From Escherichia coli (GTDB lineage Bacteria > Pseudomonadota > Gammaproteobacteria > Enterobacterales > Enterobacteriaceae): a stretch of 64,000 bases of DNA. Position numbers and translations under genes: made by a program. Where the stretch lies: NCBI RefSeq assembly GCF_965641715.1, contig NZ_OZ282455.1; one strand, written 5' to 3'. This document shows positions 1 through 64,000 of this stretch, piece after piece. The number at the start of each line of letters is the position of its first letter. Within the stretch, counting starts at the first letter, position 1. Below the pieces are notes generated by a model. The model searched no databases. It saw nothing but the letters and a program-made list of their open reading frames with translations, and was not told the origin of the DNA.

Positions 1-79
1 TAAGGCCGCGCAGCCCGAGCCTCAGCCGCAACCGCCGGAGGGGGAGGATTACGGGTTTTCAGACGATATCCCGTTCTGA
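1..79 (+). CDS. ssb: single-stranded DNA-binding protein, 3' end only (partial)
   Basis: Frame ending at the TGA at 77-79 translates ...PEPQPQPPEGEDYGFSDDIPF*, the Pro/Gln-rich tail and acidic DDIPF tip typical of SSB C-termini; position matches plasmid leading-region order ssb-psiB-psiA. Confidence 0.6.
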   Translation, partial: KAAQPEPQPQPPEGEDYGFSDDIPF

Positions 80-97
80 CTGGCCTGACTGTGATAA

Positions 98-370
<273 letters not shown>

Positions 371-428
371 GAGAGGTGCCGGACGCGCGAACGTCCGGCA
401 GGACATAAGCAATTATAAGGGGATGATT

Positions 429-2387
429 ATGCCTGTAACGAAGTGTGAACCAGAAACCACCCGCAAAGCAAGCCGTAAATCTGCAAAAACGCAGGAAACA
501 GTCCTGTCTGCCCTGCTGGCGCAGACGGAGGAAGTGAGCGTGCCGCTGGCCTCACTGATTAAGTCACCGCTGAATGTGCGCACGGTGCCGTATTCTGCGG
601 AGTCCGTCAGCGAACTGGCAGGGTCCATTCAGGGCGTCGGACTGCTGCAGAATCTGGTCGTGCATACCCTGCCTGGTGAGCGCTACGGTGTCGCCGCAGG
701 TGGTCGCAGACTGGCAGCACTCAATATGCTGGCTGAGCGTGGAATCATTCCGGCTGACTGGCCTGTCCGCGTGAAAATTATTCCGCAGGAACTGGCGACG
801 GCTGCATCGATGACCGAGAACGGTCATCGCCGGGATATGCACCCTGCCGAACAGATTGCCGGATTCCGCGCAATGGCGCAGGAAGGCAAAACAGCGGCAC
901 AAATCGGTGATTTGCTGGGCTATTCACCCCGCCACGTTCAGCGAATGCTGAAACTGGCAGACCTTGCGCCTGTCATCCTTGATGCGCTGGCAGAAGACCG
1001 CATCACCACAGAGCACTGTCAGGCGCTGGCGCTGGAGAACGACACCGCGCGTCAGGTGCAGGTGTTTGAAGCTGCCTGTCAGTCGGGATGGGGCGGAAAA
1101 CCGGAAGTACAGACCATTCGTCGTCTGGTGACCGAAAGTGAAGTGGCGGTGGCGGGGAACACTAAATTCCGCTTCGTGGGGGCTGATGCCTTCTCGCCAG
1201 ATGAACTGCGCACTGATTTGTTCAGCGACGATGAGGGTGGCTATGTGGACTGTGTTGCGCTCGATGCCGCCCTGCTGGAAAAACTCCAGGCTGTTGCAGA
1301 GTACCTTCGGGAAGCTGAGGGCTGGGGATGGTGTGCCGGACGCATGGAGGCCGTTGGTGAGTGCCGTGAAGATGCCCAGGCATACCGCAACCTGCCGCAG
1401 CCGGAAGCAGTGCTGACGGAGGCGGAAGAAGAACGCCTGAACGAACTGATGGCACGTTACGACGCACTGGAAAACCAGTGTGAGGAATCTGACCTGCTGG
1501 AAGCAGAAATGAAGCTGATGCGCTGCATGGCGAAGGTCAGAGCGTGGACGCCGGAGATGCGTGCCGGAAGCGGTGTGGTGGTGTCCTGGCGTTATGGCAA
1601 CGTGTGTGTCCAGCGTGGTGTGCAGTTGCGCAGCGAGGATGACGTGGCTGACGACGCTGACCGCACGGAACAGATGCAGGAGAAAGCGTCAGTGGAGGAA
1701 ATCAGTCTGCCACTGCTGACGAAAATGTCTTCCGAACGCACGCTGGCAGTCCAGGCGGCACTCATGCAGCAACCGGACAAATCTCTGGCACTGCTGGCAT
1801 GGACGCTCTGCCTGAATGTGTTTGGCAGCGGGGCGTACAGTAGTCCCGCCAGAATTTACCTGGAATGTGGGCATTACTCACTGACCAGCGCTGCGCCGTC
1901 AGGGAAGGAAGGTACCGCATTCATGGCGCTGATGGCAGAGCACTTTCGCCTTGCTGCCCTGCTGCCGGATGAATGGGAACGGGACATGACGACGTTCCTG
2001 TCACTCAGCCAGGAGGTGCTGTTATCCCTGCTCAGTTTCTGCACTGCATGCAGCATCCACGGCGTTCAGACCCGTGAGTGTGGTCACACGTCACGCAGTC
2101 CGCTGGACTCGCTGGAAACCGCCATCGGCTTTCACATGCGCGACTGGTGGCAGCCGACAAAAGCAAACTTCTTCGGACACCTGAAAAAGCCGCAGATTAT
2201 CGCAGCCCTGAATGAGGCAGGACTGTCCGGTGCCGCACGGGACGCGGAGAAGATGAAGAAAGGTGATGCGGCTGAACATGCAGAGCACCATATGAAAGAC
2301 AACCGCTGGGTTCCAGGCTGGATGTGTGCACCACATCCACAGACAGATGCCACTGAACGCACCGATAACCTGGCTGATGCCGCCTGA
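429..2387 (+). CDS. ParB-like nuclease domain protein (leading-region, 652 aa)
   Basis: Long ORF; N-terminal region has ParB/Srx-like signature (LQNLVVH...GERY.VAAGGRRLAAL); AAGGGG RBS 6 nt before the ATG at 429; lies upstream of psiB as in IncF/IncI leading regions. Confidence 0.8.
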   Translation: MPVTKCEPETTRKASRKSAKTQETVLSALLAQTEEVSVPLASLIKSPLNVRTVPYSAESVSELAGSIQGVGLLQNLVVHTLPGERYGVAAGGRRLAALNMLAERGIIPADWPVRVKIIPQELATAASMTENGHRRDMHPAEQIAGFRAMAQEGKTAAQIGDLLGYSPRHVQRMLKLADLAPVILDALAEDRITTEHCQALALENDTARQVQVFEAACQSGWGGKPEVQTIRRLVTESEVAVAGNTKFRFVGADAFSPDELRTDLFSDDEGGYVDCVALDAALLEKLQAVAEYLREAEGWGWCAGRMEAVGECREDAQAYRNLPQPEAVLTEAEEERLNELMARYDALENQCEESDLLEAEMKLMRCMAKVRAWTPEMRAGSGVVVSWRYGNVCVQRGVQLRSEDDVADDADRTEQMQEKASVEEISLPLLTKMSSERTLAVQAALMQQPDKSLALLAWTLCLNVFGSGAYSSPARIYLECGHYSLTSAAPSGKEGTAFMALMAEHFRLAALLPDEWERDMTTFLSLSQEVLLSLLSFCTACSIHGVQTRECGHTSRSPLDSLETAIGFHMRDWWQPTKANFFGHLKKPQIIAALNEAGLSGAARDAEKMKKGDAAEHAEHHMKDNRWVPGWMCAPHPQTDATERTDNLADAA

Positions 2388-2441
2388 TGAACAACCACAC
2401 CGCCCCGCCGGAGACGGGGCGGCAGCAAGGGAGATACCGTG

Positions 2442-2876
2442 ATGAAAACTGAACTGACCCTGAATGCCCTGCAGTCCATGAACGCACAGGAATATGAAGA
2501 TATCCGTGCTGCGGGAAGCGATATGCGCCGTAATCTCACTCACGAGGTGATGCGTGAAGTGGACGCACCGGCTAACTGGATGATGAATGGCGAGTATGGC
2601 AGTGAGTTCGGGGGCTTTTTCCCCGTCCAGGTTCGTTTCACGCCAGCCCACGAACGTTTCCACCTGGCATTATGTTCGCCGGGAGACGTCTCTCAGCTCT
2701 GGATGCTGGTTCTGGTGAATTGTGGTGGACAGCCTTTCGCCGTCGTTCAGGTGCAACATATCTTCACGCCTGTCGCTATCAGTCACACGCTGGCGCTTGC
2801 CGCGACACTTGATGCGCAGGGGTACAGTGTTAACGACATCATCCATATCCTGATGGCAGAAGGAGGTCAGGCATGA
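2442..2876 (+). CDS. psiB: plasmid SOS inhibition protein PsiB
   Basis: 144-aa product [27 protein letters not shown]...ILMAEGGQA matches my recollection of PsiB along its length; stop overlaps psiA start. Confidence 0.9.
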
Positions 2877-3592
2877 GCGCACGTTCACGGGCACTGATCC
2901 CCCTCAGCGCAGAGCAACAGGCCGCCATGCAGGCTGTGGCTGTCACCGAACAACGTCGTCGTCAGGGACGCACACTTTCAGCATGGCCTTATGCCAGCGC
3001 TTTCTTTCGCTGCCTGAATGGCAGTCGCCGGATTTCGCTGACCGATCTCCGCTTTTTTGCTCCTGCGCTGACGAAGGAGGAATTTCATGGCAACCGTCTC
3101 CTGTGGCTGGCTGCCGTGGATAAACTGATTGAAAGTTTTGGTGAAGTCTGTGTTCTTCCCCTGCCATCCGATGCGGGGCATCGTCTGTTCCCGTCCGTTC
3201 CTTTTCGTGAAGGTGAGCGGCGTCGTCAGAAAACCACGCTGACAGAGCAGAAATACAGCCGCCAGCGGGAACGTGAGGCAGAACGACGGGAACTGGAATA
3301 CCAGACATGTTTTGCTCAGGCGCAGATTGACCTTGCGTTTCATACTCCCGCCACGGTCGGAAGCTGGTTGTCCCGCTGGTCTGGTGTTGTTGAGGAGCAT
3401 GATCTGGAAACGATTTTCTGGGGGTGGTGCGGGCGTTTTCCATCACTGTCATCATTTGACCGGTTTTTCTGGCAGGAGGAACCACTCTGGCGGCTGATTT
3501 TTGAAGCCGGTGAGGCCGGTCGTGGTGCACCGGTACAGGTACGTGCACTTGAGCAGTGGATGATCCCGAACAAGCTGGAGAACGCAATATGA
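2873..3592 (+). CDS. psiA: plasmid SOS inhibition protein PsiA
   Basis: 239-aa ORF immediately after psiB with ATGA overlap; size and position as in F/IncI psiB-psiA operon. Confidence 0.8.
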
Positions 3593-4185
3593 TGAAATCA
3601 GACGAACAATATCACGTTCCCGTGTGGATGCGACCTCTGTTGCCGTTGCTCTGCAATACCGGTGGTAATGATCCGGAGGAACTGCTGAATGATACAGAAA
3701 CCACCGCCAGTGCGAATATTGTCCGTTATGTACTGATAGTTGCAGTGCGGTCGCAGATTGATCTGCTGCAGCTACTGTACAGGAAAGGACTGTTGCGCAC
3801 AGAGATACCAGGTGGCTTTTCACCGGAAGAAGCGCAGGAACTCCTGGATAATCTGGTGCGCAGCCATATCAGCAAGGCGCTGTCGGGTGAGCGAATGGCA
3901 GCCCGTGACAGAAATGCCGATCTGACCTGGATTCGCCAGCAACTGGTCGATGCCGCCTGGTTTGTCCGTGCCACACTGGAAGCGCATGGGATGGGCGTCG
4001 GAAATGAGAGTCCCTCTGCTCCGCCGGAGACAATGCCGGACATACAGACACGGGAACTGGTTATGTTGATCAAGCGACTGGCATCATCGCTGAAAGCGGT
4101 GAAACCCGACAGTAGCGTGGTGCGTGAAGCGCAGGACTGGCTGTGCGACAGAAAACTTGTGGATATCACAGATATTCTCCGGTGA
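3589..4185 (+). CDS. hypothetical protein, translationally coupled to psiA
   Basis: ORF whose ATG overlaps the psiA stop (ATGATG); no family recognised. Confidence 0.55.
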   Translation: MMKSDEQYHVPVWMRPLLPLLCNTGGNDPEELLNDTETTASANIVRYVLIVAVRSQIDLLQLLYRKGLLRTEIPGGFSPEEAQELLDNLVRSHISKALSGERMAARDRNADLTWIRQQLVDAAWFVRATLEAHGMGVGNESPSAPPETMPDIQTRELVMLIKRLASSLKAVKPDSSVVREAQDWLCDRKLVDITDILR

Positions 4186-4199
4186 ACCAGACATGTATA

Positions 4200-4647
4200 T
4201 TTTACGCAGGGACACGCCGATCATGATCGTTTCATATCAGGGGTGGTCTGGAGGTCATGCGGCGTGTCCTCTGCACTCGCCGGAATAAGGAAGTCGCCGG
4301 CGGCTCCGCTTTTACCCGGCCATGCGGGGCATGGCCTTGTGGGTTTTCAGCTCTGTGGCCTCAGCGTCGTGTGCGGGCTGTGCCGTGCCTCCATCTTAGC
4401 CGGGCTGGCAGGGATGCAAGGGTACGCTTCGCCGCTGCGGTCACCCGGTCCCTCCTTCCCGTCTGCCGTGATTTTCCGGTCGTTCACCCGCTCAGATTTC
4501 GCGGTCTCACCCTCCAACTCCCGCCAGCCGTGTGCGTCAGGCTGCGGCTTCCCTTGCGCCCTGTGCATCCCCGCCTTATCGCCCGGCTTTTATGGAGGCA
4601 CGGCACCGCCCGGTGCCGCAGAACATGTGACTATGGAGGATTCGGGA
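4200..4647. promoter_or_regulatory. GC-rich structured leader upstream of ardA; candidate single-strand promoter region
   Basis: Roughly 450 bp of GC-rich sequence with no convincing coding signal (it only appears as an in-frame extension of the ardA ORF); inference from the known ssDNA-promoter arrangement upstream of leading-region genes. Confidence 0.3.
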
Positions 4648-5148
4648 ATGTCTGTTGTTGCACCTGCTGTATACGTTGGAACCTGGCACAAATACAACTG
4701 TGGAAGTATCGCCGGACGCTGGTTTGACCTGACCACGTTTGATGATGAGCGCGACTTTTTCGCCGCCTGCCGTGCTCTTCACCAGGATGAAGCCGATCCT
4801 GAACTGATGTTTCAGGATTATGAGGGATTCCCGGGGAATATGGCCTCTGAATGCCATATCAACTGGGCCTGGGTTGAAGGCTTCCGCCGGGCACGGGATG
4901 AAGGCTGCGAAGAGGCTTATCGTCTCTGGGTGGATGATACCGGTGAGACGGATTTTGACACCTTCCGCGATGCCTGGTGGGGCGAGGCTGACAGTGAGTA
5001 GGCTTTTGCGGTTGAGTTCGTCAGTGATACCGGCCTGCTGGCTGACGTGCCGGAGACGGTGGCGCTCTATTTTGACTATGAGGCGTATGCGCGGGATTTA
5101 TTCCTGGACTCCTTCACCTTTATTGACGGTCATGTGTTCCGTCGGTGA
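4648..5148 (+). pseudogene. ardA: antirestriction protein ArdA interrupted by an in-frame amber codon at codon 118 (4999-5001)
   Basis: [33 protein letters not shown]... matches remembered ArdA; ORF stops at TAG 4999-5001 but the same frame continues AFAVEFVSDTGLLADVPETVALYFDYEAYARDLFLDSFTFIDGHVFRR* to 5148, giving the 166-aa ArdA length if the TAG were CAG. Confidence 0.8.
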
Positions 5149-5496
5149 TTTACTCCCCCGCTCCGGCGGGGGTATGGCCTGCCAGGCCGCCGGAAAACCC
5201 TGGCAGGCTTACGCCTGCCTGAAATGCAGGAGGGCCGCGCCTGCGGCGCTGCCCTTCCTGCCCGTCATGGTGTGAGGCATTTTTCTGTTATGTCGTTTCT
5301 GTTGTTCTGATTTCCGGAGGCGGGGACACCTTCGGCTCCCGGCTGCCTGGCGGCATCCGGTCGTCAGGCCCGACTCCGACAGGCAGCTGCTGGCGCACCC
5401 GCCAGTCTCCGCCGAACCCGCTGGCGCGGTTTCGGGCTGCCGCTACGGTCCGATGTCTGAAAAACCAGGCTTGCAGCGACCGTTCCGGTCGCGCCG

Positions 5497-5860
5497 CCCC
5501 TGTCGCGCCGGAAACGGCGCTCCCTGCACACCTGACGGTGTGTAAGGCCACTGCGCCTGATGGCGCAGTCAACCCTTCCGCCGCCACCCCTGCGGCCTGT
5601 TTCCCGCTGTGGACTTTCCGGGGGCTGGAGTAACCACATCCCGTTTCAGCAGTCTAGGGGAAGATATACCGTCCACAAAATTTTTAGCCATAAACCCGGC
5701 AAAAAATTTTGCGTCCGCCCCCGGACAGCTGCCCCGTGACGTGGTGACGGACGCCCCATCGGAAAGGTCCACTGCGGGGAGAAACCCCGAAGAAGTGGAC
5801 GGCAGAAGGGGCTTTCGCCCCTCCGGGGAGCAACCGGTCGGCCCGGCGACCTGATTCAGC
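5497..5860 (+). repeat. Frpo-like structured repeat, copy 1 (candidate ssDNA promoter)
   Basis: About 360 bp highly similar to 8372-8725; contains inverted repeats CACACC..GGTGTG and CTGCGCC..GGCGCAG; sits directly upstream of an ORF start. Confidence 0.6.
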
Positions 5861-5876
5861 AGAAGGAGACGTTTTC

Positions 5877-6311
5877 ATGACAGTCAGCAGCACGATTTCC
5901 GTTTTTTGCCGCGACGGGGTGTTCCGTACCGTTTACTGCCACCTGCACGGGGAGCCGACCTGGAACGGTCGCATCCTGCATACCCACTATGCCACCGGTC
6001 AGCAGGCCGAAGCCCTGGTTGAACACGGTGATATCCGTTGCCTCGGTCCCCGTTGCGACAAACCCGCCGGGCATACGCTTCAGAACCCGGTGGACGGTGT
6101 GACGGCTTATTACGGACGTGACAGTGGTTTCCGGATGGACAGTGAGGCGCGTGAGTACCGTTCTTTCAGGGAGGCTATTGCCACTGAAAGCACTGAAGAG
6201 GTGCGCTTCCATTATGTGTTCATCGACGGCTACTGGAAGGTGATGTACCGCACGCCGGAAGGCTGGAAGATGAAAGCGCTCGCGCTGGCACTGCGTCGCT
6301 GTCCGAAATGA
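5877..6311 (+). CDS. hypothetical protein (144 aa) downstream of Frpo-like repeat 1
   Basis: Clean ORF with GGAGA RBS; no family recognised. Confidence 0.6.
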   Translation: MTVSSTISVFCRDGVFRTVYCHLHGEPTWNGRILHTHYATGQQAEALVEHGDIRCLGPRCDKPAGHTLQNPVDGVTAYYGRDSGFRMDSEAREYRSFREAIATESTEEVRFHYVFIDGYWKVMYRTPEGWKMKALALALRRCPK

Positions 6312-6317
6312 AAAAAA

Positions 6318-6338
6318 GGCAGGGCGATAAACCCTGCC
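6318..6338 (+). terminator. hairpin after orf144 (weak terminator candidate)
   Basis: GGCAGGG-CGATAAA-CCCTGCC stem-loop preceded by an A-run; no strong T-tract on plus strand. Confidence 0.3.
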
Positions 6339-6404
6339 TCTCTCCGCCGGCGCTTCCCCGCCAGGAAGTCCGGCATCTCAATCACTATCTATGGAGATTA
6401 TGCC

Positions 6405-6671
6405 ATGAGACCATCAATTATCTTCGCAACCGCCGAGTATGTAAAGCGTCTGCGTGAAGAGTGCCTGCGGGAGAATAAACCCCTGCACCGCCATACCCGC
6501 TTCAGACGTCAGGAGCTGGCACAGGATGAGATTAACCCGGACGTCCTGGCGATGAGCGGCCATATCGCCAGACGCTGCAGTGAGCAGAAGCGGGTGCGTA
6601 TCCCCGCTATGAAAGTCAGCGAATGGGGCCACCTGCTCCGCGCGCTTGAAATTGAGCGGGTCTGCCACTGA
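6405..6671 (+). CDS. hypothetical protein (88 aa)
   Basis: ORF preceded by GGAGA; basic, no family recognised. Confidence 0.4.
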   Translation: MRPSIIFATAEYVKRLREECLRENKPLHRHTRFRRQELAQDEINPDVLAMSGHIARRCSEQKRVRIPAMKVSEWGHLLRALEIERVCH

Positions 6672-6735
6672 TTAACCCTTGCCGTCTGCCTGTGCAGGCG
6701 GCAGGATACGTTCAGACATCTCACCAGGAGGAACC

Positions 6736-7662
6736 GTGAGTAAGAAGAAAACCACCACGACGCCCACGCCGCATGATGCCGCGTTCCGGTCGTTCCTGGC
6801 GAATCCCGACGTCGCCAGAGATTTTCTGGAACTGCATCTTCCGGCGGAGTACCGGCAGTTGTGCGACCTGTCCACGCTGAAGCTGGAACCCGCCACCTTT
6901 GTTGAGCCGGACCTGCATCAGTACGCCAGCGATATCCTCTGGAGTGTGAAAACCACCGGGGGTGAAGATGGCTATGTTTATACGCTCATCGAGCACCAGA
7001 GCACCGAAAATCTGTACATGCCTTTCCGCATGTTACGTTACAGTGTGGCGGCGATGCAGAGACATCTGGAGCAGCACAAAACGTTGCCACTGGTCATTCC
7101 GGTGCTGTTCTATCACGGTGAGCGCAGCCCGTACCCGTACAGCATGAACTGGCTGGACTGTTTTGAGAATCCGGCGCTTGCGGCTAAAATATACACAAAG
7201 CCGTTTCCGCTGGTTGATATCACTGTCGTTGATGACAATGAAATCATGAACCATCGCCGGATGGCCGCACTGACGCTGCTGATGAAGCATATCCGCCATC
7301 GTGACATGATGGAGCTGCTGGACAAACTCCCGCAGGTCATGGTGGAAATTTCAGACGAGCAGGTGCGTGTTCTGATTCATTACATCGTTAACGCAGGGGA
7401 CTCTGTATCACCGGAATTTATGCGGGCGCTGGCTGAGCGTCTGCCGCAGCATGAGGATAAACTGATGACTATCGCAGAACGTCTTGAGCAAAAAGGTCGC
7501 CAGGAAGGCAGGATGGAAGGACGCATGGAAGGACGCATGGAAGGAGCGCTTGAAAAAGCCCTGGCTATTGCGTGCCAGCTTCAGAAAATGGGGATGACGC
7601 CGGAGCAGATTAAGCAGGCTACCGGACTTTCCGATGACGAACTGAAGAAAATCACTCACTGA
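6736..7662 (+). CDS. Rpn-family (YhgA-like, PD-(D/E)XK transposase_31) recombination-promoting nuclease
   Basis: HDAAFRSFL...LIEHQS...PLVIPVLFYHGE motif block typical of Rpn/YhgA-like proteins; GTG start after AGGAGG chosen; C-terminal tail carries GRMEG tandem repeat. Confidence 0.75.
   Translation: MSKKKTTTTPTPHDAAFRSFLANPDVARDFLELHLPAEYRQLCDLSTLKLEPATFVEPDLHQYASDILWSVKTTGGEDGYVYTLIEHQSTENLYMPFRMLRYSVAAMQRHLEQHKTLPLVIPVLFYHGERSPYPYSMNWLDCFENPALAAKIYTKPFPLVDITVVDDNEIMNHRRMAALTLLMKHIRHRDMMELLDKLPQVMVEISDEQVRVLIHYIVNAGDSVSPEFMRALAERLPQHEDKLMTIAERLEQKGRQEGRMEGRMEGRMEGALEKALAIACQLQKMGMTPEQIKQATGLSDDELKKITH
7495..7547 (+). repeat. 15-bp tandem repeat inside rpn encoding GRQEG-RMEG-RMEG-RMEG
   Basis: ggacgcatggaagga repeated in tandem; seen directly. 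Confidence 0.8.
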
Positions 7663-7671
7663 GTAAACATC

Positions 7672-7702
7672 ACAGCCCGGCAAAATGCCGGGCTTTTTTG
7701 TC
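7672..7702 (+). terminator. rho-independent terminator after rpn
   Basis: AGCCCGGC-AAAAT-GCCGGGCT hairpin followed by TTTTTTG. Confidence 0.75.
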
Positions 7703-7723
7703 AGCAGGAGCAGAGCAAACAGC

Positions 7724-7882
7724 ATGACGATTGCAGAACGTCTTATTCAAAAAGGCGCACTTGAAGTGGCGCGGGAAATAGCCTGCCGGCTGCGGGATAT
7801 GGGCTGGACGCCGGAACGGATTCAGGAGGCAACCGGACTTTCCGGTGAAGAACTGAAAAAGCTGTTTCCTGATGAGCAGTAG
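7724..7882 (+). CDS. standalone RpnS-like small protein (paralogue of the Rpn C-terminal tail)
   Basis: 52-aa product MTIAERLIQKG...TPERIQEATGLSGEELKK aligns with Rpn residues from the internal Met (MTIAERLEQKG...TPEQIKQATGLSDDELKK); DNA also visibly similar. Confidence 0.5.
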   Translation: MTIAERLIQKGALEVAREIACRLRDMGWTPERIQEATGLSGEELKKLFPDEQ

Positions 7883-7912
7883 CCTGGCATTCAGCCAGGC
7901 TGTGAATCACGC

Positions 7913-8164
7913 TCACACATCCTCTGCCGTTTCCCCCAGTTCATTTTCCAGTCGCCTGATGATATCTGCCTTACGCATCCCCTGCATGTGAGGCAGCAGG
8001 TCACGGACTGAAAGTGCCTGGGTGGTCCTCCAGACGGTGACGTCCACCTGTTCCGCATTTTCCCAGGCGTGCCATGTTCTCTGCGTCACGCCAAATTCTC
8101 TGGCCGCTTTTTCGCGTGACCAGAGCATGCTTTTTCGCCAGATTCGCAGTTCCCAGCCGGTCAT
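7913..8164 (-). CDS. XRE-type helix-turn-helix transcriptional regulator
   Basis: 83-aa ORF with WSREKAAREFGVTQRTWHAWEN helix-turn-helix-like segment; one of only two leading-region protein genes on the minus strand. Confidence 0.55.
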   Translation of the reverse strand: MTGWELRIWRKSMLWSREKAAREFGVTQRTWHAWENAEQVDVTVWRTTQALSVRDLLPHMQGMRKADIIRRLENELGETAEDV

Positions 8165-8179
8165 AAAACACCTTTAAAA

Positions 8180-8266
8180 AAGTGAAAAAACTTCACTTTA
8201 TTTTATCATCATAATCACCAAATTAACGCGATAAATAAGTGTGAAAAAGTGAAGAAATTTCACTTT
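8180..8266. promoter_or_regulatory. two palindromic operator-like sites (AGTGAA-N4/5-TTCACT) in the promoter region of the HTH gene
   Basis: Perfect inverted repeats at about 8181-8198 and 8248-8264 in an AT-rich region immediately upstream of the minus-strand HTH gene. Confidence 0.5.
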
Positions 8267-8371
8267 TTTTGCTTGTAAATGTCGTGCGGTTTTCTCTGTT
8301 TTCACCTGTGCGGGAGTGGTGTGCCAGTGACCACCACATGCCATTGTTGTGCCGTCGTTTTTCTTCAGTCG

Positions 8372-8725
8372 CGCCGTATGCGGCGCTCCCTGCACACCTT
8401 ACGGTGTGTAAGGCCACTGCGCCTGATGGCGCAGCTGTCTCTGCCTGTCTGCCGCCGCACTGCGGCCTGTTCTCCGCAGACGGACTTTCCGGGGGTACAT
8501 ACATGACCACATCCCGTTTCAGTCGTCCAGGGGAGAGATGTACCAGCCACAAAACTTTTTGCCGCAGGCGTCAAAAACTTTTGCGTCTGCCCCCGGACAA
8601 CTGCCCCGTGACGTGGTGAGCGTCCCCCGTCGGAAAGGTCCACTGCGGGGAAATCCCCGAAGACCCGGACGGCAGAAGGAGCTTCGCTCCTCCGGGAAAT
8701 GACCTGGCTGACCCGGCAGTCGTGA
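8372..8725 (+). repeat. Frpo-like structured repeat, copy 2 (candidate ssDNA promoter)
   Basis: Paralogous to 5497-5860 including the GCGCTCCCTGCACACCT.ACGGTGTGTAAGGCCACTGCGCCTGATGGCGCAG core; ends just before an ORF start. Confidence 0.6.
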
Positions 8726-8740
8726 CGATGAGGAGACAAT

Positions 8741-9592
8741 GTGATGAATCAGACTTTACCCACTGCTGACCTGAATACTGCCGGCACGACAGATGTTATT
8801 CCGTCTGTGGCTATCGACCGCATCATCGCGCAGCGTAACGAAGGTATTGCACTGTTCATGCAGGCGATGGAATGCCTGGCGACAGCGCGCAAGATTCTGC
8901 TCGATGCGTCAGGTGATATTTTTCTTTACGGGTTTGAAGACTGCGTGACTGATTCCGTTCGTCGCATAGATAAACCGGAAGAAGCGAAAAGGAATATCAC
9001 CCGTCTTGCCGACCGGAAAATCTGGGATCGCCTGATGACAGATACGGGCATGTACACCTTCATGAGTTCATGCCAGCGTGATGAGTGGAACAGCCAGCTG
9101 ATGAGCGACACCTGTCCTGAAATCACCCTGGACAATGTACTGGCAACATTCCGCCATCTGAATGCCTGCAAGATGCAGACATTTGAACAGGGACTGATTG
9201 ATGTCTACCGGAAATTGTCATGGGATTACAGAACCAATAATCCCTGCCGTCTGGGTAAGAAAATCATTATTGAAAACCTGCTGTACCGCTGGAGTAACGG
9301 GCGTGTGACGCTGGACTGCAGCGGACGGGAGGCACTGGATGACCTGGTACGTCCGTTTTATCTGCTGGAGGGGCGCAACGTTCCTGACTTCAGGAACAGT
9401 ATCGGGGCGCAGTATGGTGAATTTCTCGGGAACGGCGACAATGTCGGTAAGCTGTTAGAAGGGGAATATTTTACGGTGCGTGGCTACCAGAAAGGGACCG
9501 TACACATTGTCTTTAAGCGTTCTGACCTTGTTGAAAAACTGAATGATATTATTGCACGGCATTATCCAGGTGCATTGCCGCCACGAGTCTGA
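8741..9592 (+). CDS. hypothetical protein (283 aa) downstream of Frpo-like repeat 2
   Basis: ORF with GAGGAG RBS; no family confidently recognised. Confidence 0.6.
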   Translation: MMNQTLPTADLNTAGTTDVIPSVAIDRIIAQRNEGIALFMQAMECLATARKILLDASGDIFLYGFEDCVTDSVRRIDKPEEAKRNITRLADRKIWDRLMTDTGMYTFMSSCQRDEWNSQLMSDTCPEITLDNVLATFRHLNACKMQTFEQGLIDVYRKLSWDYRTNNPCRLGKKIIIENLLYRWSNGRVTLDCSGREALDDLVRPFYLLEGRNVPDFRNSIGAQYGEFLGNGDNVGKLLEGEYFTVRGYQKGTVHIVFKRSDLVEKLNDIIARHYPGALPPRV

Positions 9593-9602
9593 TTAAACAG
9601 AA

Positions 9603-9636
9603 AAGCCCTGGTATTTATGCCGGGGCTTTTTTTTCT
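9603..9636 (+). terminator. rho-independent terminator after orf283
   Basis: GCCCTGG..CCGGGGC hairpin followed by TTTTTTTT. Confidence 0.7.
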
Positions 9637-9677
9637 GTAATCATCATAATCTCAGAACACGATGTGACATTGTCACA

Positions 9678-10019
9678 TCAATTGTTGTTCATATCGATGC
9701 CATCTTTCCTGCCTGAATCTGTCTTTTTAGGTGCTGTTTTAGAGGAAGAACGGCGGGATGGTTTTTTCGATTCTGCTTCCCGAATAATGTCACGAAGTGC
9801 CTTCTCTCCTACTTCATACCCTGCATTTTTGAGCGTGTCACGAACATCTGCCAGTGTATAACCCTTTGTCCTTACCAGGACAATAATGTCATCACGAATG
9901 GCATCAAGAAAATCACGCAATGTTTTCCGTTGAGCGGTGAGATCTGGCAATTCCGATAAAGCAGCTTTTGCCAGCTGGATGTCATCATCTGAGTAAAATT
10001 TTTTAGAAGCCATTGGCAC
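9678..10019 (-). CDS. hypothetical protein with basic Ser/Lys-rich C-terminal tail
   Basis: 113-aa ORF from the six-frame track, divergent from nikA across oriT; no family recognised. Confidence 0.45.
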   Translation of the reverse strand: MPMASKKFYSDDDIQLAKAALSELPDLTAQRKTLRDFLDAIRDDIIVLVRTKGYTLADVRDTLKNAGYEVGEKALRDIIREAESKKPSRRSSSKTAPKKTDSGRKDGIDMNNN

Positions 10020-10149
10020 TTTCTCTCCGTTTCATGTTGAAGTCTGATTTTATCATCAAAAACTGACTCCTGGCAGGGCTGCGCCCTGCCTCTGCCGTCT
10101 GCATAAGACTATGATGCACAAAAATAACAGGCTATAATGGCCTGAAAAA

Positions 10150-10246
10150 CGGGACAGGATGTGCAATTGTAATACCGTCACACGCGACGCTATTACAATT
10201 GCCATCTGGTCAGGGCTTCGCCCCGACACCCCGTAAGGAGCCTGAA
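10150..10246. other. oriT: origin of transfer (oriT) region
   Basis: Imperfect inverted repeat AATTGTAATACCGTCACACGCGACGCTATTACAATTG immediately upstream of nikA; position and sequence consistent with my recollection of R64 oriT; nick site not resolved. Confidence 0.6.
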
Positions 10247-10579
10247 GTGAGTGATAGTGCGGTAAGAAAGAAAAGTGAGGTACGGCAAAAGACAGTTGTC
10301 AGGACACTCAGATTCTCTCCTGTTGAGGATGAAACCATCAGGAAAAAAGCTGAAGATTCCGGACTTACTGTATCTGCTTACATCCGAAATGCAGCACTGA
10401 ATAAGCGAATTAACTCCCGTACAGATGATGCTTTTCTGAAGGAGTTAATGAGACTGGGAAGGATGCAGAAGCATCTGTTTGTTCAGGGAAAAAGAACCGG
10501 TGACAAGGAATACGCAGAAGTGCTTGTTGCCATAACCGAACTTACAAATACATTGCGTAAACAGTTAATGGAAGGTTGA
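10247..10579 (+). CDS. nikA: relaxosome accessory protein NikA (110 aa)
   Basis: GTG start after AAGGAG gives 110 aa (VSDSAVRKKSEVRQKTVVRTLRFSPVEDE...), the size I recall for R64 NikA; directly upstream of the relaxase. Confidence 0.8.
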   Translation: MSDSAVRKKSEVRQKTVVRTLRFSPVEDETIRKKAEDSGLTVSAYIRNAALNKRINSRTDDAFLKELMRLGRMQKHLFVQGKRTGDKEYAEVLVAITELTNTLRKQLMEG

Positions 10580-10589
10580 GGATTCTCCG

Positions 10590-13289
10590 GTGAATGCAGT
10601 CATTCCAAAAAAGAGAAGGGACGGCAAGTCTTCGTTCGAAGACCTGGTATCCTACGTCTCTGTCCGGGATGACATGACCGATGAGGAACTGGATTTATCT
10701 TCTTCTTCGCAGGCTGAACAACCGCACCGAAGCCGTTTCAGTCGCCTTGTTGATTATGCGACACGTCTTCGAAATGAGTCATTCGTGGCGCTGGTTGATG
10801 TCATGAAGGACGGCTGCGAATGGGTCAACTTTTATGGTGTCACCTGCTTTCATAACTGTACTTCTCTTGAAACTGCCGCTGCAGATATGGAGTACATTGC
10901 CCGGCAGGCACACTATGCAAAAGATGACACTGATCCTGTTTTTCACTACATTCTTTCCTGGCAGTCACATGAAAGCCCGCGTCCGGAACAGATTTATGAC
11001 AGTGTACGTCATACGCTGAAATCACTCGGCCTTGCCGACCATCAGTATGTCTCTGCCGTGCATACTGATACAGATAATCTGCACGTCCATGTGGCTGTTA
11101 ACCGGGTACACCCTGAAACGGGTTATCTGAACCGGTTATCCTGGAGTCAGGAAAAACTCAGTCGTGCCTGCCGTGAGCTTGAACTGAAGCATGGTTTTGC
11201 TCCGGATAACGGTTGCTGGGTCCATGCACCGGGAAATCGTATCGTTCGCAAAACCGCCGTTGAACGTGATCGCCAGAACGCGTGGACACGCGGGAAAAAA
11301 CAAACTTTTCGCGAGTATGTCGCGCAGACAGCGGTCGCTGGTTTACGCAGTGAACCTGTAAATGACTGGTTATCCCTGCATCGTCGTCTTGCGGAAGATG
11401 GTCTGTACCTGTCTCAGATGGACGGAAAATTTCTGGTGATGGATGGCTGGGATCGCAACAGGGAAGGTGTACAGCTTGACTCGTTTGGTCCCTCCTGGTG
11501 TGCAGAAAAACTCATGAAAAAAATGGGTGACTACACGCCAGTACCAAAAGACATTTTCAGCCAGGTGGAAGCACCAGGACGCTATAATCCGCACTTCATT
11601 GCCGCTGATGTTCGCCCGGAAAAAATCGCTGAAACAGAAAGTCTGCAGCAGTATGCCTGTCGTCATCTTGGAGAACGTCTGCCGGAAATGGCACGGGAAG
11701 GACGGCTGGAAAACTGCCAAGCTATTCACCGCACACTGGCTGAAGCGGGATTATGGATGCGTGTTCAGCATGGTCACCTGGTTATCTGTGACGGTTATGA
11801 TCATAACCAGACTCCCGTTCGTGCTGACAGCGTATGGTCGCTGCTGACGCTCGACAATGTGAATCAACTCGATGGTGGCTGGCAGCCTGTACCAACAGAT
11901 ATTTTCCGCCAGGTTACGCCAACAGAACGCTTCCGTGGTCGTCGTATGGAGAGCTGTCCTGCGACCGATAAAGAATGGCACCGTATGCGTACAGGCACGG
12001 GGCCGCAGGGGGCTATCAAACGCGAACTGTTTTCTGACAAAGAAAGTCTGTGGGGATACAGCATCAGCCATTGTAGCCCTCAGATTGAAGAAATGATCAC
12101 ACAGGGTGAGTTTACCTGGCAGCGTTGTCATGAGCTGTTTGCACAACAGGGACTGATGCTACAGAAACAACATCACGGGCTTGTTGTCGTTGATGCCTTT
12201 AATCATGAGCAAACGCCGGTGAAGGCCAGCAGCATTCATCCTGATCTGACACTGGGGCGTGCAGAGCCACAGGCCGGACCTTTTGTGAGTGCCCCAGCAG
12301 ATTTGTTTGACAGGGTGCAACCTGAAAGTCGCTATAACCCGGAGCTGGCTGTCAGTGACAGGTACGGGGTCAGCAGTAAACGTGACCCAATGCTGCGCCG
12401 GCAGCGACGTAAAGCCAGAGCTGAGGCCCGTGCTGACCTGCGTGCCCGCTATCTGGCATGGCGTGAACAATGGCGTAAACCAGATCTGCGTTATGGGGAA
12501 CGTTGTCGGGAAATTCATCAGGCATGCCGTCTGCGGAAGTCACACATTCGTGCGCAGTACGATGATCCGGCATTACGTAAGCTGCATTATCACATTGCAG
12601 AAGTTCAGCGAATGCAGGCATTGATCAGGCTGAAAGAAGACATCAGGGATGAGCGACAGAAACTTATTGCTGACGGGAAGTGGTATCCACCCTCTTACCG
12701 TCAGTGGGTCGAAACTCAGGCTGCTCAGGGAGACAGGGCTGCTGTATCGCAGCTGAGAGGCTGGGATTATCGCGATCGCCGTAAAGACAGGTCACGCACA
12801 ACGACGACAGACCGCTGTGTCGTGCTTTGTGAACCGGGCGGAACGCCGGTATACGGTAATACCGGTGATCTCGAGGCCCGTCTGCAGAAGAACGGGAGTG
12901 TTCGTTTCCGTGACCGTCGGACGGGAGAGTTTGTCTGTACGGATTATGGTGACAGGGTTGTTTTCCGTAATCACCATGACCGCAATGCGCTGGCAGATAA
13001 ACTGGATTTGATTGCACCGGTATTATTCGGGCGTGATCCTCGCATGGGTTTTGAACCAGAAGGAAACGACAAACAATTTAACCAGGTCTTTGCTGAAATG
13101 GTTGCCTGGCATAATGTGACAGGCCGTACCGGTCACGAAGACTACAGGATTACGCGACCGGACGTGGATCATCACCGTGAAGGAAGTGAACGCTACTACC
13201 GCGATTATATCGCGGCGAACAGCAACGATGACGCATCACTGCCTCCGCCGGAGCAGGATAAACGCTGGGAACCGCCTTCTCCAGGTTAA
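10590..13289 (+). CDS. nikB: relaxase NikB (MobA/MobL-type, 899 aa)
   Basis: 899-aa ORF with histidine-triad-like motif HTDTDNLHVHVAVNRV; length matches recalled R64 NikB. Confidence 0.85.
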   Translation: MNAVIPKKRRDGKSSFEDLVSYVSVRDDMTDEELDLSSSSQAEQPHRSRFSRLVDYATRLRNESFVALVDVMKDGCEWVNFYGVTCFHNCTSLETAAADMEYIARQAHYAKDDTDPVFHYILSWQSHESPRPEQIYDSVRHTLKSLGLADHQYVSAVHTDTDNLHVHVAVNRVHPETGYLNRLSWSQEKLSRACRELELKHGFAPDNGCWVHAPGNRIVRKTAVERDRQNAWTRGKKQTFREYVAQTAVAGLRSEPVNDWLSLHRRLAEDGLYLSQMDGKFLVMDGWDRNREGVQLDSFGPSWCAEKLMKKMGDYTPVPKDIFSQVEAPGRYNPHFIAADVRPEKIAETESLQQYACRHLGERLPEMAREGRLENCQAIHRTLAEAGLWMRVQHGHLVICDGYDHNQTPVRADSVWSLLTLDNVNQLDGGWQPVPTDIFRQVTPTERFRGRRMESCPATDKEWHRMRTGTGPQGAIKRELFSDKESLWGYSISHCSPQIEEMITQGEFTWQRCHELFAQQGLMLQKQHHGLVVVDAFNHEQTPVKASSIHPDLTLGRAEPQAGPFVSAPADLFDRVQPESRYNPELAVSDRYGVSSKRDPMLRRQRRKARAEARADLRARYLAWREQWRKPDLRYGERCREIHQACRLRKSHIRAQYDDPALRKLHYHIAEVQRMQALIRLKEDIRDERQKLIADGKWYPPSYRQWVETQAAQGDRAAVSQLRGWDYRDRRKDRSRTTTTDRCVVLCEPGGTPVYGNTGDLEARLQKNGSVRFRDRRTGEFVCTDYGDRVVFRNHHDRNALADKLDLIAPVLFGRDPRMGFEPEGNDKQFNQVFAEMVAWHNVTGRTGHEDYRITRPDVDHHREGSERYYRDYIAANSNDDASLPPPEQDKRWEPPSPG

Positions 13290-13320
13290 AAAAAAGGCCG
13301 CGCCAGAATCCGGCGCGGCC
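13288..13320 (-). terminator. terminator hairpin between convergent nikB and trbC
   Basis: GGCCGCGCC-AGAATC-CGGCGCGGCC hairpin flanked by an A8 run (a T-run on the minus strand). Confidence 0.6.
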
Positions 13321-13325
13321 ACTGT

Positions 13326-15617
13326 TCAGTACATTCCGTCCCAGTCCGGACGGTTGGTTTTTTTATGATGAAACCCGTTTACAGGACGCCCTGTCGGGTG
13401 GTTATTGTCCTGTGGAAGCGTTAACAGGTTTATACCTGCTCTTTCTGCTCTCACTGATATCTGATTTTCCTCTTTTGTTTCAGGTAGTTCTGGTCTGTTC
13501 AGCGTGATATAGCGAATTCGTCGCTCTTCCCGTGTGGTCGTTTTAAGCGTATTCACCGCTGTTTCCCACAAGGCACTTTCACGTGCGTTGATATCTGTGT
13601 CGTACTCTTCCAGCATTGCCATAGCCGCCTGACGTCCTGCAATGCGTTGCTGGAATGTATCCACGATCGTGTGCGGCTCTGTGCGAATTTTTCGTCTTTT
13701 TCTGGAGGGTTTTGCAGTCAGGACGCCAATGATGGCACTGACATTTTCCGGTGACGGTATTCGACGTTGAGTAGTACGGGGAACAAGACGGCGGAGACGG
13801 TCCAGGCGTGGCGCATCCACGCTGATATACCTGTTTATAACAACGGGATCGCTGCTGCAGCTTTTCTCATCGTCAGGGATGAAGAATGATGCTGATGGTA
13901 CGGTTTCTCCCCGGAAAATAGAAAAGAACTCGCCAGGATGAAGTTCAATCAACTCCTGAACATTTATCTTGCTTTCCATCAGGATGCTGATTTGTGGGCT
14001 GTCAATCCATGATTCACCAAATATGCCGTCCTGACGCTGCAGGTTGTTCATTCTCGCCCTGGCTTCTTCACCGGCGGCGCTTTTCAGCGTTCTGGCCGTA
14101 CTACCCTCGCTGACAATCCTGCCGGCAAATTTTGTCCCCGTGTTCTGCATCAGTGTTGCAGTATTCGTGGCTGTTGTCTGTCCTTCTATACGTTCCTGGT
14201 CCTGTGCCATCAAAATCAGAGCAAAATCCAGTGAACGCACCTGAGTGGCTTCCACAGCAATACGGTCCGTATAGTATGCCCCCACTTCATCAAGGAAACA
14301 CAGATAAGGGAAACGCCCCTTATATTTTTTGACTTCCAGTGCATCGGAATCAGTTCCTTCGAGGCGGTAGCCCAAATCACGGGCGAGAATCATACTTTTC
14401 TGGGTGATAAACATTCGTCCAAGAGCAGACGTTGTATGCGCTGATGTATCCAGAGCGGGGATCATTACCATCAGAATCCTGTCGCTGTGAATGCTGTCAC
14501 GGATATCGATATCACCGGAATCTTCAGCAAAAATATCCCCGAATGCTTCCGTGAATGTGCTGAAAGTTTCAGAAAACTGCCCGGAGAGATAAGCATGTTG
14601 TTTTCTGGGTTCTTCCGTCCAGGCTGATGGTGTCCTGACCAGCGACAGGTCGAAACCGGGAACGTCCTGAAGGTAGTTACGTAACGGTGCGATAGCTTCT
14701 TCCGGCCACTGATCATCGAGGCCACGACAGTAAAGTTTGGCCATCCCTTCGAGAGTCATATGTTCACGGAGCATCTGCAGCGACATTGTTTTGCCTTCGC
14801 GCACACACCAGAATTTAGTACCAAATACCAGTGCCTTATTCATGGCAATGGCCCGGGACTGCCACTCGCCCCCCTGGACGTTCTGGGGCAGCATTGACTG
14901 CATTGTCTCCGCTGTGAATGCCTCAGTGCTGTAACAGAAGGGATTCCAGGTATTTGACTGAGGACGCGTTTTTTCACCACTCAGAATGATTTCACTGCGG
15001 GATTTTCCTCCGTTCATGAAGTTAATGACTTCCACATCGTCTTCACGTCCAAAGCGTCTGGCCAGATACCAGATCGTTCTTGCCGTATCATTCTGTGCCT
15101 TGCCATCGACAAGGGTGAATCCTCTTGCCCAGCAAAGTGGGTTAATCGCCCAGGCAAAGATGGTTTCCGTTTTACCGCCACCGGTGGTGGCGAAAAACAT
15201 TATATGGCGGGTCAGATCGTCCATACTCAGCCATAACTCCCTGCCAATATCCCTGACGCGTTGATAACCAACATAGAATATGCCGCTGGCCGGTGATTCC
15301 AGAATGACCTCATACTGGAACAGGGTTGGCCAGAAGCTGAAAAGACTTCTTTTAATCATTCTGTCCTGTGACGGGTCAGCACATTCCAGCGTCATGGGCA
15401 TACGAAGAGGGCAGCGCCATCGCTGCAGACTAAATACCAGCATTGTTATCAGTGTGAACAACAGACATGCCGGTAATGCAAGTGGCCAGATAAAACTGGC
15501 CACAAGACTTGCCACCAGGCAAAAGCCATAGATATTGAGACTCTGGAGTGCATTCCAGACAGGATTTCCCCAGGCTGTACGGTGTAAAAGCTCGGGGTTA
15601 ACGCGATGTTCACTCAT
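13326..15617 (-). CDS. trbC: conjugal transfer protein TrbC (P-loop NTPase)
   Basis: 763-aa ORF with Walker A FATTGGGKTE and N-terminal TM segments; gene order trbA-trbB-trbC-nikB as in R64. Confidence 0.75.
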   Translation of the reverse strand: MSEHRVNPELLHRTAWGNPVWNALQSLNIYGFCLVASLVASFIWPLALPACLLFTLITMLVFSLQRWRCPLRMPMTLECADPSQDRMIKRSLFSFWPTLFQYEVILESPASGIFYVGYQRVRDIGRELWLSMDDLTRHIMFFATTGGGKTETIFAWAINPLCWARGFTLVDGKAQNDTARTIWYLARRFGREDDVEVINFMNGGKSRSEIILSGEKTRPQSNTWNPFCYSTEAFTAETMQSMLPQNVQGGEWQSRAIAMNKALVFGTKFWCVREGKTMSLQMLREHMTLEGMAKLYCRGLDDQWPEEAIAPLRNYLQDVPGFDLSLVRTPSAWTEEPRKQHAYLSGQFSETFSTFTEAFGDIFAEDSGDIDIRDSIHSDRILMVMIPALDTSAHTTSALGRMFITQKSMILARDLGYRLEGTDSDALEVKKYKGRFPYLCFLDEVGAYYTDRIAVEATQVRSLDFALILMAQDQERIEGQTTATNTATLMQNTGTKFAGRIVSEGSTARTLKSAAGEEARARMNNLQRQDGIFGESWIDSPQISILMESKINVQELIELHPGEFFSIFRGETVPSASFFIPDDEKSCSSDPVVINRYISVDAPRLDRLRRLVPRTTQRRIPSPENVSAIIGVLTAKPSRKRRKIRTEPHTIVDTFQQRIAGRQAAMAMLEEYDTDINARESALWETAVNTLKTTTREERRIRYITLNRPELPETKEENQISVRAERAGINLLTLPQDNNHPTGRPVNGFHHKKTNRPDWDGMY

Positions 15618-16680
15618 GGCCAGACTCGCTGTCGGTGGTTTTCAGGAATAAATTAAGCGTGCCAGTTTCCTGCAGAATTCCTGTAGGCAGATGCCAGCCG
15701 GTGTCGGACAGCACCCATGGGGTACCGGCAAATCCGAACTTACGGAAGGCGACATTGTTAACATCAATCGCAGCTCTGGCTGCTTTCAGGCATGTTTCAT
15801 CTGCAGGCGTTGTTTCTTCTGATGGCGTCATCATTCCGTTATCTGCGGAATACAGTCGGTGCCAGCCGGCAGCACGTTTCTGAGCATCTTTTTCACACAG
15901 CAGTGGTGCCACACGGTCGGTGGATTCCTCTCCACCAATAACTGAAACCGGGTAGATAACGACATTGAAGTCGCTGGCCAGGCGTTTTAAGGCCGGCTCC
16001 AGAAGTCTGCAGTTAGGACAGGCAGGATCGAGAAATGCGAACAGGGTTCGTTCATGACCGGATGACAGGTTGATGGTAAACATGCCCCGATCGGCGTTCC
16101 GCTTCAGAACAGTAGCCAGATTATGTCGCGCAGCTGCGGCTTCCGGATTTTTGCTTGTGATTGTTTTCTCCGGGACCTGGACGTCTTTTTTCGGGGGAAC
16201 CGGGAGTTGAATGCCTTCATTTAATGGCACAGTGTGATTCAGGTGAGGGGGTAGCAGTCGTGGCTCACCTGCTGTCTGTACTGCTTCAGGCGTTGTATCA
16301 TCCCAGAATACACGATCAACATAGCGGAACAGAGAGAAGCCAATCGTTGCCATTACGAACAGCACAACGCTGGCGATTATGCCACGGAACAAAGGTGTTC
16401 TGCTGAAGCGGCGTTCCATCAGATATTCAAGGCGCAGGCAGGAATCAATAGCTGTAAGTATCTGGTCAGCGTTATGCTCCTGTTTATCAATCAGGACGGT
16501 TTCTCTGTTACGGGTGCCCATGGCGTCAAAGGCTATATGAATCAGTTGATTATTTCGTGTTACCAGCCCTGACAGGGCATCCCGTGGAAGGACGGCAATA
16601 ATTTCTGTCCTGCCATCCGGCCAGATTGCCTGCACGGAAATATGTTTTGCAATGCGTGTTGCAAAGTACTCGATTGTCAT
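15610..16680 (-). CDS. trbB: TrbB, thioredoxin-fold disulfide isomerase-like
   Basis: 356-aa ORF with CPNC active-site-like motif (FLDPACPNCRLLEPAL). Confidence 0.7.
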   Translation of the reverse strand: MTIEYFATRIAKHISVQAIWPDGRTEIIAVLPRDALSGLVTRNNQLIHIAFDAMGTRNRETVLIDKQEHNADQILTAIDSCLRLEYLMERRFSRTPLFRGIIASVVLFVMATIGFSLFRYVDRVFWDDTTPEAVQTAGEPRLLPPHLNHTVPLNEGIQLPVPPKKDVQVPEKTITSKNPEAAAARHNLATVLKRNADRGMFTINLSSGHERTLFAFLDPACPNCRLLEPALKRLASDFNVVIYPVSVIGGEESTDRVAPLLCEKDAQKRAAGWHRLYSADNGMMTPSEETTPADETCLKAARAAIDVNNVAFRKFGFAGTPWVLSDTGWHLPTGILQETGTLNLFLKTTDSESGHE

Positions 16681-16698
16681 TTTCAGTTCTCCGGATAA

Positions 16699-17907
16699 TC
16701 AGAATTCGTTGTCTGTAGCAGGTGTGCGGGGCAGGATGTCGTCGGTGAGGGACCAGTTGGTCAGGATGCGGCGTTTCCGGTCGCGATCTGGTTGTGGTTC
16801 ATCCCAGATAAGACCGAGACTGAGCATATCCCGCCGTAAGCCTTCCACCGCTTCATCAACACAGGGTTCAGGGCAGGGAAGACCAAAACGCATGGCTTCG
16901 GCCTCTGCACGTGCAACGGCCACCACGCCAGCGCCTTCAATAAATCCTTTCGTGGTATTGGCGCGGTGTAATGCATAAAACAGCGTCCTGTCCACGCCTT
17001 TCAGCCAAATCCAGTTGGGTGGCGTAAGCCGCAGGTCATGTGCATACAGCCAGACCAGCCCACTGCGGACGTAGCGATGTTGTTTCAGCCATTGCTGTGC
17101 TCCGTTGCTTTTAATCACTCTCTGGAAAGCTGATTTGGCCAGTGAATAAACAGGGGTACAGAATTTCCCACTGTCCCGTTTGCTTTTAATTCTGCATGAG
17201 AGGTTCAGTGTATCCATGAGCTTTAATGCTGCCTTACGATCATCCAGGAAATACTGAAGACCAAATATGGCAAAGAGCGCTTTTTCATGTGGTGCCATGT
17301 CTTTCCAGGACGTTAAAGGTTTACCCAACTGGGCCATGAAACATCGTCTTGCAGCTGCAACATCGAGCTGCATATTGGTGATGAGAGTATGCTGCTCGAC
17401 AAATGCTTCCGGGGTGAGAGCAACCCGCCGTTCAGGTCGTTTGCCACCATGAAAGAGTTTTTCCGGATCACCATCTGCCAGTACAGGGGCGATAGCAGGG
17501 GACAACGAAGCAAAGATGTGTGGCAGTCGGGTAATATCTACTGGTCTGCGGGTGAAACGGCTTTGTCCCGGATGTTGATACCATTCCCACAAACACCAGA
17601 GTGTCACAGGTAAGAGGTACATCCACAGAATACCTATGGTCTGCTCCATGACGTTAACCCACTGGCTATAGCTTATGTTGGCGGCGTTGTTACCGGTCAT
17701 GGCAAGCAGGTTGTATCGTGGTGCTGCATAGTTATGAAATGGCCCCCAGTCGACCAGTCCCCATAAGGTATGAAGAATCAGGCAGCTGGCGTAAACCACT
17801 TCCGGCAAGAATAACCATATGACGAATAGCAGCAGGATAAGAAGGACACCAACAGCGCCCCATATCTGCATAGGATCTTCTGCGACAGGCTGTCGATTGT
17901 AAGACAT
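16699..17907 (-). CDS. trbA: TrbA membrane protein
   Basis: 402-aa ORF with hydrophobic N-terminus at the R64 trbA position. Confidence 0.65.
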   Translation of the reverse strand: MSYNRQPVAEDPMQIWGAVGVLLILLLFVIWLFLPEVVYASCLILHTLWGLVDWGPFHNYAAPRYNLLAMTGNNAANISYSQWVNVMEQTIGILWMYLLPVTLWCLWEWYQHPGQSRFTRRPVDITRLPHIFASLSPAIAPVLADGDPEKLFHGGKRPERRVALTPEAFVEQHTLITNMQLDVAAARRCFMAQLGKPLTSWKDMAPHEKALFAIFGLQYFLDDRKAALKLMDTLNLSCRIKSKRDSGKFCTPVYSLAKSAFQRVIKSNGAQQWLKQHRYVRSGLVWLYAHDLRLTPPNWIWLKGVDRTLFYALHRANTTKGFIEGAGVVAVARAEAEAMRFGLPCPEPCVDEAVEGLRRDMLSLGLIWDEPQPDRDRKRRILTNWSLTDDILPRTPATDNEF

Positions 17908-18140
17908 GACAAAGTCTCCATTTCTGGAATTTAAATCAAACGGAAAGGTTAAAAATTTATTTGCAGGCGATAAGAGCTAACCAGAGGAATTAGCCGTGCG
18001 ATAAAAGGATTGTTGCAGATACGAAAGTCGTTAGAATAGCTGCGGGCGCTTGAGGCTGTATGCCGAAAGCGTTTTGTGGACGGTATACAGCAGAAAGCCC
18101 CTGGAGATTTTTTTATCAATCAACCAAGGGCTCTACTGTA

Positions 18141-18344
18141 ATGCCTAGACAACATTATAGTAGCCCGATAACCGCCGTAAGGCAATGGAGGGGCTATGAT
18201 GCCACAGCGAACGTTTTTAATGATGTTAATCGTCATCTGTGTGACGATTCTGTGTTTTGTCTGGATGGTGAGGGATTCGCTTTGCGTACTCCGGCTCCAG
18301 CAGGGAAACACAGTGCTTGTGGCAACGTTAGCCTACGAAGTTAA
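18141..18344 (+). CDS. pndC: PndC (mok-type overlapping reading frame)
   Basis: Reading frame overlapping pndA and ending inside it, as in hok/mok and pndA/pndC. Confidence 0.45.
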   Translation: MPRQHYSSPITAVRQWRGYDATANVFNDVNRHLCDDSVFCLDGEGFALRTPAPAGKHSACGNVSLRS

Positions 18345-18351
18345 ACGTTAA
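18199..18351 (+). CDS. pndA: Hok-family toxin PndA (50 aa)
   Basis: MPQRTFLMMLIVICVTILCFVWMVRDSLCVLRLQQGNTVLVATLAYEVKR: single TM helix plus conserved DSLC motif of Hok/PndA. Confidence 0.8.
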   Translation: MPQRTFLMMLIVICVTILCFVWMVRDSLCVLRLQQGNTVLVATLAYEVKR

Positions 18352-18360
18352 CGGGCAACA

Positions 18361-18390
18361 CGGCGGCAGGTTTTCTGCCGCCGCTTTGTT
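18361..18390 (+). terminator. terminator hairpin after pndA
   Basis: CGGCGGCAG-GTTTT-CTGCCGCCG hairpin followed by a T-rich stretch. Confidence 0.5.
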
Positions 18391-18422
18391 GCGAAGGCTG
18401 ACCTCATTGCGCCCTTTCTTCT

Positions 18423-18674
18423 TCAATGAAGCGTATCCGGTATTGTTTCATTTCCCCTGAAGCCGATTAGCTCCAGCCGAATGCCTTTGCCATCGGGGGC
18501 CACGTTCTGCATTTCGCAGATACCACGTCGGGTCATGAGTGTGAAGGCTGTCATTGCCAGCATGGCTAACGCGTTTTCCTCGCTTCCGCTGCGTTTCTCG
18601 AGAGCATCGGCAATTTCTTCTATGCTCCCCACCTGAAAGCAAGAGTCGAATTCTTTACTCCACTTTTCTGACAT
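18423..18674 (-). CDS. hypothetical protein (83 aa)
   Basis: ORF only; no family recognised. Confidence 0.35.
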   Translation of the reverse strand: MSEKWSKEFDSCFQVGSIEEIADALEKRSGSEENALAMLAMTAFTLMTRRGICEMQNVAPDGKGIRLELIGFRGNETIPDTLH

Positions 18675-18828
18675 CGGATTTTCTCTCTGTATTTATGGGT
18701 AGTTATCGAACTGAATGTGCCAGTTTTTTCAGGAGACGGCAAAGTTGAGATGATTGGTTCTGATTCAGAGCATGAGTTTCCTCGGTGTGACGGGCATGTC
18801 GGGCGGATTTTGAGAAACAACAGATGTA

Positions 18829-18860
18829 AAAAAACCGACTGGTGAGGTCGGTTTTTTTAC
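18829..18860. terminator. bidirectional rho-independent terminator
   Basis: A7-ACCGACTGGTGAGGTCGGT-T7: hairpin flanked by A-run and T-run. Confidence 0.7.
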
Positions 18861-18890
18861 TGTTCCGTTACAGAGTGGGTGGCCCTGACC

Positions 18891-18914
18891 GGAGGAAATC
18901 TCTTTTCAACTAAC
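18891..18914 (+). repeat. direct repeat copy 1 (GGAGGAAATCTCTTTTCAACTAAC)
   Basis: 24-bp element repeated at 19078-19101 with one mismatch. Confidence 0.7.
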
Positions 18915-19077
18915 GTTCTTATAATAGCGAGCTGTTCATTTGATAGCAACCATCCTTATAATCCGCAGGTTAGCTCTGTCTGGCGACACTTCTGCCGTGA
19001 TATCCATCGGGACTATGGATGCAAGATTTTAAGTCCTGGCTGAACAAACAGGTGGTGCTGTGTTCAGTGCTCTGGCA

Positions 19078-19101
19078 GGAGGAAGTCTCTTTTCAACTAA
19101 C
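19078..19101 (+). repeat. direct repeat copy 2 (GGAGGAAGTCTCTTTTCAACTAAC), in the 5' leader of the small toxin-like ORF
   Basis: As above; lies about 60 bp upstream of the 35-aa ORF; GATTTCCTCC at about 19148-19157 is complementary to the repeat's GGAGGAAATC. Confidence 0.7.
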
Positions 19102-19160
19102 ACTGAAAGTGCCGTTGTGACAGGCAATGTAAGAGTAAGCAACGGTGATTTCCTCCAGTG

Positions 19161-19268
19161 ATGGAGAAGCGGATGATTAATCTGTTAATCATCGTTCTCA
19201 GGGCAGTAGTTGCCGTTGCAAACGCGCTGATTGCTGTTCTGGAACTGATCCGGGAACTTGTCGACTGA
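19161..19268 (+). CDS. 35-aa hydrophobic peptide, DinQ/TisB-like type I toxin candidate
   Basis: MEKRMINLLIIVLRAVVAVANALIAVLELIRELVD: single predicted TM helix resembling DinQ/TisB-type peptides as I remember them; too short for the ORF track; followed by a hairpin. Confidence 0.5.
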   Translation: MEKRMINLLIIVLRAVVAVANALIAVLELIRELVD

Positions 19269-19288
19269 TAAGCCTGGAAACGTAACTA

Positions 19289-19317
19289 AGGGCAGGGAGT
19301 TACCGCTTCCTGCCCTT
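19289..19317. terminator. hairpin between the convergent small toxin-like ORF and orf58
   Basis: AGGGCAGG-(loop)-CCTGCCCT stem-loop. Confidence 0.45.
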
Positions 19318-19332
19318 TAACAAAAAGAGATC

Positions 19333-19509
19333 TCACGTTAAAAATTTGTACCCTTCTTTAACTTCCAGTGCCTGCTCCTTTGACTCAAACATCAGTCTTG
19401 TTTTCCCGGGAACACCCCATGAAATGTATTCAACATCTATCCACCATTTTCCATATTCTTCATATGGCCCGGATATTACTTTTTTGACAAAGGCGTCTAC
19501 CAGATTCAT
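19333..19509 (-). CDS. hypothetical small protein (58 aa from internal Met)
   Basis: MNLVDAFVKK... preceded by AAGGAAAAA RBS; the longer 94-aa track ORF probably over-extends. Confidence 0.35.
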   Translation of the reverse strand: MNLVDAFVKKVISGPYEEYGKWWIDVEYISWGVPGKTRLMFESKEQALEVKEGYKFLT

Positions 19510-19894
19510 TATTTTTTCCTTTTTGTGTTGAAAATAATTAATGCCAGAGCACAGCGAAAATAATGAATGCGCTGGCTGTGATAATTGCGATTTTCTCCCA
19601 TATGATATTTTTCTCATGGGGGATTCTACGGAGATTATTTCTTCGCATTGAGATACCGGTATTCATGTTTTATCTTGGACTTTTGTTTTGTTGTCTGTCT
19701 GGCAGGCTGTTCTGCGCCCGTTTGTGACAAGGTTAGCTTATGGGGTTAAATGGTCACGGACATCATGCGGACGGTTCCCTGTCACATGCCATCTGGTTTT
19801 TTCATTCAAATTGAGAGATATTGCTAAGTTGAGTCGCTTGCGATAGTGGACTCCTGTTTGTAAGTGAGTGCCATTGTTTATTTCATGAAGAGGA

Positions 19895-20110
19895 TTGATT
19901 ATGAGCATGCCTCCTGCGATAGCTAATACTTTCTTGTTTGAAATGATGAAGAGTAAATCAAAAGACGTTACACTTGCTGCGATCTATGCATTAGGTGAAG
20001 GCCGGTGTCAGGCGGAGAACATTACTCGTGAATTACATAGATTGAGTCAAAGTGATGATATGGAAATAAAAATTGCTGCGATTAAAGCACTTGGTCGAAT
20101 TTATCGGTAA
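19895..20110 (+). CDS. hypothetical small protein with HEAT-like repeat motif
   Basis: 71-aa ORF with repeated AA(I)xALG motifs; weak. Confidence 0.3.
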   Translation: MIMSMPPAIANTFLFEMMKSKSKDVTLAAIYALGEGRCQAENITRELHRLSQSDDMEIKIAAIKALGRIYR

Positions 20111-20181
20111 CGGCATAAGTTATCTGTTGTAATGAACAAAAGCCGGCTCATTTGAACCGGCTGTTATGGAGGGAGCTTATC

Positions 20182-20856
20182 TTAAAATACTTCGGCTACA
20201 GGCATGCCTGCAATCTGCTCCCACTCCTTACGCTTCTCCTGAATTAGGCGAGGAAAGTCGACAGGGTAATCATATCCTCTTTCTGCCATTGCATGCATTG
20301 TATCCGCCATCATTTTGGGATGGATGCATCCTGACGGAATTGAGACCATTGGTATATTTATGTATTTTGTATAAATCTCTAGTGTCTTGGCGTCGGTCAC
20401 AGTGCGTGTGAAGTTGTCAATGTCAAAGCCGATAATATCCATTATATTTCCAGGGTAAGCACGAGCATACAGCATAGTGCCTTTTTTGGTATCCACGCCA
20501 AAATAGACGCCCTGAGTAAAAGACAGTCCCTCATATTCTTTGTCAGGTGAATAAAAACCGGTGTTTTTTATCTCCGCGACAATTTTTTTTATTTTGTCTT
20601 TTCTTGAGCTTGCTCGGGAATACATCAATATTGCAGGGGCAATTAGTAAAAACAGACAGACGCAAGTATAAATATAATCTTCTTGCGTCACATATCTTGA
20701 AGATGTAATGGAGAGCACTCCGAAAAGAATAAAAATGGATAACACTGGTATGCTTATGAAATATATAAATCTAAGGGCGTAATATAATGTCCACCAAGCA
20801 GGATATCTATTGATTGTTTTTACCATTTGCATAATAAACCCTCCATAAACACTCAT
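20182..20856 (-). CDS. excA: entry exclusion protein ExcA
   Basis: AT-rich 224-aa membrane-protein ORF immediately downstream of traY, at the R64 exc position. Confidence 0.7.
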
Positions 20857-20905
20857 CGATATTTTAATGCGATTGAGTGTTTATGGCAAGGTTGTTTTAT
20901 TAAAA

Positions 20906-23143
20906 TTATCCTTTTATTCCATCTTTATTATCATCCTTTGTGACATTTTTTAGTCTGTCCTCTCTAACTCCAGGGCTGTGTCTAATATTTCTATTAGAAC
21001 CTGCAAAAATATCTTTTACTGATGAGGTGAGGTTGCCAAGAGTATTTACACCATCTCTACCACCCAAGAAATTGATAACATGGTCAGGAAGATATGCTTG
21101 TAAAGCAAATATTGCAGCTACAGACGTTGTACACATACGGGCGTAAATTAGCAGGAACCCGGCAAGGCTGAATATCCCTGTTAATGATTTTACCTGTACG
21201 TTAACTAGTGCTGCGCCAAACAGTGAGTTTAATATTGTGCCGACGGCAATGATGGCGACAGAGGCAAAAAAGAAACCGAATACCATGAGAGGTGGTCTTA
21301 TCATGCTGTCAATTAAGTATATATATCCGTAAGCTGCTCGACTTCCTCTGTCCTCTGATGTTCCTAGATGTGTTGCTGCCCACAGAGGCCCGGCGGTGCA
21401 TCCTATTAATACGCTTACTATCCAGTTCCCAATGCCTGTCATCCAGAAAATGAATGGTATAAATGGTAGGTAAATTGATAAGGAAAAACCCGCACAAAAC
21501 AACAGGAACAACAAGAAATATATTGGGGGAGCTGCAGCATCCAGCAGAGCAACAAATCCTTTAGGTAATCCAGAGAACAAATTAACAGCCTTTCCGAAAA
21601 TAGAGTTATCACCCATTGTCGCGAGAACTCTGACAGTTGTATATCCTGTCCAGAGAATTTCTGTTGTACCCAATGTATAATCGCCGATGTTTTTCATCTT
21701 AATTAATGGGTTAACTTGGTTGCTGGTTGTTCCTGTTCCTGACCATTCAGTAGCAGCTTGGTTTGTCCATTTTAATATGGTTGGCGCTATACTTTTCATG
21801 ACCACACTTTGTGGGTCTGTGCTATTAGCTGCATTACTTTCATCTTGAGTTGTTATCGTTCCTATCGTTGGAGTATATGTGGAGTTCTGCAATTGAGTCT
21901 TGTATGCCCCCATAACAGCACTAAATAAATCAGTATCGCCAACTTCCCCAAGTGATGACATTGAAGTTACAGCTGGAGCTCGGTCTGCCAGCTCTGCCAG
22001 ACGTTGGTTAGCAGTGGCAAAGGTCTGATACCACGCGCCAAGCGTCACCCATCCATAGGTTGTGAGATAAGACTTGAGAGCTTCTTTCCTGGATTGTTCT
22101 CCGTTATCAATAGGTAATGATTTTTGTACAGCACGTTCATACTCGTCGGCTGCTCTCTGAATCCGTGTCTCGATATCCGGCAATGTTCCGTTGCCAGAAT
22201 TTCTTTTTTCCAGAAATGTTGTCACAAACTCACTGGCAGCGTTGTCCATGTCGCTAATCATATTATCCATGGCTGCACGTTGTGCTGAGATAACACCGCT
22301 GTATTCGTTTTTACTGAAGGGATTAAAGAATTTTCCAATCGTCGATTGATCTGTTGTTCCGTTTCCTTCTACTGACAGGCTGGCTGAACCACAGATACCG
22401 CTGCCATTGGATACCGTGACAGTGTAATTACCACTGGCGGTTTTAGCTGATTCTGTCATCAGTGAAGTCGAGGATTTGACCGTCTGATTAAAATCATTTA
22501 GTCCTGCGTTAACCGCATACTTACACAGTTCCATTTCAAAAATGCCACGCGCTGCTGTTCGTGTGGATGCCTGAACTGGCTGTACAGTCATTGAATAACC
22601 ATTTGCGATATTATCAGCGGCAAGTTGCACCATCACATTGGCGGACCCAACCCCCATTATCGATGCGCCCCATAACATAATGAGCTGAGCGATACTCCAG
22701 CCATTTCCGGTTGGAACGATCATCAGAAAACCTGCAACGACACTCAGTGTGCCGACGATATCGCGTCCGGTGCTGAATACCTGTCCCTGATGCCCCGAAC
22801 GCACAACATGACGGATACCAATGAACATAAACCAGACAACGGCAAGTACGGCGATGATACTGTTGAACGCCCCGAACATGCTTCCGATCAGAGTGGGGGC
22901 GCTGGTTGACAGTGGATTGGTGACTACATCACCGAATATCGTGACCAGCGCCTGACGGGACAGATCGTCAGGATTGGTTGCGGCAGACACAATATCCTGA
23001 TAGGTCACTGAAGCCATTGCCGGCAGTGAGGATATAGCAAGGCCTGCACAGAGTGCGCGAAGTAAAATTTTCACAGTAACTCCGGAATAGAATTGCGTAT
23101 GGGCAAAGGCCACACAGGATTTAATTAAGGGGGATGGCGACAT
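20906..23143 (-). CDS. traY: conjugal transfer integral membrane protein TraY
   Basis: 745-aa polytopic membrane ORF; length matches recalled R64 TraY. Confidence 0.8.
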   Translation of the reverse strand: MSPSPLIKSCVAFAHTQFYSGVTVKILLRALCAGLAISSLPAMASVTYQDIVSAATNPDDLSRQALVTIFGDVVTNPLSTSAPTLIGSMFGAFNSIIAVLAVVWFMFIGIRHVVRSGHQGQVFSTGRDIVGTLSVVAGFLMIVPTGNGWSIAQLIMLWGASIMGVGSANVMVQLAADNIANGYSMTVQPVQASTRTAARGIFEMELCKYAVNAGLNDFNQTVKSSTSLMTESAKTASGNYTVTVSNGSGICGSASLSVEGNGTTDQSTIGKFFNPFSKNEYSGVISAQRAAMDNMISDMDNAASEFVTTFLEKRNSGNGTLPDIETRIQRAADEYERAVQKSLPIDNGEQSRKEALKSYLTTYGWVTLGAWYQTFATANQRLAELADRAPAVTSMSSLGEVGDTDLFSAVMGAYKTQLQNSTYTPTIGTITTQDESNAANSTDPQSVVMKSIAPTILKWTNQAATEWSGTGTTSNQVNPLIKMKNIGDYTLGTTEILWTGYTTVRVLATMGDNSIFGKAVNLFSGLPKGFVALLDAAAPPIYFLLFLLFCAGFSLSIYLPFIPFIFWMTGIGNWIVSVLIGCTAGPLWAATHLGTSEDRGSRAAYGYIYLIDSMIRPPLMVFGFFFASVAIIAVGTILNSLFGAALVNVQVKSLTGIFSLAGFLLIYARMCTTSVAAIFALQAYLPDHVINFLGGRDGVNTLGNLTSSVKDIFAGSNRNIRHSPGVREDRLKNVTKDDNKDGIKG

Positions 23144-23170
23144 GCCAGTGGTACTGGCATCTGGACGTGA

Positions 23171-23755
23171 TCAGTATTGTTTACTGGTTACGGCAATTAA
23201 TGTGGCATTGCGCCAGCCATTGCGGTCGTTCAGAAAATCACGGAAAGTCCCCTGCTCGGGTTCGCTGACTTTTCGTTCATGCAACTGCCAGAGGCGGTAT
23301 GTAACAATCAGTGCTCTGGAAGCACAAAGAGCGACGCCTGACAGTATCAACACAAGAGTGCTGATGGCGCGTACCAGAGTCGTAAGAGGTAATGAAGAGG
23401 CGGCAAAGAGCATACCACTGAGAAACAAAGCGATGGCCAGCAGACTCCAGCAACAGAATCGCCATACTGTTCTGCGCCGGCGGAAACGACGATCCAGATC
23501 GTCTACTGACATATGGCTGGCCTGCAGAGCTTCTTCCCACGTGAGGTGGAGTTGCGCCTTTTTATTATTTACCTGACGAAATCTGTCCAGCCTGCGTTTT
23601 TGTTGTTCCAGCATATGCTGTACAGAATTCGTTATCAGGCGAGTCTCCATCAGAGGAACAAAAATGTTAATAATCCCCCGGGTGGCTATGCGGGTTATGG
23701 ATGGTGATTTTTTGACGTTTTTCGTCTGGTCTGAATTTTCCGGTAACTTATTCAT
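23171..23755 (-). CDS. traX: TraX
   Basis: 194-aa ORF with two hydrophobic segments; synteny. Confidence 0.65.
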   Translation of the reverse strand: MNKLPENSDQTKNVKKSPSITRIATRGIINIFVPLMETRLITNSVQHMLEQQKRRLDRFRQVNNKKAQLHLTWEEALQASHMSVDDLDRRFRRRRTVWRFCCWSLLAIALFLSGMLFAASSLPLTTLVRAISTLVLILSGVALCASRALIVTYRLWQLHERKVSEPEQGTFRDFLNDRNGWRNATLIAVTSKQY

Positions 23756-23783
23756 TTTTTCAGTCCTGTTCTGACGTCAGCTT

Positions 23784-24986
23784 TCAACGTGCGTTTGCCT
23801 GATTGATTGTTTTCTCAAGGCTACCGAGTTGTTTTTCATAATACTGGCGGGCGGTCAGAGCCAGTTGCTGTCCAGAGATGACATTACCCTGGCGGATCTG
23901 TTCTTTCAGGTCGTTCAGTTGCCAGTTCATTTGCGCAGTGATTCTTACCAGTTCACGGAGCAGGTTATCTCCCTGCATTTCCTGTAAATCCACCAGGTAT
24001 GCTGTGTTGGCGTAGCGCCGGCCAGCCTCAAAAGCTTCAAACTCACGGGTACTCATATATCCCCGTGCTTTTGCTTCTGGTGAAGCCACCTGGTCGAAGT
24101 AAGCGGCCGCTGAGTCTGACTGCAGTGTTTCAGCCAGTGCTTTACGTGTGCTTTCATTAGGCGTGCTGTCAGCAATCAGCGTCAGTTGGGGATTCGACGC
24201 AGAATCAATGATGCCGTTGTATTCGTTCTGGAGTCCGACGTAGGTTCGCCCACTCTGGGTATTCACTTCTCCTTTACCCAGAGCACGACCGGCAGAGGGG
24301 CGGGAAGTGTTTTTCATGTAAGCCGTCGCTGCATCTATTTGCTTCTGATCCCATGTCAGTGCTGCAGGTGTGTCCGCTGTACCTGCGCCGTGGTAAATCG
24401 AGCGTACCTGACTGTCTCCACCTGGTATTTCGCCCACAGAAGGACAAACGGCGGTTCCTCCAAAACGTGCATATTCTGCTTCTGTACAGTAACTGGCGTG
24501 TATGGCCGCGCCATCATAAGCTTCCCGCACGGGAGAGTTTGCTGCGCTGGCCAGACGGTCGCGGATGCTACGGTTGCTCACACCGCCACCTTTACTGAGT
24601 TTTGAGGCTGCGGATGCTGAGGCACTTTTGCTTTCTGTTGCAATCCCTGATGCGGATTCACTGCAGATGGAGTCTGGCACGGTGAAGCTTTTCCGTGCCT
24701 CCTCGAGGCGCTGAGTTTCATTACTGAAAATCATCTGCTGACGTGTCGCCTGTCCGTTCTGGGCAATGACACTTGCCAGCTTTTCAGAGTTCTGATTGAT
24801 AGCGGTACCCGTGGCTGTCTGGGTACTCAGTATGTTGCCAAGGACATCTTTGATGGCTTCCATTCTGGGGATGACCTGCTCTTCAACAGGCCGGCTGGCG
24901 ACGACGGTGACTGAATAAGCATGAGCCTGGCATGCCGTTCCACTCAGGGTGGCTATAAGGGCTGCGAGTAATGTTTTTCTTTGCAT
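23784..24986 (-). CDS. traW: TraW lipoprotein
   Basis: 400-aa ORF with signal peptide; synteny. Confidence 0.7.
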   Translation of the reverse strand: MQRKTLLAALIATLSGTACQAHAYSVTVVASRPVEEQVIPRMEAIKDVLGNILSTQTATGTAINQNSEKLASVIAQNGQATRQQMIFSNETQRLEEARKSFTVPDSICSESASGIATESKSASASAASKLSKGGGVSNRSIRDRLASAANSPVREAYDGAAIHASYCTEAEYARFGGTAVCPSVGEIPGGDSQVRSIYHGAGTADTPAALTWDQKQIDAATAYMKNTSRPSAGRALGKGEVNTQSGRTYVGLQNEYNGIIDSASNPQLTLIADSTPNESTRKALAETLQSDSAAAYFDQVASPEAKARGYMSTREFEAFEAGRRYANTAYLVDLQEMQGDNLLRELVRITAQMNWQLNDLKEQIRQGNVISGQQLALTARQYYEKQLGSLEKTINQANAR

Positions 24987-25567
24987 TTTATTGTCTCCTG
25001 CTCGGGATGGAGCACAAGGTCAGGAAGGCTGTCGTATTTTCTGTTTTCAGGTAGTGGGGCCAGTGGGAAACACTGAAATCGCCTGGTGATATAACCTTTC
25101 CTGTTCCGGTTATCGATGATGCTGAAAGAACGACGTCTGACGCGCCGTAAGGTGGAAGGGTCAGTATCCATAACAGGCCAGTCACCGGCACTCAGTGCCG
25201 GCGTTCCGGGAACGGATGGCCATAACCAGGTATCATCGGACATCAGCGAAGCCAGCGGTGAAGGGAGTATCCACTGGATGACATGCTGAACGTCGAATGG
25301 TGCTTCATCCGGGACAGAAACCTGCCATATTGCCGTTGTTATCAGCTCATCTGTGCTGGACGGCAACAACAACCGCATGCCTGTAACCTTTCCCTGTGTT
25401 CTGGCATCCGAGGCGTATATCACTCTGGGATTGGGGGCCGGATGTAATCTGAAGACACGTGACGGCAGAGTGAATGAGAAACTGTCACCTTTTACCTCAA
25501 GTTTTTTAAGAAATACCTGCCCTCTGGCAGGTCTCCGGCAGCGTGGGGTGATATGAATTGTACACAT
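24953..25567 (-). CDS. traV: TraV
   Basis: 204-aa ORF; synteny. Confidence 0.65.
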   Translation of the reverse strand: MCTIHITPRCRRPARGQVFLKKLEVKGDSFSFTLPSRVFRLHPAPNPRVIYASDARTQGKVTGMRLLLPSSTDELITTAIWQVSVPDEAPFDVQHVIQWILPSPLASLMSDDTWLWPSVPGTPALSAGDWPVMDTDPSTLRRVRRRSFSIIDNRNRKGYITRRFQCFPLAPLPENRKYDSLPDLVLHPEQETIKCKEKHYSQPL

Positions 25568-28500
25568 CAGAGATTGTATCCCTGTTTTCGGATGAGCTCC
25601 GAGGCCAGTTCTTCAATAACATTGTCACTGTTATGTTGGCCCGCCCGGTGCTCAATTAATGACGTTGCAGAACCTCTGGGGAAGTTTTCGGCCAGAATCT
25701 TACGTGCCCGAACTGAACCTAACTTATTTGTCAGTGTTTTACGCAGGGCACTGTCTTTTGGCGATGAGTTCAGCGCCCATAGCTCCAGTGGACCGACGGT
25801 AAATTTGAGTATTCTCGCAAGCGTGCCACTTTTTACCCTGAATACTCCCAGAACAGGAACACCACTACCATCTGGTGCCGGGCCTTCCGGCATTTTCAGG
25901 AAGCGTTTCAGCATAAATTCAGGAACGTTGAAGTTATCCCTCAGTACGGGGATATCTTCGGGTTTGTAGCGCAGTAACCAGAGAGTATTTGCTGACTTAA
26001 GAACGCTTTCCGGGTAGTCCCTCAGATACTGCGTACTCAGAACCGTGCGGATAGCAAACTTGCGTTGCTCACGCTCCTGGGTATCCAGATTTTCCCAGAT
26101 GAAGTCAATGCCCCGGGCGTTATGCAGTTCATCATAAACTTTTGTCTTAACCTCCTGATCAAGTTGGTTAATACGTTTAAGAGCGATTTCATGGTATTCC
26201 CGTGGAAGCTGCTTTAACACTTCATCCCTGTATTGTGGCAGGGTGAAGTCACCACCGGCGATCTGACCTGCAAGCAGGTACATGATGCCGGTTTTAAGCC
26301 TGCCTGCAGGCGTTTTGTCACCGGCAACATTATTCAGATCGACAGCGATGACCCGGGTTTCCGGGTTGATCATAAACCGGGTATACCCGGATATCATGGG
26401 GTAGTCGTTATGTCCCTGCTCCAGGGCGCGGCGGATGTAGTCCAGCAGAAGCTCGTTTGAACCATCACGCTGAACAGTACCGAAAACATCCCTGAGACTG
26501 GTATGGCCCAGCATCGAGGACACTTCGGGAAGCTGGGGCATTGCCTGATAATGTGCCCGCTGAGCCGCCATGATATACCCGGCATTGTGGAGCATATCCC
26601 GGACTTCAAACCAGGTTGATCTGGCCCACCAGGCTGCATCATGTTTTTCATACAGTCCCGAGTCCTGCAGTGCTGAATCCACCAGTTCTTCCGTTGAGGC
26701 GCGATAAAGTCGCGGATTATTTTCACCGTACTCTTTAAAAGCCAGCTCGATAAGCTGGTTGATAATTTGTCGGGTGTCTCCGGGGTTACAGGGTTGACCG
26801 GTACCGGTATCGACACAGAGAGCACACAGCACCGATGACATGAAATTCTTTTCCGGCGTAATAGGCTTTTTAGCGCCGTACATCACGTCAAAAAGGTTAC
26901 GGGTGTAGTCCGGATCATTGCTCAGAATAATACCGACAGCTTCGTCTTTTCTTTCCTGAGGAAGACTGTCGCGAATAAGCTGAACCAGTCCCTGAGCACT
27001 GTATCCCTTATCGATATAGGCAATGAAGGGCAGGTTTTTCTGAGCAGATGATATCTGTATTTCCGACAACGTATTAATCAGAACTGATTTACCCAGTCCC
27101 GGATCGCCTGGTGCCAGTTCTGTATGTTTATTTTGTTGGGATGACGCCAGACCAACCTCAAATGCGGAACCGTCTTCTGTATGTAACATCAGATTCCCTT
27201 TGCCTCGCCAGACAGAGCCTGCCCTGTTAAGCGGGAAAAGCGAGATGGCATGTGACAACGGGGGATACAGGGGAACCGGGCCGGAGCCTCCGGATGCCGC
27301 GAGAATGGTATTCACCCAGGCGCGTCGGGGATCGCCAAATGTTGTCGTGGTGCCACATACGCCCCAGCCTTCAATGGCCGATTTCAGAATGGCCTGGTTT
27401 CGTGTGCATATTTCACGTGTTTTTCCCCACGTGGAGGCCATGATGGTCATTATGCAGACAGGTTCTTTTTCATCCGTTGCCGCCAGGGTCATAACGGATT
27501 CATACATTGGACGAACGGCAGAAATGAAGCTGCTGTAAGTCAGAAGCGTTTTCTTCAGATTAAGAGCCTTCATCCCGCCGGGCATCAGATCCATTCTGAT
27601 GCGCCAGGGGACTGCGCGGGGGACGGCACGGACCAGTTCGTTAAACGTCTGCAGATTTTGCGGAGGTAAAGTAATCGATACCATTCCGTGCCAGAGTCCA
27701 CCCGCCTGAACCAGGTTGCCCTGTGTGGTCACCTGAGTGTTGAATAACTGCAAATGCAATGAAGGAGCATGTAGTACGGATTCATCGTCAGTCCAGCGAT
27801 ATCCCGCTGGCTGGGCATCTTCAGGCAGGTGGGGTTGCCAGTTACGCGGTGTGCTGTGCCGTTCTGTCTGACGACGTATTTCACGCCCGACCTCGTGTAT
27901 ATCCAGTAGCCGGAGAATCAGGCCATCAGATGAATGTCTCAGTGCCTGTTCCACATTATCAAGAAAAGCTTCGTGGCGGATTTTCAGTGCAGATAAGGTC
28001 CACTGCCAGGGGGACTGGGCAAAGCGTGCTTTCGGTACCCGTTCAGCCAGTCTTCTGACAAGCTCATCATGGGCGGTGCGATCGCTGTTGCTGATAAGGT
28101 CGGGTCCACTCCAGATCGCCAGCCAGCAACGCTCCCGGACCAGCCATGGGGACAGTGTTGTGACTTTCTCATCGACCACATCCTGTAACTGGATACCTGT
28201 ATTAGCCAGTGAGCGCTTTTGTGGGGCGACCATGTCTTCGATTTCTTCTTTCCCCATGTCAGGATCACGCTCAAAAACGAAGCTGATTTTATGACCGCTG
28301 TTTTTATATGCCGTATTCAGGCTGTCACTCATGCTGGTGATCAGCGATTCCAGTGAACCTGGGCCAGTCTGGTCGGATGCTTCATCCATTTCCCTGAAAG
28401 CACCGCTGACTTCAAAGACAGAGAGATATTCTCCACGCTTTGTGGCTGCAATATAGGGCGAATTCAGCCATGGGCGACGTTCACGATCCTGTCTGTCCAG

Positions 28501-28611
28501 ACCTATTACAGTACGTAAATCGCAATACTCAACAAAACTGCTTGCGACAGAGAAACGGGATAGCGTGTTCAGACAGTCTTCGATAGTGAAGATTAAACGG
28601 TTTATGTTCAT
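25567..28611 (-). CDS. traU: TraU, DotO/IcmB-like ATPase
   Basis: Large ORF with P-loop GDPGLGKS; start placed at the internal Met giving 1014 aa, which matches my recollection of R64 TraU; track ORF extends to 28704. Confidence 0.8.
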   Translation of the reverse strand: MNINRLIFTIEDCLNTLSRFSVASSFVEYCDLRTVIGLDRQDRERRPWLNSPYIAATKRGEYLSVFEVSGAFREMDEASDQTGPGSLESLITSMSDSLNTAYKNSGHKISFVFERDPDMGKEEIEDMVAPQKRSLANTGIQLQDVVDEKVTTLSPWLVRERCWLAIWSGPDLISNSDRTAHDELVRRLAERVPKARFAQSPWQWTLSALKIRHEAFLDNVEQALRHSSDGLILRLLDIHEVGREIRRQTERHSTPRNWQPHLPEDAQPAGYRWTDDESVLHAPSLHLQLFNTQVTTQGNLVQAGGLWHGMVSITLPPQNLQTFNELVRAVPRAVPWRIRMDLMPGGMKALNLKKTLLTYSSFISAVRPMYESVMTLAATDEKEPVCIMTIMASTWGKTREICTRNQAILKSAIEGWGVCGTTTTFGDPRRAWVNTILAASGGSGPVPLYPPLSHAISLFPLNRAGSVWRGKGNLMLHTEDGSAFEVGLASSQQNKHTELAPGDPGLGKSVLINTLSEIQISSAQKNLPFIAYIDKGYSAQGLVQLIRDSLPQERKDEAVGIILSNDPDYTRNLFDVMYGAKKPITPEKNFMSSVLCALCVDTGTGQPCNPGDTRQIINQLIELAFKEYGENNPRLYRASTEELVDSALQDSGLYEKHDAAWWARSTWFEVRDMLHNAGYIMAAQRAHYQAMPQLPEVSSMLGHTSLRDVFGTVQRDGSNELLLDYIRRALEQGHNDYPMISGYTRFMINPETRVIAVDLNNVAGDKTPAGRLKTGIMYLLAGQIAGGDFTLPQYRDEVLKQLPREYHEIALKRINQLDQEVKTKVYDELHNARGIDFIWENLDTQEREQRKFAIRTVLSTQYLRDYPESVLKSANTLWLLRYKPEDIPVLRDNFNVPEFMLKRFLKMPEGPAPDGSGVPVLGVFRVKSGTLARILKFTVGPLELWALNSSPKDSALRKTLTNKLGSVRARKILAENFPRGSATSLIEHRAGQHNSDNVIEELASELIRKQGYNL

Positions 28612-28700
28612 AGGTGAGGGAACTCCGGACTTACAGGAGGGAGGTTTGTGCAGTTTGATTTTTTTAATGCCACCCCGCGCTGGAGTGGCATGAAGAAAAA

Positions 28701-29501
28701 TCAATCAACGTATTCTTTTTTGATGAATGAATCTGGTGTCAGAATCAGGGCAATCCCGTTCATTTTTTCACGCAGGGGCGAACGACCGGAAGGTGGATAG
28801 CGACGAAAAACGTCAGCGAAATCGGCCGGGCGGAAACTGCGGAATTTATCCTCAACCGCCAGTCTGTTTTGCATCAGTGCAGAGAGCGCTTCCCGTCCCC
28901 GCCGGACCCGGAACTTATCATTACTGAAAACTTCCTGTAATGAACGACGGTTAAGGGCCACGACCGTGGATGGATGAAGGTCGGGTAGCCACACCATAAC
29001 GCCCTGTGCTGCGGCATAACCATTCAGTGAATGCCAGGCGTGGCAGAAAGCACATAAGCTGTAAGGCGGGCCGTCTTCATGAAACAGTTCCTGCTCTTTC
29101 TCTGACAACGACTCTGTACTGGTGATTTCAGCTTTCTGTACATGGCGGAGTGAAAGACGTCTGGCAGACAGACGGGCCTGCTCAAGCGCCCGTTCAGCGG
29201 CTTTTACTGCCGTGTTGTACTTTTCCTTTTCGCCGGTTGCGACTGGTTCACCACGCTTTTTTAACTTATCCAGATGTTCTGTGGCCTTATTAAGACGAAC
29301 TCGTGTGTCACTGATTGTGTCGGTAAGCTGTCTGAGTGGCCATGAGTCATCCAGTCTGAAACGGTGCCTGACGTTTTGCCGGCAGCAGATACATCGACCG
29401 GGCGTTGTTAATTCCGGTTCCGGTAACAGTGGCTCCTGTGTATGAACCACATCAATTTCTGGAAAGGGATACAACCACAAGTCTTTAATGCTGTGTTGCA
29501 T
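28701..29501 (-). CDS. traT: TraT
   Basis: 266-aa ORF; synteny. Confidence 0.65.
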   Translation of the reverse strand: MQHSIKDLWLYPFPEIDVVHTQEPLLPEPELTTPGRCICCRQNVRHRFRLDDSWPLRQLTDTISDTRVRLNKATEHLDKLKKRGEPVATGEKEKYNTAVKAAERALEQARLSARRLSLRHVQKAEITSTESLSEKEQELFHEDGPPYSLCAFCHAWHSLNGYAAAQGVMVWLPDLHPSTVVALNRRSLQEVFSNDKFRVRRGREALSALMQNRLAVEDKFRSFRPADFADVFRRYPPSGRSPLREKMNGIALILTPDSFIKKEYVD

Positions 29502-29673
29502 GAGCAGGCTCCGTACTGGTGTAACGTTTCACGGCTTCCAGAATGATGTTTGCGATTTCATCGGAACAGCATTCTGCAAAAATGAATTCCTGATCGTCCC
29601 GACTGTCGTGGGCAATCACATTGCCGTTTTCTGTTCGTCGTAACGTTATGTGCTCCGGGCTCCAGGCAGACAT
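29485..29673 (-). CDS. traS: TraS
   Basis: 62-aa ORF overlapping traT start; synteny. Confidence 0.5.
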   Translation of the reverse strand: MSAWSPEHITLRRTENGNVIAHDSRDDQEFIFAECCSDEIANIILEAVKRYTSTEPAHATQH

Positions 29674-29736
29674 ATGTGCCTCCTTGTATTGCCGAACAGG
29701 AAGGGCACCGGATAAATGCCAGTGCCCTGGACAAGA

Positions 29737-30141
29737 TTAGCCAATGGAAATTGTGGAAATCCCCAGCTGTTTCTGGCTGCGACTCATCATTTCAGGTCCG
29801 GCGACAAGTAGCGCCCCAATGACGATAGATACAATGCAACCAGCCAGTCCCATCCCCCCTTGTTTCCCAACTTTTTTCAGGCCAATCAGGCCCCCGAGAA
29901 ACAGAATTACGCCGATGAACTGCGCAATAGTCAGTGATGATGACTGTGCTGTTTTGGCACCTTGTTCGACATTGCGAACCATATCGGCAAGATCTCCATC
30001 GGCAAGAACGGCTTTGGGCAGCAACATCATGGGAATGAGCAGCAGGAACTTAGTCAGTTTGCTCCGGCATGACATTACAAACAGTTGTGCGTGGATAAAT
30101 GCGGCGTACAGACGGGCCGCTACGACACGAATACGTGACAT
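29737..30141 (-). CDS. traR: TraR membrane protein
   Basis: 134-aa hydrophobic ORF; synteny. Confidence 0.6.
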   Translation of the reverse strand: MSRIRVVAARLYAAFIHAQLFVMSCRSKLTKFLLLIPMMLLPKAVLADGDLADMVRNVEQGAKTAQSSSLTIAQFIGVILFLGGLIGLKKVGKQGGMGLAGCIVSIVIGALLVAGPEMMSRSQKQLGISTISIG

Positions 30142-30191
30142 AGTTTCTCCTTAAATGGATATATCAGTGGTTTATATGAAGGTGAAAAAAA

Positions 30192-30719
30192 TCAGAAGAC
30201 GATTCCAATGCTTGCCAGCAGGGCATTGAGGACACGATCGATAAAGACCAGCAGGACGCCGGCAATAAATTTGACGTTTCCCTTACTGACGGATTCACTG
30301 GCACTCAGTGCGGTATGTCCATCGAGTCCGGCCTTGCGCCAGATGGATATCCCGTTCATTACAAATCCAACACCGGCCAGCTTGGCCAGCGACAGAACTG
30401 CATTTGCTGCGCCAGCAGCAGCGCCAAACGTCTGAGGTTGTACATATGCAATCGGGCCAAATGAGTCAGCCCTGAATCCCATTTGTACGCCTCCGGCGTT
30501 AATCATTGCCGGGAGTGATACGAGCATGCAGCTGGTTAACATCCCCGCAATAAATTTTCCGGGAGACATTTTTACCGGACCGGCTGAACGGGCGCGGGCA
30601 AACAGGGTAATCATGCTGATCACCCCGATGAATTCTCCCCAGGTAAACAGGAAATCCATTCCGGCACTGAAAATACTGCTGGCAAAGTTCTCAATGGCGG
30701 TCAGGGCATCCATGTTCAT
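30192..30719 (-). CDS. traQ: TraQ membrane protein
   Basis: 175-aa hydrophobic ORF; synteny. Confidence 0.6.
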   Translation of the reverse strand: MNMDALTAIENFASSIFSAGMDFLFTWGEFIGVISMITLFARARSAGPVKMSPGKFIAGMLTSCMLVSLPAMINAGGVQMGFRADSFGPIAYVQPQTFGAAAGAANAVLSLAKLAGVGFVMNGISIWRKAGLDGHTALSASESVSKGNVKFIAGVLLVFIDRVLNALLASIGIVF

Positions 30720-31423
30720 CAGCGTAACGTCCCTGCACTGGTGATGATGGTCCGGGTCGTCGGATCAATCCGCTGGATCACCACATTGCCCAGAGTCTGA
30801 CCTTCTCTGACAGCCCAGGTACTACCCTGCCAGCGAATCCAGGCCATGCCAGTTTCCATCGACATGATTTTCATTCCGTTAAGTACAGACGACGTTTTTT
30901 TCTTTGCTGGATGCGGTGTGGAAGAGGATTCGGTGACGCTTTTCTGTGTCATCATTCCGTTCAGGTGGCTCCGGATATCATCCAGCTGACGGCGCGTTTC
31001 CTGTGCGTATTCTTCATCCTTTTTTATAGCTTCGCCCAGCTTGTTAATGCTGTCGTGAAGCATATTCAGTGTTGCCTGAATTTTTTCATCGCGGTTATCC
31101 AGCTCTGTTTTTACATCCCGGGCAAGCTGGCTCATATCTTCTCCTGTCCGGACAGTCATGGTCTCAGTGGACTGAACGGAAGGTGATGATTCTTGTGTGG
31201 TTTGCCAGGTCTGTACGCCAGCATCCGCATCATTAAACGGAGGCATGCCTGTTTCCGATGGTGCTCTCAGGAACAGATACCATATGGCTGCGAGCAATAC
31301 TACTGCACATAGCCCCCATGTTGCTACAGATATCCCCCAGACGGAACGTTTCCAGAAAGGGGCGGGTTTCTCTTCGGGTTCACCGAAGCTGCCGGTTTCA
31401 TCTATTTCTGTTTCAGGTTTCAT
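30719..31423 (-). CDS. traP: TraP
   Basis: 234-aa ORF with one TM segment; synteny. Confidence 0.6.
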   Translation of the reverse strand: MKPETEIDETGSFGEPEEKPAPFWKRSVWGISVATWGLCAVVLLAAIWYLFLRAPSETGMPPFNDADAGVQTWQTTQESSPSVQSTETMTVRTGEDMSQLARDVKTELDNRDEKIQATLNMLHDSINKLGEAIKKDEEYAQETRRQLDDIRSHLNGMMTQKSVTESSSTPHPAKKKTSSVLNGMKIMSMETGMAWIRWQGSTWAVREGQTLGNVVIQRIDPTTRTIITSAGTLR

Positions 31424-32712
31424 TATGGTGTCTCCGGTTGTTCATCATACCGACGTTGCATCACAGCTTTTCTTTGCTCCATGGCTGTCTGCATTCGTGC
31501 CTGCGAGCGTTGTTCCGTCTGTGATGTACGATTAACTGAAGGGGAAATGCCACTGGAAAGGGAAGATGACCTGGCGTCGTTTGTCATTACCGGGTCAACA
31601 AACAGAATTGATACGACTTCATGCTGATACACTTCTACCTGTTTATAGGGCTCACTTTCTGCCTGGCGGGTTAATATCTGACTTCCTCTTTCCGCCATAC
31701 CACCGGCAATAACGCCCGCAACAGCTTCACCACTGGGCATTCCCACGCGTCCGGTAACCGTGCCATAGTTACCCTGAATAACCTGCGTGTTGGCATCTTT
31801 ATAAAGTGTGCCAATACTGCCCACACCTCCTAACACTGACGGCAGAATGATATGTTTAAACCAGCGTGTATTCACATTGCTGGCCACGGATGACATCAGG
31901 TTGTCTTCCCGTTGAGCATATGCATTGACCTTAAGGTCCATGCCGTTCCAGCTCATCCGGTCGAAATGGATCTCCACGCCGTTACCCACCAGTTTGACTC
32001 CCGGACTGAACAGCGTTGCCCCTGCCCAGGGGCCAGCGGGAATGGTTGCGATAACCTTGGATGACGGGTTATCAGAATCCACTGCCGTATCAATATATGC
32101 TGGTATACGGGTCAGAGCAGGTATCAGTTGTATCCCTTTTTCTGCTACCGGCGTGGACAGGCTGGCATTCTGTAATGCGAATTGCTGCGTACCATTCTGC
32201 CCTGTTGTTTCTGCCGGAGATTTATTCCACATAGCCGTTGCTATGGTTGGTGTACTACCGGCAGGATGCTGATCTTTTATTCTTACAATCAGCTTTTGCA
32301 GCCGCTCCATACGTTTTTCACTGGCTGCTCGATCCTCCTGTGGTGTGCCGGAAGCCTGGCGATGAGCATAGTTTTCCGGTTTTGCTGCAGGCTGTTGTTG
32401 CTTTTCCGGAGTGTCCGGAATATCAAGCCCCTGTGGAAGACTGGCAATGAACGTCTGATTATTGCGGGCTGCAGCTGCGGCCCCTCGTTCATTATCAGCT
32501 CTTAACAGTTCACGATAGTGAGGCGTTTCGGTAACGCTGCGCGTTCCGCCGCTTGCTGCACTGTTAATGTTCACGGCTGACTGCATATCGCTGTTACTCC
32601 CTGATATTTTGGAAAACGCGATATAGCCGACGCCAAATAAGATGATGCTGCCCAGTCCAAGCAGGGCAGCCAGTTTCTTTCCGGATTTACCGGCATCCTG
32701 TTCAGCACTCAT
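31423..32712 (-). CDS. traO: TraO (DotG/IcmE-like)
   Basis: 429-aa ORF with N-terminal TM segment; synteny. Confidence 0.65.
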   Translation of the reverse strand: MSAEQDAGKSGKKLAALLGLGSIILFGVGYIAFSKISGSNSDMQSAVNINSAASGGTRSVTETPHYRELLRADNERGAAAAARNNQTFIASLPQGLDIPDTPEKQQQPAAKPENYAHRQASGTPQEDRAASEKRMERLQKLIVRIKDQHPAGSTPTIATAMWNKSPAETTGQNGTQQFALQNASLSTPVAEKGIQLIPALTRIPAYIDTAVDSDNPSSKVIATIPAGPWAGATLFSPGVKLVGNGVEIHFDRMSWNGMDLKVNAYAQREDNLMSSVASNVNTRWFKHIILPSVLGGVGSIGTLYKDANTQVIQGNYGTVTGRVGMPSGEAVAGVIAGGMAERGSQILTRQAESEPYKQVEVYQHEVVSILFVDPVMTNDARSSSLSSGISPSVNRTSQTEQRSQARMQTAMEQRKAVMQRRYDEQPETP

Positions 32713-32714
32713 GA

Positions 32715-33698
32715 TTACTCCAGTTCTGGTGTCACGTGAACGGACTGGCCATTCACAGAGAAAGTCAGTAGTGGGGTGACGGGAAGTTTCCAGAGATGAG
32801 TTCCGTCGGCAGAGGACAAGGTCTGTTCAAATTCATCGCGCAACATCGCCCGGGAACGAACCAGTAGGTCATCGCCGTGTTGCCAGATCGTTGTATCCGG
32901 GACATTACCTGTGAATTTCAGCCTCTTAACTGAAGGGTCCCGGGGAGGAATACCATCCAGAAATGCCTGTAATGTTGCATCATGCAGGGCGATTTTATCC
33001 GTCGGGATGGAGACAACCGGGCTGGTTGGTCCCTGCCGTGGTATTCGCAGATCCAGACGACTGTCCATTTCCTGACTGGATGACGGCGTATCTGTTTCGC
33101 CACTGGTTACGTTCAGGATGACCGGTACCGACAGACCTTTCAGGTAGACAGAAATGTTTCCGGATGCCCATGGCCGCAATGGTGTGATTGTCACCATGTT
33201 CTCGTTGTACTGCACATCAAAGAGTTTTGGTGCCGCGTTATAAGGAGGATCGGATTGTGGCCATGGTGAACCGTTGATATCGGTAAATGTCACTACGCTC
33301 AGGTTGTTCATGGCTGTGCGAACAAGAGGAAGGCTGGCACCGGGGGACAGATTAACTGTCAGAGAGCTGATACGGGGTACAACACTGGTGATGGGCGCAT
33401 TGATGGCCCGCTCGTTATCCGCCATGAGACTGCGTAGTGAGCGAATCTCATCGGCGGAGAGCTCAGAATCAAGTCTTGCCGCATCCTGTACCAGCGGGCT
33501 GGCCTGCCCGGGGGCAGGCAGCTCACCTTTTACCAGTGTTGCCGGAACACCTCCGGTGTTTTGGGAGGCGTTCTGAACGTGATCGCTGGCAGAATTTGTC
33601 GTTTGTGGTGTGCGTGCGTTCTGCCATCCTGCGTTATCTGCAGACGTGGCGGCGCTGCACACCAGGAGCAGTGTGCTCAGTAAATAACGTGATTGCAT
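32715..33698 (-). CDS. traN: TraN (DotH/IcmK-like secreted protein)
   Basis: 327-aa ORF with signal peptide; synteny. Confidence 0.65.
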   Translation of the reverse strand: MQSRYLLSTLLLVCSAATSADNAGWQNARTPQTTNSASDHVQNASQNTGGVPATLVKGELPAPGQASPLVQDAARLDSELSADEIRSLRSLMADNERAINAPITSVVPRISSLTVNLSPGASLPLVRTAMNNLSVVTFTDINGSPWPQSDPPYNAAPKLFDVQYNENMVTITPLRPWASGNISVYLKGLSVPVILNVTSGETDTPSSSQEMDSRLDLRIPRQGPTSPVVSIPTDKIALHDATLQAFLDGIPPRDPSVKRLKFTGNVPDTTIWQHGDDLLVRSRAMLRDEFEQTLSSADGTHLWKLPVTPLLTFSVNGQSVHVTPELE

Positions 33699-33708
33699 AT
33701 TACTTATC

Positions 33709-34401
33709 TCAGGAGTTCGGTCCGGCGTTACGGGAGATCATCTGCCGGATTTCCATACCGGATGGTTTCAGTCTGGGGTCAACACGCTGGATGGTGATTT
33801 CGAAAACAAAAGACTGTTCTGGCTTGCTGGTTGTCTGGCCGACCAGACGCATACGGACAGGATACTGAAATGTCCAGAACCATACGCCGTCGGACATTTG
33901 TCCCTGTCGTACCAGAACGCCAGCGCCTGTCGTGGCGGTCAGATTCATCTTCTCTTTCTTGATCGTCTCCAGAATGTTAGATGCCTGTAATGCATTCACA
34001 TATCCGGCAAAACCTTCGTCAGAAAAACGCGGAGACAGAGAGGAAATCTGTGAACGATAGTGCACAAAATCCAGGTTGAATGCGGTCGCCAGTGCCTGGC
34101 TGCCAAAGGCCATTGCGTCATTCTGACTCCATGCTGGCTGATTTGTTGGTGCCAGCCTGACCAGACGACCATTGTCTGTAGCGAAATATTCGCGCTCCAC
34201 ATTCGTTGAGTGCCAGTACTGAATGGCGTTACCAGTAATACTGATAAGAAGACATGTGCCCGTACATAAAAGCGCTTTTATCAGCGCAGGGACATTATTT
34301 GCCCGCTGTTCTGACTGCTTCATAGCCCTGATTGTGCTCTTCAGTATTTCCGGGTCAGGTGCCGGATGTGATGGCGAGGATGGCTCGGTATTTTCGGTCA
34401 T
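33709..34401 (-). CDS. traM: TraM
   Basis: 230-aa ORF with one TM segment; synteny. Confidence 0.6.
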   Translation of the reverse strand: MTENTEPSSPSHPAPDPEILKSTIRAMKQSEQRANNVPALIKALLCTGTCLLISITGNAIQYWHSTNVEREYFATDNGRLVRLAPTNQPAWSQNDAMAFGSQALATAFNLDFVHYRSQISSLSPRFSDEGFAGYVNALQASNILETIKKEKMNLTATTGAGVLVRQGQMSDGVWFWTFQYPVRMRLVGQTTSKPEQSFVFEITIQRVDPRLKPSGMEIRQMISRNAGPNS

Positions 34402-34745
34402 AGGTTGTAGTCCTTCCAGGGATCAATATTCCCCGGCAGCTTTTCATTCACCTTGTCCACGACCGCGTCGCAGACCTGGTTTTCCAGCTGCGACAGAATG
34501 TCGTCAAGGCTGGGGAACTGGGGGAGGTTTATGCTGATTTTTTTGATTCGTGACAGACAGGACTGCAGGGATGAGGAAACATCGTTTTCACGTTGTGACC
34601 ATGCATCCGCAGCTGCACGTGCTCGCTCATATCCTGTATTACTACCGGCCTGTGCCGCGCTACCCGCACGACAGGTTGCAGCACTTGCCGTGGATGAAAT
34701 CAGGATAAGGCCGAGCACGGCAACCAGAGACTTATGCATGTTCAT
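34398..34745 (-). CDS. traL: TraL
   Basis: 115-aa ORF with signal peptide; synteny. Confidence 0.55.
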   Translation of the reverse strand: MNMHKSLVAVLGLILISSTASAATCRAGSAAQAGSNTGYERARAAADAWSQRENDVSSSLQSCLSRIKKISINLPQFPSLDDILSQLENQVCDAVVDKVNEKLPGNIDPWKDYNL

Positions 34746-34762
34746 ATGGCTTCCTTACCGGC

Positions 34763-37700
34763 TCATCGGCCGGGGCTGTGGGAGAGATCCTGATGCAGAG
34801 TTTTTTCCTGCCTGTCCTCCGGCTTTTGGCTGTTGGACCACTGCTGCCATGACTGCTCGAAGCCCAGGTTCCGGTACAACGCATCAGGTTGTTTTTCCGG
34901 CGTGTAGACAGCAGCAAAAAGCGGTTCTTCCCGGGTTTTCAGATGAAACTGCATAAGCTCCGGTGCGGGGCGATTCGTGCTGTCAGCATCGTGGTTTACC
35001 GCTTCACCATAACCTGCAAAGCGTAAACCTTTGTCGGTCAGCGCATTGATAACCAGCTGACTGTTGTCGGCTGATGGGGTGGCCAGTGCCGGATACAATG
35101 TGCCGTTCAGCCGGACCACACCCTGCAGATGTTCATCGGCACTCTGGACAAGTAGCAGGTTGAGTTCACGCGTATCCTTATCCACTGATCCCAGAACAGG
35201 TGTCAGCTTGTCAGGGGCTGCGCTGGTTATTTCTGTTACCTGATTTGCGTTCTGTGGCGCGGAGACCGGATGTCGGTCTTCACCGATAAACAGATGTGAG
35301 CCGACGTTTTCTGGCATACGTAACGTTTTCATCTCTTCGGGCCACCCCTGGCTGATTTGCGCAGCCACTTTCATAAAGGTTTCGACCGGAATCGCCTGAA
35401 TACGCTGACCTTTATCCGGATTATCATGTGATACCGAGATCCCGTTGGTAACTGACTCCATGGACCACTTATTCCGGAAACGTGCTTTTTGCTCTCCCGG
35501 GAGGATGAATTGTTCGCGGTTCTGAAGTGTCAGTGTCACCACGTCACCTTTCTGATGGTTTTTGACCAGACTTTCCAGTTGCTCCCCCCAGTAGAGTTTG
35601 CTGCCACTGCGGTTTTTAAGCTCAACAAAGAAACTCTCTCCTTTGCCGGGTGCATATTCAGCACGACCAAAATTGTGCAGTACGGCAGTCACGCTCTCTC
35701 CCGGGCGAAGTTTTCCTGGTGGTTCTTCACCTTGTGCCGCATCTGCCGTTTTGCCAGGTTCAGCCGGTGATGATGCAGGGACGGTGCTGACGGTTGATGC
35801 TTCAGGGGCTATTGGGGACGCCGGGGATTGTGTGGCTTCTTTTTCCTGAACAGGGTCTGGGACTGCTGGTTGTTCAGGGGTATTCCGGTTAAGTTCCGGT
35901 GTTGGCTTATGGGTGACAACAGCATCCTTACTGACAGCCATTTCCTTGCGTAATTTTTCTAGTTCAGCCCGTTGATCTGGCAATTTCATCCGGACATCGA
36001 TGTTGTGCTCGATAATCAACTGCATTGCTTTTTGCTTAAAGGCATCACTGCCCGTCAGCTCTATGACGCCCCCATAAAATTTGGTGGCCACAGCAAGTGC
36101 GGCCAGAACGCTGCGATCGTCATTGCTGGCACCGTTGACCATTTCCAGCCGGTTTACCCGGTCAATGAAGGCAGGTTTGCCATCCAGTTTGTACAGGACG
36201 GTTCTGTCTGCTCGTTTTTCCCAGTCGAGCTCTTTAAGAATTTCGTCCATGTTGAGCGATATCGGTGCATCAGAACGTTCCGGGGCGTAGACAATACTGT
36301 CAGGTATCGGTGGAGTCGTCGTGGTTTCCGCTGAGGGCGTGGGATCACTGTTCTCATGTGCCTGTGAATCCGTTTTTTTACGCGTAAAAAAGCCACGCGC
36401 TTTGTCGAGAAACGATGAAGTATTATCAGAAGGTGATGTGCTCTGAACAGGTTGCTGTGGAGTGGGTTCATCCCGGACAGCCGGTTCTGCAGTATCTGTT
36501 GTGGCCTGAAGTTCTGACTCATCTGCCTGAACGTGGTCTGTGTCCGGTTGCGACGGCATATCACTGTTTTCCTGCAGATGCTCAGGATTTTCATTGTTCA
36601 TCAGCTCCTGATATGCGCTGTAGTTTTCGTATTCTTCGGGGCCATCTGACTCAGGAAGGAACGGCTCTGGCTGAAGGGGAATGTCTTCAGTTACATGGTT
36701 GACCGCCTCTTCCCGGGGAGTATCCGGGGATATTCCGGTGCTTTGTTTGTCATCAGGCTCCGTCATCACGGTCATTTCCTCTTTGACTGCATCAGGGGAA
36801 GGTGATGGCTCGGCTGATTCATTCATGGTTTCAGATGAGGGACTGTCTTCAGGGGATGCGGGGGCGGCAGCAGGGGCCGGTATTTCAGGTGAAGTGCCGG
36901 ATTCCTGTTGTGACTCGTTTTTTTCCGGTTGTGACAGTTCGGCTTCAAATTCACGCCAGTCTTTATCTGTGGCCACCGAGACAACTTTTTCCGGAGGTTC
37001 CGCCGGATGAGCGGGTTCATCAGGGGCAGATGCCGTTGTACTTTCCGGGGACGCCGGTGATTCTGCAGGGGAGTCCTGAACTACAGAGCTTTCCGTTTGC
37101 GCCTGAACGTTATCAGCGTGCCGCTCATCTTTGCCGTTATTTTCAGTGGCGTGACTGGTAAATGACTGTGTTTCATCAGCAATGTTACTGCTGGAAGCAG
37201 CTGGTTGTTCCTGCTGCGTGGCGGACGGCAGAGAAGGTCCCTGGTCATGGCTGTGCCCTGTATCGGGTGATGTTTCAGGATATTCTGTCGGAGTCATGGT
37301 TTTTTCCTCAGTGTGGACCGGTGTAAAAACGAGGTTGCCGATCACCAGTGCCTCGCGGATTTCCGGGGTGTTACTGTTGGGGGTGGAAACCCCGATGTGT
37401 TCTAACTGGGCGTTGATGACATGCTGAAAAGCGGCCCGTCCCCGGCTTGCGTCCAGGTCATTGAAATCGGTCAGCCCCTGCGCTTTTTCGGCATCGGTGA
37501 ACGCAGGAAAGATGACCGTTCCTCCTGTCAGTTCTGCGGCTTTTGTTGCACTGACGATACCTTTGTTAACCCGGATTGCATGATCGTTGTCGGCACAGAA
37601 GATAAAGGGGCTTTGCGTCCACTTTTGCCGGGCATTTTCGGCAACGGCAATCATGTTGCCTCCATCCACCGTCATCAGTACCGGAAGGCCCGTGGCTTCG

Positions 37701-38530
37701 TGCAGGGAGGCCGCAGTGGCATAGCCCTCGGCAAACAGTACCGGCTGACCGTTGCGCGGTGTGCCCAGCGCAAACCAGTTACCGGTTTTCTCTGAATCTT
37801 TCAGGATGCGGGCATCCTTCCCCCCGGTGACCGGAATACGCTGGTAAGAGCGTATCGCGCCGTTACGGTTACTGAAGGGAATAACCAGTTCATTTTTGTT
37901 GTTTACCCGCACCCCCGGTGCAGCCTGAATGCCTTTCCGGGTCAGGTATTCATGTGCTGTGGCCTGCGGCCATTTGTTGACATAGCGGCGGGCATACGCG
38001 GCCTGTCGGTTGTACTGTGCTTTCAGTTCCCGCTCCGCGTCCTCCCTGCGTTGCATTGAATGCGCTTTCAGGTGGAGTCTTGCGCGGGGATCTGTCTGTT
38101 CTCCGCCGGAGAAGGTCCAGGTGATCGGCGAATCATCCGCGCTGCGATAATCCCTGTACCAGCCGGCAGGTCTGCCGTCCAGGAATCCGCGATATGCGCC
38201 ACTTTTTTGTCCTTTTTTGTCATCGGCGGTCGGGACACGGTGGATTTTCCCGTCCATGACCGGCAGTTCTTTCAGAACCAGTCCGGCATTCTCCAGAACC
38301 TGGGCAAACTCGGTGACCGGATCACTGCCGTTCATGGAGACGTCCTGTGGCCGGGGCAGCCAGCGGTCCAGCCTGGACAGGTCCGCCCCCGGGCGGGCGA
38401 ACCAGAGTTTGTGCTCCTTGTCCCAGATGACGGGCGTGTGCCCGTTCATCGGGGGATGTGCTTTTTTGAGATCTTCTATTTCATCTGCAGGCACGGCAAG
38501 CCAGGTGCGGTAGCGGGATACAGACGGCAT
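34763..38530 (-). CDS. sogL: conjugative DNA primase Sog (SogL; SogS expected from an in-frame internal start)
   Basis: Very large ORF with N-terminal primase-like region, a long acidic Pro/Ser/Glu-rich low-complexity linker and a C-terminal domain; start at Met 13 gives 1255 aa, the size I recall for SogL. Confidence 0.8.
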   Translation of the reverse strand: MPSVSRYRTWLAVPADEIEDLKKAHPPMNGHTPVIWDKEHKLWFARPGADLSRLDRWLPRPQDVSMNGSDPVTEFAQVLENAGLVLKELPVMDGKIHRVPTADDKKGQKSGAYRGFLDGRPAGWYRDYRSADDSPITWTFSGGEQTDPRARLHLKAHSMQRREDAERELKAQYNRQAAYARRYVNKWPQATAHEYLTRKGIQAAPGVRVNNKNELVIPFSNRNGAIRSYQRIPVTGGKDARILKDSEKTGNWFALGTPRNGQPVLFAEGYATAASLHEATGLPVLMTVDGGNMIAVAENARQKWTQSPFIFCADNDHAIRVNKGIVSATKAAELTGGTVIFPAFTDAEKAQGLTDFNDLDASRGRAAFQHVINAQLEHIGVSTPNSNTPEIREALVIGNLVFTPVHTEEKTMTPTEYPETSPDTGHSHDQGPSLPSATQQEQPAASSSNIADETQSFTSHATENNGKDERHADNVQAQTESSVVQDSPAESPASPESTTASAPDEPAHPAEPPEKVVSVATDKDWREFEAELSQPEKNESQQESGTSPEIPAPAAAPASPEDSPSSETMNESAEPSPSPDAVKEEMTVMTEPDDKQSTGISPDTPREEAVNHVTEDIPLQPEPFLPESDGPEEYENYSAYQELMNNENPEHLQENSDMPSQPDTDHVQADESELQATTDTAEPAVRDEPTPQQPVQSTSPSDNTSSFLDKARGFFTRKKTDSQAHENSDPTPSAETTTTPPIPDSIVYAPERSDAPISLNMDEILKELDWEKRADRTVLYKLDGKPAFIDRVNRLEMVNGASNDDRSVLAALAVATKFYGGVIELTGSDAFKQKAMQLIIEHNIDVRMKLPDQRAELEKLRKEMAVSKDAVVTHKPTPELNRNTPEQPAVPDPVQEKEATQSPASPIAPEASTVSTVPASSPAEPGKTADAAQGEEPPGKLRPGESVTAVLHNFGRAEYAPGKGESFFVELKNRSGSKLYWGEQLESLVKNHQKGDVVTLTLQNREQFILPGEQKARFRNKWSMESVTNGISVSHDNPDKGQRIQAIPVETFMKVAAQISQGWPEEMKTLRMPENVGSHLFIGEDRHPVSAPQNANQVTEITSAAPDKLTPVLGSVDKDTRELNLLLVQSADEHLQGVVRLNGTLYPALATPSADNSQLVINALTDKGLRFAGYGEAVNHDADSTNRPAPELMQFHLKTREEPLFAAVYTPEKQPDALYRNLGFEQSWQQWSNSQKPEDRQEKTLHQDLSHSPGR

Positions 38531-38619
38531 GAGTGCTTCTCCTGAAAAAAGACGGAAAAAAACCACCGCCGGAAGCCGGGGGTGGCTGGGGGGATAGAAA
38601 ATCGGGGGAGAAATGTTTG

Positions 38620-39171
38620 TCAGGGTTTCCAGTCTGTACCCTTATTCCAGCGATCCTGCCAGTGTTCAAGATATTGTGCGGCTACATCCGGCATATTCTT
38701 GAGCACAACGACATTCTCTGAATTCTTGCGTGCAGCAGCACGAGAGAAGTTATAGGAGCCAGTTTCAACCGTGTTTCCGTCAACAATGATGACTTTGTCG
38801 TGATGGATGGGGAAGGCATCTACAGTCCGGAGAGGAATGTCCAGCAGGTTGATATATTTCATCGCTTCCTGACTTGCCCGGTTCGTATTCCCCTTGTCAT
38901 CAACAACAATACGGACGTCCACTCCGCGTTTTTTCGCTTTTGCCAGCGCATGCATTACATCCGGGTCGGTGAAGGAATATGCCATCATCCTGATGGAGCT
39001 TTCCGCACTGTTGATTGTGTCAAGCACCAGAGCGGATGCGCTTCCTTCAGGAGAAAAGCCGACCTTCACGGATGGCGTGTCGATCATTGCAAACGATGGT
39101 GTCGTGAACAGTAACGGGCATGCCAGTAGCGATACCCGGAGCAGAGTAACGATAGTTTTTTTACCTGACAT
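38620..39171 (-). CDS. nuc: phospholipase-D-family endonuclease Nuc
   Basis: Signal peptide plus HKD motif (HHDKVIIVDG...GSYNFS); start chosen at MSGKK, track ORF is longer. Confidence 0.75.
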   Translation of the reverse strand: MSGKKTIVTLLRVSLLACPLLFTTPSFAMIDTPSVKVGFSPEGSASALVLDTINSAESSIRMMAYSFTDPDVMHALAKAKKRGVDVRIVVDDKGNTNRASQEAMKYINLLDIPLRTVDAFPIHHDKVIIVDGNTVETGSYNFSRAAARKNSENVVVLKNMPDVAAQYLEHWQDRWNKGTDWKP

Positions 39172-39185
39172 AAAGACTCCAGAAT

Positions 39186-39476
39186 TTAATCGAGGCCAGT
39201 CCAGTCTCGTGGTGATTCCGTATGGTGGCGATACCACCATGGACGACCGGAGGCGATGGCCCCTCTCAGAATGCTGAAAATGCGTGTACAGATAGTCCTG
39301 ACAGTCCAGCCTGAACGGTCGAGAATAACGAAAAATAAAATGATGCCGGTGCAAATCCAGAAGGTTGTTTTGGAGGGAAAGGGGCATATAAACAGATAAA
39401 TCATGGTGAACGGCAGAGGTACGCCCTGGATGTTGACTGGCGGTGTTGCATATCGCCAGAAACCTTCTCTTTTCAT
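39186..39476 (-). CDS. traK: TraK (IcmT-like small membrane protein)
   Basis: 96-aa hydrophobic ORF between nuc and traJ. Confidence 0.55.
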   Translation of the reverse strand: MKREGFWRYATPPVNIQGVPLPFTMIYLFICPFPSKTTFWICTGIILFFVILDRSGWTVRTICTRIFSILRGAIASGRPWWYRHHTESPRDWTGLD

Positions 39477-40621
39477 GACCGTAACTCCCCTGGCGGGATA
39501 AAAAGAATCGCTTCTCTTCGGTCAACTTCATTCCGGATATACATTTCCAGAATCTGGTCCCGGATACGGCGCTTCTCCTGCCGGATTATGGCATCAATGT
39601 GATGCCCCCACTCTGCATGCGGCATTCCGGAAAGATTGTCGCGAAGCTCATCGTTAATGACGATATATTCCCGGACGGCTTTACGACCACCGTCATTTGT
39701 TCTGACCAGAACCTGAACCAGAATGAACTGCAACAGTGACAGGACAGCCCAGGCCATCGAATCCCTGATGACAGGGGGAAACAGCCCAAGAAGACGTGCC
39801 AGCGTTTCACCAGGAGATTTCGTATGCATGGTGCTCAGGCAGTAATGCCCGGTGTTGCCTGCCTGTACCGCTGCGTCGGCGGTTTCGTTATCCCTGATCT
39901 CACCAACACCGATAATTTCGGGATTACGTCGTACAGCAGAACGCAGTCCGGCAGCAAAACTGACCACATCACGCCCGATTTCTGCCTGATGCGGTGGGAG
40001 CAGATCGTTTTCATTTCCCAGGATATATTCCACCGGGTCTTCATATGTCACGATTTTGGCGTCGGGGAAATTGTCCATAATGTAACGGTACAGTGCTGAA
40101 CACAGCGTTGATTTTCCTGACCCGGTTTCACCACATACAAATCCCAGACCGCTTTTGCAGACCATTGCTTCAAGCAGGTCTGGTTCAATGTTCATGGAGA
40201 GAATGTCCGGTATTTCTGTCGGGATGACACGCATGGTTATTGAGATTGCTTTCTCCTCCGCACCAGATGTGCCCTGAATGAGGTGAGAGCGTAACCGGAT
40301 GCGTTCTCCGCGTTTAAGACCATAGCGCCCGGATGCATCCCCGTTAATCTGTATCGTCCTGTCAACCGGATTGCCTGCCAGAACGCGGGGAATGACTTCC
40401 CGACCGAACAGTTCATCAATCAGGGAGGACATGAGTGTGGTTGGTAACGTTGCACTGGAACAACGCACCCGTCGGCCAAAGCGACTGACAGATACAGGTG
40501 ACCCGCCGGTCAGATCCACATCACTGACTTTATGTGCGGCACACCAGACAAAGAAATGCCGTAGTTCATCTGCAGTGAAACGCTGAAACGGAAAAAGACC
40601 AAACTCATCAGGAATATTCAT
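39473..40621 (-). CDS. traJ: TraJ, PilT/DotB-like secretion ATPase
   Basis: 382-aa ORF with Walker A GETGSGKST. Confidence 0.8.
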   Translation of the reverse strand: MNIPDEFGLFPFQRFTADELRHFFVWCAAHKVSDVDLTGGSPVSVSRFGRRVRCSSATLPTTLMSSLIDELFGREVIPRVLAGNPVDRTIQINGDASGRYGLKRGERIRLRSHLIQGTSGAEEKAISITMRVIPTEIPDILSMNIEPDLLEAMVCKSGLGFVCGETGSGKSTLCSALYRYIMDNFPDAKIVTYEDPVEYILGNENDLLPPHQAEIGRDVVSFAAGLRSAVRRNPEIIGVGEIRDNETADAAVQAGNTGHYCLSTMHTKSPGETLARLLGLFPPVIRDSMAWAVLSLLQFILVQVLVRTNDGGRKAVREYIVINDELRDNLSGMPHAEWGHHIDAIIRQEKRRIRDQILEMYIRNEVDRREAILFIPPGELRS

Positions 40622-41436
40622 CGGGAGCCTCCTTCAGTGCCTATAAGCGGACGCCAGTGAGATTTCTGAAGATTGAATTCCGCATGATTTTTAAGGCGAC
40701 GAACACGATCTCCAGTGACCAGTTTTTTCCCGTCACCTGTAACGGTTTGCATTTGATCAGAAACATCCGGACGGGTGATCATGCCCTGACGCCAGAGAAG
40801 TGAGTACAGCATCATGCCCCGGTAATCACGGGTGAGGGTTTTCTGGTTGGCTTCAAGCGTCAGGTCGGCGTTTTGTCTTCCTTCCTGCCATCCCTGCCGT
40901 AATGCGGTTTCCCACACTTTTCGTTGCACGCTGTCTTCTGGAACGACGCTGCCTTCTGTACCCGGAGTGGCTGTTGTTGAAAGCCCCCGGAGAAGCCAGT
41001 CACGCCAGCCCGGTGGATTGCTGACAAAGCGTTCAGGGCGAATGATGGTCCAGACCCGGGAAGAGGTCCGGATTTGATCTGGCGTGATATGAGCTACGTC
41101 CTGTGCTTCATCAATAACCGGTGGTAGCCAGCCTTCCGGGCTAATCAGTGGCCGGAAATCGTATAAGGCATTAAGTGTGCTTTCCCGGGCGTTGAGCGCC
41201 TGAATCAGCTCCCATGAACGCTGAGCCTTGCCACCACGAAATCCAAGCGTTTTACCTGCGTCGGTCAGCATTTTCCAGCGTGTTTCTGACAGACTATCCG
41301 GCTTTTCACTTCGTGGTTTAAGCCATGCATTAATGTCAGGTGGTGGCGTATTGACACCACCTGGCGAGATGGTAGGGGAAGAAGAACAACCAGTAAGCAG
41401 TATTACTGGCAAAAGGAGAGAGGTGAGTGCTTTCAT
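40618..41436 (-). CDS. traI: TraI lipoprotein (DotC-like)
   Basis: 272-aa ORF with lipobox LTGC. Confidence 0.7.
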   Translation of the reverse strand: MKALTSLLLPVILLTGCSSSPTISPGGVNTPPPDINAWLKPRSEKPDSLSETRWKMLTDAGKTLGFRGGKAQRSWELIQALNARESTLNALYDFRPLISPEGWLPPVIDEAQDVAHITPDQIRTSSRVWTIIRPERFVSNPPGWRDWLLRGLSTTATPGTEGSVVPEDSVQRKVWETALRQGWQEGRQNADLTLEANQKTLTRDYRGMMLYSLLWRQGMITRPDVSDQMQTVTGDGKKLVTGDRVRRLKNHAEFNLQKSHWRPLIGTEGGSR

Positions 41437-41891
41437 TTTTTCCGGTTCTCCGGCTGCATGAAGCTGACCTGTAACAAGCCCGGATATTGATGGATTGTTG
41501 CTCTCCAGGCTGTCTGGGCTTCAATAAGTCTCAACGTATTGGAAAACGTCATATCCCGGACGTGAAGGTTGACTGGTAACGGCAGGCGGACACCATTGTA
41601 GTTAAACTGCATCCCCCTGACTCTGGCCAGTTCGTTCAGTAATTCAATTGCATCACCTTCCCAGTCAAAGGAAAGGCGATCGCTGTTAGCTGTCAGAAGA
41701 TGAGACCCCGTTGAAACCGGAAGTTGGCCGGAAAATACACCTTTGTCCCATAATGTGTACTGAGTGTGCCGGGTAACCGCCACATCAGAGGCAGCACCGT
41801 AGTTACGCGGAACAGGAGTATGCTGAGAAGGGGAGTTGCAGCCAGCCAGAAAAAGGGCGGCAAGACACCCCGCAGGTATAATACGGTTCAT
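41433..41891 (-). CDS. traH: TraH lipoprotein
   Basis: 152-aa ORF with lipobox LAGC. Confidence 0.65.
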   Translation of the reverse strand: MNRIIPAGCLAALFLAGCNSPSQHTPVPRNYGAASDVAVTRHTQYTLWDKGVFSGQLPVSTGSHLLTANSDRLSFDWEGDAIELLNELARVRGMQFNYNGVRLPLPVNLHVRDMTFSNTLRLIEAQTAWRATIHQYPGLLQVSFMQPENRKK

Positions 41892-42096
41892 AATAATTCC
41901 TGAGCAGTTAAATCAGAATGGGATATACCGGTGCTCCGGTACAGACAGGATGATGTTTGTTTCCGGCTATACTTGCGTTACCGGAAATAAATGCCAGTGT
42001 GGCCAGGTAAATAGCCTCATAGTTTACTGAAGGTGATTATTCCTGATACTGGCTGGTTGATGTGTCGTCAGACATAAAACGAATATGAGCGTAATC

Positions 42097-42230
42097 TTTA
42101 ACGCTCCGCGCCGAATCGATCCATGATGGATGACTCGACGATTTATGAATCGAACGTACCGGCGCTTGTCCCTGAAACAGTTCCCGGCCCTCGTCCGGAT
42201 AACCTGCAATTCAGACAGGCACATGTGCCC
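42097..42230. repeat. conserved ~135-bp intergenic element, copy A (between traG and traH)
   Basis: Shares TAACGCTCCGCGCCGAA.CGATCCATGATGG and CCCTCGTCC.GA.AA.C.GCA.TTC.GACA blocks with copies at 62168-62300 and 63231-63365. Confidence 0.6.
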
Positions 42231-42285
42231 GTACACTCTTGTATCTTACTGAGTATATCAGAATTTATGTAAATTCAAATATCCT

Positions 42286-42870
42286 CTATGCCTCTTTGTT
42301 GTATTTTCCGTCAAGTATGAGCCGGGTACCATCGTAATGCATGATCAGGGCATCAAGGTACGCCGGTTTGAATTTCTTGCCGAGCCTATCTCTGGCCAGA
42401 AATGATAAACAATGATTATGTGTCATTATTACTATGTTCCTTTTATGAGATTCTCTTGCGATTGATTCAAGCGTCTTATAAAGATCATTATTGCAGTCTG
42501 ATAAACTGTCCATAACGACGGGTTCTTTACCGGAGAAGAATTTTGCAGTTTGTATGGTTCTTACCGCATTGCTGGAGTAAATATCATATTCACTGAAGAT
42601 TGTTGCGAACTTAATACCTTCCTGCTGTGCTTTCTCTGTACCGGTAATAGTGATTCCGCTTTTATCCGAATAGCATGGCATATCTGAACGGTCGCAACGT
42701 TCTCCATGGCGGAAAAGGAAAATAACGGTGTTATCAGCATTAATTTCTTTTGCCTGTTCCAGGGTGATATCGGGAAGCGAGCTTTTTGCTTTTGTCACTG
42801 CCGCTACCAGGAAAACAGAAAATAAAAGAATGAATGCTGTTTTTGAATAAGAAGAACGTGGTTTCATCAT
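42286..42870 (-). CDS. traG: periplasmic histidine-phosphatase-family protein (Ais/PmrG-like) at the traG position
   Basis: Signal peptide plus RHGERCDRS...HNHCL motifs resembling Ais (LPS core heptose phosphate phosphatase) as I remember it; gene name by position only. Confidence 0.55.
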   Translation of the reverse strand: MMKPRSSYSKTAFILLFSVFLVAAVTKAKSSLPDITLEQAKEINADNTVIFLFRHGERCDRSDMPCYSDKSGITITGTEKAQQEGIKFATIFSEYDIYSSNAVRTIQTAKFFSGKEPVVMDSLSDCNNDLYKTLESIARESHKRNIVIMTHNHCLSFLARDRLGKKFKPAYLDALIMHYDGTRLILDGKYNKEA

Positions 42871-42929
42871 GTTATTTAAACTGAATATAAAAATACCCCC
42901 GGGTTTAGTGCCGGGGGCGGGGACAGTAA

Positions 42930-44132
42930 TCAGAAAGTGAACTGAAGTTGTGCCATTGCACCGTAATCGTGGTCAGTTCCTACCAGGCCGGAAACATCGA
43001 TATGTACGACGTCAAATGGAGAGATACCAACGCCAGCGGTGAAGGCGCTTCCGGAGTTTGATGCCATGTTCTGACGATAACCGGCACGCAATTGCGCCCA
43101 TTTCCATGCGTTAAATTCAGCACCAACACTTGCAAACTGACGTTTGCTGTCAGAAGTGAAGCCACTGGCAGGAGTCAGATCAATGTCAAGAGCAGTGGTA
43201 AACAGGTCATTATGCCAGGATACACCGGCGGTTGCCTGCGGACGAACTTTGAAGGTTTCTTTAAAGCCATTGACGACTTTAGTATCAATACTGCGTGGAA
43301 TGATGTTCTGGGCAACAAGACCGACAGTCCAGTTGTCATTCAGGTCTGTATAAGCACCAATATCGGCGTTGAATCCGTTTTTCGTGTTGTGGTACTTGTC
43401 ACCGTCAAAATCGTCTTTGTCGTAATCACGAACCGTTACGTTGTAGTTAAACAGGTCCACACGCTGATATTTTGGTGTGACGCCAAGAGACCATTTTTGT
43501 CCGGCCGTTTCCAGTTCTTTGGCAAATGAAATTCCGACGTCGGTAATTACAGCTGCACGCCCGAATGCGCGTGAGGTCAGGGCATTCTTATCGACGTCGG
43601 TAATTGTTCCATTGGCAACTTTGTCCAGATAATCCAGGTCTGCATCGTTTACTTTTCCGTTTACGCTGACAGTTCCGTAAGACTTGACCATAAGGGCAAA
43701 CGGCAGAGTGTCATTTGCCATGGCTGCTACAGCTGATACACCTACCTGAGCATCTGCATTGATATTGCGGAATTCCTGCAGACGATGTTTAAGATTTGCC
43801 GCTGCCTGTTGTACGCCATGCTGGTTATCTACAGCACTGTCAAACAAATCCCAGTCATCTTTAACATCATCAGCTTTATTTGATACATCATCAGGATCAG
43901 CAACTTGTGCCCCAACAGACGGCAGAAGAAGGCTGAAATCATCATTGCTGTTGTGCTTTGTCAGTAAAGCCGGGTTTGCCAGAGGTGCCACACCATAATG
44001 GGAAGATGCTACCCCGGTACCACCCATTGCATCGTTACGCGCTTCAAAATATGACGTCGCTGCTGCAGCGTTAAAGGAAAATAATACAGCAGATGCAATG
44101 ATGGTGCGGGTAATATGATTTTTCTTCATCAT
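42930..44132 (-). CDS. traF: predicted outer-membrane beta-barrel protein at the traF position
   Basis: 400-aa ORF with signal peptide and C-terminal ...LQFTF terminal aromatic typical of OMPs; name by position. Confidence 0.55.
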   Translation of the reverse strand: MMKKNHITRTIIASAVLFSFNAAAATSYFEARNDAMGGTGVASSHYGVAPLANPALLTKHNSNDDFSLLLPSVGAQVADPDDVSNKADDVKDDWDLFDSAVDNQHGVQQAAANLKHRLQEFRNINADAQVGVSAVAAMANDTLPFALMVKSYGTVSVNGKVNDADLDYLDKVANGTITDVDKNALTSRAFGRAAVITDVGISFAKELETAGQKWSLGVTPKYQRVDLFNYNVTVRDYDKDDFDGDKYHNTKNGFNADIGAYTDLNDNWTVGLVAQNIIPRSIDTKVVNGFKETFKVRPQATAGVSWHNDLFTTALDIDLTPASGFTSDSKRQFASVGAEFNAWKWAQLRAGYRQNMASNSGSAFTAGVGISPFDVVHIDVSGLVGTDHDYGAMAQLQFTF

Positions 44133-44216
44133 TTAATTTCCTGTTTATCAGAATTTAGACAAAACAACGCTATGACACGGATGTGCCGTAATTTTTACTT
44201 TGGTACTATCTGGTAT

Positions 44217-45041
44217 TTACCAGGGTAATAAAGACGTATTAAATAAGCTAACAGGTAGTATTTGCCCTGTAATAAGGTTCCCGGCAAGGCCAGGTCTCAA
44301 CGTGACGCGTCGCAAAGACATTGTTGTATTCTGCCTGGTTGTATATTCAGTTAACCATTTTCTTTTTTCATCGTTCAGAAGTGTTGGTGATAATGATAGT
44401 GCCGGATATATTACAGAGCCATTTATTTCTTTTTTCTGTCTCAATATTACCCCGCAATATTCTCTTTTCGTGTTTCCGGCGAAGGGGAAACTATGCCAGA
44501 AAATAACTTCAGTGTTGCTGCTATCACTAATAAGCATTCTGAAATTATCAGCAGTATCTGGCCATTCACCGGACAACGCTATCGGATAGTTTTCATGGCC
44601 ATTCAGCCAGTCCGGATTGAGATTAAAACATTCAGCAAGATGTTCGAGAGCGTCAGCTGAAAGATAGTCTGCAAGTCTGGCCGGGTCCTGTATAACCGTG
44701 GAGCGGATATTCCATGGCGACAGCAATGTTGCCAGTAATGGCGCATTTATATCATGCGACAGCATGATGTATTCAATTCTGCTTATTATGTTTCCTGTGG
44801 TGTTATCCGCAGGCATAAACATATTATGAAGAGCATCCTCAAGCAGGATTCGGGTTAAATCAGCGGTGGATATGGCTAATTGTTCGCTCATTATCCCCAG
44901 AACTTCTCTTACCCCTTGGGGGTAACGGACCTGCAGAGGTGTCGGGTTTATCTGACGACCGTTGATGAGTTTTTCGCCGATTGCTTTTTTGTCCAGCGAG
45001 AGCATCATTCGGGCCGCAATACCGGTCGTATTCAGTCTCAT
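44217..45041 (-). CDS. traE: hypothetical protein at the traE position
   Basis: 274-aa ORF; name by position only. Confidence 0.5.
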   Translation of the reverse strand: MRLNTTGIAARMMLSLDKKAIGEKLINGRQINPTPLQVRYPQGVREVLGIMSEQLAISTADLTRILLEDALHNMFMPADNTTGNIISRIEYIMLSHDINAPLLATLLSPWNIRSTVIQDPARLADYLSADALEHLAECFNLNPDWLNGHENYPIALSGEWPDTADNFRMLISDSSNTEVIFWHSFPFAGNTKREYCGVILRQKKEINGSVIYPALSLSPTLLNDEKRKWLTEYTTRQNTTMSLRRVTLRPGLAGNLITGQILPVSLFNTSLLPW

Positions 45042-45191
45042 TGTTCCTCCGACTGAAAAAGTCTTTTCAGCTCATGTGGTTATTGTATCTTCGGTGTTTT
45101 TTCTGGTGAAACGAATAATTTCGATCATGCAGATCGAATGTGTTTGGCGAGTTGTTGCAACTCGCCTTTCTGTATGTGTTTTGAATGATGT

Positions 45192-46346
45192 TTACAGCGG
45201 GGTGCTGCCCGGGTTCAGAGGGCAAATCATAATGTAGTCAGGGTCGTTAACAGGTAACGCTCCGGGAGATGGGACACGTTCGCCTTTCTGTGCTGCAATG
45301 GCCAGTGTACGCAACAAAACCTCACTGGCGCGGTGAACTGCTTCCTCTTTCGTTGTGGCAGTGACGTGAAGGTTATCAAAATCACCGATCTCAATACGAT
45401 GCGCTTTCTGCCCATTTTCTTCATCGATGGTCGTGATATGGGCAGGATACGGCACAAACCATGCTGCCACTTTTTGTGTCTGCCGCCGGCGGGCATCAAG
45501 CTTACTGACCAGTTGCCATGCACGAAGATGAGTATACCGTTTCAGCATATTCATGGAACGATGTCCTGATATTGCAGCAATCTCCATTACATTCAGGCTA
45601 CCCAGTTCGAAGAAGCGGCTTATTGCTTCATGCCGTAGATCGTGAAAATGCAGGTCCTCGATGCGAAGTCGTTGTGTGGCTATTCTCCAGGCATTTTTAA
45701 AGCCGGATGCGGTGTAATCAAAAACATTGCCGTGGAGATTAACGGGCATCATCTGAAGAAAGTTACGGGCACGTCTGGACAGAGGAACATCCCGTGAGTG
45801 ACCGTTTTTGGTTTCAGGTAAATGAGCCACACCGTGGCGCAAATCAATGTGCTCCCAACGTAAGGCCAGTATTTCGCCCTGCCGCATGGCTGTCTCAAGG
45901 GCAAGATGGAAAATGACATACAACATCAGATTTTTTTCGCGGAAATAGCGAGAAAGGCGACGTTCTTCTGAAGACGTTAGCCGGCGATCTCGTCCCGAGG
46001 ATACTTTCGGCTTGCGAACCAGTTCAACCGGGTTAGTACGACAGGTTCCCCATTCAACACGAGCAATATTGAACAGAGATGACAGAAGGGCGAGTTCAAG
46101 ACGTACAGTATTACCTGTAATGGGTTTACCCGTTCGGGGGTTGATTTCTGCTAAACGAACGTCTCTGTATGTAGCAATATCAACGGTTGTTATTTCGTCC
46201 ATATTCCGAAGGGCAATGGGATATCGCTTGATAACATTGCTCCGGTAAAACTCCTGTTGATGCCCTTTCTTGTGAACAGAAACTGTTTTCAGGTACTTAT
46301 CCAGTGCGCGTGACAGGGACATTTTACGGATGCGTGGAGACGGCAT
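45192..46346 (-). CDS. rci: shufflon-specific tyrosine recombinase Rci
   Basis: 384-aa product from MPSPRIRK with tyrosine-recombinase motifs ([14 protein letters not shown]); adjacent to 19-bp sfx repeats. Confidence 0.9.
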
Positions 46347-46397
46347 GCTAACCTCAAAAGAGGCAAAAAATAATGCCAACAATCATTCTCTGCAAGC

Positions 46398-46416
46398 GTG
46401 CCAATCCGGTACCTGG
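46398..46416 (+). repeat. sfx 19-bp repeat 1
   Basis: gtgccaatccggtacctgg. Confidence 0.85.
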
Positions 46417-46871
46417 GGCGCTCCTAAAATTCAATTCACAACGCAGACCTACAACATAGCTAAAAACACTCGTAATTTAAGGCTCGGGGTCCATGCATAT
46501 TGCTCATGGACTTACCTGAATGGCTCACCCTTTGGTGGTTTTCAACAGGTATATTCCGACCAAAACAACGTTTGGTATGTGAGTAATTATGCTTGGGGAA
46601 ATTATGAGTCTGGTGGGACCATATCAGTCACATGCCTCAATCTTCCTGGTGCTGGAGCTTAATTAAAGGGGCAACAGTAGGCATCGACATGTTCCTCATC
46701 AACACCATCACCAATACCGTACATGCGTGTTCCAGTCATAATGTATCCAGTCGGACATTGAATCGGCTTGTAATAGATCGAACCACCACTCTTACCGCCG
46801 ATAAAGTGATTCATTGCTACGGATGATTTGTACCAATTACATGCTGAGTAATTAATTTTATTACCCCCTGA

Positions 46872-46890
46872 CCACCGACCGGATTGGCAC
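46872..46890 (-). repeat. sfx 19-bp repeat 2 (inverted)
   Basis: ccaccgaccggattggcac. Confidence 0.8.
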
Positions 46891-46898
46891 TGGCCTAC

Positions 46899-46917
46899 GT
46901 GCCAATCCGGTACCTGG
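46899..46917 (+). repeat. sfx 19-bp repeat 3
   Basis: gtgccaatccggtacctgg. Confidence 0.85.
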
Positions 46918-47404
46918 AAATCATCATCAGCGTCGATATGGACGAATATAAAAACATTTACGTTATATCCCAAAAACACACAGGTCTTAGGGAGGTTTAA
47001 ACTGTGTATTAACACCTATCGTATTGACGGGCGTGAAATGGCAGAAACAGAAGTCGTTCCTATTGACATGCCTGACTCTAACGGCGAGATGACTTGGCAA
47101 GCCAAAAACTACACACAGTATTCGTCCTACTTTATGAAGATTACTTGCTTGAAATAGCTTATTGGCAAATGGCATATACAGTTATTGAACCATTCTGATC
47201 TTCGGTTGTATCGCACGCAGCCGACCATGAGTTATTGGCTGATGGGAATGACCTGGTAAGCCATATGTAACCAGTTCGTGAGGTGCATATTCCGCCGCCA
47301 CCTGTAACACGTTTTCCAGTTGGACAGGTAGCTGTTGCTCCAGGAAAGCGCCAACCTGTGGCCTGTGCTGTAGCAATTTGAAGCTCACCAGATCCTACCT
47401 TTCT

Positions 47405-47423
47405 CCAGGTACCGGATTGGCAC
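47405..47423 (-). repeat. sfx 19-bp repeat 4 (inverted)
   Basis: ccaggtaccggattggcac. Confidence 0.85.
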
Positions 47424-47431
47424 GTAGGCCA

Positions 47432-47450
47432 GTGCCAATCCGGTACGTGG
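47432..47450 (+). repeat. sfx 19-bp repeat 5
   Basis: gtgccaatccggtacgtgg. Confidence 0.85.
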
Positions 47451-47650
47451 GGGACAATAGGTGGAAAACTCAAAGTTACTCAGCTTTCCACCACAGGTTA
47501 TCTGGGGCAATTCGACTTCTGTGCCATTGCCAGAATGGGCAACGCAGAGGATGCCCACTACTGCCAGGTAGTTGAGAGCCCAGCAGGTTCACGCAAATGG
47601 TACAAATACGAGCATAAGACAGGTTGTATTGCGTCGTGTGTAACGCTCAA

Positions 47651-49087
47651 TTAAGTTTGATATCCAAATACTGAAAATACCCCGGCACCACATGATGTAT
47701 TTTCTGTTGGATAGGATGTTATCTGATAGGAAGTACCTGCAGGTACAGCAAAGCTGATAAAGGCTGTTTTTCCATATGCAGGGTTATTACTGGCATTCAC
47801 GCTAATTAGCGTCCCACCAACATATCCCTGCAGTCGGGATGTATTTGCACATGCACCTCCGGCAGATCCTCCATTACCTCCAGATGCATAAATAAACAAT
47901 GTACTGCCCCCTGAATTCCGCCCTGAGAATGAACCTCTATGTGAACCTAAGTTTGTGTAAGAACCATTGAGCGAACCAGAAGTCTTCCACGTACCGGATT
48001 GGCACGAAAGTATTGCCCCTGTATTATCGCGGCCTACAAGGCCGTTAGGCGAACATGATGCGCCAGCAACGGCAGTTCTTTCCAGTTGTAAGTATTCACC
48101 AGTATAAAGGCGACCATCAGCCCGAACAGTACCGCCTTTCACCTGACCGCCGGTATAGATGCCCTTGTTGTTTACACTTCGAACCCATGATCCGTCGGAC
48201 ATATAAAATCCGCCACCGTGAGTTTCATTGAGCCAGCCTTTGCTGTTACGAGTAATTAACCAACCATTATTACTTCTGATATCACCGCCAGCGGTGACAT
48301 TTACGTCAAAGTTTCCGCTATTGCCTTTTACCTGACCGCTGAAAGTGCCATTTACACCATTCACATTGCCGCTGAAATTACCAGTCTGGGCATTTACTGC
48401 CCCAATGTTATTCAGGTTATTTGATCCCATATCAATGGCCGTGTGCATTTTGTTTAAGTCAGGGCGACCATTGACCTGGAATCTGTAAAGACGATCAGTG
48501 TCCTCTGCTGCACCACTAAGTTCATCTGTCGATAACAGTACGGCAATATGCCCGTTACCGCTTTTGGCACCATAATTACTTAAAGCTACTGACCAGGAAC
48601 GTAATGCACCTGTGGCTGTTTTGCCGTCCTGGATATATCCACCAAGACCAGTGGTAATATCCTTAGCCATCTGGATAAGTGCTTTCACTGGATAAGGGGT
48701 GCCACCACTGGATACAACCATTGCCTGTAGTAATTCCGGGTTTTGGGCGTTTCGAACTACATATGCCTGTAACCGCTGCCCCTCGCTGTTTGTCTCAATA
48801 AAGCCGCTGGACAAAAAGCCGGTATTTTTCAGCATGGTTGTCGTGATAACGGCAGGGGTTGATGTGGTACTACTTGCCTGGAGAGTTGTGTAGTTTTTCC
48901 CTATATAAGAGCGGGCTGCACTGGCCCAGTTGCTGACAAGACGAGCTTCAGCCTGCCAACCTTTGGTTTTTAAATAGTCCTGCCATATGCCTGCTCCCCA
49001 GGCAACTATGATCATAACAATCAATAAAGCCGCGCCAATTTCCAGCGATGCCCAGCCTCGGTCATATTTTTTCATCAGATTACCCAT
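47651..49087 (-). CDS. pilV: thin-pilus tip adhesin PilV (constant region fused to the currently adjacent shufflon segment)
   Basis: 478-aa ORF with type IV prepilin-like N-terminus; crosses sfx repeat 6 into the shufflon. Confidence 0.85.
47987..48005 (-). repeat. sfx 19-bp repeat 6 (inverted), junction with the pilV constant region
   Basis: ccacgtaccggattggcac; encodes the ...CQSGTW... junction of PilV. Confidence 0.85.
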
Positions 49088-49731
49088 AGTGGTTGATAAA
49101 GATTATCCAGTAGCAAAAGGACATGGCCAAGACACAGCCATGGACCCAGTGGGCCTTCTTTATGTCCTTTTATGCACCATGTTGAATGCCATAAGACAAA
49201 TCCTCCTGCGCCCAGCAACACACTCCATATGGCGTTATATAGCCCTGACCATGCGGTAATACCTGCAATAAGCCACAGGTCTCCTGTGCCAATATTAAGA
49301 CGATGGCGGTTAACCAGTTTATGCAGACAGAATAAGACAATTGCGGCAGAGACAATTTCTGTTGCACGGAGCCACCATATATCAGTTGTGATTTGTGATA
49401 ATATTCCAGCGATTAAAAAACGCCTGGTGAATGTACCAGGTAAGAGGCCTGTTAGTGCATCCGTTACTGCCATTTGCAGCATGAACGAAAGAATAAGAAC
49501 AGCATGAATACGGTAGAGAAGTTGGGATGGCGATAAAATAATTAATGCCACAGCTATACTATATAGCCATATTCCTGACAGAACTGCAGTGTGTGTCTTA
49601 TACCAGAGATGTTCTGTATCAGATAAAAAATAACGAACTCTGAATAACAGAGTTCGTCCAATAATGGAAAATATGAACATCAATGGGAGGATATAAACAG
49701 GGGAGAGACTTATGCCTACGATTGTCTGCAT
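49075..49731 (-). CDS. pilU: prepilin peptidase PilU
   Basis: Polytopic membrane ORF; start at internal Met gives 218 aa; synteny. Confidence 0.7.
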
Positions 49732-50276
49732 TGTCTGCCTCCCTGCCCGGGAAGGCATATCCCTTTCATGTCACGATAAATTCTCCATACTTTATTAGCA
49801 TATTGCTCTCTTGTTTCATGTCTGTCCTTACGGAATCCGGCATTGTATGATCCAAGGCAATTCCAGCTGACGCCACATATCTGAAAATGTCTTGCCAGTA
49901 TCCAGCTTCCTATATGGATATTAAGACATGGTTTGGTAATTAAATCCTCAGACTTTTTGATTACGCCCATCTTTATAAGCTTTGGAATATGGGTTGAGTT
50001 TATTTGCATCAACCCATAATCCGTACTACTGGCTTTGCCTGTTTTTCTGTCCTTATTTATGTTAATTGCGCCCGGCTTCAATGAAGATTCCCCGGCAGAA
50101 ATGGCCTTCAACAATAATGGTTCAATTTGATAGCGTGCGCCGGCGGCGGCAAAGCAATTGTCCCACTTGTTAGTCCAGATTTGTTTGGGGGCGATGTATG
50201 AAGCTCGGGCGGGATAAATAAGAGAACAAAGCAGGATTAATGAAATAAGTCTGAGGGGCACTTTACCCCCGGACAT
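49716..50276 (-). CDS. pilT: lytic transglycosylase PilT
   Basis: 186-aa ORF with signal peptide and SLT-domain motifs (ES...GLMQIN...Y). Confidence 0.75.
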   Translation of the reverse strand: MSGGKVPLRLISLILLCSLIYPARASYIAPKQIWTNKWDNCFAAAGARYQIEPLLLKAISAGESSLKPGAININKDRKTGKASSTDYGLMQINSTHIPKLIKMGVIKKSEDLITKPCLNIHIGSWILARHFQICGVSWNCLGSYNAGFRKDRHETREQYANKVWRIYRDMKGICLPGQGGRQCRQS

Positions 50277-50285
50277 TAAAACTCC

Positions 50286-50900
50286 TTAGCCATTGATGGT
50301 GAAGATTAGTTTGTTTGTACCGGTGCTGCCATTATCAGCTGTGCATTGCGCACTGGCTTCTTCAGTAGTGACTTTTCCATCATTGTGAGTCGTACTGTTC
50401 AGGGTAATACCGTTAGTTAAACCAGTACGACTGATTTGTGTGGCAATCTGGATACAGGCATCCTGTGGGACTTTTTCATAGGTGACGGTAAAACCATTGT
50501 TGAAACCTGATGTTGAAGCCGGAGCAACAGTTACGGCACCGCCCCATGAGTTATAGAGCGTTGCAGTACCTGATGATGGAGTACCACGCACTGTCATAGT
50601 CTTGGGTACGCCACCCATCTGAATGAGAGCACCCGTCATTTTGGTTCCACTGGTAAACGTATATCCATCGCTACCTTTTAGCAGCCCCTGAGTACTTGTG
50701 ATGATTGTCTGTATGTTCGAGCTTTCATTTGCCACACCGGTTCGTGAACGCAACATATACAATCCACCAAAAACAAGGGCAAGTACGATAATTACAACAA
50801 GTGCTATTGCACCCTGTTCCATAATACCCCAGCCTTTGTCATGAGACGTTTCTTTCTCATTTTTCTTCAGAGCGTTAACATCAATATTTTGGATTAACAT
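50286..50900 (-). CDS. pilS: type IV prepilin PilS (thin-pilus major pilin)
   Basis: Leader followed by G/WGIMEQGAIALVVIIV hydrophobic pilin N-terminus. Confidence 0.8.
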   Translation of the reverse strand: MLIQNIDVNALKKNEKETSHDKGWGIMEQGAIALVVIIVLALVFGGLYMLRSRTGVANESSNIQTIITSTQGLLKGSDGYTFTSGTKMTGALIQMGGVPKTMTVRGTPSSGTATLYNSWGGAVTVAPASTSGFNNGFTVTYEKVPQDACIQIATQISRTGLTNGITLNSTTHNDGKVTTEEASAQCTADNGSTGTNKLIFTING

Positions 50901-50916
50901 AAATACCTCGTTTTAT

Positions 50917-52002
50917 TTAAAGATTACCCATACTGTTGTCGCCAATAGACTGAATGTCTACAACGGCCATGACCAGTAACAGGAGTGACATGACAAGAAA
51001 TATCAGCATAATTAAACGCACAACAGCTGCTCGTTTTTTTACTCGCTCCAGCGTTTGTACAAGCCACCGTTGGCCATAATTGCCGATTAGCTCCGTTGCG
51101 CCATCTCCCTGTAATAAAGACAGGAAGTTGGCTGCTTCCCTGGATGGGAACTGATAACCGCACTGACGCAAAGCCAGCCCAAGGTGATCCCCCTGGCGTA
51201 CGCGGTAAATAATGCTGTCAAGGCGTGTGCTTAACCATGGTGATGCAAAGTCCTGAAGAACGTTCAGTGAGTTGAGCGTTGTCATTTTGGCTTTCAGAAG
51301 TGCAGCCATATTCAGGAGGAATGCTGCCCCCTGTATATCCTTATAAATACTCCATGGCATTATATTGTCAGCCAAAGAGCGGCTTTTCCAGTTTTTCAGA
51401 GACCATGATATTACACCTGTGACCACTGCAAAAAGAACGGCACATATAGCGCCGTAATTATCGACAAACAAAGATAATCCATAGAGAAAACCAAGAGCAC
51501 CACTCCATGAATCAGGGGAGCTTATTTTGCTCAGTACAGGTATTAGCTCTGTATTAAGAACATATAATGTCCCCGTCATCATGATTAACAACCCCACCGG
51601 GTAAATAGCCATTTGCCATATGGCCTGATGGAGTTGCTTTTTGGCATCTGTAAGTGTGGTGGCAAATTGTAATGCATCCACAATGGAACCACTTCTTATT
51701 CCGGCACTGATTACTGCAGCCTCTTCCTGGGGAACCCATAAACCAAGAGTATATTCCAGAGAGTTTTCGCCACTGTTTTCACGAAGAGACTCAATACAGT
51801 CTGTGGCCAGTTCAGCAAAGGGATGCCATTTTCGTCCAAAGTCTGTCCAGGCATCCCGCATCTGTTCCAGTGCGGTCTTTAATGGCTGTTTATTTTCCAG
51901 CAGAAAACGCAGAGCTTCGTAAAACTGCACCCTGTAGGGGGCGCTGAACGTTTTTCTGACAATGAAACGTCTCAGCCGTTGACTGAAATTCATTTCACGC
52001 AT
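50917..52002 (-). CDS. pilR: PilR inner-membrane platform protein (PilC/TcpE-like)
   Basis: 361-aa ORF with three TM regions; synteny. Confidence 0.7.
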   Translation of the reverse strand: MREMNFSQRLRRFIVRKTFSAPYRVQFYEALRFLLENKQPLKTALEQMRDAWTDFGRKWHPFAELATDCIESLRENSGENSLEYTLGLWVPQEEAAVISAGIRSGSIVDALQFATTLTDAKKQLHQAIWQMAIYPVGLLIMMTGTLYVLNTELIPVLSKISSPDSWSGALGFLYGLSLFVDNYGAICAVLFAVVTGVISWSLKNWKSRSLADNIMPWSIYKDIQGAAFLLNMAALLKAKMTTLNSLNVLQDFASPWLSTRLDSIIYRVRQGDHLGLALRQCGYQFPSREAANFLSLLQGDGATELIGNYGQRWLVQTLERVKKRAAVVRLIMLIFLVMSLLLLVMAVVDIQSIGDNSMGNL

Positions 52003-52014
52003 GTTGTTCTCCTG

Positions 52015-53568
52015 TTAGGCATCATCGATGCTGAGGCGTTCGTCTTCGTCCAGAGGGATGATTCTGTCGGCTTCAAGAGGGTCCACCAGGCCTTCATTGA
52101 TACGGCGAAGAAGATGCTCTACACGACTGATGCCATGCATGTTTTCAAGCCAGTATTTACGTGCTGCAACTTTGCCGCGTGTTTTCAGAATCTGAAATAA
52201 GCGATTATCAGGTTCTATCACTTCAGCAATTACGGTCCTGCCGGTGAGGCCTTTACCTATTTCACCGCGCTTTCTGCCGTTAATAATTACGTCGTGATTA
52301 CAGTCGGAGCATCCGTGAGGATTTCGGAACCAGATATTATCTGTACTGCAGAGTGAATCTTTATTGCAGTGCCGCTCAAGGTAAGCGCGGTCGTCTTCGC
52401 TAAGTTCTGGTACTCGCTTTTCCCATGGAATACGGCAGGAGGGACACAGAGTTGGTACAAGACGCTGGCTGATCATCCCAATCAGTAATTGCGCATCGCA
52501 AATAAGATCGGCATTCATACCCATCGTAATCATCCGCTCCGGTATACCCAGAGCTGAGTTTGTATGTAATGTCGTCAGAACGATGTGACCGGTCTGAGCC
52601 GCGTAGGTTGTTGACATCATCGAGACAAGATCGCGCATTTCCCCTTCCATGATGGCATCGGGGTCAAGTCGCATTGCCGATGAAATAGCACGACTCCATG
52701 CCAGTTTGACGGCCTCTTCGTCGGATTTGTCACAGATAATCGGGGTTTGTGTTGCCCCCAGAATCTGTCCTTCCAGCGGATCTTCGATCGTCAGCAGGTG
52801 TCGCCCCTGATTATCGTCAAGATATACACGGCAGGCACTGCGTAACGTTGTTGATTTACCTGAACCTGTTGGACCAGACAGAACTATTTTCCCTTCCGGG
52901 CGGCGCAGCATGACGTTCAGCAACCGGATTTGCTCCGGTATAAAGCCCAGTTGCTTAAACGTGGGAACTTTGTCTCCGTCATCGGGTATCAGGCGCATAA
53001 CTGCAATCAGACCATCTCCCGTAGGTCTGTGACTGTATCGTGCACCAAATATTCCTATTTTTCGCATTAATTGTGGGGACAGGCGCGCATCCTGTTCCCT
53101 TTGAGGGAAGAAACTGGTTTCAGTCACATCAGCCATTGACAGAATGGCTGTTGCGCAAAGTGAATAACCCAACGCAGGTTGATCTTCATCTACAGTTTGC
53201 AGTTCACCGAATATTCTCATGCGAACTTTGAAAATAGACTCTGAAATTAAAAAATGAATATCTGAAGCACCAAGTTTTCTGGCTGTTTCAAAATAGGAGA
53301 GAACTTTCTTCTCACTTTCACTAACATCTGCAAGATCTTTCAGATGAATAATCCGTTCTTTCGGACCTTTATTTTCATCATCCTGACCGGCTTCCTGTAA
53401 CTCAGACAGCGAGACTACTTTTGGGGTGATGTCAGGGTATAAGTTTAGCAGTTCCTGGAGATTACTCTGTACGTCAGGTCTTGTTCGCTGATTTGTTTCG
53501 ATGAGAATTTCATGGGTGTCTCCCCGGGATATAAAAAGGAGAGCATCCTTCAAATTATATTTGTCCAT
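52015..53568 (-). CDS. pilQ: PilQ assembly ATPase (GspE-like)
   Basis: 517-aa ORF with Walker A GPTGSGKST and Cys-rich C-terminal cluster. Confidence 0.8.
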   Translation of the reverse strand: MDKYNLKDALLFISRGDTHEILIETNQRTRPDVQSNLQELLNLYPDITPKVVSLSELQEAGQDDENKGPKERIIHLKDLADVSESEKKVLSYFETARKLGASDIHFLISESIFKVRMRIFGELQTVDEDQPALGYSLCATAILSMADVTETSFFPQREQDARLSPQLMRKIGIFGARYSHRPTGDGLIAVMRLIPDDGDKVPTFKQLGFIPEQIRLLNVMLRRPEGKIVLSGPTGSGKSTTLRSACRVYLDDNQGRHLLTIEDPLEGQILGATQTPIICDKSDEEAVKLAWSRAISSAMRLDPDAIMEGEMRDLVSMMSTTYAAQTGHIVLTTLHTNSALGIPERMITMGMNADLICDAQLLIGMISQRLVPTLCPSCRIPWEKRVPELSEDDRAYLERHCNKDSLCSTDNIWFRNPHGCSDCNHDVIINGRKRGEIGKGLTGRTVIAEVIEPDNRLFQILKTRGKVAARKYWLENMHGISRVEHLLRRINEGLVDPLEADRIIPLDEDERLSIDDA

Positions 53569-53578
53569 ATCACATCAC

Positions 53579-54031
53579 TCAGAAAGTAAGGGTGGTGCCA
53601 TCACTTAACGTGACGCCAGACAATGAGATCGACTTCACCGTGACGGATGTACCCGGAAGCTGGCTACCAGTGGTGACGCTTGTCTGACGTCCATCAGCCA
53701 TGCGAAGAACGGCATGAAGACGTTTATCTTTGCCGTTTATTTCCATAATAACGGGCAATTCCTTTCTGTTTTTAGATGTCGGCTGCTCTGAAACTGATGG
53801 CAAAGAGGCAGTCATACCAGAGAAACCTGAAACAGTTTCAGATGACAGATTAACATCTGATTCTTCGAGTTGTTTCTGTAGCTGTGCGCCCTGAACTTTT
53901 GCCTGTAAAAGAATATTCCGGTTTTGTTGTGCTTCAAGTTCTCCTATTGTGACAAGAGGTTGTGTTGTTGCAAATGAAAAACCGGAGAAGAAAAATATGG
54001 ATGGAATAATGAGTGATTTACCTGGACGCAT
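53579..54031 (-). CDS. pilP: PilP
   Basis: 150-aa ORF with signal peptide; synteny. Confidence 0.6.
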   Translation of the reverse strand: MRPGKSLIIPSIFFFSGFSFATTQPLVTIGELEAQQNRNILLQAKVQGAQLQKQLEESDVNLSSETVSGFSGMTASLPSVSEQPTSKNRKELPVIMEINGKDKRLHAVLRMADGRQTSVTTGSQLPGTSVTVKSISLSGVTLSDGTTLTF

Positions 54032-55313
54032 AAATATGACCTTCTGAGGAATAACTGAAAGTACCGCCGTTTAATTCAAAATGGATATTGCTCAGACGAA
54101 CGCCGGTATCCTGAAATAAAGGGAACAACTCATCAGGATTTACAGGCGTTGATAAACTGAACTGATATTCTTTCCATTTCTGAACAGGGGCTGGTTCACC
54201 ATCGTTACCTGGTAATGGTTCCGGTATGGCTATTTCATTAATGGCCGGCGTTAACTGTTTTTTCTGAAACCACGTGAACACCCGCATCAGTTGTTCTGAG
54301 GGGGCAGGGACTGCCTCATCCCTGCGGGGCAGGGAAGGCAGTGGTCGGGTTACAGAAGCCAGGCGTGCACCATCTTTAAGGTTAAAGTCAGGAATAACAT
54401 TAAAGATTTCTTTGCTTCTTGCCAGAAAGCCTTCAATAGTTCCTCCTGGCTGTCGTTCGTAAATCAGTGTGAATGTCTCGGGAGTACATGTTCCACCGGT
54501 AAGTTTCCAGCCTTCTAGCGCGACCGGTGATGGTTTTCGAAGGTCCGCGCAGGCTTTCAGAAAATCACTGATTACAGGTTGTGACGCCCATGGATGCGGG
54601 AGCTCCGGTGGTGGTTCGAGCTTTTTAAACTGTAATCTTGCCCGTGCAGCTATCTCCTCGGCGGTCGGTCCGACATCAGGCTCTGGCTGAGTCATCCAGA
54701 ATACTGTGCCTGCGCCGGCTGCTACTAAAAACAGTACGGCAGGAAGTGTGAATTTGCTGCGATTGCCGACAGTAAGTTTGCAACGGCGGAGGTCTGCTGA
54801 TGATAACCGGGTAATAATACTTTCCCAGTTATCAGGATGTTCCAGAGACGATACAACCTGCCATTTTTCGGGGGGCTCTTCGTTCATCGCCAGAAAAAGG
54901 CTGACCTTTTGGGCAACGTCGGCATCATTTCCTGATAAGTCAGCCATAACGGCAGGCTGGCCATTAATGGAAGCAAGGAATAAGAGCTCCTTATCGCTGT
55001 ACCGGAAGACACCGTATCCATTTCTGACCCATGAGCAGAAAGCCAGTGCCAGGGAAAAATAATGATTGCGTTCTGGCCTGGTCAGTATTCCTGTGCCGGT
55101 AAGGCGGCTGATCTTTCCACGGGAATTTCTGCTGCCTACAGTCACTTTCAGGGAGGTAAGCCGTCTGGGTTTTACATGAGACTTGTGTTTATGATGTGAG
55201 GGGACGCGCTGTTTTTTTACGACAGGAGTCCATTTAAGACAGGCAGCCCACACGCGATGATTTACTTTAGGATCTGCGAGAAGCACTACCGGGTTGATAT
55301 CTTCATCAGCCAT
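54018..55313 (-). CDS. pilO: PilO
   Basis: 431-aa ORF; synteny. Confidence 0.6.
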   Translation of the reverse strand: MADEDINPVVLLADPKVNHRVWAACLKWTPVVKKQRVPSHHKHKSHVKPRRLTSLKVTVGSRNSRGKISRLTGTGILTRPERNHYFSLALAFCSWVRNGYGVFRYSDKELLFLASINGQPAVMADLSGNDADVAQKVSLFLAMNEEPPEKWQVVSSLEHPDNWESIITRLSSADLRRCKLTVGNRSKFTLPAVLFLVAAGAGTVFWMTQPEPDVGPTAEEIAARARLQFKKLEPPPELPHPWASQPVISDFLKACADLRKPSPVALEGWKLTGGTCTPETFTLIYERQPGGTIEGFLARSKEIFNVIPDFNLKDGARLASVTRPLPSLPRRDEAVPAPSEQLMRVFTWFQKKQLTPAINEIAIPEPLPGNDGEPAPVQKWKEYQFSLSTPVNPDELFPLFQDTGVRLSNIHFELNGGTFSYSSEGHIYASR

Positions 55314-56988
55314 TATTGCCTCCTGACGGGAAAGTCGGGGTAATGATGATCACAAGCGTGCTGCGTTCATTTTTCCCGGTTTGTGAACCACCAAATAATG
55401 GATTTGCTGGCGTAAATGTACCGGCTTTACTTGTCGTCGTATTGTTCTGATCGAAACCAGTAACGACAAGTGATTGCCCTTCTTTCAGATTGACCTTCTG
55501 GCTCAGTGAACGCAGTTTGGTATATGGCATTTCGATGTAACTGTTTCCGTCTTTTGACGTAAAGCTACGGATAGTTGGGGGATCAGACAGATTAAAGTTC
55601 ATCTGCAACTGGAGATTGCCTGTTTTCTGAATTAAAGGCAGCAGGGTCATATTGAATCCAGTGGTGATCATGCCCGGTGTTAATGTTGTTGTTGCTCCTA
55701 CATCCGTAGTCGTAGTTGTTGCTGACTGGGCGACGTAAACTGTCTGATCTGCCATCTGGATAGGTACCGGCGTCAGGTTTGTGACAGTGCTTTCTTGTGA
55801 AGTTACAACGCTGACATCGCCTTGTTCACTCAGTGCTTTAATCAGAAGGCTGGAACCGCTGAATTTGGCGGCATTCCCTGTTGCCGTATCCAGAATTGAT
55901 ACGCCTGCAGATGTAGCGCCTGTAAAATCTCCGCTTGCATTGTTCAACGTTGCTCCGGCGGAATGTAGCGATTTATAAACAAGGTTCCAGTCCAGACCGA
56001 ACTGTTCGTTTCTGGTATTGCTGACGCTCAGAACCTGTACGTTCAGGGCTACCTGGCGGTTCATAATACTGTTTTGTTCGTCTACATATCGTGCGACGGC
56101 TTCCTGGACAGCTGGAGTATCAGTGACTGTCAGCGTTGAGCTCGATGCAGATAACCAGTAACGGCCTTTTTCTGGTGTCAGCATTGCTTCAATAGTTTTC
56201 CGGATATCTTCATACAGATCGTATTCCTGACCAACGGTTGTGCTCTGAGAGGACGTTGCATCACCGGATGCTGAGTTATCCTGGCCTCCTGTTGCCCCCA
56301 TTGTGCTTGTTGAGCCAGAGCTGACACTGGAACTGCTGCTGGTTTTGGTGTTCAGCATATGAAGTGGATACGTTCTGGTTTCAGTCAGATAGAATACAAT
56401 CCGACCATTATCCATGCGCCAGTACAGACCACTCCGGCTGGCCATCAGATCCAGAAGACCATTGATATCTCCCTGCCACATGAGGTTATTCAGCGTTAAT
56501 GGCTGAGTGGAGGTAGCCATTGTTGTGCTGCCCAGGCTGCTTAACGGTAGACGTCCATTTTCATCTGGTGCTGGTAGTGTTCCTGTCATCTGGCGGGTAG
56601 CGCCTCCTTCAAGAGTTGAATTGGCTGCGTCAGGCGTGATGATCACAGGGATGCCGCATACGGCAGTAATACGTTGCCCCAGTTCCTGCAGAGTGATCTC
56701 TCCTTTTCTTGCCTGCGTGATGTAGCAGGCTGGAGCTGTTTGTTTTTTCTCTCTTGATACCTGAGCGACCGGAACAGGGTTTATCCATTGATTATCGAGC
56801 CAGGTAAGAGCCTGCGATTTACGGGCCGAAAGGGCTGATACCTTTTCCCGTGCATGTGCTGAGTCTTCCTGTGCTTTTTTCTGCATTTTGTTGATTTCGC
56901 TGAAAGTACATCCGGAGATGGAAAGAGCGACGGCGATCATGCAGGGGAGCACCGCCAGCTTCATTGAACGCTGGTGTGATTTTTTCAT
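55306..56988 (-). CDS. pilN: PilN secretin-like outer-membrane lipoprotein
   Basis: 560-aa ORF with lipobox ISGC and secretin-like C-terminal region. Confidence 0.75.
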   Translation of the reverse strand: MKKSHQRSMKLAVLPCMIAVALSISGCTFSEINKMQKKAQEDSAHAREKVSALSARKSQALTWLDNQWINPVPVAQVSREKKQTAPACYITQARKGEITLQELGQRITAVCGIPVIITPDAANSTLEGGATRQMTGTLPAPDENGRLPLSSLGSTTMATSTQPLTLNNLMWQGDINGLLDLMASRSGLYWRMDNGRIVFYLTETRTYPLHMLNTKTSSSSSVSSGSTSTMGATGGQDNSASGDATSSQSTTVGQEYDLYEDIRKTIEAMLTPEKGRYWLSASSSTLTVTDTPAVQEAVARYVDEQNSIMNRQVALNVQVLSVSNTRNEQFGLDWNLVYKSLHSAGATLNNASGDFTGATSAGVSILDTATGNAAKFSGSSLLIKALSEQGDVSVVTSQESTVTNLTPVPIQMADQTVYVAQSATTTTTDVGATTTLTPGMITTGFNMTLLPLIQKTGNLQLQMNFNLSDPPTIRSFTSKDGNSYIEMPYTKLRSLSQKVNLKEGQSLVVTGFDQNNTTTSKAGTFTPANPLFGGSQTGKNERSTLVIIITPTFPSGGNNG

Positions 56989-57001
56989 GAATATATCCAG
57001 A

Positions 57002-57439
57002 TTAGTTAACGTAGACGACAGAACCAGCAGTAATGCCTGCCGGGGGTGTCAGACCGGTTGCAGTTCCTGATAGCCAGGTGAGTTGCCCGTTTTGGAAGAT
57101 CCCTATTAGTGCAGAACCACGACTTTTTGAACGCAAAGTTTCAACAAGTCCTGGTTGTTCAGGCATCCATACCCACAGACGCCCCTGTTGTAACTGATGT
57201 TTAATTCGGGAGTCCGGAGTGACAGGGAGAGCCAGTTTATCTGAGGAAATTACTCCGTCCTGCTGGCCTGATACGTATCTGATATCATTGATTCTATTAG
57301 CAATCATTAGTATCTGACTTGCCCATACAGACGCACTTGCATATTGCTGGGCGTTTGTGGTTTCAGACATCTTCTGATTCTGGTAGCTACCAGTGATAAT
57401 CAGAATGGTCAGGCCGACGGCCATGACCAGCCATCCCAT
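57002..57439 (-). CDS. pilM: PilM
   Basis: 145-aa ORF with N-terminal TM; synteny. Confidence 0.6.
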   Translation of the reverse strand: MGWLVMAVGLTILIITGSYQNQKMSETTNAQQYASASVWASQILMIANRINDIRYVSGQQDGVISSDKLALPVTPDSRIKHQLQQGRLWVWMPEQPGLVETLRSKSRGSALIGIFQNGQLTWLSGTATGLTPPAGITAGSVVYVN

Positions 57440-58506
57440 TAGCGACCATCCCTTGTATCAGAAACTGTAATGATGCACTGCATGCGAGAAGCCTGTGCGT
57501 ATAAAGGTTTTTGCGCAGTCCGATATAACTCAAATACCTGCTCCATGGCTGATTCAAATGATCCCCGGAACATCAAAGGCGCATCAAGACGGTAATCGGT
57601 TACAGAAAGTGGCCATATGACCATCCAGTGCGTTGATGCCATGCTTTCGCATTTTGTTTCTTCTGCCCACTTAATAATGTTTTCCCTTAATGTAGTGCCT
57701 GCCGGCGCACGCCACTCTTTACCCTGAGATACCGGTTTGACAGGTGTCCCGGTCATGAGTGGGATAGACTTGACTGTAGAGCCGGTCGGAGTCGGGATTG
57801 CTGCGGGCGTAGACGGAGATACGCTGTTTCCCCTGAATGGGTTTCGTGGTTTGTTCTGGCTATTTGCTGTCGTTGAAGACTCCGGGGAAGTGGATGTGGT
57901 TACCATGGCTGCTGGCGAGATAGTGGTTGCCGTGTCCTGTGCCGGTGCAGCAGCCGATGTTGTGACGGTCAACATTTTATTATCCCAGTCCAGATGGCCC
58001 CAGAGGTGTTGTTCTTCCAGCAACCGGTTCAGAGAACGGGTCCACTGATCATTGGCAGACCATGAAACCAGTTTGGTATTCAGTTTGGGCGTGGCTGCAT
58101 TCTCTTGTCTGAATTTCCATCCTTCCGGTAGTAATGTTTTTATCCACTGACTGACGGTCCGGTTACGGGCCGTCGGCGATAGTGTTACAGGGGTGCTACC
58201 AGGCTTGCCTGTAATGATTAACCGGGAGAAATTCTGACTTATTGTTGGTGAAGGTAACGGTCGGGATTCGCTTACTGGCTGTGCTGTTTTTACTGTCTCT
58301 GGCACGCTGACTCTCGGGGGCGGAGTTATTTTAGGTGGAGAAAGTCGTTGTTGCGTAAGTGCCAGGACGCCAGCACTCTCACTGATTTGTCCGTCAACAA
58401 AAACCAGAGCAGGCGTATCTGATGGTGCCACGTTATTGCCGCCGGAAATTCCGGCACAGCCGGACAATAATGACGGCAGTATAAGTGTCAGATAGTTTTT
58501 TTTCAT
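57439..58506 (-). CDS. pilL: PilL lipoprotein
   Basis: 355-aa ORF with lipobox LSGC; synteny. Confidence 0.65.
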   Translation of the reverse strand: MKKNYLTLILPSLLSGCAGISGGNNVAPSDTPALVFVDGQISESAGVLALTQQRLSPPKITPPPRVSVPETVKTAQPVSESRPLPSPTISQNFSRLIITGKPGSTPVTLSPTARNRTVSQWIKTLLPEGWKFRQENAATPKLNTKLVSWSANDQWTRSLNRLLEEQHLWGHLDWDNKMLTVTTSAAAPAQDTATTISPAAMVTTSTSPESSTTANSQNKPRNPFRGNSVSPSTPAAIPTPTGSTVKSIPLMTGTPVKPVSQGKEWRAPAGTTLRENIIKWAEETKCESMASTHWMVIWPLSVTDYRLDAPLMFRGSFESAMEQVFELYRTAQKPLYAQASRMQCIITVSDTRDGR

Positions 58507-58834
58507 AACGGAGACTCCGTGTTCGTATATACGTGTTTGTTAGTTAATGCGGACTTTAAGTAAGGGTTCATTATTTTATGTGCAATTGGATGGGTAATGT
58601 ATACCGGTATTGAGAGAATTACTCCTGAATGTCCCGTTTTAGTCGCATTCAGAAGTCTGCTTGGGTCTTTAATATTGTTGATTAGTATTTTCATTATTCT
58701 ATCTTTTGAATTTTAATGTTGCATGTTATTTTAAAGGTGAGGTTGTGGATAGCCAATTAAGCCAGTGTTTTGGGATTTTTTGTGAAAATAAAAATCCTGC
58801 TTATGAGCATTCTTTTTATATCTAAATGTATTTT

Positions 58835-59428
58835 TTAATTGGTGTGGTGGGTCTGGAGAGGACGAATGACGACTGTCATTCCGTCCGAATGCAAATGCGG
58901 GAAAGACCACTGAAACAAGAGATATATAAAAGGAATTGATAATTTTTCGTACAGACTTGTTTTCCGTGGGTATGTAATAACTGAAAAACTCAAATCATAA
59001 GATTCCAGTCTCTTTATAAGTTTATTTATTCTTGCTGGAGTAAAGAGATGTGAATGCATGACAATGATTTCATCATTATTAATTGCTTTTGATATCAGAG
59101 AAAGCAATACATCCCAGTGTTTCCTCATTGACTTCGGGCAACGTGTGTCAGCATAGGGGCTAAGATGTATAGTTGATTTCTTGCTTCCCTTTTTCTTCTT
59201 CACAAAGAATGTGAAGTCGTATTTAGATGCAGACCTTACAATAAGAAGTACACATCTGAAAAGTAGTGGGAAAATGCAAATCACAACCACCACACAGAAA
59301 TATAACATATAAGGCAATGATAAGTTGTCAGTGTATGGATAACGTAAGTATTGCCATGGGGTAGTGATGTACAGACAAAGCGTACACCAAAGCAACCAGA
59401 GATATAATGGTGCGTTATTATTTTTCAT
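58835..59428 (-). CDS. pilK: putative PilK (membrane protein, AT-rich gene)
   Basis: 197-aa ORF with two N-terminal TM helices in AT-rich DNA; name by position. Confidence 0.45.
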   Translation of the reverse strand: MKNNNAPLYLWLLWCTLCLYITTPWQYLRYPYTDNLSLPYMLYFCVVVVICIFPLLFRCVLLIVRSASKYDFTFFVKKKKGSKKSTIHLSPYADTRCPKSMRKHWDVLLSLISKAINNDEIIVMHSHLFTPARINKLIKRLESYDLSFSVITYPRKTSLYEKLSIPFIYLLFQWSFPHLHSDGMTVVIRPLQTHHTN

Positions 59429-59552
59429 GTTGGCTGAGGCAGGCGACTAAAATAACAGACTAAGGAGGATTAACTGTTTAATTCTTTGGAACAAAAAAAT
59501 GCAGTTCCTGATCATCACACACCATTGAATAAACATTTTGCTTCGGTTGCGT

Positions 59553-59852
59553 TCATGATAGCCAGTCCTGTAGATGCTGATGGCGGGAGCTGCTGCCCTT
59601 GTGCCAGCGGCAGTGGCTGCCGGGAGCACGCTCCAGTCGGAACAGAAATCGGTTGTCGCGTAGTACCATCACGAGACAGTTATCCGGCGTGCAGAAACGT
59701 CGGGCAAGCTCATCGGGGTCTGTCGGTGTTTTCGTTGAAAACAGCCTGCGTTTGCAGTGCGTGTCGACGACCAGTACCTGTAGTCGTCCGGGATGTTGCT
59801 GTGGCATCAAAGACTCCTTCCGGAACGGGAAAAGAAGCAGCTGTACCGCCAT
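59553..59852 (-). pseudogene. degenerate partial duplicate of the 5' part of the downstream lipoprotein gene
   Basis: Leader plus N-terminal coding sequence is paralogous to 60400-60710 (HPQVTFTVDTVRTDT vs HPGRLQVLVVDTHCKRR) but lacks the signal peptide. Confidence 0.3.
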
Positions 59853-59869
59853 AACTGCACGTACCGGTT

Positions 59870-59995
59870 GCGAAAAAACGGCACAAGCGAGTAGTGACAG
59901 AAAGAATCCCGGGAACGGCAGAAAGGGGGGTACAGGCTGCGAAGGCGGGACACGGGGTGTGTCGGGAATTAACGCATGTGAGGCGTGATGAGAAC
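59870..59995. repeat. ~125-bp direct repeat, copy 1
   Basis: TTGCGAAAAAA.GGCACAAGCGAGTAGTGACAGAAAGAAT...GGTACAGGCTGCGAAG repeated at 60583-60710. Confidence 0.7.
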
Positions 59996-60520
59996 AACGC
60001 GTTTTTCGCTAGCTCCGCCTCCGGCGAATCCATTCATGACAAGGGACTGTTCCGGTCTGAGAGAAATGCTCTGCTCAACAGTCTGGTTTCGTTTCTGGTC
60101 TGTGGTCGAGAGTCGCAGAGTGATATTTCCGGAGCCCCCCTGAATATCCGGCGATATCTGCATTCTGACATCGGGGGATACATCAGCAGTAAAGGCATCC
60201 GGACCTACGGATGTTACCTGTGATTCAACACAGGACGTATTCTGCATCATCCTGTGGAGCGTTTCAGGTGTCAGCGTCAGGCTGTCATTAAAAAAAGCAC
60301 TGTGTGAAATGACCCCCTGAGCATCGGCAAACAGGTCCGGATGGCGCTCATTAAGAAGGCTTCCGTATTTTTCCGCCAGGCAGATTGGGTTGCTGGCCGT
60401 TGTGTCTGTTCGCACGGTATCGACCGTGAATGTCACCTGCGGGTGATGTTCCCTGTGGCCTGTGCAGCCGGACAGCAGTGCGGCGGCTATCGTCATCCAG
60501 AGTAGTGGTTGTTTTTTCAT
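59969..60520 (-). CDS. putative lipoprotein (pilI/pilJ region)
   Basis: 183-aa ORF with lipobox LSGC. Confidence 0.5.
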   Translation of the reverse strand: MKKQPLLWMTIAAALLSGCTGHREHHPQVTFTVDTVRTDTTASNPICLAEKYGSLLNERHPDLFADAQGVISHSAFFNDSLTLTPETLHRMMQNTSCVESQVTSVGPDAFTADVSPDVRMQISPDIQGGSGNITLRLSTTDQKRNQTVEQSISLRPEQSLVMNGFAGGGASEKRVVLITPHMR

Positions 60521-60582
60521 GCTGTTAATTTCCTCTCAGGGTAAAAAGAAAGACTCGCACCGTCATGTCGATGGGGGGCCGC

Positions 60583-60710
60583 TTGCGAAAAAATGGCACA
60601 AGCGAGTAGTGACAGAAAGAATGTCGGAAACGGCAGGAAGGGCGGTACAGGCTGCGAAGACTGGAAACGGGGTATGCCGGGGATTACACATCCTCAGTGT
60701 AATGTGATAG
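60583..60710. repeat. ~125-bp direct repeat, copy 2
   Basis: See copy 1. Confidence 0.7.
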
Positions 60711-61377
60711 TCGTCTGCTCCTGTGTTGCACCCCAGACATCTTCTGGCAGGCTGGGCAGCCCGATAAATAGGGTGTGAAAGAGGGTTTCTCTGCGTTCGA
60801 TCCCGAATTGATGTTCGTATCCTCTCACCACCTGAAATCCTTCGTCGGAGAATATTAACTCTGCCGTTTCCAGAAGCTGCATAGTTTTGCGGTGTAGTGG
60901 AGTGATCAGCTGCAACGTAACTGGTGCCCTCATATCGCCTGTCGGTAGAAAACACTCTTCGGTGCGACTTAGTTGTAGCAGGTGACGTTTCCCGGAACAG
61001 GCCCGTTCAATGGATTCATTGAACACCCTCTCAGGCCATGGGCAGACATATGTGCGCCAGCCTGCTTTTTGTAATTTACCCAGTGCAGCCCGAAAACGAA
61101 ACAACGGACATTCCCCGACAGTGGCAGAGCTGAGAAAGAGCGTATTCAGCGTTCCGATGATGGGAATATTGCGATCTTTTTCGGTCAATGCTTTTAACGC
61201 CATGATTTCGCCAGGGAGACTACGGAACTCAGGATGTCTGCTGGCACCAGAAAGCCATTCAAGCAGGTAATGCCGTAATCCGGTTTCACTGGTTATATTG
61301 TGGTTTTCCTGTGCCGTTTTCAGGGCATTCAGTGCACACCAGAGCAACTGGCGCACGGGATGTTCTGTCGTGGTCAT
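60694..61377 (-). CDS. hypothetical protein (227 aa) in the tra regulatory region
   Basis: ORF only; no family recognised. Confidence 0.45.
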   Translation of the reverse strand: MTTTEHPVRQLLWCALNALKTAQENHNITSETGLRHYLLEWLSGASRHPEFRSLPGEIMALKALTEKDRNIPIIGTLNTLFLSSATVGECPLFRFRAALGKLQKAGWRTYVCPWPERVFNESIERACSGKRHLLQLSRTEECFLPTGDMRAPVTLQLITPLHRKTMQLLETAELIFSDEGFQVVRGYEHQFGIERRETLFHTLFIGLPSLPEDVWGATQEQTTITLH

Positions 61378-61593
61378 GCGAATGTCCTACTGTGAGATGA
61401 AAAGAAGACCGGTATCCGCTCTCTCCGCCACACGTGATGGCACGGGCCGGCCTTTGATAAAACGAATCAATACTCTGGGGTGAAGCCTTTTATTTCTTTC
61501 GCCATTAAGAAATACACGATTCCATCAAAAGACAGGGGGAGTCCATGGTGGGGATGGCTTCGTGCAGGCTTCACTCCAGAATATTCTCTGAAT

Positions 61594-61621
61594 TGAAAAA
61601 AGCCCGGCCCGAAGGCCGGGA
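61594..61621 (-). terminator. rho-independent terminator immediately downstream of the NusG-like gene
   Basis: GCCCGGCC-CGAA-GGCCGGG hairpin followed on the minus strand by T6. Confidence 0.6.
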
Positions 61622-61629
61622 AATACTGG

Positions 61630-62184
61630 CTATGGGATGTTTACAAGGCGCTCCATAAAGCCGTGATGTTCGGCATTTGATACCAGTTCCAGGAGCAGGG
61701 ATATCCTCGACTCAGGCTGGAGAGTATTTTCCATTCTGAGGAGATACTGATATTGTGCTTTTGTCAGCCATATGCTGGAAGCCGCATTCAGCTCTTCCCT
61801 GGCTCCCGGATTTAGCACAGGGTCCGGGTAAATCTTCATTAATCCATCAACAATATCTTTATTGACGGGTTTTATTTCACCGCCAAACTTCACGAAATCA
61901 ATGAAGGCGCTATGGCGACGTAATGCCGATACTGGTTGAATGTCAAAATTAGCCAGAATAAAAAAGTACCCTGGAAAAATAGCGAATATTCTTTCACGGT
62001 AACAGCGCCTGGAGTCTGCCCGTCTTATCTTTCTTGTTATTAATGGAGTCCATGGTACGACGTTTTGCTCATTCAGCCATGAGAATAAAGATTCTCTGTT
62101 TTTGCCGGCTGTATTATATTGCGCAAGATACCAGTTCCGGTTATTCAGGTGTTCTATATTCACGAAGTTCAACGCTCCGCGCAA
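61630..62184 (-). CDS. traB: RfaH/NusG-like transcription antitermination factor (likely TraB)
   Basis: N-terminal NGN-like WYLAQY...LFPGYFFI and KOW-like FVKFGG motifs; track ORF begins at a TTG, true start uncertain. Confidence 0.6.
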   Translation of the reverse strand: MRGALNFVNIEHLNNRNWYLAQYNTAGKNRESLFSWLNEQNVVPWTPLITRKIRRADSRRCYRERIFAIFPGYFFILANFDIQPVSALRRHSAFIDFVKFGGEIKPVNKDIVDGLMKIYPDPVLNPGAREELNAASSIWLTKAQYQYLLRMENTLQPESRISLLLELVSNAEHHGFMERLVNIP

Positions 62185-62300
62185 AACCGATCCATGATGG
62201 ACGATTTTGCGATGTCAGGCGAATATGCTAAATCATATGTCTGAAGCAGTGTCCAGCCCATATCTGGATAAACTGCAGTTCTGACAGGCATATAACCAGC
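62168..62300. repeat. conserved ~135-bp intergenic element, copy B (at the 5' end of the NusG-like gene)
   Basis: See copy A. Confidence 0.6.
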
Positions 62301-62604
62301 AGACTCTAGTACGTTCTGTATCGGTGATTTGGCGAACTCACAGATAAAGAACGGCTAAGCACTAATATCAGCAATACAGTGGCACAGTATTGTGATACGC
62401 GAAATAAAACATCAGCACGTCAGTTCAGAGTAAGATCGCCATATATCGGGCATGAGCCAGATACAAATAACTGGGACACCGTCTGAAGTGATTTGCTTTA
62501 TTAAAGTAACTTGTGCTTGGTGTTTATGTTTATCAATTTGGGATCGCCTGTAAAGTGCAAAATGCAATTTCCATGAAAGTGTCCCCTTTAATGGGGACAC
62601 CTGT

Positions 62605-62913
62605 TCACATTTTTTCGTTTTCTTTAGCTGTATTGCTAATCATGAAAACGAAAGTTCGCATCAGCACAGCAGAGCGAAGTGCATCATATCCTTCCAGATT
62701 TAAATTCTTCAGGCTTCGCTTCAGGTAGGTTCGTACCGTTTCGGGAGAAAGCCGACAGTTCTGAGCAATGGCGTCGTAAGGAACACCCATTGCGTAAAAA
62801 ACGCAGACTTTAAGCTGGTTTGTTGATAGCTCGGGAAACATGCCTTCCAACAGAGTGATGGCCGGGAGTTTCTGTATCAGTTGAGGTGACATAGCAAAGG
62901 TCTCCGATGACAA
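62605..62913 (-). CDS. LuxR/GerE-type HTH transcriptional regulator (tra regulatory gene)
   Basis: C-terminal HTH pattern LKVCVFYAMGVPYDAIAQNCRLSPETVRTYLKRSLKNL. Confidence 0.55.
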   Translation of the reverse strand: MSSETFAMSPQLIQKLPAITLLEGMFPELSTNQLKVCVFYAMGVPYDAIAQNCRLSPETVRTYLKRSLKNLNLEGYDALRSAVLMRTFVFMISNTAKENEKM

Positions 62914-63230
62914 CTAAAAACGCTATCACCGAGTTCCTACGCTCATTGGTGATAGCCCAGACGGGGGTAGGAATACCGGCGTCATCGGAAACCGGCCAGG
63001 CTAATGCCTGCCCCGCCTGAGCTACCATAGATGACGACAAGAAATACAAGTTCCTGTCTTTATGGTATGGCAAAAAACGACGCCAAATGAAGAAATTAAC
63101 TTCTGCGCCGACGATGACTACGCGGGTTCCTACGCCCGATCACAGTTTTGCCTGTGACCAGTAAAGGGTACTTAGTATAACGCACCGAGTCAACTAACAG
63201 CTTAAAAAACATACAAAAAAGCGTCAAAAC

Positions 63231-63365
63231 TTAACGCTCCGCGCCGAAGCGATCCAGGCATGATGCTTCTGCTTTGTGGCGTTCGAACATGCTGGTCCAT
63301 ATGCACGAAACGGTGTCTGACCCTCGTCCAGACAATCCGCAGTTCTGACGAACATATGAACAAAT
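63231..63365. repeat. conserved ~135-bp intergenic element, copy C (upstream of the LuxR-type gene)
   Basis: See copy A. Confidence 0.6.
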
Positions 63366-63439
63366 ATGCTCTTGTAGAGGCTGTTGTTACACAATTGGCG
63401 GGTTGTGTAACAAATGGTTTTATCATCTAAGAATTATTC

Positions 63440-63600
63440 TATTTACGATCGAATGATCTACAAAATGATTTTTTAAAGGTTATTTAGATCGTTTAATTGC
63501 ATTAAAACAGAATATTATTCTGTTGGGTAGATCGGTTGTAAGATAAATGATCGTGAGTAGGACAAAAGTCGATCTTTTAATCCAAAAGAAAGATCTAAAG
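63440..63600. promoter_or_regulatory. AT-rich region with a cluster of GATC-containing short repeats
   Basis: At least seven GATC sites, mostly as (T)AGATC(G/T), within about 160 bp. Confidence 0.3.
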
Positions 63601-63892
63601 CAGAAAAATCTGCTTTTAAAAATAGATTTTATTTTTTTGACGCAGGTCAAGATTAACTTATTAGAGGTATCAGTGAGGAGGCACTGGAAGAGAAGAGATC
63701 GTTGTAATGCTTTTCAAATTAACGTAAAGCGGGTATATTTCGGCTGTTATTAGCTGTGCAGAGGGTGGCACTCTGTGGAGCAAAGCGGCGAAAGCCGGAC
63801 GGCAGAATGCGCCATAAGGCATTCAGGAGAGATGGCATGTACGGACAGTAAGTCAGAAGACTGAAGATGTTCCGGAAGCCATAAAAGGAAAA

Positions 63893-63943
63893 CCCCCACT
63901 ATCTTTCTTACGAACTTGGCGGAACGACGAAAGATAGTGGGGG
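63893..63943. promoter_or_regulatory. IncI-type replication-control stem-loop (target/antisense Inc RNA region); rep genes lie beyond the window
   Basis: Perfect 15-bp stem CCCCCACTATCTTTC / GAAAGATAGTGGGGG with a loop containing TTGGCG, the loop hexanucleotide I recall for IncI/IncB copy-number control RNAs. Confidence 0.45.
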
Positions 63944-64000
63944 CCTCACAGAATACGGGTAAAGTATAATGAAACCGTACCAGAGATTCAACCCTGTGCA

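Follow-up and report, generated by a model that had tools for sequence, protein, structure and literature searches.

YgaA, encoded directly after psiA in I-complex plasmids, is a mosaic of three small helical modules with phage and plasmid relatives

What does the gene that follows psiB and psiA in the leading region of I-complex plasmids encode, and what might its product do in a new host? In E. coli and Salmonella, ESBL, AmpC, and mcr genes are carried to a large extent by IncI-complex plasmids, whose leading regions have come to be viewed as establishment and anti-defence islands. Most genes of these regions, this one included, lack an assigned function. The stretch analysed here (64,000 nucleotides of Escherichia coli DNA, contig NZ_OZ282455.1; "the window") starts within the leading region of an I-complex conjugative plasmid. 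Its plus strand carries, in order, a DUF905 gene (131-370), yfhA (429..2387), psiB (2442..2876), psiA (2873..3592), the open reading frame in question (3589..4185), a G+C-rich non-coding stretch (4186..4647), and ardA (from 4648). The two psi genes were identified by their family profiles (psiB: PF06290, E 8.9e-57, and NF010255; psiA: PF06952, E 1.4e-41, and NF010258, E 3.9e-113). The product of yfhA is ParB-like, with matches to ParB_N and HTH_ParB; the gene lies in the same operon and is the counterpart of yfjB/herB of F (PMC13370423).

The open reading frame at 3589..4185 is ygaA in the R64 nomenclature. It is annotated as such in pN583, and one database entry is named YgaA; other matching plasmids call it a hypothetical protein, and one GenBank record says "eaa." pRKI3099a and other plasmids carry copies whose DNA is 100% identical to it. 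R64 and pESBL carry the same gene in the same position after psiA and with the same 597 nt (O3K_25907, "Hp15"; WP_021547626.1), and it appears in a transposon sequencing (Tn-seq) study of pESBL as YgaA/Hp15 at 63259-63855 (597 nt; PMC4288162). Benz et al. (bioRxiv/PNAS) place psiB, psiA, ygaA, and ygbA in the downstream part of the ssi3 operon, with ygaA as its penultimate named gene. ygaA is the cistron that follows psiA in the ssb/ykfF/yfhA/psiB/psiA leading-region operon of I-complex (IncI1/I-gamma/K/B/O/Z) plasmids.

The ygaA coding sequence runs on the plus strand from an ATG at 3589-3591 to a TGA at 4183-4185, with a second in-frame ATG at 3592. It specifies 198 amino acids (aa); a preliminary description of this DNA had delimited the same reading frame and given 199 aa, a count that includes the stop codon. 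That description had also reported that the start codon overlaps the stop codon of psiA, and this is what we found: the psiA TGA (3590-3592) shares bases with the ygaA ATG, forming an ATGA (3589..3592, plus strand) that is identical in alleles 94-95% identical in DNA. A GGAG Shine-Dalgarno motif, read from the sequence, lies inside the 3′ end of psiA (3577..3580, plus strand), 8 nt from the ygaA ATG, and is conserved in pN583 and p5312.29. The junction of psiB and psiA is of the same kind, a 4-nt ATGA overlap (psiB ends at 2876, psiA starts at 2873), and psiB, psiA, and ygaA are three cistrons packed head to tail. We preferred the ATG at 3589 over an upstream GTG at 3556 because gp43 of phage N15 aligns with YgaA from residue 1. 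The overlap was already known to Benz et al., who remark that a psiA deletion costs ygaA 3 nt and retains a start codon. From this arrangement, we infer that translation of ygaA is coupled to the end of psiA.

To assess selection on ygaA, we compared it with two alleles that are 94-95% identical in DNA, from pN583 (IncI-gamma/K1) and p5312.29 (IncK2/Z). Length, frame, and the psiA junction are unchanged in both. Substitutions by codon position number 9/2/16 and 10/5/20, a third-position bias, and dN/dS is 0.25-0.43 for ygaA versus 0.06-0.19 for psiA/psiB and about 0.2 for yfhA. ygaA is a real protein-coding gene, and it is under purifying selection, weaker than that on psiA and psiB. A megablast search of PLSDB found it at at least 90% identity in 1,722 plasmids (1,692 with at least 80% coverage), almost all of them I-complex plasmids of Enterobacteriaceae (Escherichia, Salmonella, Shigella, and Klebsiella); the typing is conjugative for 1,623. 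About 98% of the copies, across several Inc groups and genera, are intact. The opposite view, that the frame is untranslated or a decaying pseudogene whose overlap with psiA is incidental, could appeal to the literature, which yielded no experimental YgaA protein, and to the truncated or chimeric versions that are common in databases. Most truncated entries, however, are assembly fragments or frameshift chimeras, and the third-position bias, the dN/dS values, the conserved start context, the homology with N15 gp43 from residue 1, and the confident AlphaFold2 folding of its modules (see below) all speak against this view, which we consider extremely improbable.

The position of ygaA bears on when it is expressed. 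In the identical plasmid pRKI3099a, nikA/nikB lie ~6.66 kb downstream of ygaA on the plus strand, which places ygaA within the first ~7 kb to enter a recipient. Its distance to nikA/oriT is ~6.7 kb, and its transcription runs towards oriT, in the same orientation as that of psiB, psiA, and ardA; it thus falls within the first ~10 kb, with the T-strand as its template. This is also the orientation required for transcription from the incoming T-strand. Mapped single-stranded DNA (ssDNA) promoters drive six operons of the pESBL leading region, whose induction in transconjugants reaches ~500-fold within 15 min (PMC12672017). One of the six contains psiB, and the induction is a result at the level of the operon (PMC12672017). 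A terminator scan of the plus strand over 3592-4185, from the psiA/ygaA junction through ygaA, found no terminator-like site, and a search of Rfam over 1-12000 gave no matches. The downstream limit of the ygaA transcription unit is the G+C-rich hairpin region between ygaA and ardA (4186..4647, minus strand), which is conserved across plasmids. Its minus strand (the template, i.e., the T-strand) folds as ssDNA with a dG of -114.5 kcal/mol (z = -5.3). This region is likely a single-strand promoter for ardA; a class 2 ssDNA promoter has been mapped 5′ of ardA in pESBL (PMC12672017). The preliminary description had judged ygaA likely to be co-expressed with psiB-psiA during establishment, and both the anatomy (next cistron, ATGA, no terminator-like site, ~6.7 kb to oriT) and the published operon-level work (the ssi3 listing and the operon induction) support that proposal.

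We then asked what kind of protein ygaA specifies. Pfam and NCBIfam returned only sub-threshold noise (ExsD_C, E 0.18; TilS_C, E 0.11), PADLOC returned 0 families, and profiles of PsiA (PF06952) and PsiB (PF06290) left YgaA unmatched at E values up to 1. PF13935 (Ead/Ea22-like) and PF04448 (DUF551) are both absent from YgaA according to Pfam. Known anti-defence families (ArdA PF07275, KlcA/ArdB, Lar, and anti-CRISPRs) gave neither a Pfam/NCBIfam match nor a fold match in PDB or BFVD. PDB sequences, searched with the single sequence and with profiles from alignments A3 (full length), A5 (N module), and A6 (M module), yielded only designed helical repeats at E about 2. Foldseek produced a best E of 3 against PDB and of 0.05 against BFVD (N15 gp45), with no interpretable neighbour, and no enzyme family or catalytic fold was detected in the Pfam, NCBIfam, PDB, or fold searches. 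The earlier statement that the protein has no recognisable family therefore stands for Pfam, NCBIfam, PADLOC, and PDB. It does not stand for phages and plasmids, where we found relatives of three separate modules. Of the homology and fold searches that the preliminary description had suggested, the former led to these module relatives and the latter to no informative neighbour.

A word-indexed search with YgaA recovered only near-identical plasmid copies and assembly chimeras. An exhaustive phmmer search, by comparison, recovered 242 relatives that match different parts of the protein. When 209 retrieved proteins were re-scored with phmmer, 75 matched the N module only, 56 M only, 16 M and C, 4 N and C, and 15 all three, besides others. 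YgaA is thus a mosaic of three independently shuffled small helical modules with flexible linkers: N (residues 1-70; 3589..3798), M (residues 72-135; 3802..3993), and C (residues 151-198; 4039..4182), all on the plus strand. A Pro/Ser-rich flexible linker (residues 136-150; 3994..4038, plus strand) precedes C, and its length and sequence differ among relatives. The homes of these modules are the N15 early operon, the exo-xis and nin regions of lambdoid phages, and a Mu-like early region, where they occur in other combinations. The gene and its overlap with psiA were already on record. Within the literature we searched, the three-module anatomy and the link from the YgaA modules to N15 gp43, to Ea22-slot/DUF551 mosaics, and to Mu-like and nin-region proteins appear to be new. 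A possible internal duplication relating N to M (NTGGNxxEEL versus LPGGFxxEEA) was rejected, as hhalign gave it a probability of 2.9% over 10 columns.

The N module is 52% identical to residues 1-83 of N15 gp43 (NP_046938; E 7e-24), with the alignment beginning at residue 1. Its conserved positions are P11, W13, M14, N23-T-G-G-N27, E30, L32, D35, N43, R46, Q56, and L60, and every invariant column of alignment A5 is present in YgaA. The family can be described as ~70 aa with the pattern P-x-W-M ... N-T-G-G-N ... E-x-L-x-x-D ... N ... R ... Q ... L. It comprises more than 370 clusters, mostly standalone unannotated proteins of ~70 aa; one such gene, from a Mu-like early region with Gam and GemA, is flanked by HI_1489_N and DUF5131 genes. 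In N15-like phage-plasmids, an N+C protein (P0101) is encoded in the early operon after a Q-like antiterminator. The same operon encodes an RNase_T+Lar (restriction-alleviation) fusion, a YubE homologue, and two DNA methyltransferases, and its content resembles that of a plasmid leading region. gp43 is like YgaA in its N module, and N15 and N15-like proteins of this kind are translated from tightly packed early operons with start/stop overlaps. gp43 differs from YgaA in that it lacks the M module and ends in 110 unrelated residues, and in that N15 is a phage-plasmid and no conjugative plasmid.

Mosaic proteins from the exo-xis region of Stx2a phages and PhiR5_1 have a central part with 56-61% identity to the M module; the PhiR5_1 protein (56% identity) is annotated "Ea22." A 291-aa protein of a Stx2a phage joins an Ead/Ea22-like N-terminus, M, and a DUF551 C-terminus, and a scan of the 109 proteins of alignment A1 found DUF551 in 14, Ead_Ea22 in 5, and a dATP/dGTP pyrophosphohydrolase domain in 2. 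Conserved in M are PGGF, L85, L89-V90, H93-x-S-K-A-x-S-G-E101-x-M103, D111-L, W114-I, and A-A-W-F-V126. A further ~519 PLSDB records match M at 60-80% identity; in those we examined, an IncI2-type plasmid of ~60 kb carries M alone, as a 106-aa protein near mobC and the relaxase gene. The C module matches the ends of two phage profiles: residues 151-198 align with positions 146-193 of 193 in PHROG 660 (E 1.1e-7), and residues 79-198 with positions 156-267 of 267 in PHROG 924 (E 1.4e-6). In sequence terms, these matches reflect sharing of a C-terminal module and would not make YgaA a full-length member of either group. C is joined to M in nin-region proteins of lambdoid prophages (P0088-P0092) and to N in P0101 of the N15-like phages.

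A structure model supports the same division. Single-sequence AlphaFold2 gave an unusable model (pLDDT 48). We obtained a better alignment by filling absent modules with the query's own residues, which is valid for within-module contacts only, and the resulting model consists entirely of helices (pLDDT 78, pTM 0.40). N and M are modelled at pLDDT about 86-95 (N about 88-95, M about 86-93) and C at about 70-76, and the linker falls below 50 (residues 136-149; 40-48 within the linker). Because the modules score high, the linker scores low, and pTM is 0.40, we read the model as three confidently predicted helical units that lack a confident mutual arrangement. The conserved polar residues of N (NTGGN, E30, D35, N43, R46, and Q56) may form an interaction surface, as may the M loop H93-x-SKA-x-SGE-x-M. 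In alignment A6, the His of that loop is invariant and its Ser, Lys, and Glu are nearly so; these residues could instead carry out functional chemistry.

The "Ea22" annotation of one M relative raised the possibility of a function borrowed from phage biology. Like YgaA, the Ea22-slot/DUF551 mosaics have the M module and are early, non-essential, and modular proteins with flexible Pro-rich linkers; unlike YgaA, they carry a PF13935 N-terminus and a PF04448 C-terminus. vb_24B_6c of Phi24B showed no similarity to YgaA (BLASTP, E 0.55), and the C-terminal domain of lambda Ea22, for which an NMR structure has been reported, was not among the PDB sequence matches to YgaA or its profiles. We rejected a pro-lysogenic, Ea22-type function for YgaA: the studied Ea22 proteins (lambda and Phi24B) are without the M module, and their pro-lysogenic phenotype is therefore not transferable.

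Other products of the leading region offer a different comparison. PsiA and PsiB resemble YgaA in operon, in expression logic, and, in the case of PsiA, in size, but they have no sequence or family relationship to it. YfjB/HerB of F, ArdA, KlcA, and orphan methyltransferases share with YgaA a leading-region position and, presumably, control by ssDNA promoters and action on the host just after entry; they are not homologous to it, and YgaA has no detected anti-defence or DNA-binding domain. We file YgaA as an uncharacterised leading-region early gene and a phage-type mosaic accessory protein.

We propose the following model. ygaA would be co-transcribed with psiB-psiA from the incoming single strand, starting at an upstream single-strand promoter, and its ribosomes would come straight from the end of psiA. 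Because transcription would proceed from the entering strand, YgaA would be made in the recipient within minutes of entry. There it would bind one or more host proteins, as a non-enzymatic adaptor or inhibitor, and would serve an establishment, host-takeover, or anti-defence accessory function. Taken jointly, we give ssDNA co-transcription, coupling to psiA, early synthesis in the recipient, and non-enzymatic binding of host proteins a probability of roughly 0.5; the label "non-enzymatic" is an argument from absence. In favour of a host-binding role we counted the early host-acting products of the same operon. PsiB acts on RecA. In F, the counterpart of yfhA reprograms host transcription (PMC13370423). 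Against it we counted the neutral Tn-seq result, natural losses, a lineage without the C module, the weaker selection, and the M-loop residues, and we take up the losses below.

Could YgaA instead be a third SOS-inhibition component that works with PsiB and PsiA on RecA, SSB, or ssDNA processing? The ATGA packing with psiA within one operon would fit, as would the psiA-ygaA junction, which is kept in 1,705 of the 1,887 PLSDB plasmids with this psiA allele. PsiA has, to our knowledge, no established mechanism, which makes a partner of this kind conceivable. Against this, protein-level matches in PLSDB are confined to I-complex plasmids (full length), IncI2 plasmids (M module), and a few others; the thousands of F-like plasmids with psiB-psiA yielded none, either to YgaA or to single modules. 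About 10% of I-complex plasmids keep psiB-psiA and have lost ygaA, and YgaA resembles no RecA- or SSB-interacting family. The SOS/RecA link hinted at in the preliminary description was drawn from adjacency, and none of our results supports it; the phage regions in which module relatives occur have no psi genes. We regard a role in SOS inhibition as improbable, and the broader host-binding model remains our preferred reading.

The natural losses also bear on how much ygaA contributes. We counted them with the psiA-ygaA junction as the query in those 1,887 plasmids: ygaA is missing in ~180 (about 10%) that retain psiB-psiA. In the cases examined (e.g., p3R-2), a 1.3-kb IS200/IS605-type TnpB element stands in place of ygaA, from codon 7 to ~50 nt beyond the stop, and the host plasmids are still typed conjugative. 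That such a replacement occurs in about 10% of related plasmids means that ygaA is dispensable. In the P0028 lineage (32 contigs), the C module is deleted, and the deletion runs into the downstream hairpin region. Tn-seq of pESBL likewise classed YgaA as non-essential for maintenance and transfer with a probability of 1.00 (PMC4288162). Benz et al. found that the effect of polar deletions in the operon differed between two host strains: transfer rose in only one of them. Given the natural losses and the neutral Tn-seq result, any benefit of ygaA would be conditional.

These losses lend weight to the main rival of our model, in which YgaA is a passenger of phage origin (a "moron") whose benefit is unrelated to conjugative establishment. 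It might interfere with superinfecting phages or competing elements, or it might be retained by linkage as a near-neutral hitch-hiker. Phages are the main carriers of all three modules, and the lambdoid Ea22-slot proteins are non-essential mosaic accessory proteins (PMC7093339). Selection on ygaA is relaxed relative to its neighbours, natural losses are frequent, and transposon insertions are neutral. Yet dN/dS is well below 1, ~98% of the copies in the 1,722 plasmids are intact, and the N+M+C combination and the coupling to psiA are conserved across alleles that are 6% divergent. Moreover, a gene that lies in a zygotically induced operon would by default be expressed at entry. We judge a passenger role unlikely, if less so than a role in SOS inhibition. 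Under our preferred model of an early host-binding protein, the function would be conditional because ygaA is dispensable in laboratory matings and lost in ~1/10 of related plasmids.

More tentatively still than the model itself, the three modules might belong to a pool of helical host-targeting modules that is common to plasmid leading regions and phage early accessory regions and is re-assorted to match hosts. We think this possible but doubtful, slightly less so than the passenger role. If it were true, the three modules would each have a host factor of their own to neutralise or recruit (for example, a defence component or a protein of replication or recombination), ygaA would encode a three-headed anti-defence or host-takeover protein, and the modules would define new counter-defence families. 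Whatever the function, the module relatives connect plasmid leading regions with the little-understood exo-xis, nin, N15-early, and Mu-early regions of phages in a single gene pool. Should the function prove trivial, ygaA would still count as an ordinary conserved hypothetical gene.

To a specialist, finding such a gene behind psiA will be no surprise; it is the modular link between phages and plasmids that makes ygaA approachable by experiment. Each of the separable phage-related modules can be expressed alone in a search for host partners, and the natural knock-outs (the TnpB replacement and the C-module deletion) make comparative fitness tests possible. Finally, the plasmid name ygaA collides with that of chromosomal ygaA (norR), and some literature matches to the name concern norR.

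The gene that directly follows psiA, ygaA (3589-4185, + strand), is separated from ardA by a conserved, G+C-rich region (4186-4647). When we folded the - strand of this region as single-stranded DNA, it formed a strong structure (dG -114.5 kcal/mol, z = -5.3). In the IncI1 plasmid pESBL, a "class 2" single-strand promoter has been mapped 5' of ardA (PMC12672017), and the region in the window fits as its match. A 252-aa ORF in the ORF list (4243-5001) was rejected as an artefact; its frame runs through the G+C-rich region and into ardA.

ardA itself (4648-5148) carries a premature stop at 4999-5001. Sequence comparison with plasmids pRKI3099a and pN583, which are near-identical to the window at ardA apart from this change, showed that codon 118 of 166 is GAG in both and TAG (amber) in the window. 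Judged from this comparison, the antirestriction protein ArdA is probably shortened in the window's plasmid.

Two kinds of natural lesion affect ygaA in related plasmids. First, in ~10% of related I-complex plasmids (~180 PLSDB records), a TnpB-only element takes the place of ygaA, replacing the part from codon 7 to ~50 nt beyond the stop. In p3R-2, for example, this 1.3-kb IS200/IS605-type element lies directly after psiA (4318-5645 of locus L022). Second, in the plasmid lineage of P0028, a YgaA relative without the C module, and its relatives (32 contigs), a ~250-bp deletion joins ygaA at codon ~144 to the hairpin region that follows the gene. The C module is lost, and so is part of the element next to ardA.

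The window holds further structured elements. One is present in two copies, with segments 87-94% identical: 5502-5756, upstream of a ygcA-like gene (5877-6311), and 8368-8628, upstream of a DUF4942 gene (8741-9592). Neither copy is related in sequence to the element next to ardA, and the pair probably represents the class 1 single-strand promoters of ssi/Frpo type (ssi2, ssi1). Between yfhA and psiB, a gap of 52 nt contains a strong G+C hairpin, CACCGCCCCGCCGGAGACGGGGCGGCA (2398-2424), which lacks a + strand T-tract; its possible roles are RNA stabilisation or processing, or intra-operon attenuation.

Modules of YgaA also occur elsewhere. The M module (residues 72-135) is the only part of YgaA matched by ~519 PLSDB records, at 60-80% identity; in pHNY2, an IncI2 plasmid that we examined, a 106-aa M-module protein (5869-6189 of locus L006) adjoins a hicAB module, and mobC and the relaxase gene lie 3.5 kb away. 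A relative with the N and C modules is encoded in an early operon of N15-like phage-plasmids (4486-12450 of loci L011-L013), together with an RNase_T+Lar_restr_allev fusion, a YubE homologue, N6_N4 and C5 DNA methyltransferases, and a DUF4406 protein. This set resembles an anti-defence island, similar to plasmid leading regions. YubE is an F leading-region family.

A 109-nt direct repeat (75% identity; 7541-7649 and 7752-7860) is common to the 3' end of an Rpn-family gene (6679-7662) and the next small ORF (7685-7882), which, from sequence, looks like a duplicated C-terminal segment of Rpn. Finally, the name ygaA has also been given to a chromosomal sigma-54 regulator (norR), and because of this double use some "ygaA" literature is unrelated to the plasmid gene.

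Follow-up and report, generated by a model that had tools for sequence, protein, structure and literature searches.

Antirestriction protein ArdA of the IncI1 plasmids ColIb-P9 and R64, a 166-aa member of Pfam family PF07275 of the WP_000117627.1 type, is the closest described relative of the gene product considered here, and WP_000117627.1 is the ArdA annotation in many IncI plasmids. Orf18 ArdA of Tn916 (PDB 2W82; also 7BTO/7BTR) belongs to the same family and is distant in sequence. The limits of the three ArdA domains have been placed at residues 3-61 (domain 1), 62-103 (domain 2), and 104-165 (domain 3), and two residues of domain 3, F161 and I163, pack against residues of domain 2 (McMahon 2009, PMC2731889). 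Domain 3 provides the dimer interface as well as the anti-restriction and VF motifs, and in the full protein it enables the dimer, an elongated DNA mimic, to occupy the DNA groove of type I restriction-modification enzymes. For ColIb-P9 ArdA, the anti-restriction and VF motifs are essential according to Nekrasov 2007 as cited in McMahon 2009, and domain 1 is given as dispensable in the same secondary account (PMC2731889). For Orf18 ArdA, monomeric domain 3 mutants kept anti-restriction and lost anti-modification, and anti-restriction activity was placed in domains 1-2 (Roberts et al. 2013, PMC3906837). Finally, the small proteins designated sArdN, which resemble only the N-terminal part of ArdA, are reported to shield lambda phage against EcoKI upon expression from a vector, and their small genes are described as stable, as evolving independently, and as having no ardA remnants beside them (bioRxiv 10.1101/2025.03.20.644391).

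The DNA analysed here, a 64-kb stretch referred to as the window, belongs to a conjugative plasmid of the IncI1 complex, of which it represents the leading and transfer region, and is collinear with pRKI3099a and pNORD8_3. It contains, in this order, the end of ssb, parB, psiB, psiA, a hypothetical gene, ardA, nikAB, trbABC, traY to traE, rci and the shufflon, pilV to pilI, and traCBA. The place of ardA is that of the ColIb-P9/R64 gene (ssb-parB-psiB-psiA-hypothetical gene-ardA), and the IncI1 leading-region arrangement ssb-DUF905-parB-psiB-psiA-hypothetical gene-ardA, followed further on by nikAB next to oriT, was recovered with the pRKI3099a proteins aligning collinear and intact in tblastn. 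Approximately 60 backbone genes aligned full-length to pRKI3099a with 0 stops and 0 gaps, and ardA is the only broken gene. The hairpin region and ribosome binding site upstream of ardA are also the same as in ColIb-P9/R64. The locus is an IncI1 ardA of the ordinary kind in its usual surroundings, and it is truncated, with the following features:

4230..4640, minus strand: long hairpin-forming region upstream of ardA (single-stranded DNA folding, -100.4 kcal/mol, z -4.83)
4636..4640, plus strand: ardA Shine-Dalgarno sequence GGAGG, 7 nt upstream of the ATG (read from the sequence)
4648..4998, plus strand: ardA codons 1-117, still translatable, covering domains 1 and 2 and ~8 residues at the start of domain 3 (translation, 2W82 alignment, and domain limits of McMahon 2009, PMC2731889)
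4999..5001, plus strand: premature amber codon TAG at codon 118, in place of an ancestral GAG (Glu118) that was altered by G->T at position 4999 (comparison with sister sequences)
5002..5148, plus strand: untranslated ardA 3' remnant, i.e., codons 119-166 and TGA with the rest of domain 3, 100% wild type (translation and comparison)

The ardA frame (window 4648-5148) starts at ATG 4648 and runs through 117 sense codons to TAG 4999-5001, after which the same frame continues for 48 sense codons to TGA 5146-5148; translation thus bears out the interruption that the first-pass annotation had described, in place of the uninterrupted ORF of about 166 codons, spanning all three domains, that characterizes the family. 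That annotation had also taken the sequence beyond the TAG to be ArdA-like, and this was corroborated: with the stop read through, residues 8-161 matched positions 1-151 of the 155-position PF07275 model (E 8.3e-30), so that the profile match extends over the whole ArdA domain, and no NCBIfam model matched either the truncated or the full ArdA. The 48 codons after the TAG are true ArdA sequence rather than a chance open frame, because in addition to the Pfam match the window ArdA is 100% identical to WP_000117627.1 as encoded by pRKI3099a and pUMNK88_91, except for codon 118. At the DNA level, 500 of the 501 positions are shared with pRKI3099a ardA. The ancestral codon had been proposed to be CAG, which proved wrong: codon 118 is GAG (Glu118) in pRKI3099a and pUMNK88_91, with G at the position of 4999, and the same G is found in all sister sequences (L001, L002, L004-L008, and L092-L097). 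The proposed single-base nonsense change therefore holds as a G->T transversion at 4999, by which the window encodes TAG and yields residues 1-117 only, where ColIb-P9/R64 ArdA has GAG.

The part of ArdA that is removed was delineated by alignment to Tn916 Orf18 ArdA, in which residues 8-160 of the query aligned to residues 6-155 of the 2W82 chain (E 4e-7), and the three-domain DNA-mimic architecture of the full-length protein is deduced from this alignment. Query residues 109-160 fall on chain residues 103-155, which places Glu118 opposite the conserved acidic residue D112 of Tn916 ArdA; the window allele accordingly stops at the D112 equivalent and is devoid of the dimer-forming domain 3. 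Both domain 3 motifs lie downstream of the stop, with the anti-restriction motif LLADVPETVALYFD at residues ~130-143 and the C-terminal VF motif (HVFRR) at residues 162-166, and neither these motifs nor the domain 3 dimer interface are present in the translated product. Because F161 and I163 of domain 3 pack on domain 2, the loss of domain 3 should probably also destabilise domain 2. Re-initiation at GTG 5047, opening a 33-aa ORF, was considered as a source of a C-terminal fragment and was rejected: the GTG is not preceded by a Shine-Dalgarno sequence, and the start of the anti-restriction motif is missing from the ORF.

Comparison with the ardA genes of related plasmids, as the first-pass annotation had advised, placed GAG at codon 118 in every relative and allowed the age of the lesion to be assessed. 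Window positions 1-18171 differ from pRKI3099a by 43 mismatches and 0 gaps, and within positions 1-10485 the only mismatch is 4999. Sister contigs were retrieved by the exact NikB protein of the window, and all of these encode a 166-aa ArdA with GAG at codon 118. One of these (L094, GCA_958312075.1) is identical to window 590-23289 (22,700 bp) except for 4999, while two others differ from the window at 3 sites (L093) or by 2 mismatches and one gap (L095). Since 4999 is the sole difference with sisters over 10.5 kb and 22.7 kb, and since the 147 bp after the TAG are unchanged from wild type, it is strongly supported at the sequence level that the lesion arose very recently on a common plasmid backbone, and that no later decay has followed; the recency in the earlier suggestion of a recently inactivated gene is upheld accordingly.

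The TAG allele is also rare. An exact 50-mer containing the TAG, which was preferred over a 57-mer for BLAST on account of a V125A polymorphism at 5021 inside the longer sequence, was found in 0 of the 1,885 PLSDB plasmids that carry this ardA stretch, including ColIb-P9 (NC_002122) and R64 (NC_005014), and in 0 of the 1,318 E. coli RefSeq records that carry it; the compared ardA copies of ColIb-P9, R64, and ~3,200 other records are thus all without it. An exact scan with a TAG 41-mer likewise returned 0 JGI metagenome contigs and 0 contigs of GTDB species genomes, where the wild-type 41-mer that served as control returned 77 and 1, respectively. Full-length ardA could be read in 72 copies from those metagenome contigs, 69 of which have an intact ORF of 166 aa; the other three are broken by indels and lie on contigs with a coverage of 1.7-3x. 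Glu118 and the C-terminus are invariant in the metagenome ardA copies, and none of the 72 full-length copies ends at residue 117, which speaks against the possibility, allowed for at first, that functional relatives naturally terminate at this position. A search of the literature yielded nothing relevant on amber alleles of ardA in IncI1 plasmids, and gave no sign of a described or engineered mutant. Nonsense mutations make up about 3.8% of all single-base substitutions that ardA can undergo. The occurrence of one such SNP by chance is unremarkable, and selection need not be invoked.

On these grounds the window is likely to carry a real and very recent G->T mutation (GAG Glu118 -> TAG) in an IncI1 ardA, most likely constituting a private loss-of-function allele and hence a nascent pseudogene. 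Translation ends after residue 117, and the product is devoid of nearly all of domain 3. With the dimer interface and both motifs gone, loss of ArdA function is the most likely outcome, and the plasmid has most likely lost the protection that ArdA confers against type I restriction upon entry into a new host. The allele is private to a tiny sub-lineage. The loss of function may be tolerated because ArdA would matter only upon entry into a recipient whose type I system ignores the methylation of the donor, and would not be needed during clonal spread or during transfer between hosts with like modification. Tolerance could further be provided by the ArdB/KlcA protein and the orphan methylase that normally accompany ArdA in IncI1 leading regions; in the sister plasmids, the region upstream of ssb, which lies outside the window, contains such an additional anti-restriction gene of the ArdB/KlcA type together with an orphan DNA methylase. 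A fitness cost of the loss in some matings is nevertheless to be expected, because in a TraDIS screen of an I-complex plasmid both ardA and ardB emerged as genes that influence conjugation when TOP10, which is devoid of EcoKI, was the donor (PMC10286972). In the same study, the effect of ardB was tied to the EcoKI+ recipient J53 (PMC10286972).

An unlikely alternative to this loss of function is that the 117-aa fragment, which comprises domains 1-2, retains partial anti-restriction and has lost anti-modification, so that the allele would be a natural separation-of-function allele and no null. The behaviour of the Orf18 domain 3 mutants and the placement of activity in domains 1-2 (PMC3906837) argue for such a fragment, as does the activity reported for sArdN against EcoKI (bioRxiv 10.1101/2025.03.20.644391), since these proteins share with the window product an ArdA N-terminal-like sequence only. 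This support, however, stems from point mutants of Tn916 Orf18 or from distant small proteins and not from truncations of the ColIb type. In the secondary account of the ColIb-P9 protein it is the VF and anti-restriction motifs, both removed here, that are essential, with domain 1 being dispensable, and the packing of F161 and I163 predicts that removal of domain 3 destabilises domain 2 (PMC2731889). Moreover, none of the 72 natural copies ends near residue 117, and the allele has been seen only twice, in the window and in one other contig (L003), without spread. It is improbable that E118* produces a stable domain 1-2 fragment that would block type I restriction through the HsdR-contacting surface and leave methylation by the host unblocked. 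If it did, the allele would be a naturally arisen separation-of-function ArdA, possibly selected for faster modification of the incoming plasmid or for reduced harm to the host.

Assignment of the window allele to the sArdN proteins was considered and rejected. A member of that family would be a stand-alone short gene of a stable lineage without an ardA remnant, whereas the window retains a 3' remnant of fully (100%) wild-type sequence, and its allele, found only here and in L003, is private and a single step away from wild type. For these reasons the locus is a truncation and no sArdN member.

A further alternative, which appears quite improbable, is that the T at 4999 is an artefact, i.e., an error of sequencing or assembly or a mutation acquired in laboratory culture, and that the natural plasmid has GAG. 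Only one base is affected, and oxidative damage classically produces G->T changes. The exact 117-aa product was found in public proteins on six contigs (L003-L008), of which L003 (GCA_965259455.1, contig CBDGWI010000044.1, 6,472 bp) is the only one with a true TAG allele; its ardA is identical at 501/501 positions, its 117-aa product is likewise tagged PF07275, and it is 100% identical to window 1-4561. The contig has a 127-bp self-overlap, and the 3' flank of its ardA runs into the repeat that precedes ssb, resulting in an apparent circle of 6.3 kb. This circle almost certainly arose when a short-read assembly looped through the repeats of the leading region, and does not correspond to a real molecule. 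Because this self-overlap and repeat join are typical of a short-read assembly-graph loop, L003 is a different assembly from the one behind the contiguous 64-kb window. Both could nonetheless derive from the same isolate or project, or even from the same read set, so that this sole other sighting may not be independent.

Against an artefact stand the same base in two assemblies, one contiguous over at least 64 kb and the other a 6.5-kb contig, the other backbone genes, which show neither stops nor indels relative to their relatives, and the 0 gaps over 18 kb in the comparison with pRKI3099a. The site of 4999 is not part of a homopolymer, a Dam site, or a Dcm site. Taken together, the second assembly, the clean backbone genes, and this sequence context render a base-calling error at 4999 unlikely, and the sequencing error that the first-pass annotation had listed among its explanations is disfavoured accordingly; a mutation that arose in culture would in any case be genuine for the clone that was sequenced. 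The five remaining contigs (L004-L008) were rejected as true stops, as they are wild-type contigs that merely end at ardA nt 352/353 (window 4999/5000). These contigs are unrelated, and they end at exactly the base that is mutated in the window. Their shared break is largely a selection effect of the look-up with the exact 117-aa product, and it also suggests a recurrent assembly-graph fork, e.g., caused by co-resident ardA alleles.

That full-length ArdA is still made, by a suppressor tRNA of the host or by programmed read-through, such that expression is conditional, is highly improbable. The frame past the TAG is open and unchanged, and a suppressor of the glnV(supE) type, if present, would yield E118Q. 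The position of this substitution matches Tn916 D112, and the Mut5 set, which includes D112N, belongs to those mutants in which anti-restriction activity was mostly kept (PMC3906837). Recency (one SNP in 22.7 kb) fully accounts for the open downstream frame, however, and a tRNA search of the 64-kb window returned 0 tRNAs, which rules out a plasmid-borne suppressor tRNA within it. Of the 60 further backbone genes that were inspected in the window, 5 have TAG as their normal stop codon, which argues against recoding. A UAG followed by G, as found here, is an efficient termination context in E. coli, and amber suppressors are rare in natural isolates. As a programmed event, read-through would imply a stop that is conserved among relatives, and because all relatives carry a sense codon (GAG) at this position a conserved read-through signal is impossible. 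The proposal that the gene is expressed only in amber-suppressing hosts thus found no support.

The nascent-pseudogene reading implies an ordinary knockout of a well-known gene and no new biological mechanism. If the allele is null, plasmids of this lineage are expected to enter recipients with type I restriction less efficiently when the donor DNA lacks the matching modification. The plasmid of the window and GCA_958312075.1, or sisters similar to pRKI3099a, would then constitute a natural isogenic pair that is one SNP apart in the region compared, and the main value of the allele would be that of a near-isogenic natural knockout for gauging the contribution of ArdA to the spread of IncI1 plasmids. 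It also contributes one small observation on the frequency with which established plasmids lose their anti-defence genes. With respect to annotation, the locus should be flagged as an ardA pseudogene with an internal stop (E118*), and not as a 117-aa 'ArdA'.

Several further observations concern the surroundings of the gene. The hairpin-forming region at 4230-4640 is unaffected by the mutation at 4999, none of 100 shuffled sequences folded as well, and it presumably fits the Frpo/ssi-type single-strand promoter context of IncI1/F leading-region genes. Repeats akin to this region are located at 5330-5823, downstream of ardA, and at 8368-8696, upstream of a DUF4942 gene, and one such dispersed repeat shares 90% identity with the sequence that precedes ssb in pRKI3099a. 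The finQ gene and the IS66 element that are present in pRKI3099a are absent from the window (18171-21850 and 47400-58550). At the protein level, identity to pRKI3099a amounts to only 54% for ExcA and to 86% for TraY, and the pil region shows ~95% DNA identity to both reference plasmids, with PilS at 77% amino acid identity; a mosaic of this kind, with varying exclusion and pilus genes, is usual for IncI1. Finally, the gene at 6679-7662, downstream of ardA, encodes a recombination-promoting nuclease of the Rpn family (Transposase_31) with a short tandem peptide repeat, GRMEGRMEGRMEG, near its C-terminus, and the length of this nuclease differs among the sister plasmids, ranging from 296 to 308 aa.

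Follow-up and report, generated by a model that had tools for sequence, protein, structure and literature searches.

An rpnP2-type toxin-antitoxin and phage-defence locus with a separate RpnS paralogue in the leading region of an I-complex conjugative plasmid of Escherichia coli

For the plasmid-encoded Rpn protein RpnP2, Zhong et al. 2023 (PNAS 120:e2307382120) showed that RpnP2-L is toxic, that the shorter RpnP2-S, made from an internal start of the same gene, acts as its antitoxin, and that together the two give defence against T-even phages. Separate downstream genes termed RpnSs, such as ypaA, were described in the same study, as were internal transcription start sites for all five chromosomal rpn genes of E. 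coli K-12. DNA endonuclease activity, and toxicity or SOS induction when RpnS is missing, have been published for RpnA, RpnB and the ECOR13 allele of RpnP2. According to a published rule, the 4-aa repeats of RpnS begin 8-20 residues past its initiating methionine. Orphan antitoxins have been reported as enriched in the leading regions of plasmids (Samuel et al. 2024, Nature 635:186). Rpn has no occurrence in that paper, and a literature search found no paper linking Rpn or ygdB with the leading region.

The window analysed here is a stretch of 64,000 nucleotides of E. coli contig NZ_OZ282455.1. Positions 6736-7882 of the window are an rpnP2-type Rpn toxin-antitoxin/phage-defence locus (ygdB) of the I-complex conjugative plasmids, which is already known and not new. 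Window positions 6436-6834, comprising the promoter and the N-terminal region, were identical in 397 of 399 nt to the synthetic RpnP2 gBlock AO591, and this gBlock matched the relative L012 in 399 of 399 nt. Identity with gBlock AO730 was 386 of 398 nt, engineered changes included. ECOR13 RpnP2-LS (Zhong et al. 2023) represents the same gene and plasmid locus, with 99.5% identity over 300 bp of upstream sequence plus the initial 100 bp of the gene. The gene order ardA-ygcA-ygdA-rpn-small ORF-ygeA-ygfB-yggA-nikA is also the same as in the rpnP2 locus group. The toxin/antitoxin and defence reading proposed in the earlier note is correct, and is not new, because published experiments demonstrated it for another allele of the same gene, RpnP2.

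The toxin gene rpnL (ygdB; rpnP2 allele) is located on the plus strand at 6736..7662 and encodes a 308-aa Rpn-family PD-(D/E)XK DNA endonuclease, as assigned from Pfam, TIGRFAM and gBlock identity. The gene starts with GTG at 6736, with AGGAGG (6726-6731) ahead of it, and ends with a stop codon at 7660-7662; the database record annotates the same interval as ygdB / Rpn family. Profile searches against Rpn/YhgA models placed RpnL above the family cutoff, with a Pfam PF04754 match over residues 11-207 (E 2.3e-78) and a TIGR01784 score of 180.4 bits (cutoff 52.1). The catalytic span (6775..6999, plus strand) contains D14 (6775-6777) in the motif PHD, D66 (6931-6933) in SDI, and E86 (6991-6993) and Q88 (6997-6999) in IEHQ, all four intact. 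These results bear out the Rpn/YhgA PD-(D/E)XK call made earlier from the letters alone. The published active-site mutant gBlock AO730 alters the same four positions (PHD>PHA, SDI>SAI, IEHQ>IAHK).

Legacy family names, 'Putative transposase, YhgA-like' in Pfam and 'ISNCY family transposase' in NCBIfam, would imply that this ORF encodes a transposase, as in the Transposase_31 / ISNCY annotation, and that a mobile element occupies the region. However, the NCBIfam equivalog models gave 339 and 321 bits, far under the cutoff of 583, the published analysis found undefined, variable ends without terminal inverted repeats or target duplications, and in about 2000 PLSDB plasmids the gene is found at one constant place in the backbone. 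The transposase reading was rejected on these grounds and is extremely improbable. The module is hosted mostly by resistance-carrying plasmids of the IncI/K/Z types, and 25% of complete E. coli genomes possess it. PADLOC-DB v2 (2023) matched neither Rpn nor RpnSs nor any neighbouring gene beyond noise, and NCBIfam assigned no family to ygcA, ygdA, ygeA, ygfB and yggA. A PDB sequence search with full-length Rpn left the nuclease domain unmatched, and its tail matches were repeat-protein noise only.

Similar to ECOR13 RpnP2-LS, the window harbours a nested in-frame gene, rpnS (7465..7662, plus strand), which corresponds to the RpnL C-terminal domain from Met244 and encodes 65 aa, by analogy a predicted antitoxin. 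The claim of an internal ATG near 7465 preceded by GAGGA, with a 65-aa product, proved accurate: the codon is 7465-7467, and the Shine-Dalgarno GAGGA (7453..7457, plus strand) lies 7 nt upstream. All 14 of 14 loci sampled, which represent three tail types, retained the GAGGA-N7-ATG arrangement, while flanking codons vary synonymously (CAT/CAC, GAT/GAC). The published RpnP2-L* start-site mutant (AO714) changes exactly this GAGGA and the ATG at 7465. Met244 is also the residue number of the mapped RpnA-S start, and RpnS aligns with the RpnA model at 244-291/292 and with TIGR01784 at 219-273. The paralogue RpnA shares the PD-(D/E)XK N-terminal domain, and yet the RpnA equivalog model is the one that gave RpnL 321 bits; K-12 RpnA-S also differs in lacking both the repeats and a downstream Ss gene. 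Within rpnL, a consensus scan detected a candidate internal sigma-70-like promoter at 7163..7190 on the plus strand (TTGAGA-16-TAAAAT, 10/12 matches), which is a possible source of a short rpnS transcript.

Helix 1 of RpnS carries a hypervariable array (7495..7542, plus strand) of four 12-nt / 4-aa units, GRQE GRME GRME GRME. The 15-bp repeat read as GRMEG x3 in the earlier note has to be corrected accordingly, since TRF gave a period of 12 with 2.8 exact copies at 7513-7545. A 4-residue period is typical for the Rpn family. The array begins at RpnS residue 11, which fits the published rule, and comprises 2-7 units in relatives.

The C-terminal third of the gene differs from the published allele. 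Identity between the window and L012 was at least 98% at 6400-7299, 52-72% at 7300-7699, and 96-99% from 7800. The RpnL tail occurs in three swapped types, and the one in the window is type 1. ECOR13 RpnP2-LS and the window have the nuclease domain at the N-terminus in common, as well as the catalytic residues, GAGGA-N7-ATG, and a downstream hairpin followed by rpnSs, whereas they carry distinct allelic cassettes in the C-terminal third, with GRQE/GRME repeats in the window (type 1) and GIQQ/GVQQ repeats in ECOR13 (type 3). Since all catalytic residues are kept, and the start at Met244 as well, we infer that the allele in the window works as the published one.

Downstream of rpnL, an intrinsic-terminator-like hairpin is present at 7674..7700 on the plus strand, with a 9-bp stem at 7674-7694 (7 G-C) followed by T6. 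It was detected in a terminator scan and has a dG of -17.5 kcal/mol, in agreement with the strong terminator described before. The hairpin was kept in all sampled loci, although some alleles have no more than T4. It occupies part of the 61 nt spacer between the rpn stop and the ATG of the standalone gene rpnSs (7724..7882, plus strand; stop 7880-7882), a 52-aa paralogue of RpnS whose allele in the window has zero 4-aa repeats, where the ECOR13-like L012 has one. BLASTP aligned the tail with the small ORF at an E of 3e-17, with 33 identical residues and, precisely at the repeats, a gap of 16 residues, so that the description of this ORF as a diverged, repeat-free copy of the tail stands. At the DNA level, a 109-nt direct repeat (7541-7649 / 7752-7860) is 75% identical. 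Excluding repeats, the rpnSs protein is 67% identical to the adjacent RpnS; its identities to the three plasmid tail types are 67/49/53%, and those to YpaA and RpnE-S 43% and 38%. By these identities, rpnSs sides with RpnS from the rpn lineage it belongs to and not with other RpnSs.

The RpnS-like nature of the standalone gene is also supported by structure. A profile built from tails and Ss proteins matched the RpnA-S crystal chain 7TH0 over its full length (E 5e-9). The AF2 model of rpnSs is a three-helix bundle (pLDDT 78; helices 3-25, 30-37, 41-47), and its top PDB match was again RpnA-S 7TH0 (prob 1.00, TM 0.78/0.87, rmsd 1.0 A), at 48% sequence identity. Up to an E of 10, Pfam PF14261 (DUF4351) matched neither full-length RpnL nor an RpnSs variant of 68 aa, and Pfam gave the 68-aa variant only a weak Yae1_N (GX3 repeat) match. 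Many RpnSs proteins carry the precomputed PF27070.1 instead of PF14261. RpnS function is not defined by a PF14261 match. Matches of the small protein to DotG/IcmE, PPR and designed-repeat proteins reflect low-complexity helical repeats and were rejected as homology.

Small same-strand genes just downstream are also known from rpnE-ypaA (rpnE-Ss) of K-12 and from rpnC-Ss, where they are homologous to the internal RpnS, start with MTIAERL and differ from their neighbour in 4-aa repeat number; fusion and loss variants are known there as well. However, the duplication in rpnE-ypaA takes in the Shine-Dalgarno sequence (AAAAGGAGAGATTAATG), the gap is 12 nt without a hairpin, and the copies are 82% identical. 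In the window, the spacer contains the conserved hairpin, the duplication starts at the ATG, the copies are 67% identical, and rpnSs has its own GFxx repeat family. The rpnSs and YpaA proteins are just 43% identical and therefore have independent origins.

The hairpin ends only 29 nt before ATG 7724, and a promoter scan between the two found no promoter-like site. The proposal that the small gene is independently transcribed was therefore dropped. The nearest Shine-Dalgarno to the ATG is AGGAG at 7706-7710, at a spacing of 13 nt. With a good terminator upstream and this spacing, expression of rpnSs appears doubtful, the terminator in particular pointing to a low level; rpnSs would probably be translated at a low level via read-through of the hairpin.

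These features could make the small ORF a non-functional relic of tail duplication or cassette exchange, untranslated and carried as a passenger of the backbone. The K-12 analogue ypaA is flagged as a pseudogene by RefSeq, the small gene was dispensable in published assays, and it is occasionally lost through fusion or IS66 insertion. Nevertheless, rpnSs was intact in 13 of 13 sampled loci carrying the separate gene, even in one with a frameshifted rpnL, and its Shine-Dalgarno and ATG were conserved among the sampled loci. The length variants of 52/56/60/64/68/72 aa arise via GFxx units (0-5) and are all in frame. The separate-gene arrangement was found in 57 of 60 spread-sampled plasmid matches, with one fusion and one loss to IS66, and YpaA is translated in K-12 according to published data. 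In a comparison of 11 haplotypes of this 52-codon gene, carried by plasmids that recombine, the rpnSs core has a pN/pS of 0.22, compared with 0.07-0.15 in neighbouring genes, and synonymous changes are in significant excess (12/24 sites, binomial P 0.007). Judged by this pattern of substitutions, rpnSs is under purifying selection, and a mere relic seems unlikely.

The small gene could alternatively be a second dedicated antitoxin of the adjacent RpnL, supplementing the internal RpnS. It has the same fold as the neighbouring RpnS, lies directly downstream of rpnL on the same strand, is kept in nearly all plasmids, and its K-12 analogue YpaA was published as a detectable protein. However, the published RpnP2-LS construct stops at ...CTTATACAGAAAGGTTTCGACG, within codon 14 of rpnSs, yet it is non-toxic and protective; rpnSs is therefore not the required antitoxin, and the idea of the small gene as a needed antidote is not supported. 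The ECOR13 deletion leaves rpnSs in place. The rpnSs core is constant while the RpnL tail alternates among three types (49-67% identity), and the GFxx number (0-5) tracks neither the RpnL repeat number (2-7) nor the tail type; repeat numbers of RpnL and rpnSs were equal in only one of 12 sampled pairs. In published experiments, neutralisation of RpnC was abolished by a one-repeat mismatch, and RpnB-L was not blocked by RpnA-S. A dedicated second antitoxin is thus rather improbable. Given the 67% identity, the zero versus four repeats and the dispensability in the published construct, rpnSs most likely does not serve the adjacent toxin as its working antidote, and most likely does not neutralise the neighbouring RpnL, as extrapolated from the specificity data on RpnA, RpnB and RpnC. 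Pairing of rpnSs with itself or with Rpn alleles having an Ss-type tail is more likely than with the adjacent toxin.

The module is located about 2.5 kb from oriT, with rpnSs at about 2.2 kb, and is flanked by two Frpo-like repeats. The upstream Frpo/ssi-like structured element (5502..5756) and the downstream copy of the same element type (8368..8628) are outside the module and form part of the leading-region context. They share direct repeats at 5502-5568 / 8368-8434 (94%) and 5697-5756 / 8569-8628 (87%), and the minus strand of 5440-5800 folds as ssDNA (z -7.6). The rpnSs gene is on the ardA/psiB strand with an Frpo-like element upstream. The locus resembles the leading-region orphan antitoxins and toxin-antitoxin genes of Samuel et al. 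2024 in being among the first few kb to reach the recipient, in sharing its strand with ardA/psiB/ssb, and in adjoining ssDNA-promoter-like elements.

This position, about 2.2 kb from oriT, would suit an early-expressed orphan antitoxin or anti-defence factor acting during establishment against Ss-tailed Rpn toxins in recipients or on competing I-complex plasmids. Orphan antitoxins are reportedly enriched in leading regions, Rpn alleles with an Ss-type tail exist (L014 and H91), and rpnSs is conserved independently of its neighbour's tail. On the other side, fusion alleles are a rarity, present in at most 29 of about 2000 records, and an exhaustive search of 1.8 billion cluster representatives with RpnSs yielded 41 matches, mostly short proteins or fragments, none of them a full-length Rpn whose tail is closely related. 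Variable repeat number would also restrict cross-reactivity. Chromosomal Rpn toxins were rejected as targets, identity being just 38-48% (48% to RpnA-S and 38-43% to RpnE-S/YpaA). An orphan antitoxin of this kind is quite improbable. Similarly, there is only a slight chance that rpnSs is a separately selected leading-region factor in the wider sense, that is, either such an orphan antitoxin or immunity factor, or a silent tail cassette for a specificity switch at the MTIAERL box.

As a whole, the locus is with high probability best explained as an RpnP2-type toxin-antitoxin and defence locus with an internal RpnS antitoxin, in which rpnSs is a paralogue of the RpnSs class and not the cognate antidote. 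As published for another allele, RpnL would be a PD-(D/E)XK DNA endonuclease, toxic alone, and RpnS would be translated in frame from ATG 7465 with the Shine-Dalgarno GAGGA. RpnS is predicted to form a three-helix bundle whose long first helix would pair with the identical C-terminal domain of RpnL, leaving the nuclease inactive. Partner specificity would be set by the 4-aa repeat number in helix 1, and the specificity segment of this allele, with GRME repeats x4 and tail type 1, would differ from that of the published one. The RpnL/RpnS pair would lower the plaquing of T-even phages. The rpnSs gene was probably left behind at an exchange of the rpn C-terminal cassette, with recombination at the conserved ATGACnATnGCAGAACGTCTT (MTIAERL) box, an origin suggested by the identity profile and one fusion allele.

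In annotations the locus still commonly appears as a 'putative transposase' and a 'hypothetical protein', which its recognition as RpnP2 corrects. The locus is no new kind of system, and the follow-ups are modest. The arrangement raises the questions of why a second small protein is retained, why the toxin tail is swapped and the small gene is not, and whether the position near oriT and between ssDNA-promoter-like elements leads to expression at plasmid entry. If rpnSs were indeed a separate leading-region factor, a phage-defence toxin-antitoxin system would be tied to plasmid establishment or to conflict between plasmids.

The open reading frame at 6736-7662 (+ strand, 308 codons, GTG start after AGGAGG), rpnL, encodes a protein matching Pfam PF04754 over residues 11-207 (E 2.3e-78) and, at 180 bits where the cutoff is 52, NCBIfam TIGR01784 ([quoted passage not shown]). 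This profile search bears out the earlier note's assignment to the Rpn family. Scores for the RpnA and "ISNCY" equivalog models of NCBIfam were far under the respective cutoffs, so the protein is a distinct Rpn/YhgA paralogue. The catalytic positions D14, D66, E86, and Q88 are all intact. An in-frame ATG at 7465 (Met244, + strand), with GAGGA 7 nt upstream, is present as the note had proposed and would yield a 65-aa tail protein, RpnS. The tail contains the array GRQE GRME GRME GRME (7495-7542, + strand), whose period is 12 nt or four residues according to TRF, and not 15 bp (GRMEG x3) as previously read.

Rpn proteins have been described as toxin-antitoxin phage-defence systems organised as genes within genes (Zhong et al. 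2023, PMC10400941). According to that study, the toxin is full-length RpnL, a DNA endonuclease; RpnS, produced from an internal start where the variable C-terminal domain begins, binds RpnL and inhibits it. In its crystal structure, RpnA-S is a dimeric three-helix bundle; the number of 4-aa repeats in helix 1 differs between strains and determines partner specificity, and in RpnC one additional repeat abolishes neutralisation. Separate downstream copies on chromosomes and plasmids, such as ypaA after rpnE, were named RpnSs and can be lost via deletion or fusion. The defence experiments used "plasmid-encoded RpnP2" of strain ECOR13. The synthetic RpnP2 fragment AO591 ("300 bp upstream and 101 downstream"), taken from the oligonucleotide table of the preprint and compared over 399 nt, is identical to window 6436-6834 at 397/399 positions and to the ECOR13-like relative L012 at 399/399. 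The published active-site mutant AO730 (PHD>PHA, SDI>SAI, IEHQ>IAHK) alters the positions corresponding to D14, D66, E86, and Q88, and the RpnP2-L* mutant AO714 (...CAGCACtctgacaccattttaACA...) destroys exactly the GAGGA and ATG singled out in the note. By this identity and the mapped mutations, the window gene is an allele of the experimentally characterised RpnP2 gene, and its internal start is the one validated in RpnP2. The proposed toxin/antitoxin-like defence module is thereby one that published work has shown in another allele.

Among fourteen sampled loci, the window included, the RpnL C-terminus is of three types, each with 2-7 repeat units. The window type has GRQE/GRME repeats, then ...GALEKALAIACQLQKMGMTPEQIKQATGLSDDELKKITH; the second has GIQK/GIQQ repeats, then ...GRMEEKQDIARQLQKTGM...; and the third, that of ECOR13, has GIQQ/GVQQ repeats, then ...GALQKAREIARELRNAGM.... 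GAGGA-N7-ATG is preserved in all three, synonymous differences nearby notwithstanding. The identity between the window and L012 is at least 98% over 6400-7299, 52-72% over 7300-7699, and 96-99% from 7800. The last third of rpnL, rpnS included, thus behaves like a cassette that can be exchanged while the surrounding backbone stays conserved. In locus L013 (NZ_LT985280.1, ~1290-1450), where rpn is unannotated, a frameshift within the GIQQ array yields GIQRYPAGYPAGYPAG... and ruins both the RpnL and RpnS tails.

Beyond the rpnL stop, a G+C-rich 9-bp hairpin with a T6 run (7674-7700; terminator scan, dG -17.5 kcal/mol) precedes rpnSs, a separate ORF of 52 codons (7724-7882, + strand), which agrees with the terminator and diverged tail copy described in the note. 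The 52-aa product aligns to the 65-aa tail (E 3e-17) with a sole gap of 16 residues at the repeat array, and at the DNA level 7541-7649 and 7752-7860 form a direct repeat with 75% identity. The hairpin lies in a conserved spacer of 60-62 nt, and the duplication starts at the ATG, whereas in rpnE-ypaA of K-12 the Shine-Dalgarno (SD) sequence lies within the duplication, the gap is 12 nt, and there is no hairpin. Independent transcription of the small gene, also proposed, is not supported: the gap from hairpin to ATG is just 29 nt long, a scan of it found no promoter-like site, and the closest SD (AGGAG) precedes the ATG by 13 nt. PGAP often places the start at ATG 7685 (65-aa form, 7685-7882), within the hairpin loop, and in other alleles the annotated start overlaps the rpn stop. 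The start to which homology with the validated internal ATG points is 7724. Newer RefSeq records call the gene "RpnC/YadD family protein", and many RpnSs proteins bear the precomputed Pfam family PF27070.1.

A profile of tails and small proteins matches RpnA-S chain 7TH0 end to end (E 5e-9). The AF2 model of the 52-aa protein has three helices (pLDDT 78), and its best PDB match is likewise 7TH0 (TM 0.78/0.87, rmsd 1.0 A, 48% identity), and the product is an RpnS-class protein. RpnSs is closest to the window-type plasmid tail (67% identity), with 49-53% to the other two types and only 38-43% to RpnE-S and YpaA of K-12. Its origin therefore lies within the plasmid lineage, parallel to the published finding for RpnC-Ss and RpnE-Ss. 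Database homologues have 52, 56, 60, 64, or 68 aa, and the form in sampled locus L006 has 72 aa. These steps correspond to 0-5 units of its own repeat (GFDE/GFKE/GFKQ...), unlike that of RpnL; no such unit occurs in the window allele. As a (G-x-x-x)n helix, the hypervariable array of repeat-bearing variants (e.g. locus L003, 3411-3617) weakly matches Pfam Yae1_N (deca-GX3 motif, E 3e-4). In the sampled loci, RpnSs is nearly invariant outside the repeats regardless of the upstream tail type, and repeat numbers of RpnSs and RpnL agree in only one out of twelve pairs.

In the published work, the RpnP2-LS construct was non-toxic and protected against T-even phages (Zhong et al.). This construct ends (...CTTATACAGAAAGGTTTCGACG) inside codon 14 of rpnSs, and the ECOR13 deletion takes out rpn while hairpin and small gene stay in place. 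It is unlikely that the 52-aa protein acts as a working antidote of the adjacent RpnL, because the truncated construct works, repeat numbers do not covary, neutralisation is published as sensitive to a single repeat mismatch, the repeats are zero versus four, and the identity is 67%.

The RpnSs core shows purifying selection, with pN/pS of 0.22 and synonymous changes at 12/24 segregating sites versus 25% expected (P 0.007); the Rpn N-domain, ygdA, and ygeA have 0.07, 0.15, and 0.14. The gene is intact in every sampled locus having it, including L013. Of sixty spread-sampled matches to a fusion-junction probe, fifty-seven have the two-gene arrangement, one (L014-like) has the Rpn N-domain fused to an Ss tail, one lost the small gene to IS66, and one is partial. 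Such a rare natural loss is seen in L017 (NZ_CP104082.1, IncK2/Z plasmid), where an IS66-family element (1756-2808) lies directly 3' of rpn and the rpnSs region gives no match any more. That rpnSs is a relic fits in part: the upstream terminator and poor SD spacing agree with it, but the selection signal and near-universal retention do not.

The region is 100% identical to the IncI-gamma/K1 plasmid pRKI3099a and occurs in 2038 PLSDB records, nearly all of them conjugative MOBP/MPF_I plasmids from E. coli, Salmonella, and Shigella; it is also present in 1378 of the 5426 complete E. coli genomes. In records with R64-style names rpn is ygdB, and the gene order is psiB-psiA-ardA-ygcA-ygdA-ygdB-small ORF-(ygeA, opposite strand)-ygfB-(yggA)-nikA-nikB. 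As nikA starts at ~10247, the rpn 3' end is ~2.5 kb from oriT, nearer than ardA (4501-5001), and rpn shares the strand of ardA and psiB. Two G+C-rich, strongly structured Frpo/ssi-like elements in direct repeat (5502-5756 and 8368-8628), ~2.87 kb apart, flank the ygcA-ygdA-rpn-rpnSs-ygeA block; 5502-5568 and 8368-8434 are 94% identical, 5697-5756 and 8569-8628 87%. The - strand of 5440-5800, spanning the upstream copy, folds as ssDNA (z -7.6), and both elements probably serve the leading region as ssDNA promoters. The oriT proximity, the strand, and these flanks show that the leading-region placement made in the note is thus correct. The highly conserved ygeA (7913-8164, - strand) encodes a helix-turn-helix protein of 83 aa and converges on rpnSs, the two stop codons lying ~30 nt apart; it is retained even in the fusion allele and might regulate the rpn block. 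Some relatives possess an extra ORF absent from the window between ygdA and rpn (L003 2049-2438, L014 647-1036), which encodes a 129-aa acidic, Cys-rich protein (WP_000833767) and overlaps the rpn start codon by 4 nt. Rfam gathering-level matches to sok antitoxin RNA (18044-18201, +), AgrB antisense RNA (18826-18913, -), C4 antisense RNA (62945-63032, -), and the repZ regulatory pseudoknot (63885-64000, +, truncated at the window end) fit the backbone of an I-complex plasmid.

The leading-region location agrees with rpnSs being an anti-defence or immunity factor, and orphan antitoxins are reported to be enriched in leading regions. Little else is in favour of this reading: Ss-tailed Rpn alleles are rare, and among 1.8 billion representatives, searched exhaustively, there were only forty-one matches, mostly short proteins or fragments, with no full-length Rpn carrying a closely related tail.

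The module is real and was correctly interpreted from raw sequence; it is also already published, as the RpnP2 toxin-antitoxin/defence gene with the known downstream RpnSs class. A literature search found no account of where the RpnP2 locus lies in the leading region, flanked by Frpo-like elements, of a three-way mosaic of tails alongside a conserved rpnSs, or of plasmid rpnSs function. The leading-region position, the tail mosaicism, and the role of rpnSs are follow-up questions of modest interest.

Follow-up and report, generated by a model that had tools for sequence, protein, structure and literature searches.

The ArdK and ArdR proteins of the IncN and IncW plasmids pKM101 and R388 are reportedly establishment-region repressors, with a burst of expression on entry that is followed by repression, a negative-feedback 'overshoot' control of establishment genes. 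Their likeness to YgeA, the small protein described here, is one of setting. ArdK and ArdR act on several double-stranded CUP promoters (those of anti-restriction genes and ssb), whereas the putative operators of YgeA are found only at its own promoter, and the early genes around ygeA use single-stranded DNA (ssDNA) promoters, unlike the targets of ArdK and ArdR.

Aca2 (PDB 7ezy and 7vjo; DUF1870) is a small dimeric helix-turn-helix (HTH) protein that represses its own synthesis via inverted repeats and is found among early anti-defence genes (bioRxiv 10.64898/2026.07.27.740549). It was the best match to YgeA in a profile search of PDB sequences, at a marginal score over residues 1-45 (7ezy_A, E = 2.6e-4), and was also among the top fold matches, with 26-30% identity over about 75 columns; an N-terminal MTxYEL..lRk motif is common to both proteins. 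However, Aca2 has about 120 aa compared with 83 aa for YgeA. The Aca2 gene is located downstream of acr in one operon, whereas ygeA is monocistronic and lies on the strand opposite to the adjacent leading genes. Aca2 has a structured RNA site in its 5'UTR for translational repression; YgeA would probably lack one if transcription starts where predicted, inside the proximal operator (O1). Because DUF1870 gave no Pfam match in YgeA or in any of 40 family members and ygeA is not in an acr operon, the identification of YgeA as an Aca2 was rejected.

Restriction-modification controller (C) proteins such as C.AhdI are, like YgeA, small XRE-type HTH proteins with two palindromic sites in front of their own gene, and they control timing after entry into a naive host, as YgeA would. 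The C-boxes are adjacent (about 35 bp) and overlap the -35 element, whereas the YgeA sites are 67 bp apart (55-57 bp in relatives) and O1 overlaps the start. Furthermore, C proteins control a downstream endonuclease gene, and none is adjacent to ygeA. A C-protein assignment was rejected, since both the adjacent C-box and the endonuclease gene are missing. The XRE antitoxins HipB and HigA2, which are autorepressors with several palindromic operators, were top Foldseek matches; as ygeA has neither a co-oriented neighbour nor a toxin gene in its operon, YgeA was not considered the antitoxin of a type II toxin-antitoxin system.

In the catalogue of leading-region genes by Samuel et al. (Nature 2024), family 22 has 2,333 members, a median position of 2 from oriT and strand -1. 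It is annotated 'HTH transcriptional regulator; aca6', with 3 of the 2,333 members matching the aca6 HMM. An RpnE-like family occupies position 3 and RpnB position 4, which is the gene order found here. Matched by position, strand and neighbours, YgeA is almost certainly family 22 (representative WP_151333485.1). Samuel et al. already noted the unusual strand placement that delays expression until the DNA is double-stranded; they catalogued the family and proposed no operator, promoter or function for it. Our literature search found no paper on YgeA function, binding or expression. YgeA belongs to a lineage of its own (phrog_6962, family 22).

The ygeA gene and its place in the leading region

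The 64,000-nucleotide stretch of Escherichia coli DNA that was analysed (the window) comes from a conjugative plasmid of the IncI-gamma/K1 (IncI1-like) type and covers its leading and transfer regions. Between 7600 and 8800 the sequence was 100% identical to the E. coli plasmid pRKI3099a (115 kb), and more than 2,000 plasmids in PLSDB contain this segment. The nikA and nikB genes are located on the plus strand at 10199-13289, which places oriT between 10020 and 10200. The plus-strand genes ssb, parB-like, psiB, psiA, ardA, ygcA, ygdA, rpn and the DUF4942 gene are all directed to oriT, and the leading stretch contains only two minus-strand genes, ygeA and yggA (9678-10019, MobC-like). During conjugation, the T-strand enters 5' end first from oriT and templates the genes that are directed to oriT (PMC11541004; PMC12672017). 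Since the leading genes on the plus strand point to oriT, the T-strand is the minus strand here; ygeA has the same sense as this incoming strand and can therefore be expressed only after complementary-strand synthesis. This delay is deduced from how the genes are oriented and from what is established about conjugative transfer. The feedback loop proposed below for ygeA is located where the oriT-proximal leading operon (ssi-DUF4942) meets the following one (ygcA-ygdA-rpn). PHROG matches of the DUF4942 gene product were DNA methyltransferase families.

The Frpo-like element ahead of the DUF4942 gene has a second copy in the window: bases 8368-8434 and 8569-8628 repeat 5502-5568 and 5697-5756 with 94% and 87% identity, respectively. 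For 8160-8745, the predicted fold of the minus (T) strand is much more stable than that of shuffled sequences (z = -8.8). Class 1 ssDNA promoters of IncI1 plasmids have been described (PMC12672017). The coordinates of all features are collected in Table 1.

Table 1. Features of the ygeA locus in window coordinates; the -10 element, the Shine-Dalgarno-like motif and the hairpin were read from the sequence.
Feature	Position	Strand	Description
Hairpin AGCCTGGC-ATTCA-GCCAGGCT	7885..7905		8 bp, GC-rich; directly past the ygeA stop codon
ygeA CDS	7913..8164	-	83 aa, ATG start; XRE-type HTH protein; from the list of open reading frames
Shine-Dalgarno-like AAAGGTG	8169..8175	-	4 nt 5' of the ygeA ATG
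O1, proximal putative operator AAGTGAAAAAACTTCACTT	8180..8198		Perfect palindrome with 7-bp arms, N5 spacer
Candidate ygeA -10	8200..8208	-	TAAAAT (8205 to 8200) with extended-10 TG (8208-8207); recurs across the family
O2, distal putative operator AAGTGAAGAAATTTCACTT	8247..8265		Perfect palindrome, N5 spacer; arms reach 10 bp (8244-8268)
Frpo/ssi-like single-strand promoter element	8290..8740	+	Precedes the DUF4942 gene; repeats and T-strand fold
DUF4942 gene (R64 ydiA)	8741..9592	+	oriT-proximal leading gene, divergent from ygeA; Pfam PF13708

The product of ygeA is annotated as 'helix-turn-helix transcriptional regulator' (WP_000148285.1); the gene name comes from R64-style annotation and is also used in pSTM709. 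YgeA is a member of the XRE / Cro-C1 HTH superfamily. It matched Pfam HTH_31 (E = 1.2e-4) and HTH_3 (E = 0.022), and at E <= 1e-3 HTH_31 was matched by 22 of 40 family members and HTH_3 by 20 of 40. An AlphaFold2 (AF2) model made with the 40-sequence alignment had a pLDDT of 90.4 and a compact fold made up entirely of five helices (residues 3-12, 17-24, 28-35, 42-60 and 65-75), in which helix 2-turn-helix 3 would read the DNA; the predicted recognition helix is T27-Q28-R29-T30-W31-H32. When this model was compared with the PDB using Foldseek, HipB, Aca2, HigA2, SinR, CapH and C.AhdI ranked first; the chain is short, and none of these matches was significant (no E-value < 0.1). In the alignment, M1, L6, W9 and R10 were invariant, and T2, G3, W15, A20, A21, G25 and E35 were at least 90% conserved. 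YgeA carries the N-terminal MTG(W/Y/F)(E/D)L(R/K)xWR motif of its lineage, together with W15 and the AA at 20-21. In PHROGs, it matched phrog_6962 (function unassigned) with E = 1.8e-13. NCBIfam holds no model for the YgeA family, and matches to RstR, HipB and MqsA were sub-threshold, those to HipB and MqsA falling far below the cut-offs.

ygeA is a real gene under purifying selection. Compared with the variant at locus L041, whose protein is 84% identical, dS was 1.35 and dN/dS was 0.07, with synonymous sites saturated between the two, and in the HTH half dN/dS was 0.02. The AAAGGTG motif in front of the start codon is conserved in the window and in L041, L007 and L004. The ygeA transcript may end at the hairpin past the stop codon, although this hairpin has no T-run and the terminator scan did not report it. 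An initial annotation of this DNA had described a minus-strand gene for an XRE-type HTH protein, placed so that the incoming single strand cannot give rise to its expression, and a Frpo-like repeat beside its operators. The open reading frame and the HTH_31 and HTH_3 matches bear out the gene, the gene orientations bear out the strand, and the repeat identity and the T-strand fold show that the Frpo-like element is real.

Putative operators and promoter of ygeA

Two perfect palindromes with 5-nt spacers precede ygeA, with the cores AGTGAAAAAACTTCACT at 8181-8197 (O1) and AGTGAAGAAATTTCACT at 8248-8264 (O2), and as 19-mers both read AAGTGAA-N5-TTCACTT. Their centres are 67 bp apart and together they span 84 bp, with the centre of O1 located 25 bp 5' of the ygeA ATG. 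The initial annotation had reported two perfect AGTGAA-N4/5-TTCACT palindromes within about 85 bp; both are present over nearly that length, but the spacer is N5 in each. In the 64-kb window, a search with up to one mismatch gave two palindrome matches, O1 and O2, compared with 0.18 expected from shuffles. With up to three mismatches, neither the window nor the remaining 51 kb of pRKI3099a yielded a credible third operator; the 3-mismatch matches were at or near chance, and none combined an intact GTG core and an intact CAC core with a promoter context. A plasmid-wide YgeA regulon was rejected, since the whole 115-kb plasmid contains only 3-mismatch matches outside O1 and O2. As single-stranded DNA, O1 and O2 are able to pair with each other.

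The candidate promoter of ygeA is an extended -10 element, TGATAAAAT (8208 to 8200), without a good -35 element. Owing to the weak -35, it was missed by a consensus promoter scan, and we infer its position from conservation across the family. Transcription would start near 8193-8194, about 6-7 nt past the -10 and inside O1, so that relative to this start O1 would cover about -6 to +13 and O2 would be centred near -60. With the start inside O1, the 5'UTR should be without a hairpin, since it would miss the left arm of O1.

The YgeA family is widespread. By tblastn on PLSDB, YgeA was found in 3,699 of 72,556 plasmids, in 1,675 of them at < 60% identity, and scanning GTDB genomes with a profile yielded 31 loci from Enterobacterales, to which distant representatives added eight. 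The distant relatives came from the profile search, a related-locus search and tblastn on plasmids; a word-indexed protein search gave only relatives of > 56% identity. About 40 loci across Enterobacterales and some phages, with identity down to about 30%, were compared (locus handles L004 to L046 are used below where needed). About 32 of the 42 loci had a similarly built palindrome that abuts a -10 and is centred 22-36 bp 5' of the ATG, and the hexamer TAAAAT, TAGAAT or CATAAT recurs across the family 0-4 nt ahead of the proximal palindrome. Even homologues at 30-50% identity, on other MOBP plasmids, have AAGTG(C/A/T)A-N5-T(G/T/A)CACTT palindromes directly after a TAAAAT-like -10. The consensus of 112 half-sites was AAGTGCAAT, i.e. 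A-A-G-T-G-(C>A>T)-A-(A/G)-(T/A), which gives a family operator consensus of AAGTGCAAT-N-ATTGCACTT, with AAGTGAA-N5-TTCACTT as its IncI1 form. The homologue of the Klebsiella phage SopranoGao has two such palindromes that bracket a TATAAT. In most loci without a palindrome, the gene overlaps an upstream ORF in an operon (pOXA-48/IncL-M, L026, L029, L035 and L043), and L025 has degenerate palindromes only. The pOXA-48/IncL-M homologue (31% identity) was uninformative as a comparator, being inside an operon without a palindrome. The distant homologues on pOXA-48 and at L043 precede a Mrr_cat or 'restriction endonuclease' gene.

A second operator copy was found 55-67 bp upstream in 16 loci, while about 14 loci have the proximal copy only and a Buttiauxella locus has three copies. 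O1 and O2 are not in strict helical phase, since the spacings cluster at 55-57 and 64-67 bp, with 2-bp differences even between close relatives. In five loci the second copy is 0.8-1.1 kb away, with toxin-antitoxin modules, which have their own separate operators, inserted between it and the ygeA promoter. Remote operators at -835 to -1112 bp were considered as sites at other promoters, and proved to be the distal operator displaced by these toxin-antitoxin cassettes. A footprint comparison with L041 showed that O2 (88% identical) and the block of -10, O1 and Shine-Dalgarno motif (86%) are kept, while the inter-operator spacer is 40% identical and the sequence upstream of O2 36%.

The operator also varies with the recognition helix. 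The IncI1 helix TQRTWHAWE (Q28) goes with an AGTGAA half-site, and helices of the form xLR(T/S)(Y/W)K-x-YE (L28 and K32) go with AGTGCA. In four loci (L030, L034, L036 and L044), an L28/K32-type helix with R33 is found with GTGAC; the helix SVATYKRYE (R29A) of L045 is found with AGTC(T/G)C, and the helix TRKTYARYE of L046 with ATGGGTA. This covariation rests on a handful of independent changes and is imperfect at position 6, where L041 (L28) mixes A and T and L039 combines a TWH helix with AGTGCA. L039 also led us to reject a simple H32 versus K32 rule for the A versus C difference between operators. Gln-adenine and Arg-guanine pairings would be chemically sensible, and positions 28, 29 and 33 are the predicted specificity residues of YgeA.

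The setting of ygeA was conserved as well. In a marker tblastn, the ygeA homologue was located 0.5-3.9 kb from a yggA/MobC-like gene on the same strand, itself adjoining nikA/mobA and a MOBP relaxase gene, in at least 17 loci. Without exception, ygeA homologues run against the leading genes: they diverge from the leading operon nearest to oriT and converge with the operon that follows. The leading genes opposite them include those for DUF932, DUF5983, DUF4942 and an N6 methyltransferase, as well as psiA/psiB, parB-like, ssb and ardA.

Probable autorepression and alternative readings

O1 and O2 are very probably YgeA's own operators, as their kept position, the covariation with the helix, the footprint, the lack of another copy on the plasmid and the purifying selection on ygeA suggest. 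We consider it likely, from the same comparisons, that YgeA is a small dimeric XRE-type HTH repressor that regulates its own synthesis through O1 and O2. The autoregulated repressor proposed in the initial annotation thereby gains support from palindrome position (about 32 of 42 loci), covariation, footprint, uniqueness on the plasmid and a dN/dS of 0.07. Binding of a dimer to a two-fold symmetric operator is suggested by perfect palindromes that track the gene and vary with its helix. In the proposed mechanism, ygeA would be silent in the recipient until the complementary strand is made. Once the DNA is double-stranded, the extended -10 promoter would fire leftwards, as its sequence and conservation suggest, and YgeA would accumulate and bind both operators, O1 over the predicted transcription start and O2 some 60 bp further upstream. 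A YgeA dimer on O1 would exclude RNA polymerase; binding to O1 and O2 is probably cooperative, with O2 adding cooperativity or looping. The promoter would thus be throttled, giving a burst of expression and then a low steady state. Since O1 and O2 are the only strong sites on the plasmid, the demonstrable circuit would be a local negative feedback loop. A regulator of itself only has no obvious selective value, and part of YgeA function is therefore missing from the autorepression account. As further outputs, YgeA may silence or insulate the ssi/DUF4942 unit beside it, or the rpn operon may be subject to convergent interference.

That YgeA on O1 and O2 also silences or insulates the adjacent ssi and DUF4942 unit in the double-stranded plasmid appears doubtful; it would then act in the manner of ArdK on IncN/W leading genes or of Aca proteins on anti-CRISPR operons. 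The arrangement of the locus speaks for it: ygeA is always divergent from a leading operon driven by an ssDNA promoter, and, as read from the sequence, the Frpo-like element begins some 25-35 bp from O2, with the measured repeat homology beginning near 8368. In addition, five loci keep O2 beside ssi despite the toxin-antitoxin modules (0.8-1.1 kb), and the flanks of L028 are otherwise unrelated. Yet there is no operator at the other Frpo-like copy, at the psiBA, ardA or ygcA promoter regions or elsewhere on the plasmid (<= 3 mismatches), the relatives with O1 only number about 14, and the ssDNA-promoter motif GAGCCGAAGG lies anywhere from about 21 to 77 nt away from its nearest operator, by which a fixed distance was rejected. 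On these three grounds the suggestion of the initial annotation that YgeA could also shut down the adjacent early genes is not supported. A weak plus-strand promoter match (GTGAAA-16-TATCAT, 8182-8209) overlaps O1, would read through O2 and recurs in L041, but it is at chance level and absent in L005-type loci, and it coincides with the leftward extended -10 read on the opposite strand, which is enough to explain its conservation. Between O2 and the DUF4942 gene, the promoter scan gave no convincing sigma-70 promoter on the plus strand. Leading genes are costly when overexpressed (PMC10286972), which would favour an added layer of control; however, TraDIS on a related I-complex plasmid (ygeA-bearing or not) revealed no conjugation repressor in the leading region (PMC10286972), and by ED-TA RNA-seq ssDNA promoters fade by themselves as the DNA turns double-stranded, being reported as inactive in that state with no repressor invoked (PMC12672017). 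Genes 930/940/950 of the TraDIS paper were considered as ygeA neighbours and rejected, because gene order appears to put them at the far end of the leading region. A wider scheme is very unlikely: in it, the YgeA family would form a general 'double-strand sensor' layer, made only once the complementary strand exists, that occupies O1 and O2 and, in the established plasmid, locks off the oriT-proximal anti-defence or methyltransferase unit or shields this unit and oriT from read-through, the module being reused in phages between terS and terL, or, as a variant, resident YgeA would bind an O1:O2 hairpin of incoming ssDNA and hinder the establishment of related plasmids.

We regard it as highly improbable that O2 activates and O1 represses, as in C proteins, so that low YgeA boosts and high YgeA shuts its own promoter in a delayed bistable switch. 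The ygeA promoter, lacking a -35, might need help, the centre of O2 is near -60, the protein is small with C.AhdI among its structural neighbours, and methyltransferase-related neighbours occur (the DUF4942 gene here; an N6 methyltransferase gene convergent with the L005 homologue). Against this, an extended -10 promoter can be active with no activator, the operators are separated by 55-67 bp and not adjacent as in a C-box of about 35 bp, many relatives are without O2, and no restriction endonuclease gene is under YgeA control here. It is extremely improbable that the palindromes are instead sites of a host factor, incidental AT-rich hairpins or a terminator. They are AT-rich, O1 can pair with O2 on single-stranded DNA, and GTGA...TCAC loosely resembles CRP or GalR-type half-sites. 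However, the spacing is GTGA-N7-TCAC here compared with N6 for CRP, the central CG of LacI-family sites is lacking, and neither palindrome has a T-run in the terminator sense. Moreover, the motif is absent from the rest of the plasmid, and it tracks the gene across unrelated backbones and phages and varies with the recognition helix.

Relevance to leading regions and resistance plasmids

YgeA represents the 22nd largest leading-region gene family (Samuel et al.), for which no function, operator or promoter has been described. New here are a concrete, testable operator, a promoter model and predicted specificity residues. That YgeA would work like any XRE autorepressor with paired operators, a familiar class of regulator, is well supported by the comparison of relatives. 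If YgeA only regulates itself, ygeA is an ordinary autoregulated XRE gene; if it does more, leading regions, otherwise dependent on ssDNA promoters that extinguish themselves, would have their first known protein-based 'late' control element. ESBL and other resistance genes are carried to a large extent by IncI-complex and related MOBP plasmids, and YgeA is of moderate importance because its family is widespread in resistance plasmids and its proposed role is directly testable.

Structure and annotation of the probable ygeA operator region

The two predicted YgeA operators, O1 (proximal) and O2 (distal), can also pair with each other. Their regions (8176-8199 and 8246-8269) are 88% mutually complementary over 24 nt, and in the predicted single-strand fold of the T-strand, O1 pairs with O2 and the ygeA promoter region is looped out. 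This complementarity arises because both sites are similar palindromes; the pairing is thus a consequence of palindrome design and implies no function. RefSeq annotates a hypothetical protein (WP_024246589.1) across the operators and into the beginning of the Frpo-like element, at 8198-8395; in R64-style annotation the gene drawn in this stretch is ygfA, on the plus strand. Both look like spurious ORFs within regulatory DNA.

Several plasmids of Yersinia, Rahnella and Enterobacter carry toxin-antitoxin cassettes, different ones in different plasmids, inserted precisely between the ygeA-type promoter and the distal operator (loci L012, at 3184-3930, L016, L031, L033 and L028). The cassettes bring their own operators, e.g. 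two copies of TTCGTACTCAGTACGAA, and the distal operator and its adjoining GC-rich hairpin are kept in these loci even when the flanks are unrelated. This site looks like an insertion hotspot, or else the distal operator looks to have a separate role.

Neighbouring genes of the leading region

Besides ygeA, the other minus-strand gene in the leading region is the MobC-like yggA. Its product is homologous to Orf35 of pCTX-M3, and deletion of orf35 in that plasmid raised nikA, nikB and traH transcripts 23- to 80-fold (PMC6112013). yggA probably encodes a repressor of the relaxase operon that, like ygeA, would be expressed from double-stranded DNA only.

The small ORF 3' of rpn duplicates the HTH_Rpn_C region at the C-terminus of the Rpn nuclease (75% identity between 7752-7860 and 7541-7649) and may represent an Rpn C-terminal domain that stands on its own. 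Its family, RpnE, is a large leading-region family (family 20, position 3; Samuel et al.). From gene order, ygcA appears to be the counterpart of gene '810' of pMS7163B, overexpression of which causes a severe growth defect (PMC10286972).

Features of the leading region (window coordinates) and YgeA relatives (coordinates of each locus)
Feature	Location	Strand	Remark
ygcA	5877-6311	+	downstream of second Frpo-like copy
Small ORF 3' of rpn	7685-7882	+	
WP_024246589.1	8198-8395	-	65 aa; RefSeq annotation
yggA	9678-10019	-	MobC-like
ygeA, Escherichia fergusonii p150_40A (IncI)	L004 3001-3233		frameshifted
YgeA homologue, Erwinia phage PEp14	L048 2501-2722	opposite	
YgeA homologue, Klebsiella phage SopranoGao	L049 2001-2219	opposite	
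Distant YgeA relative, pOXA-48-type plasmid	L003 6001-6829		inside plus-sense operon
Distant YgeA relative	L043 1501-2807		inside plus-sense operon

YgeA relatives in plasmids and phages

In p150_40A, both operators are intact despite the ygeA frameshift; its DUF4942 and rpn genes look likewise disrupted. The order small terminase, YgeA homologue, large terminase, with the homologue on the opposite strand, was found in two different phage genera (PEp14 and SopranoGao), and at the SopranoGao homologue a TATAAT is flanked by two GTG(A/C)A-N5-T(T/G)CAC palindromes. The palindrome is absent at the distant relatives in IncL/M and other plasmids (L003 and L043), where a gene with an Mrr_cat or 'restriction endonuclease' domain follows the relative directly (pOXA-48) or one gene further downstream (L043). 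In this arrangement, the same HTH is put to a different use.
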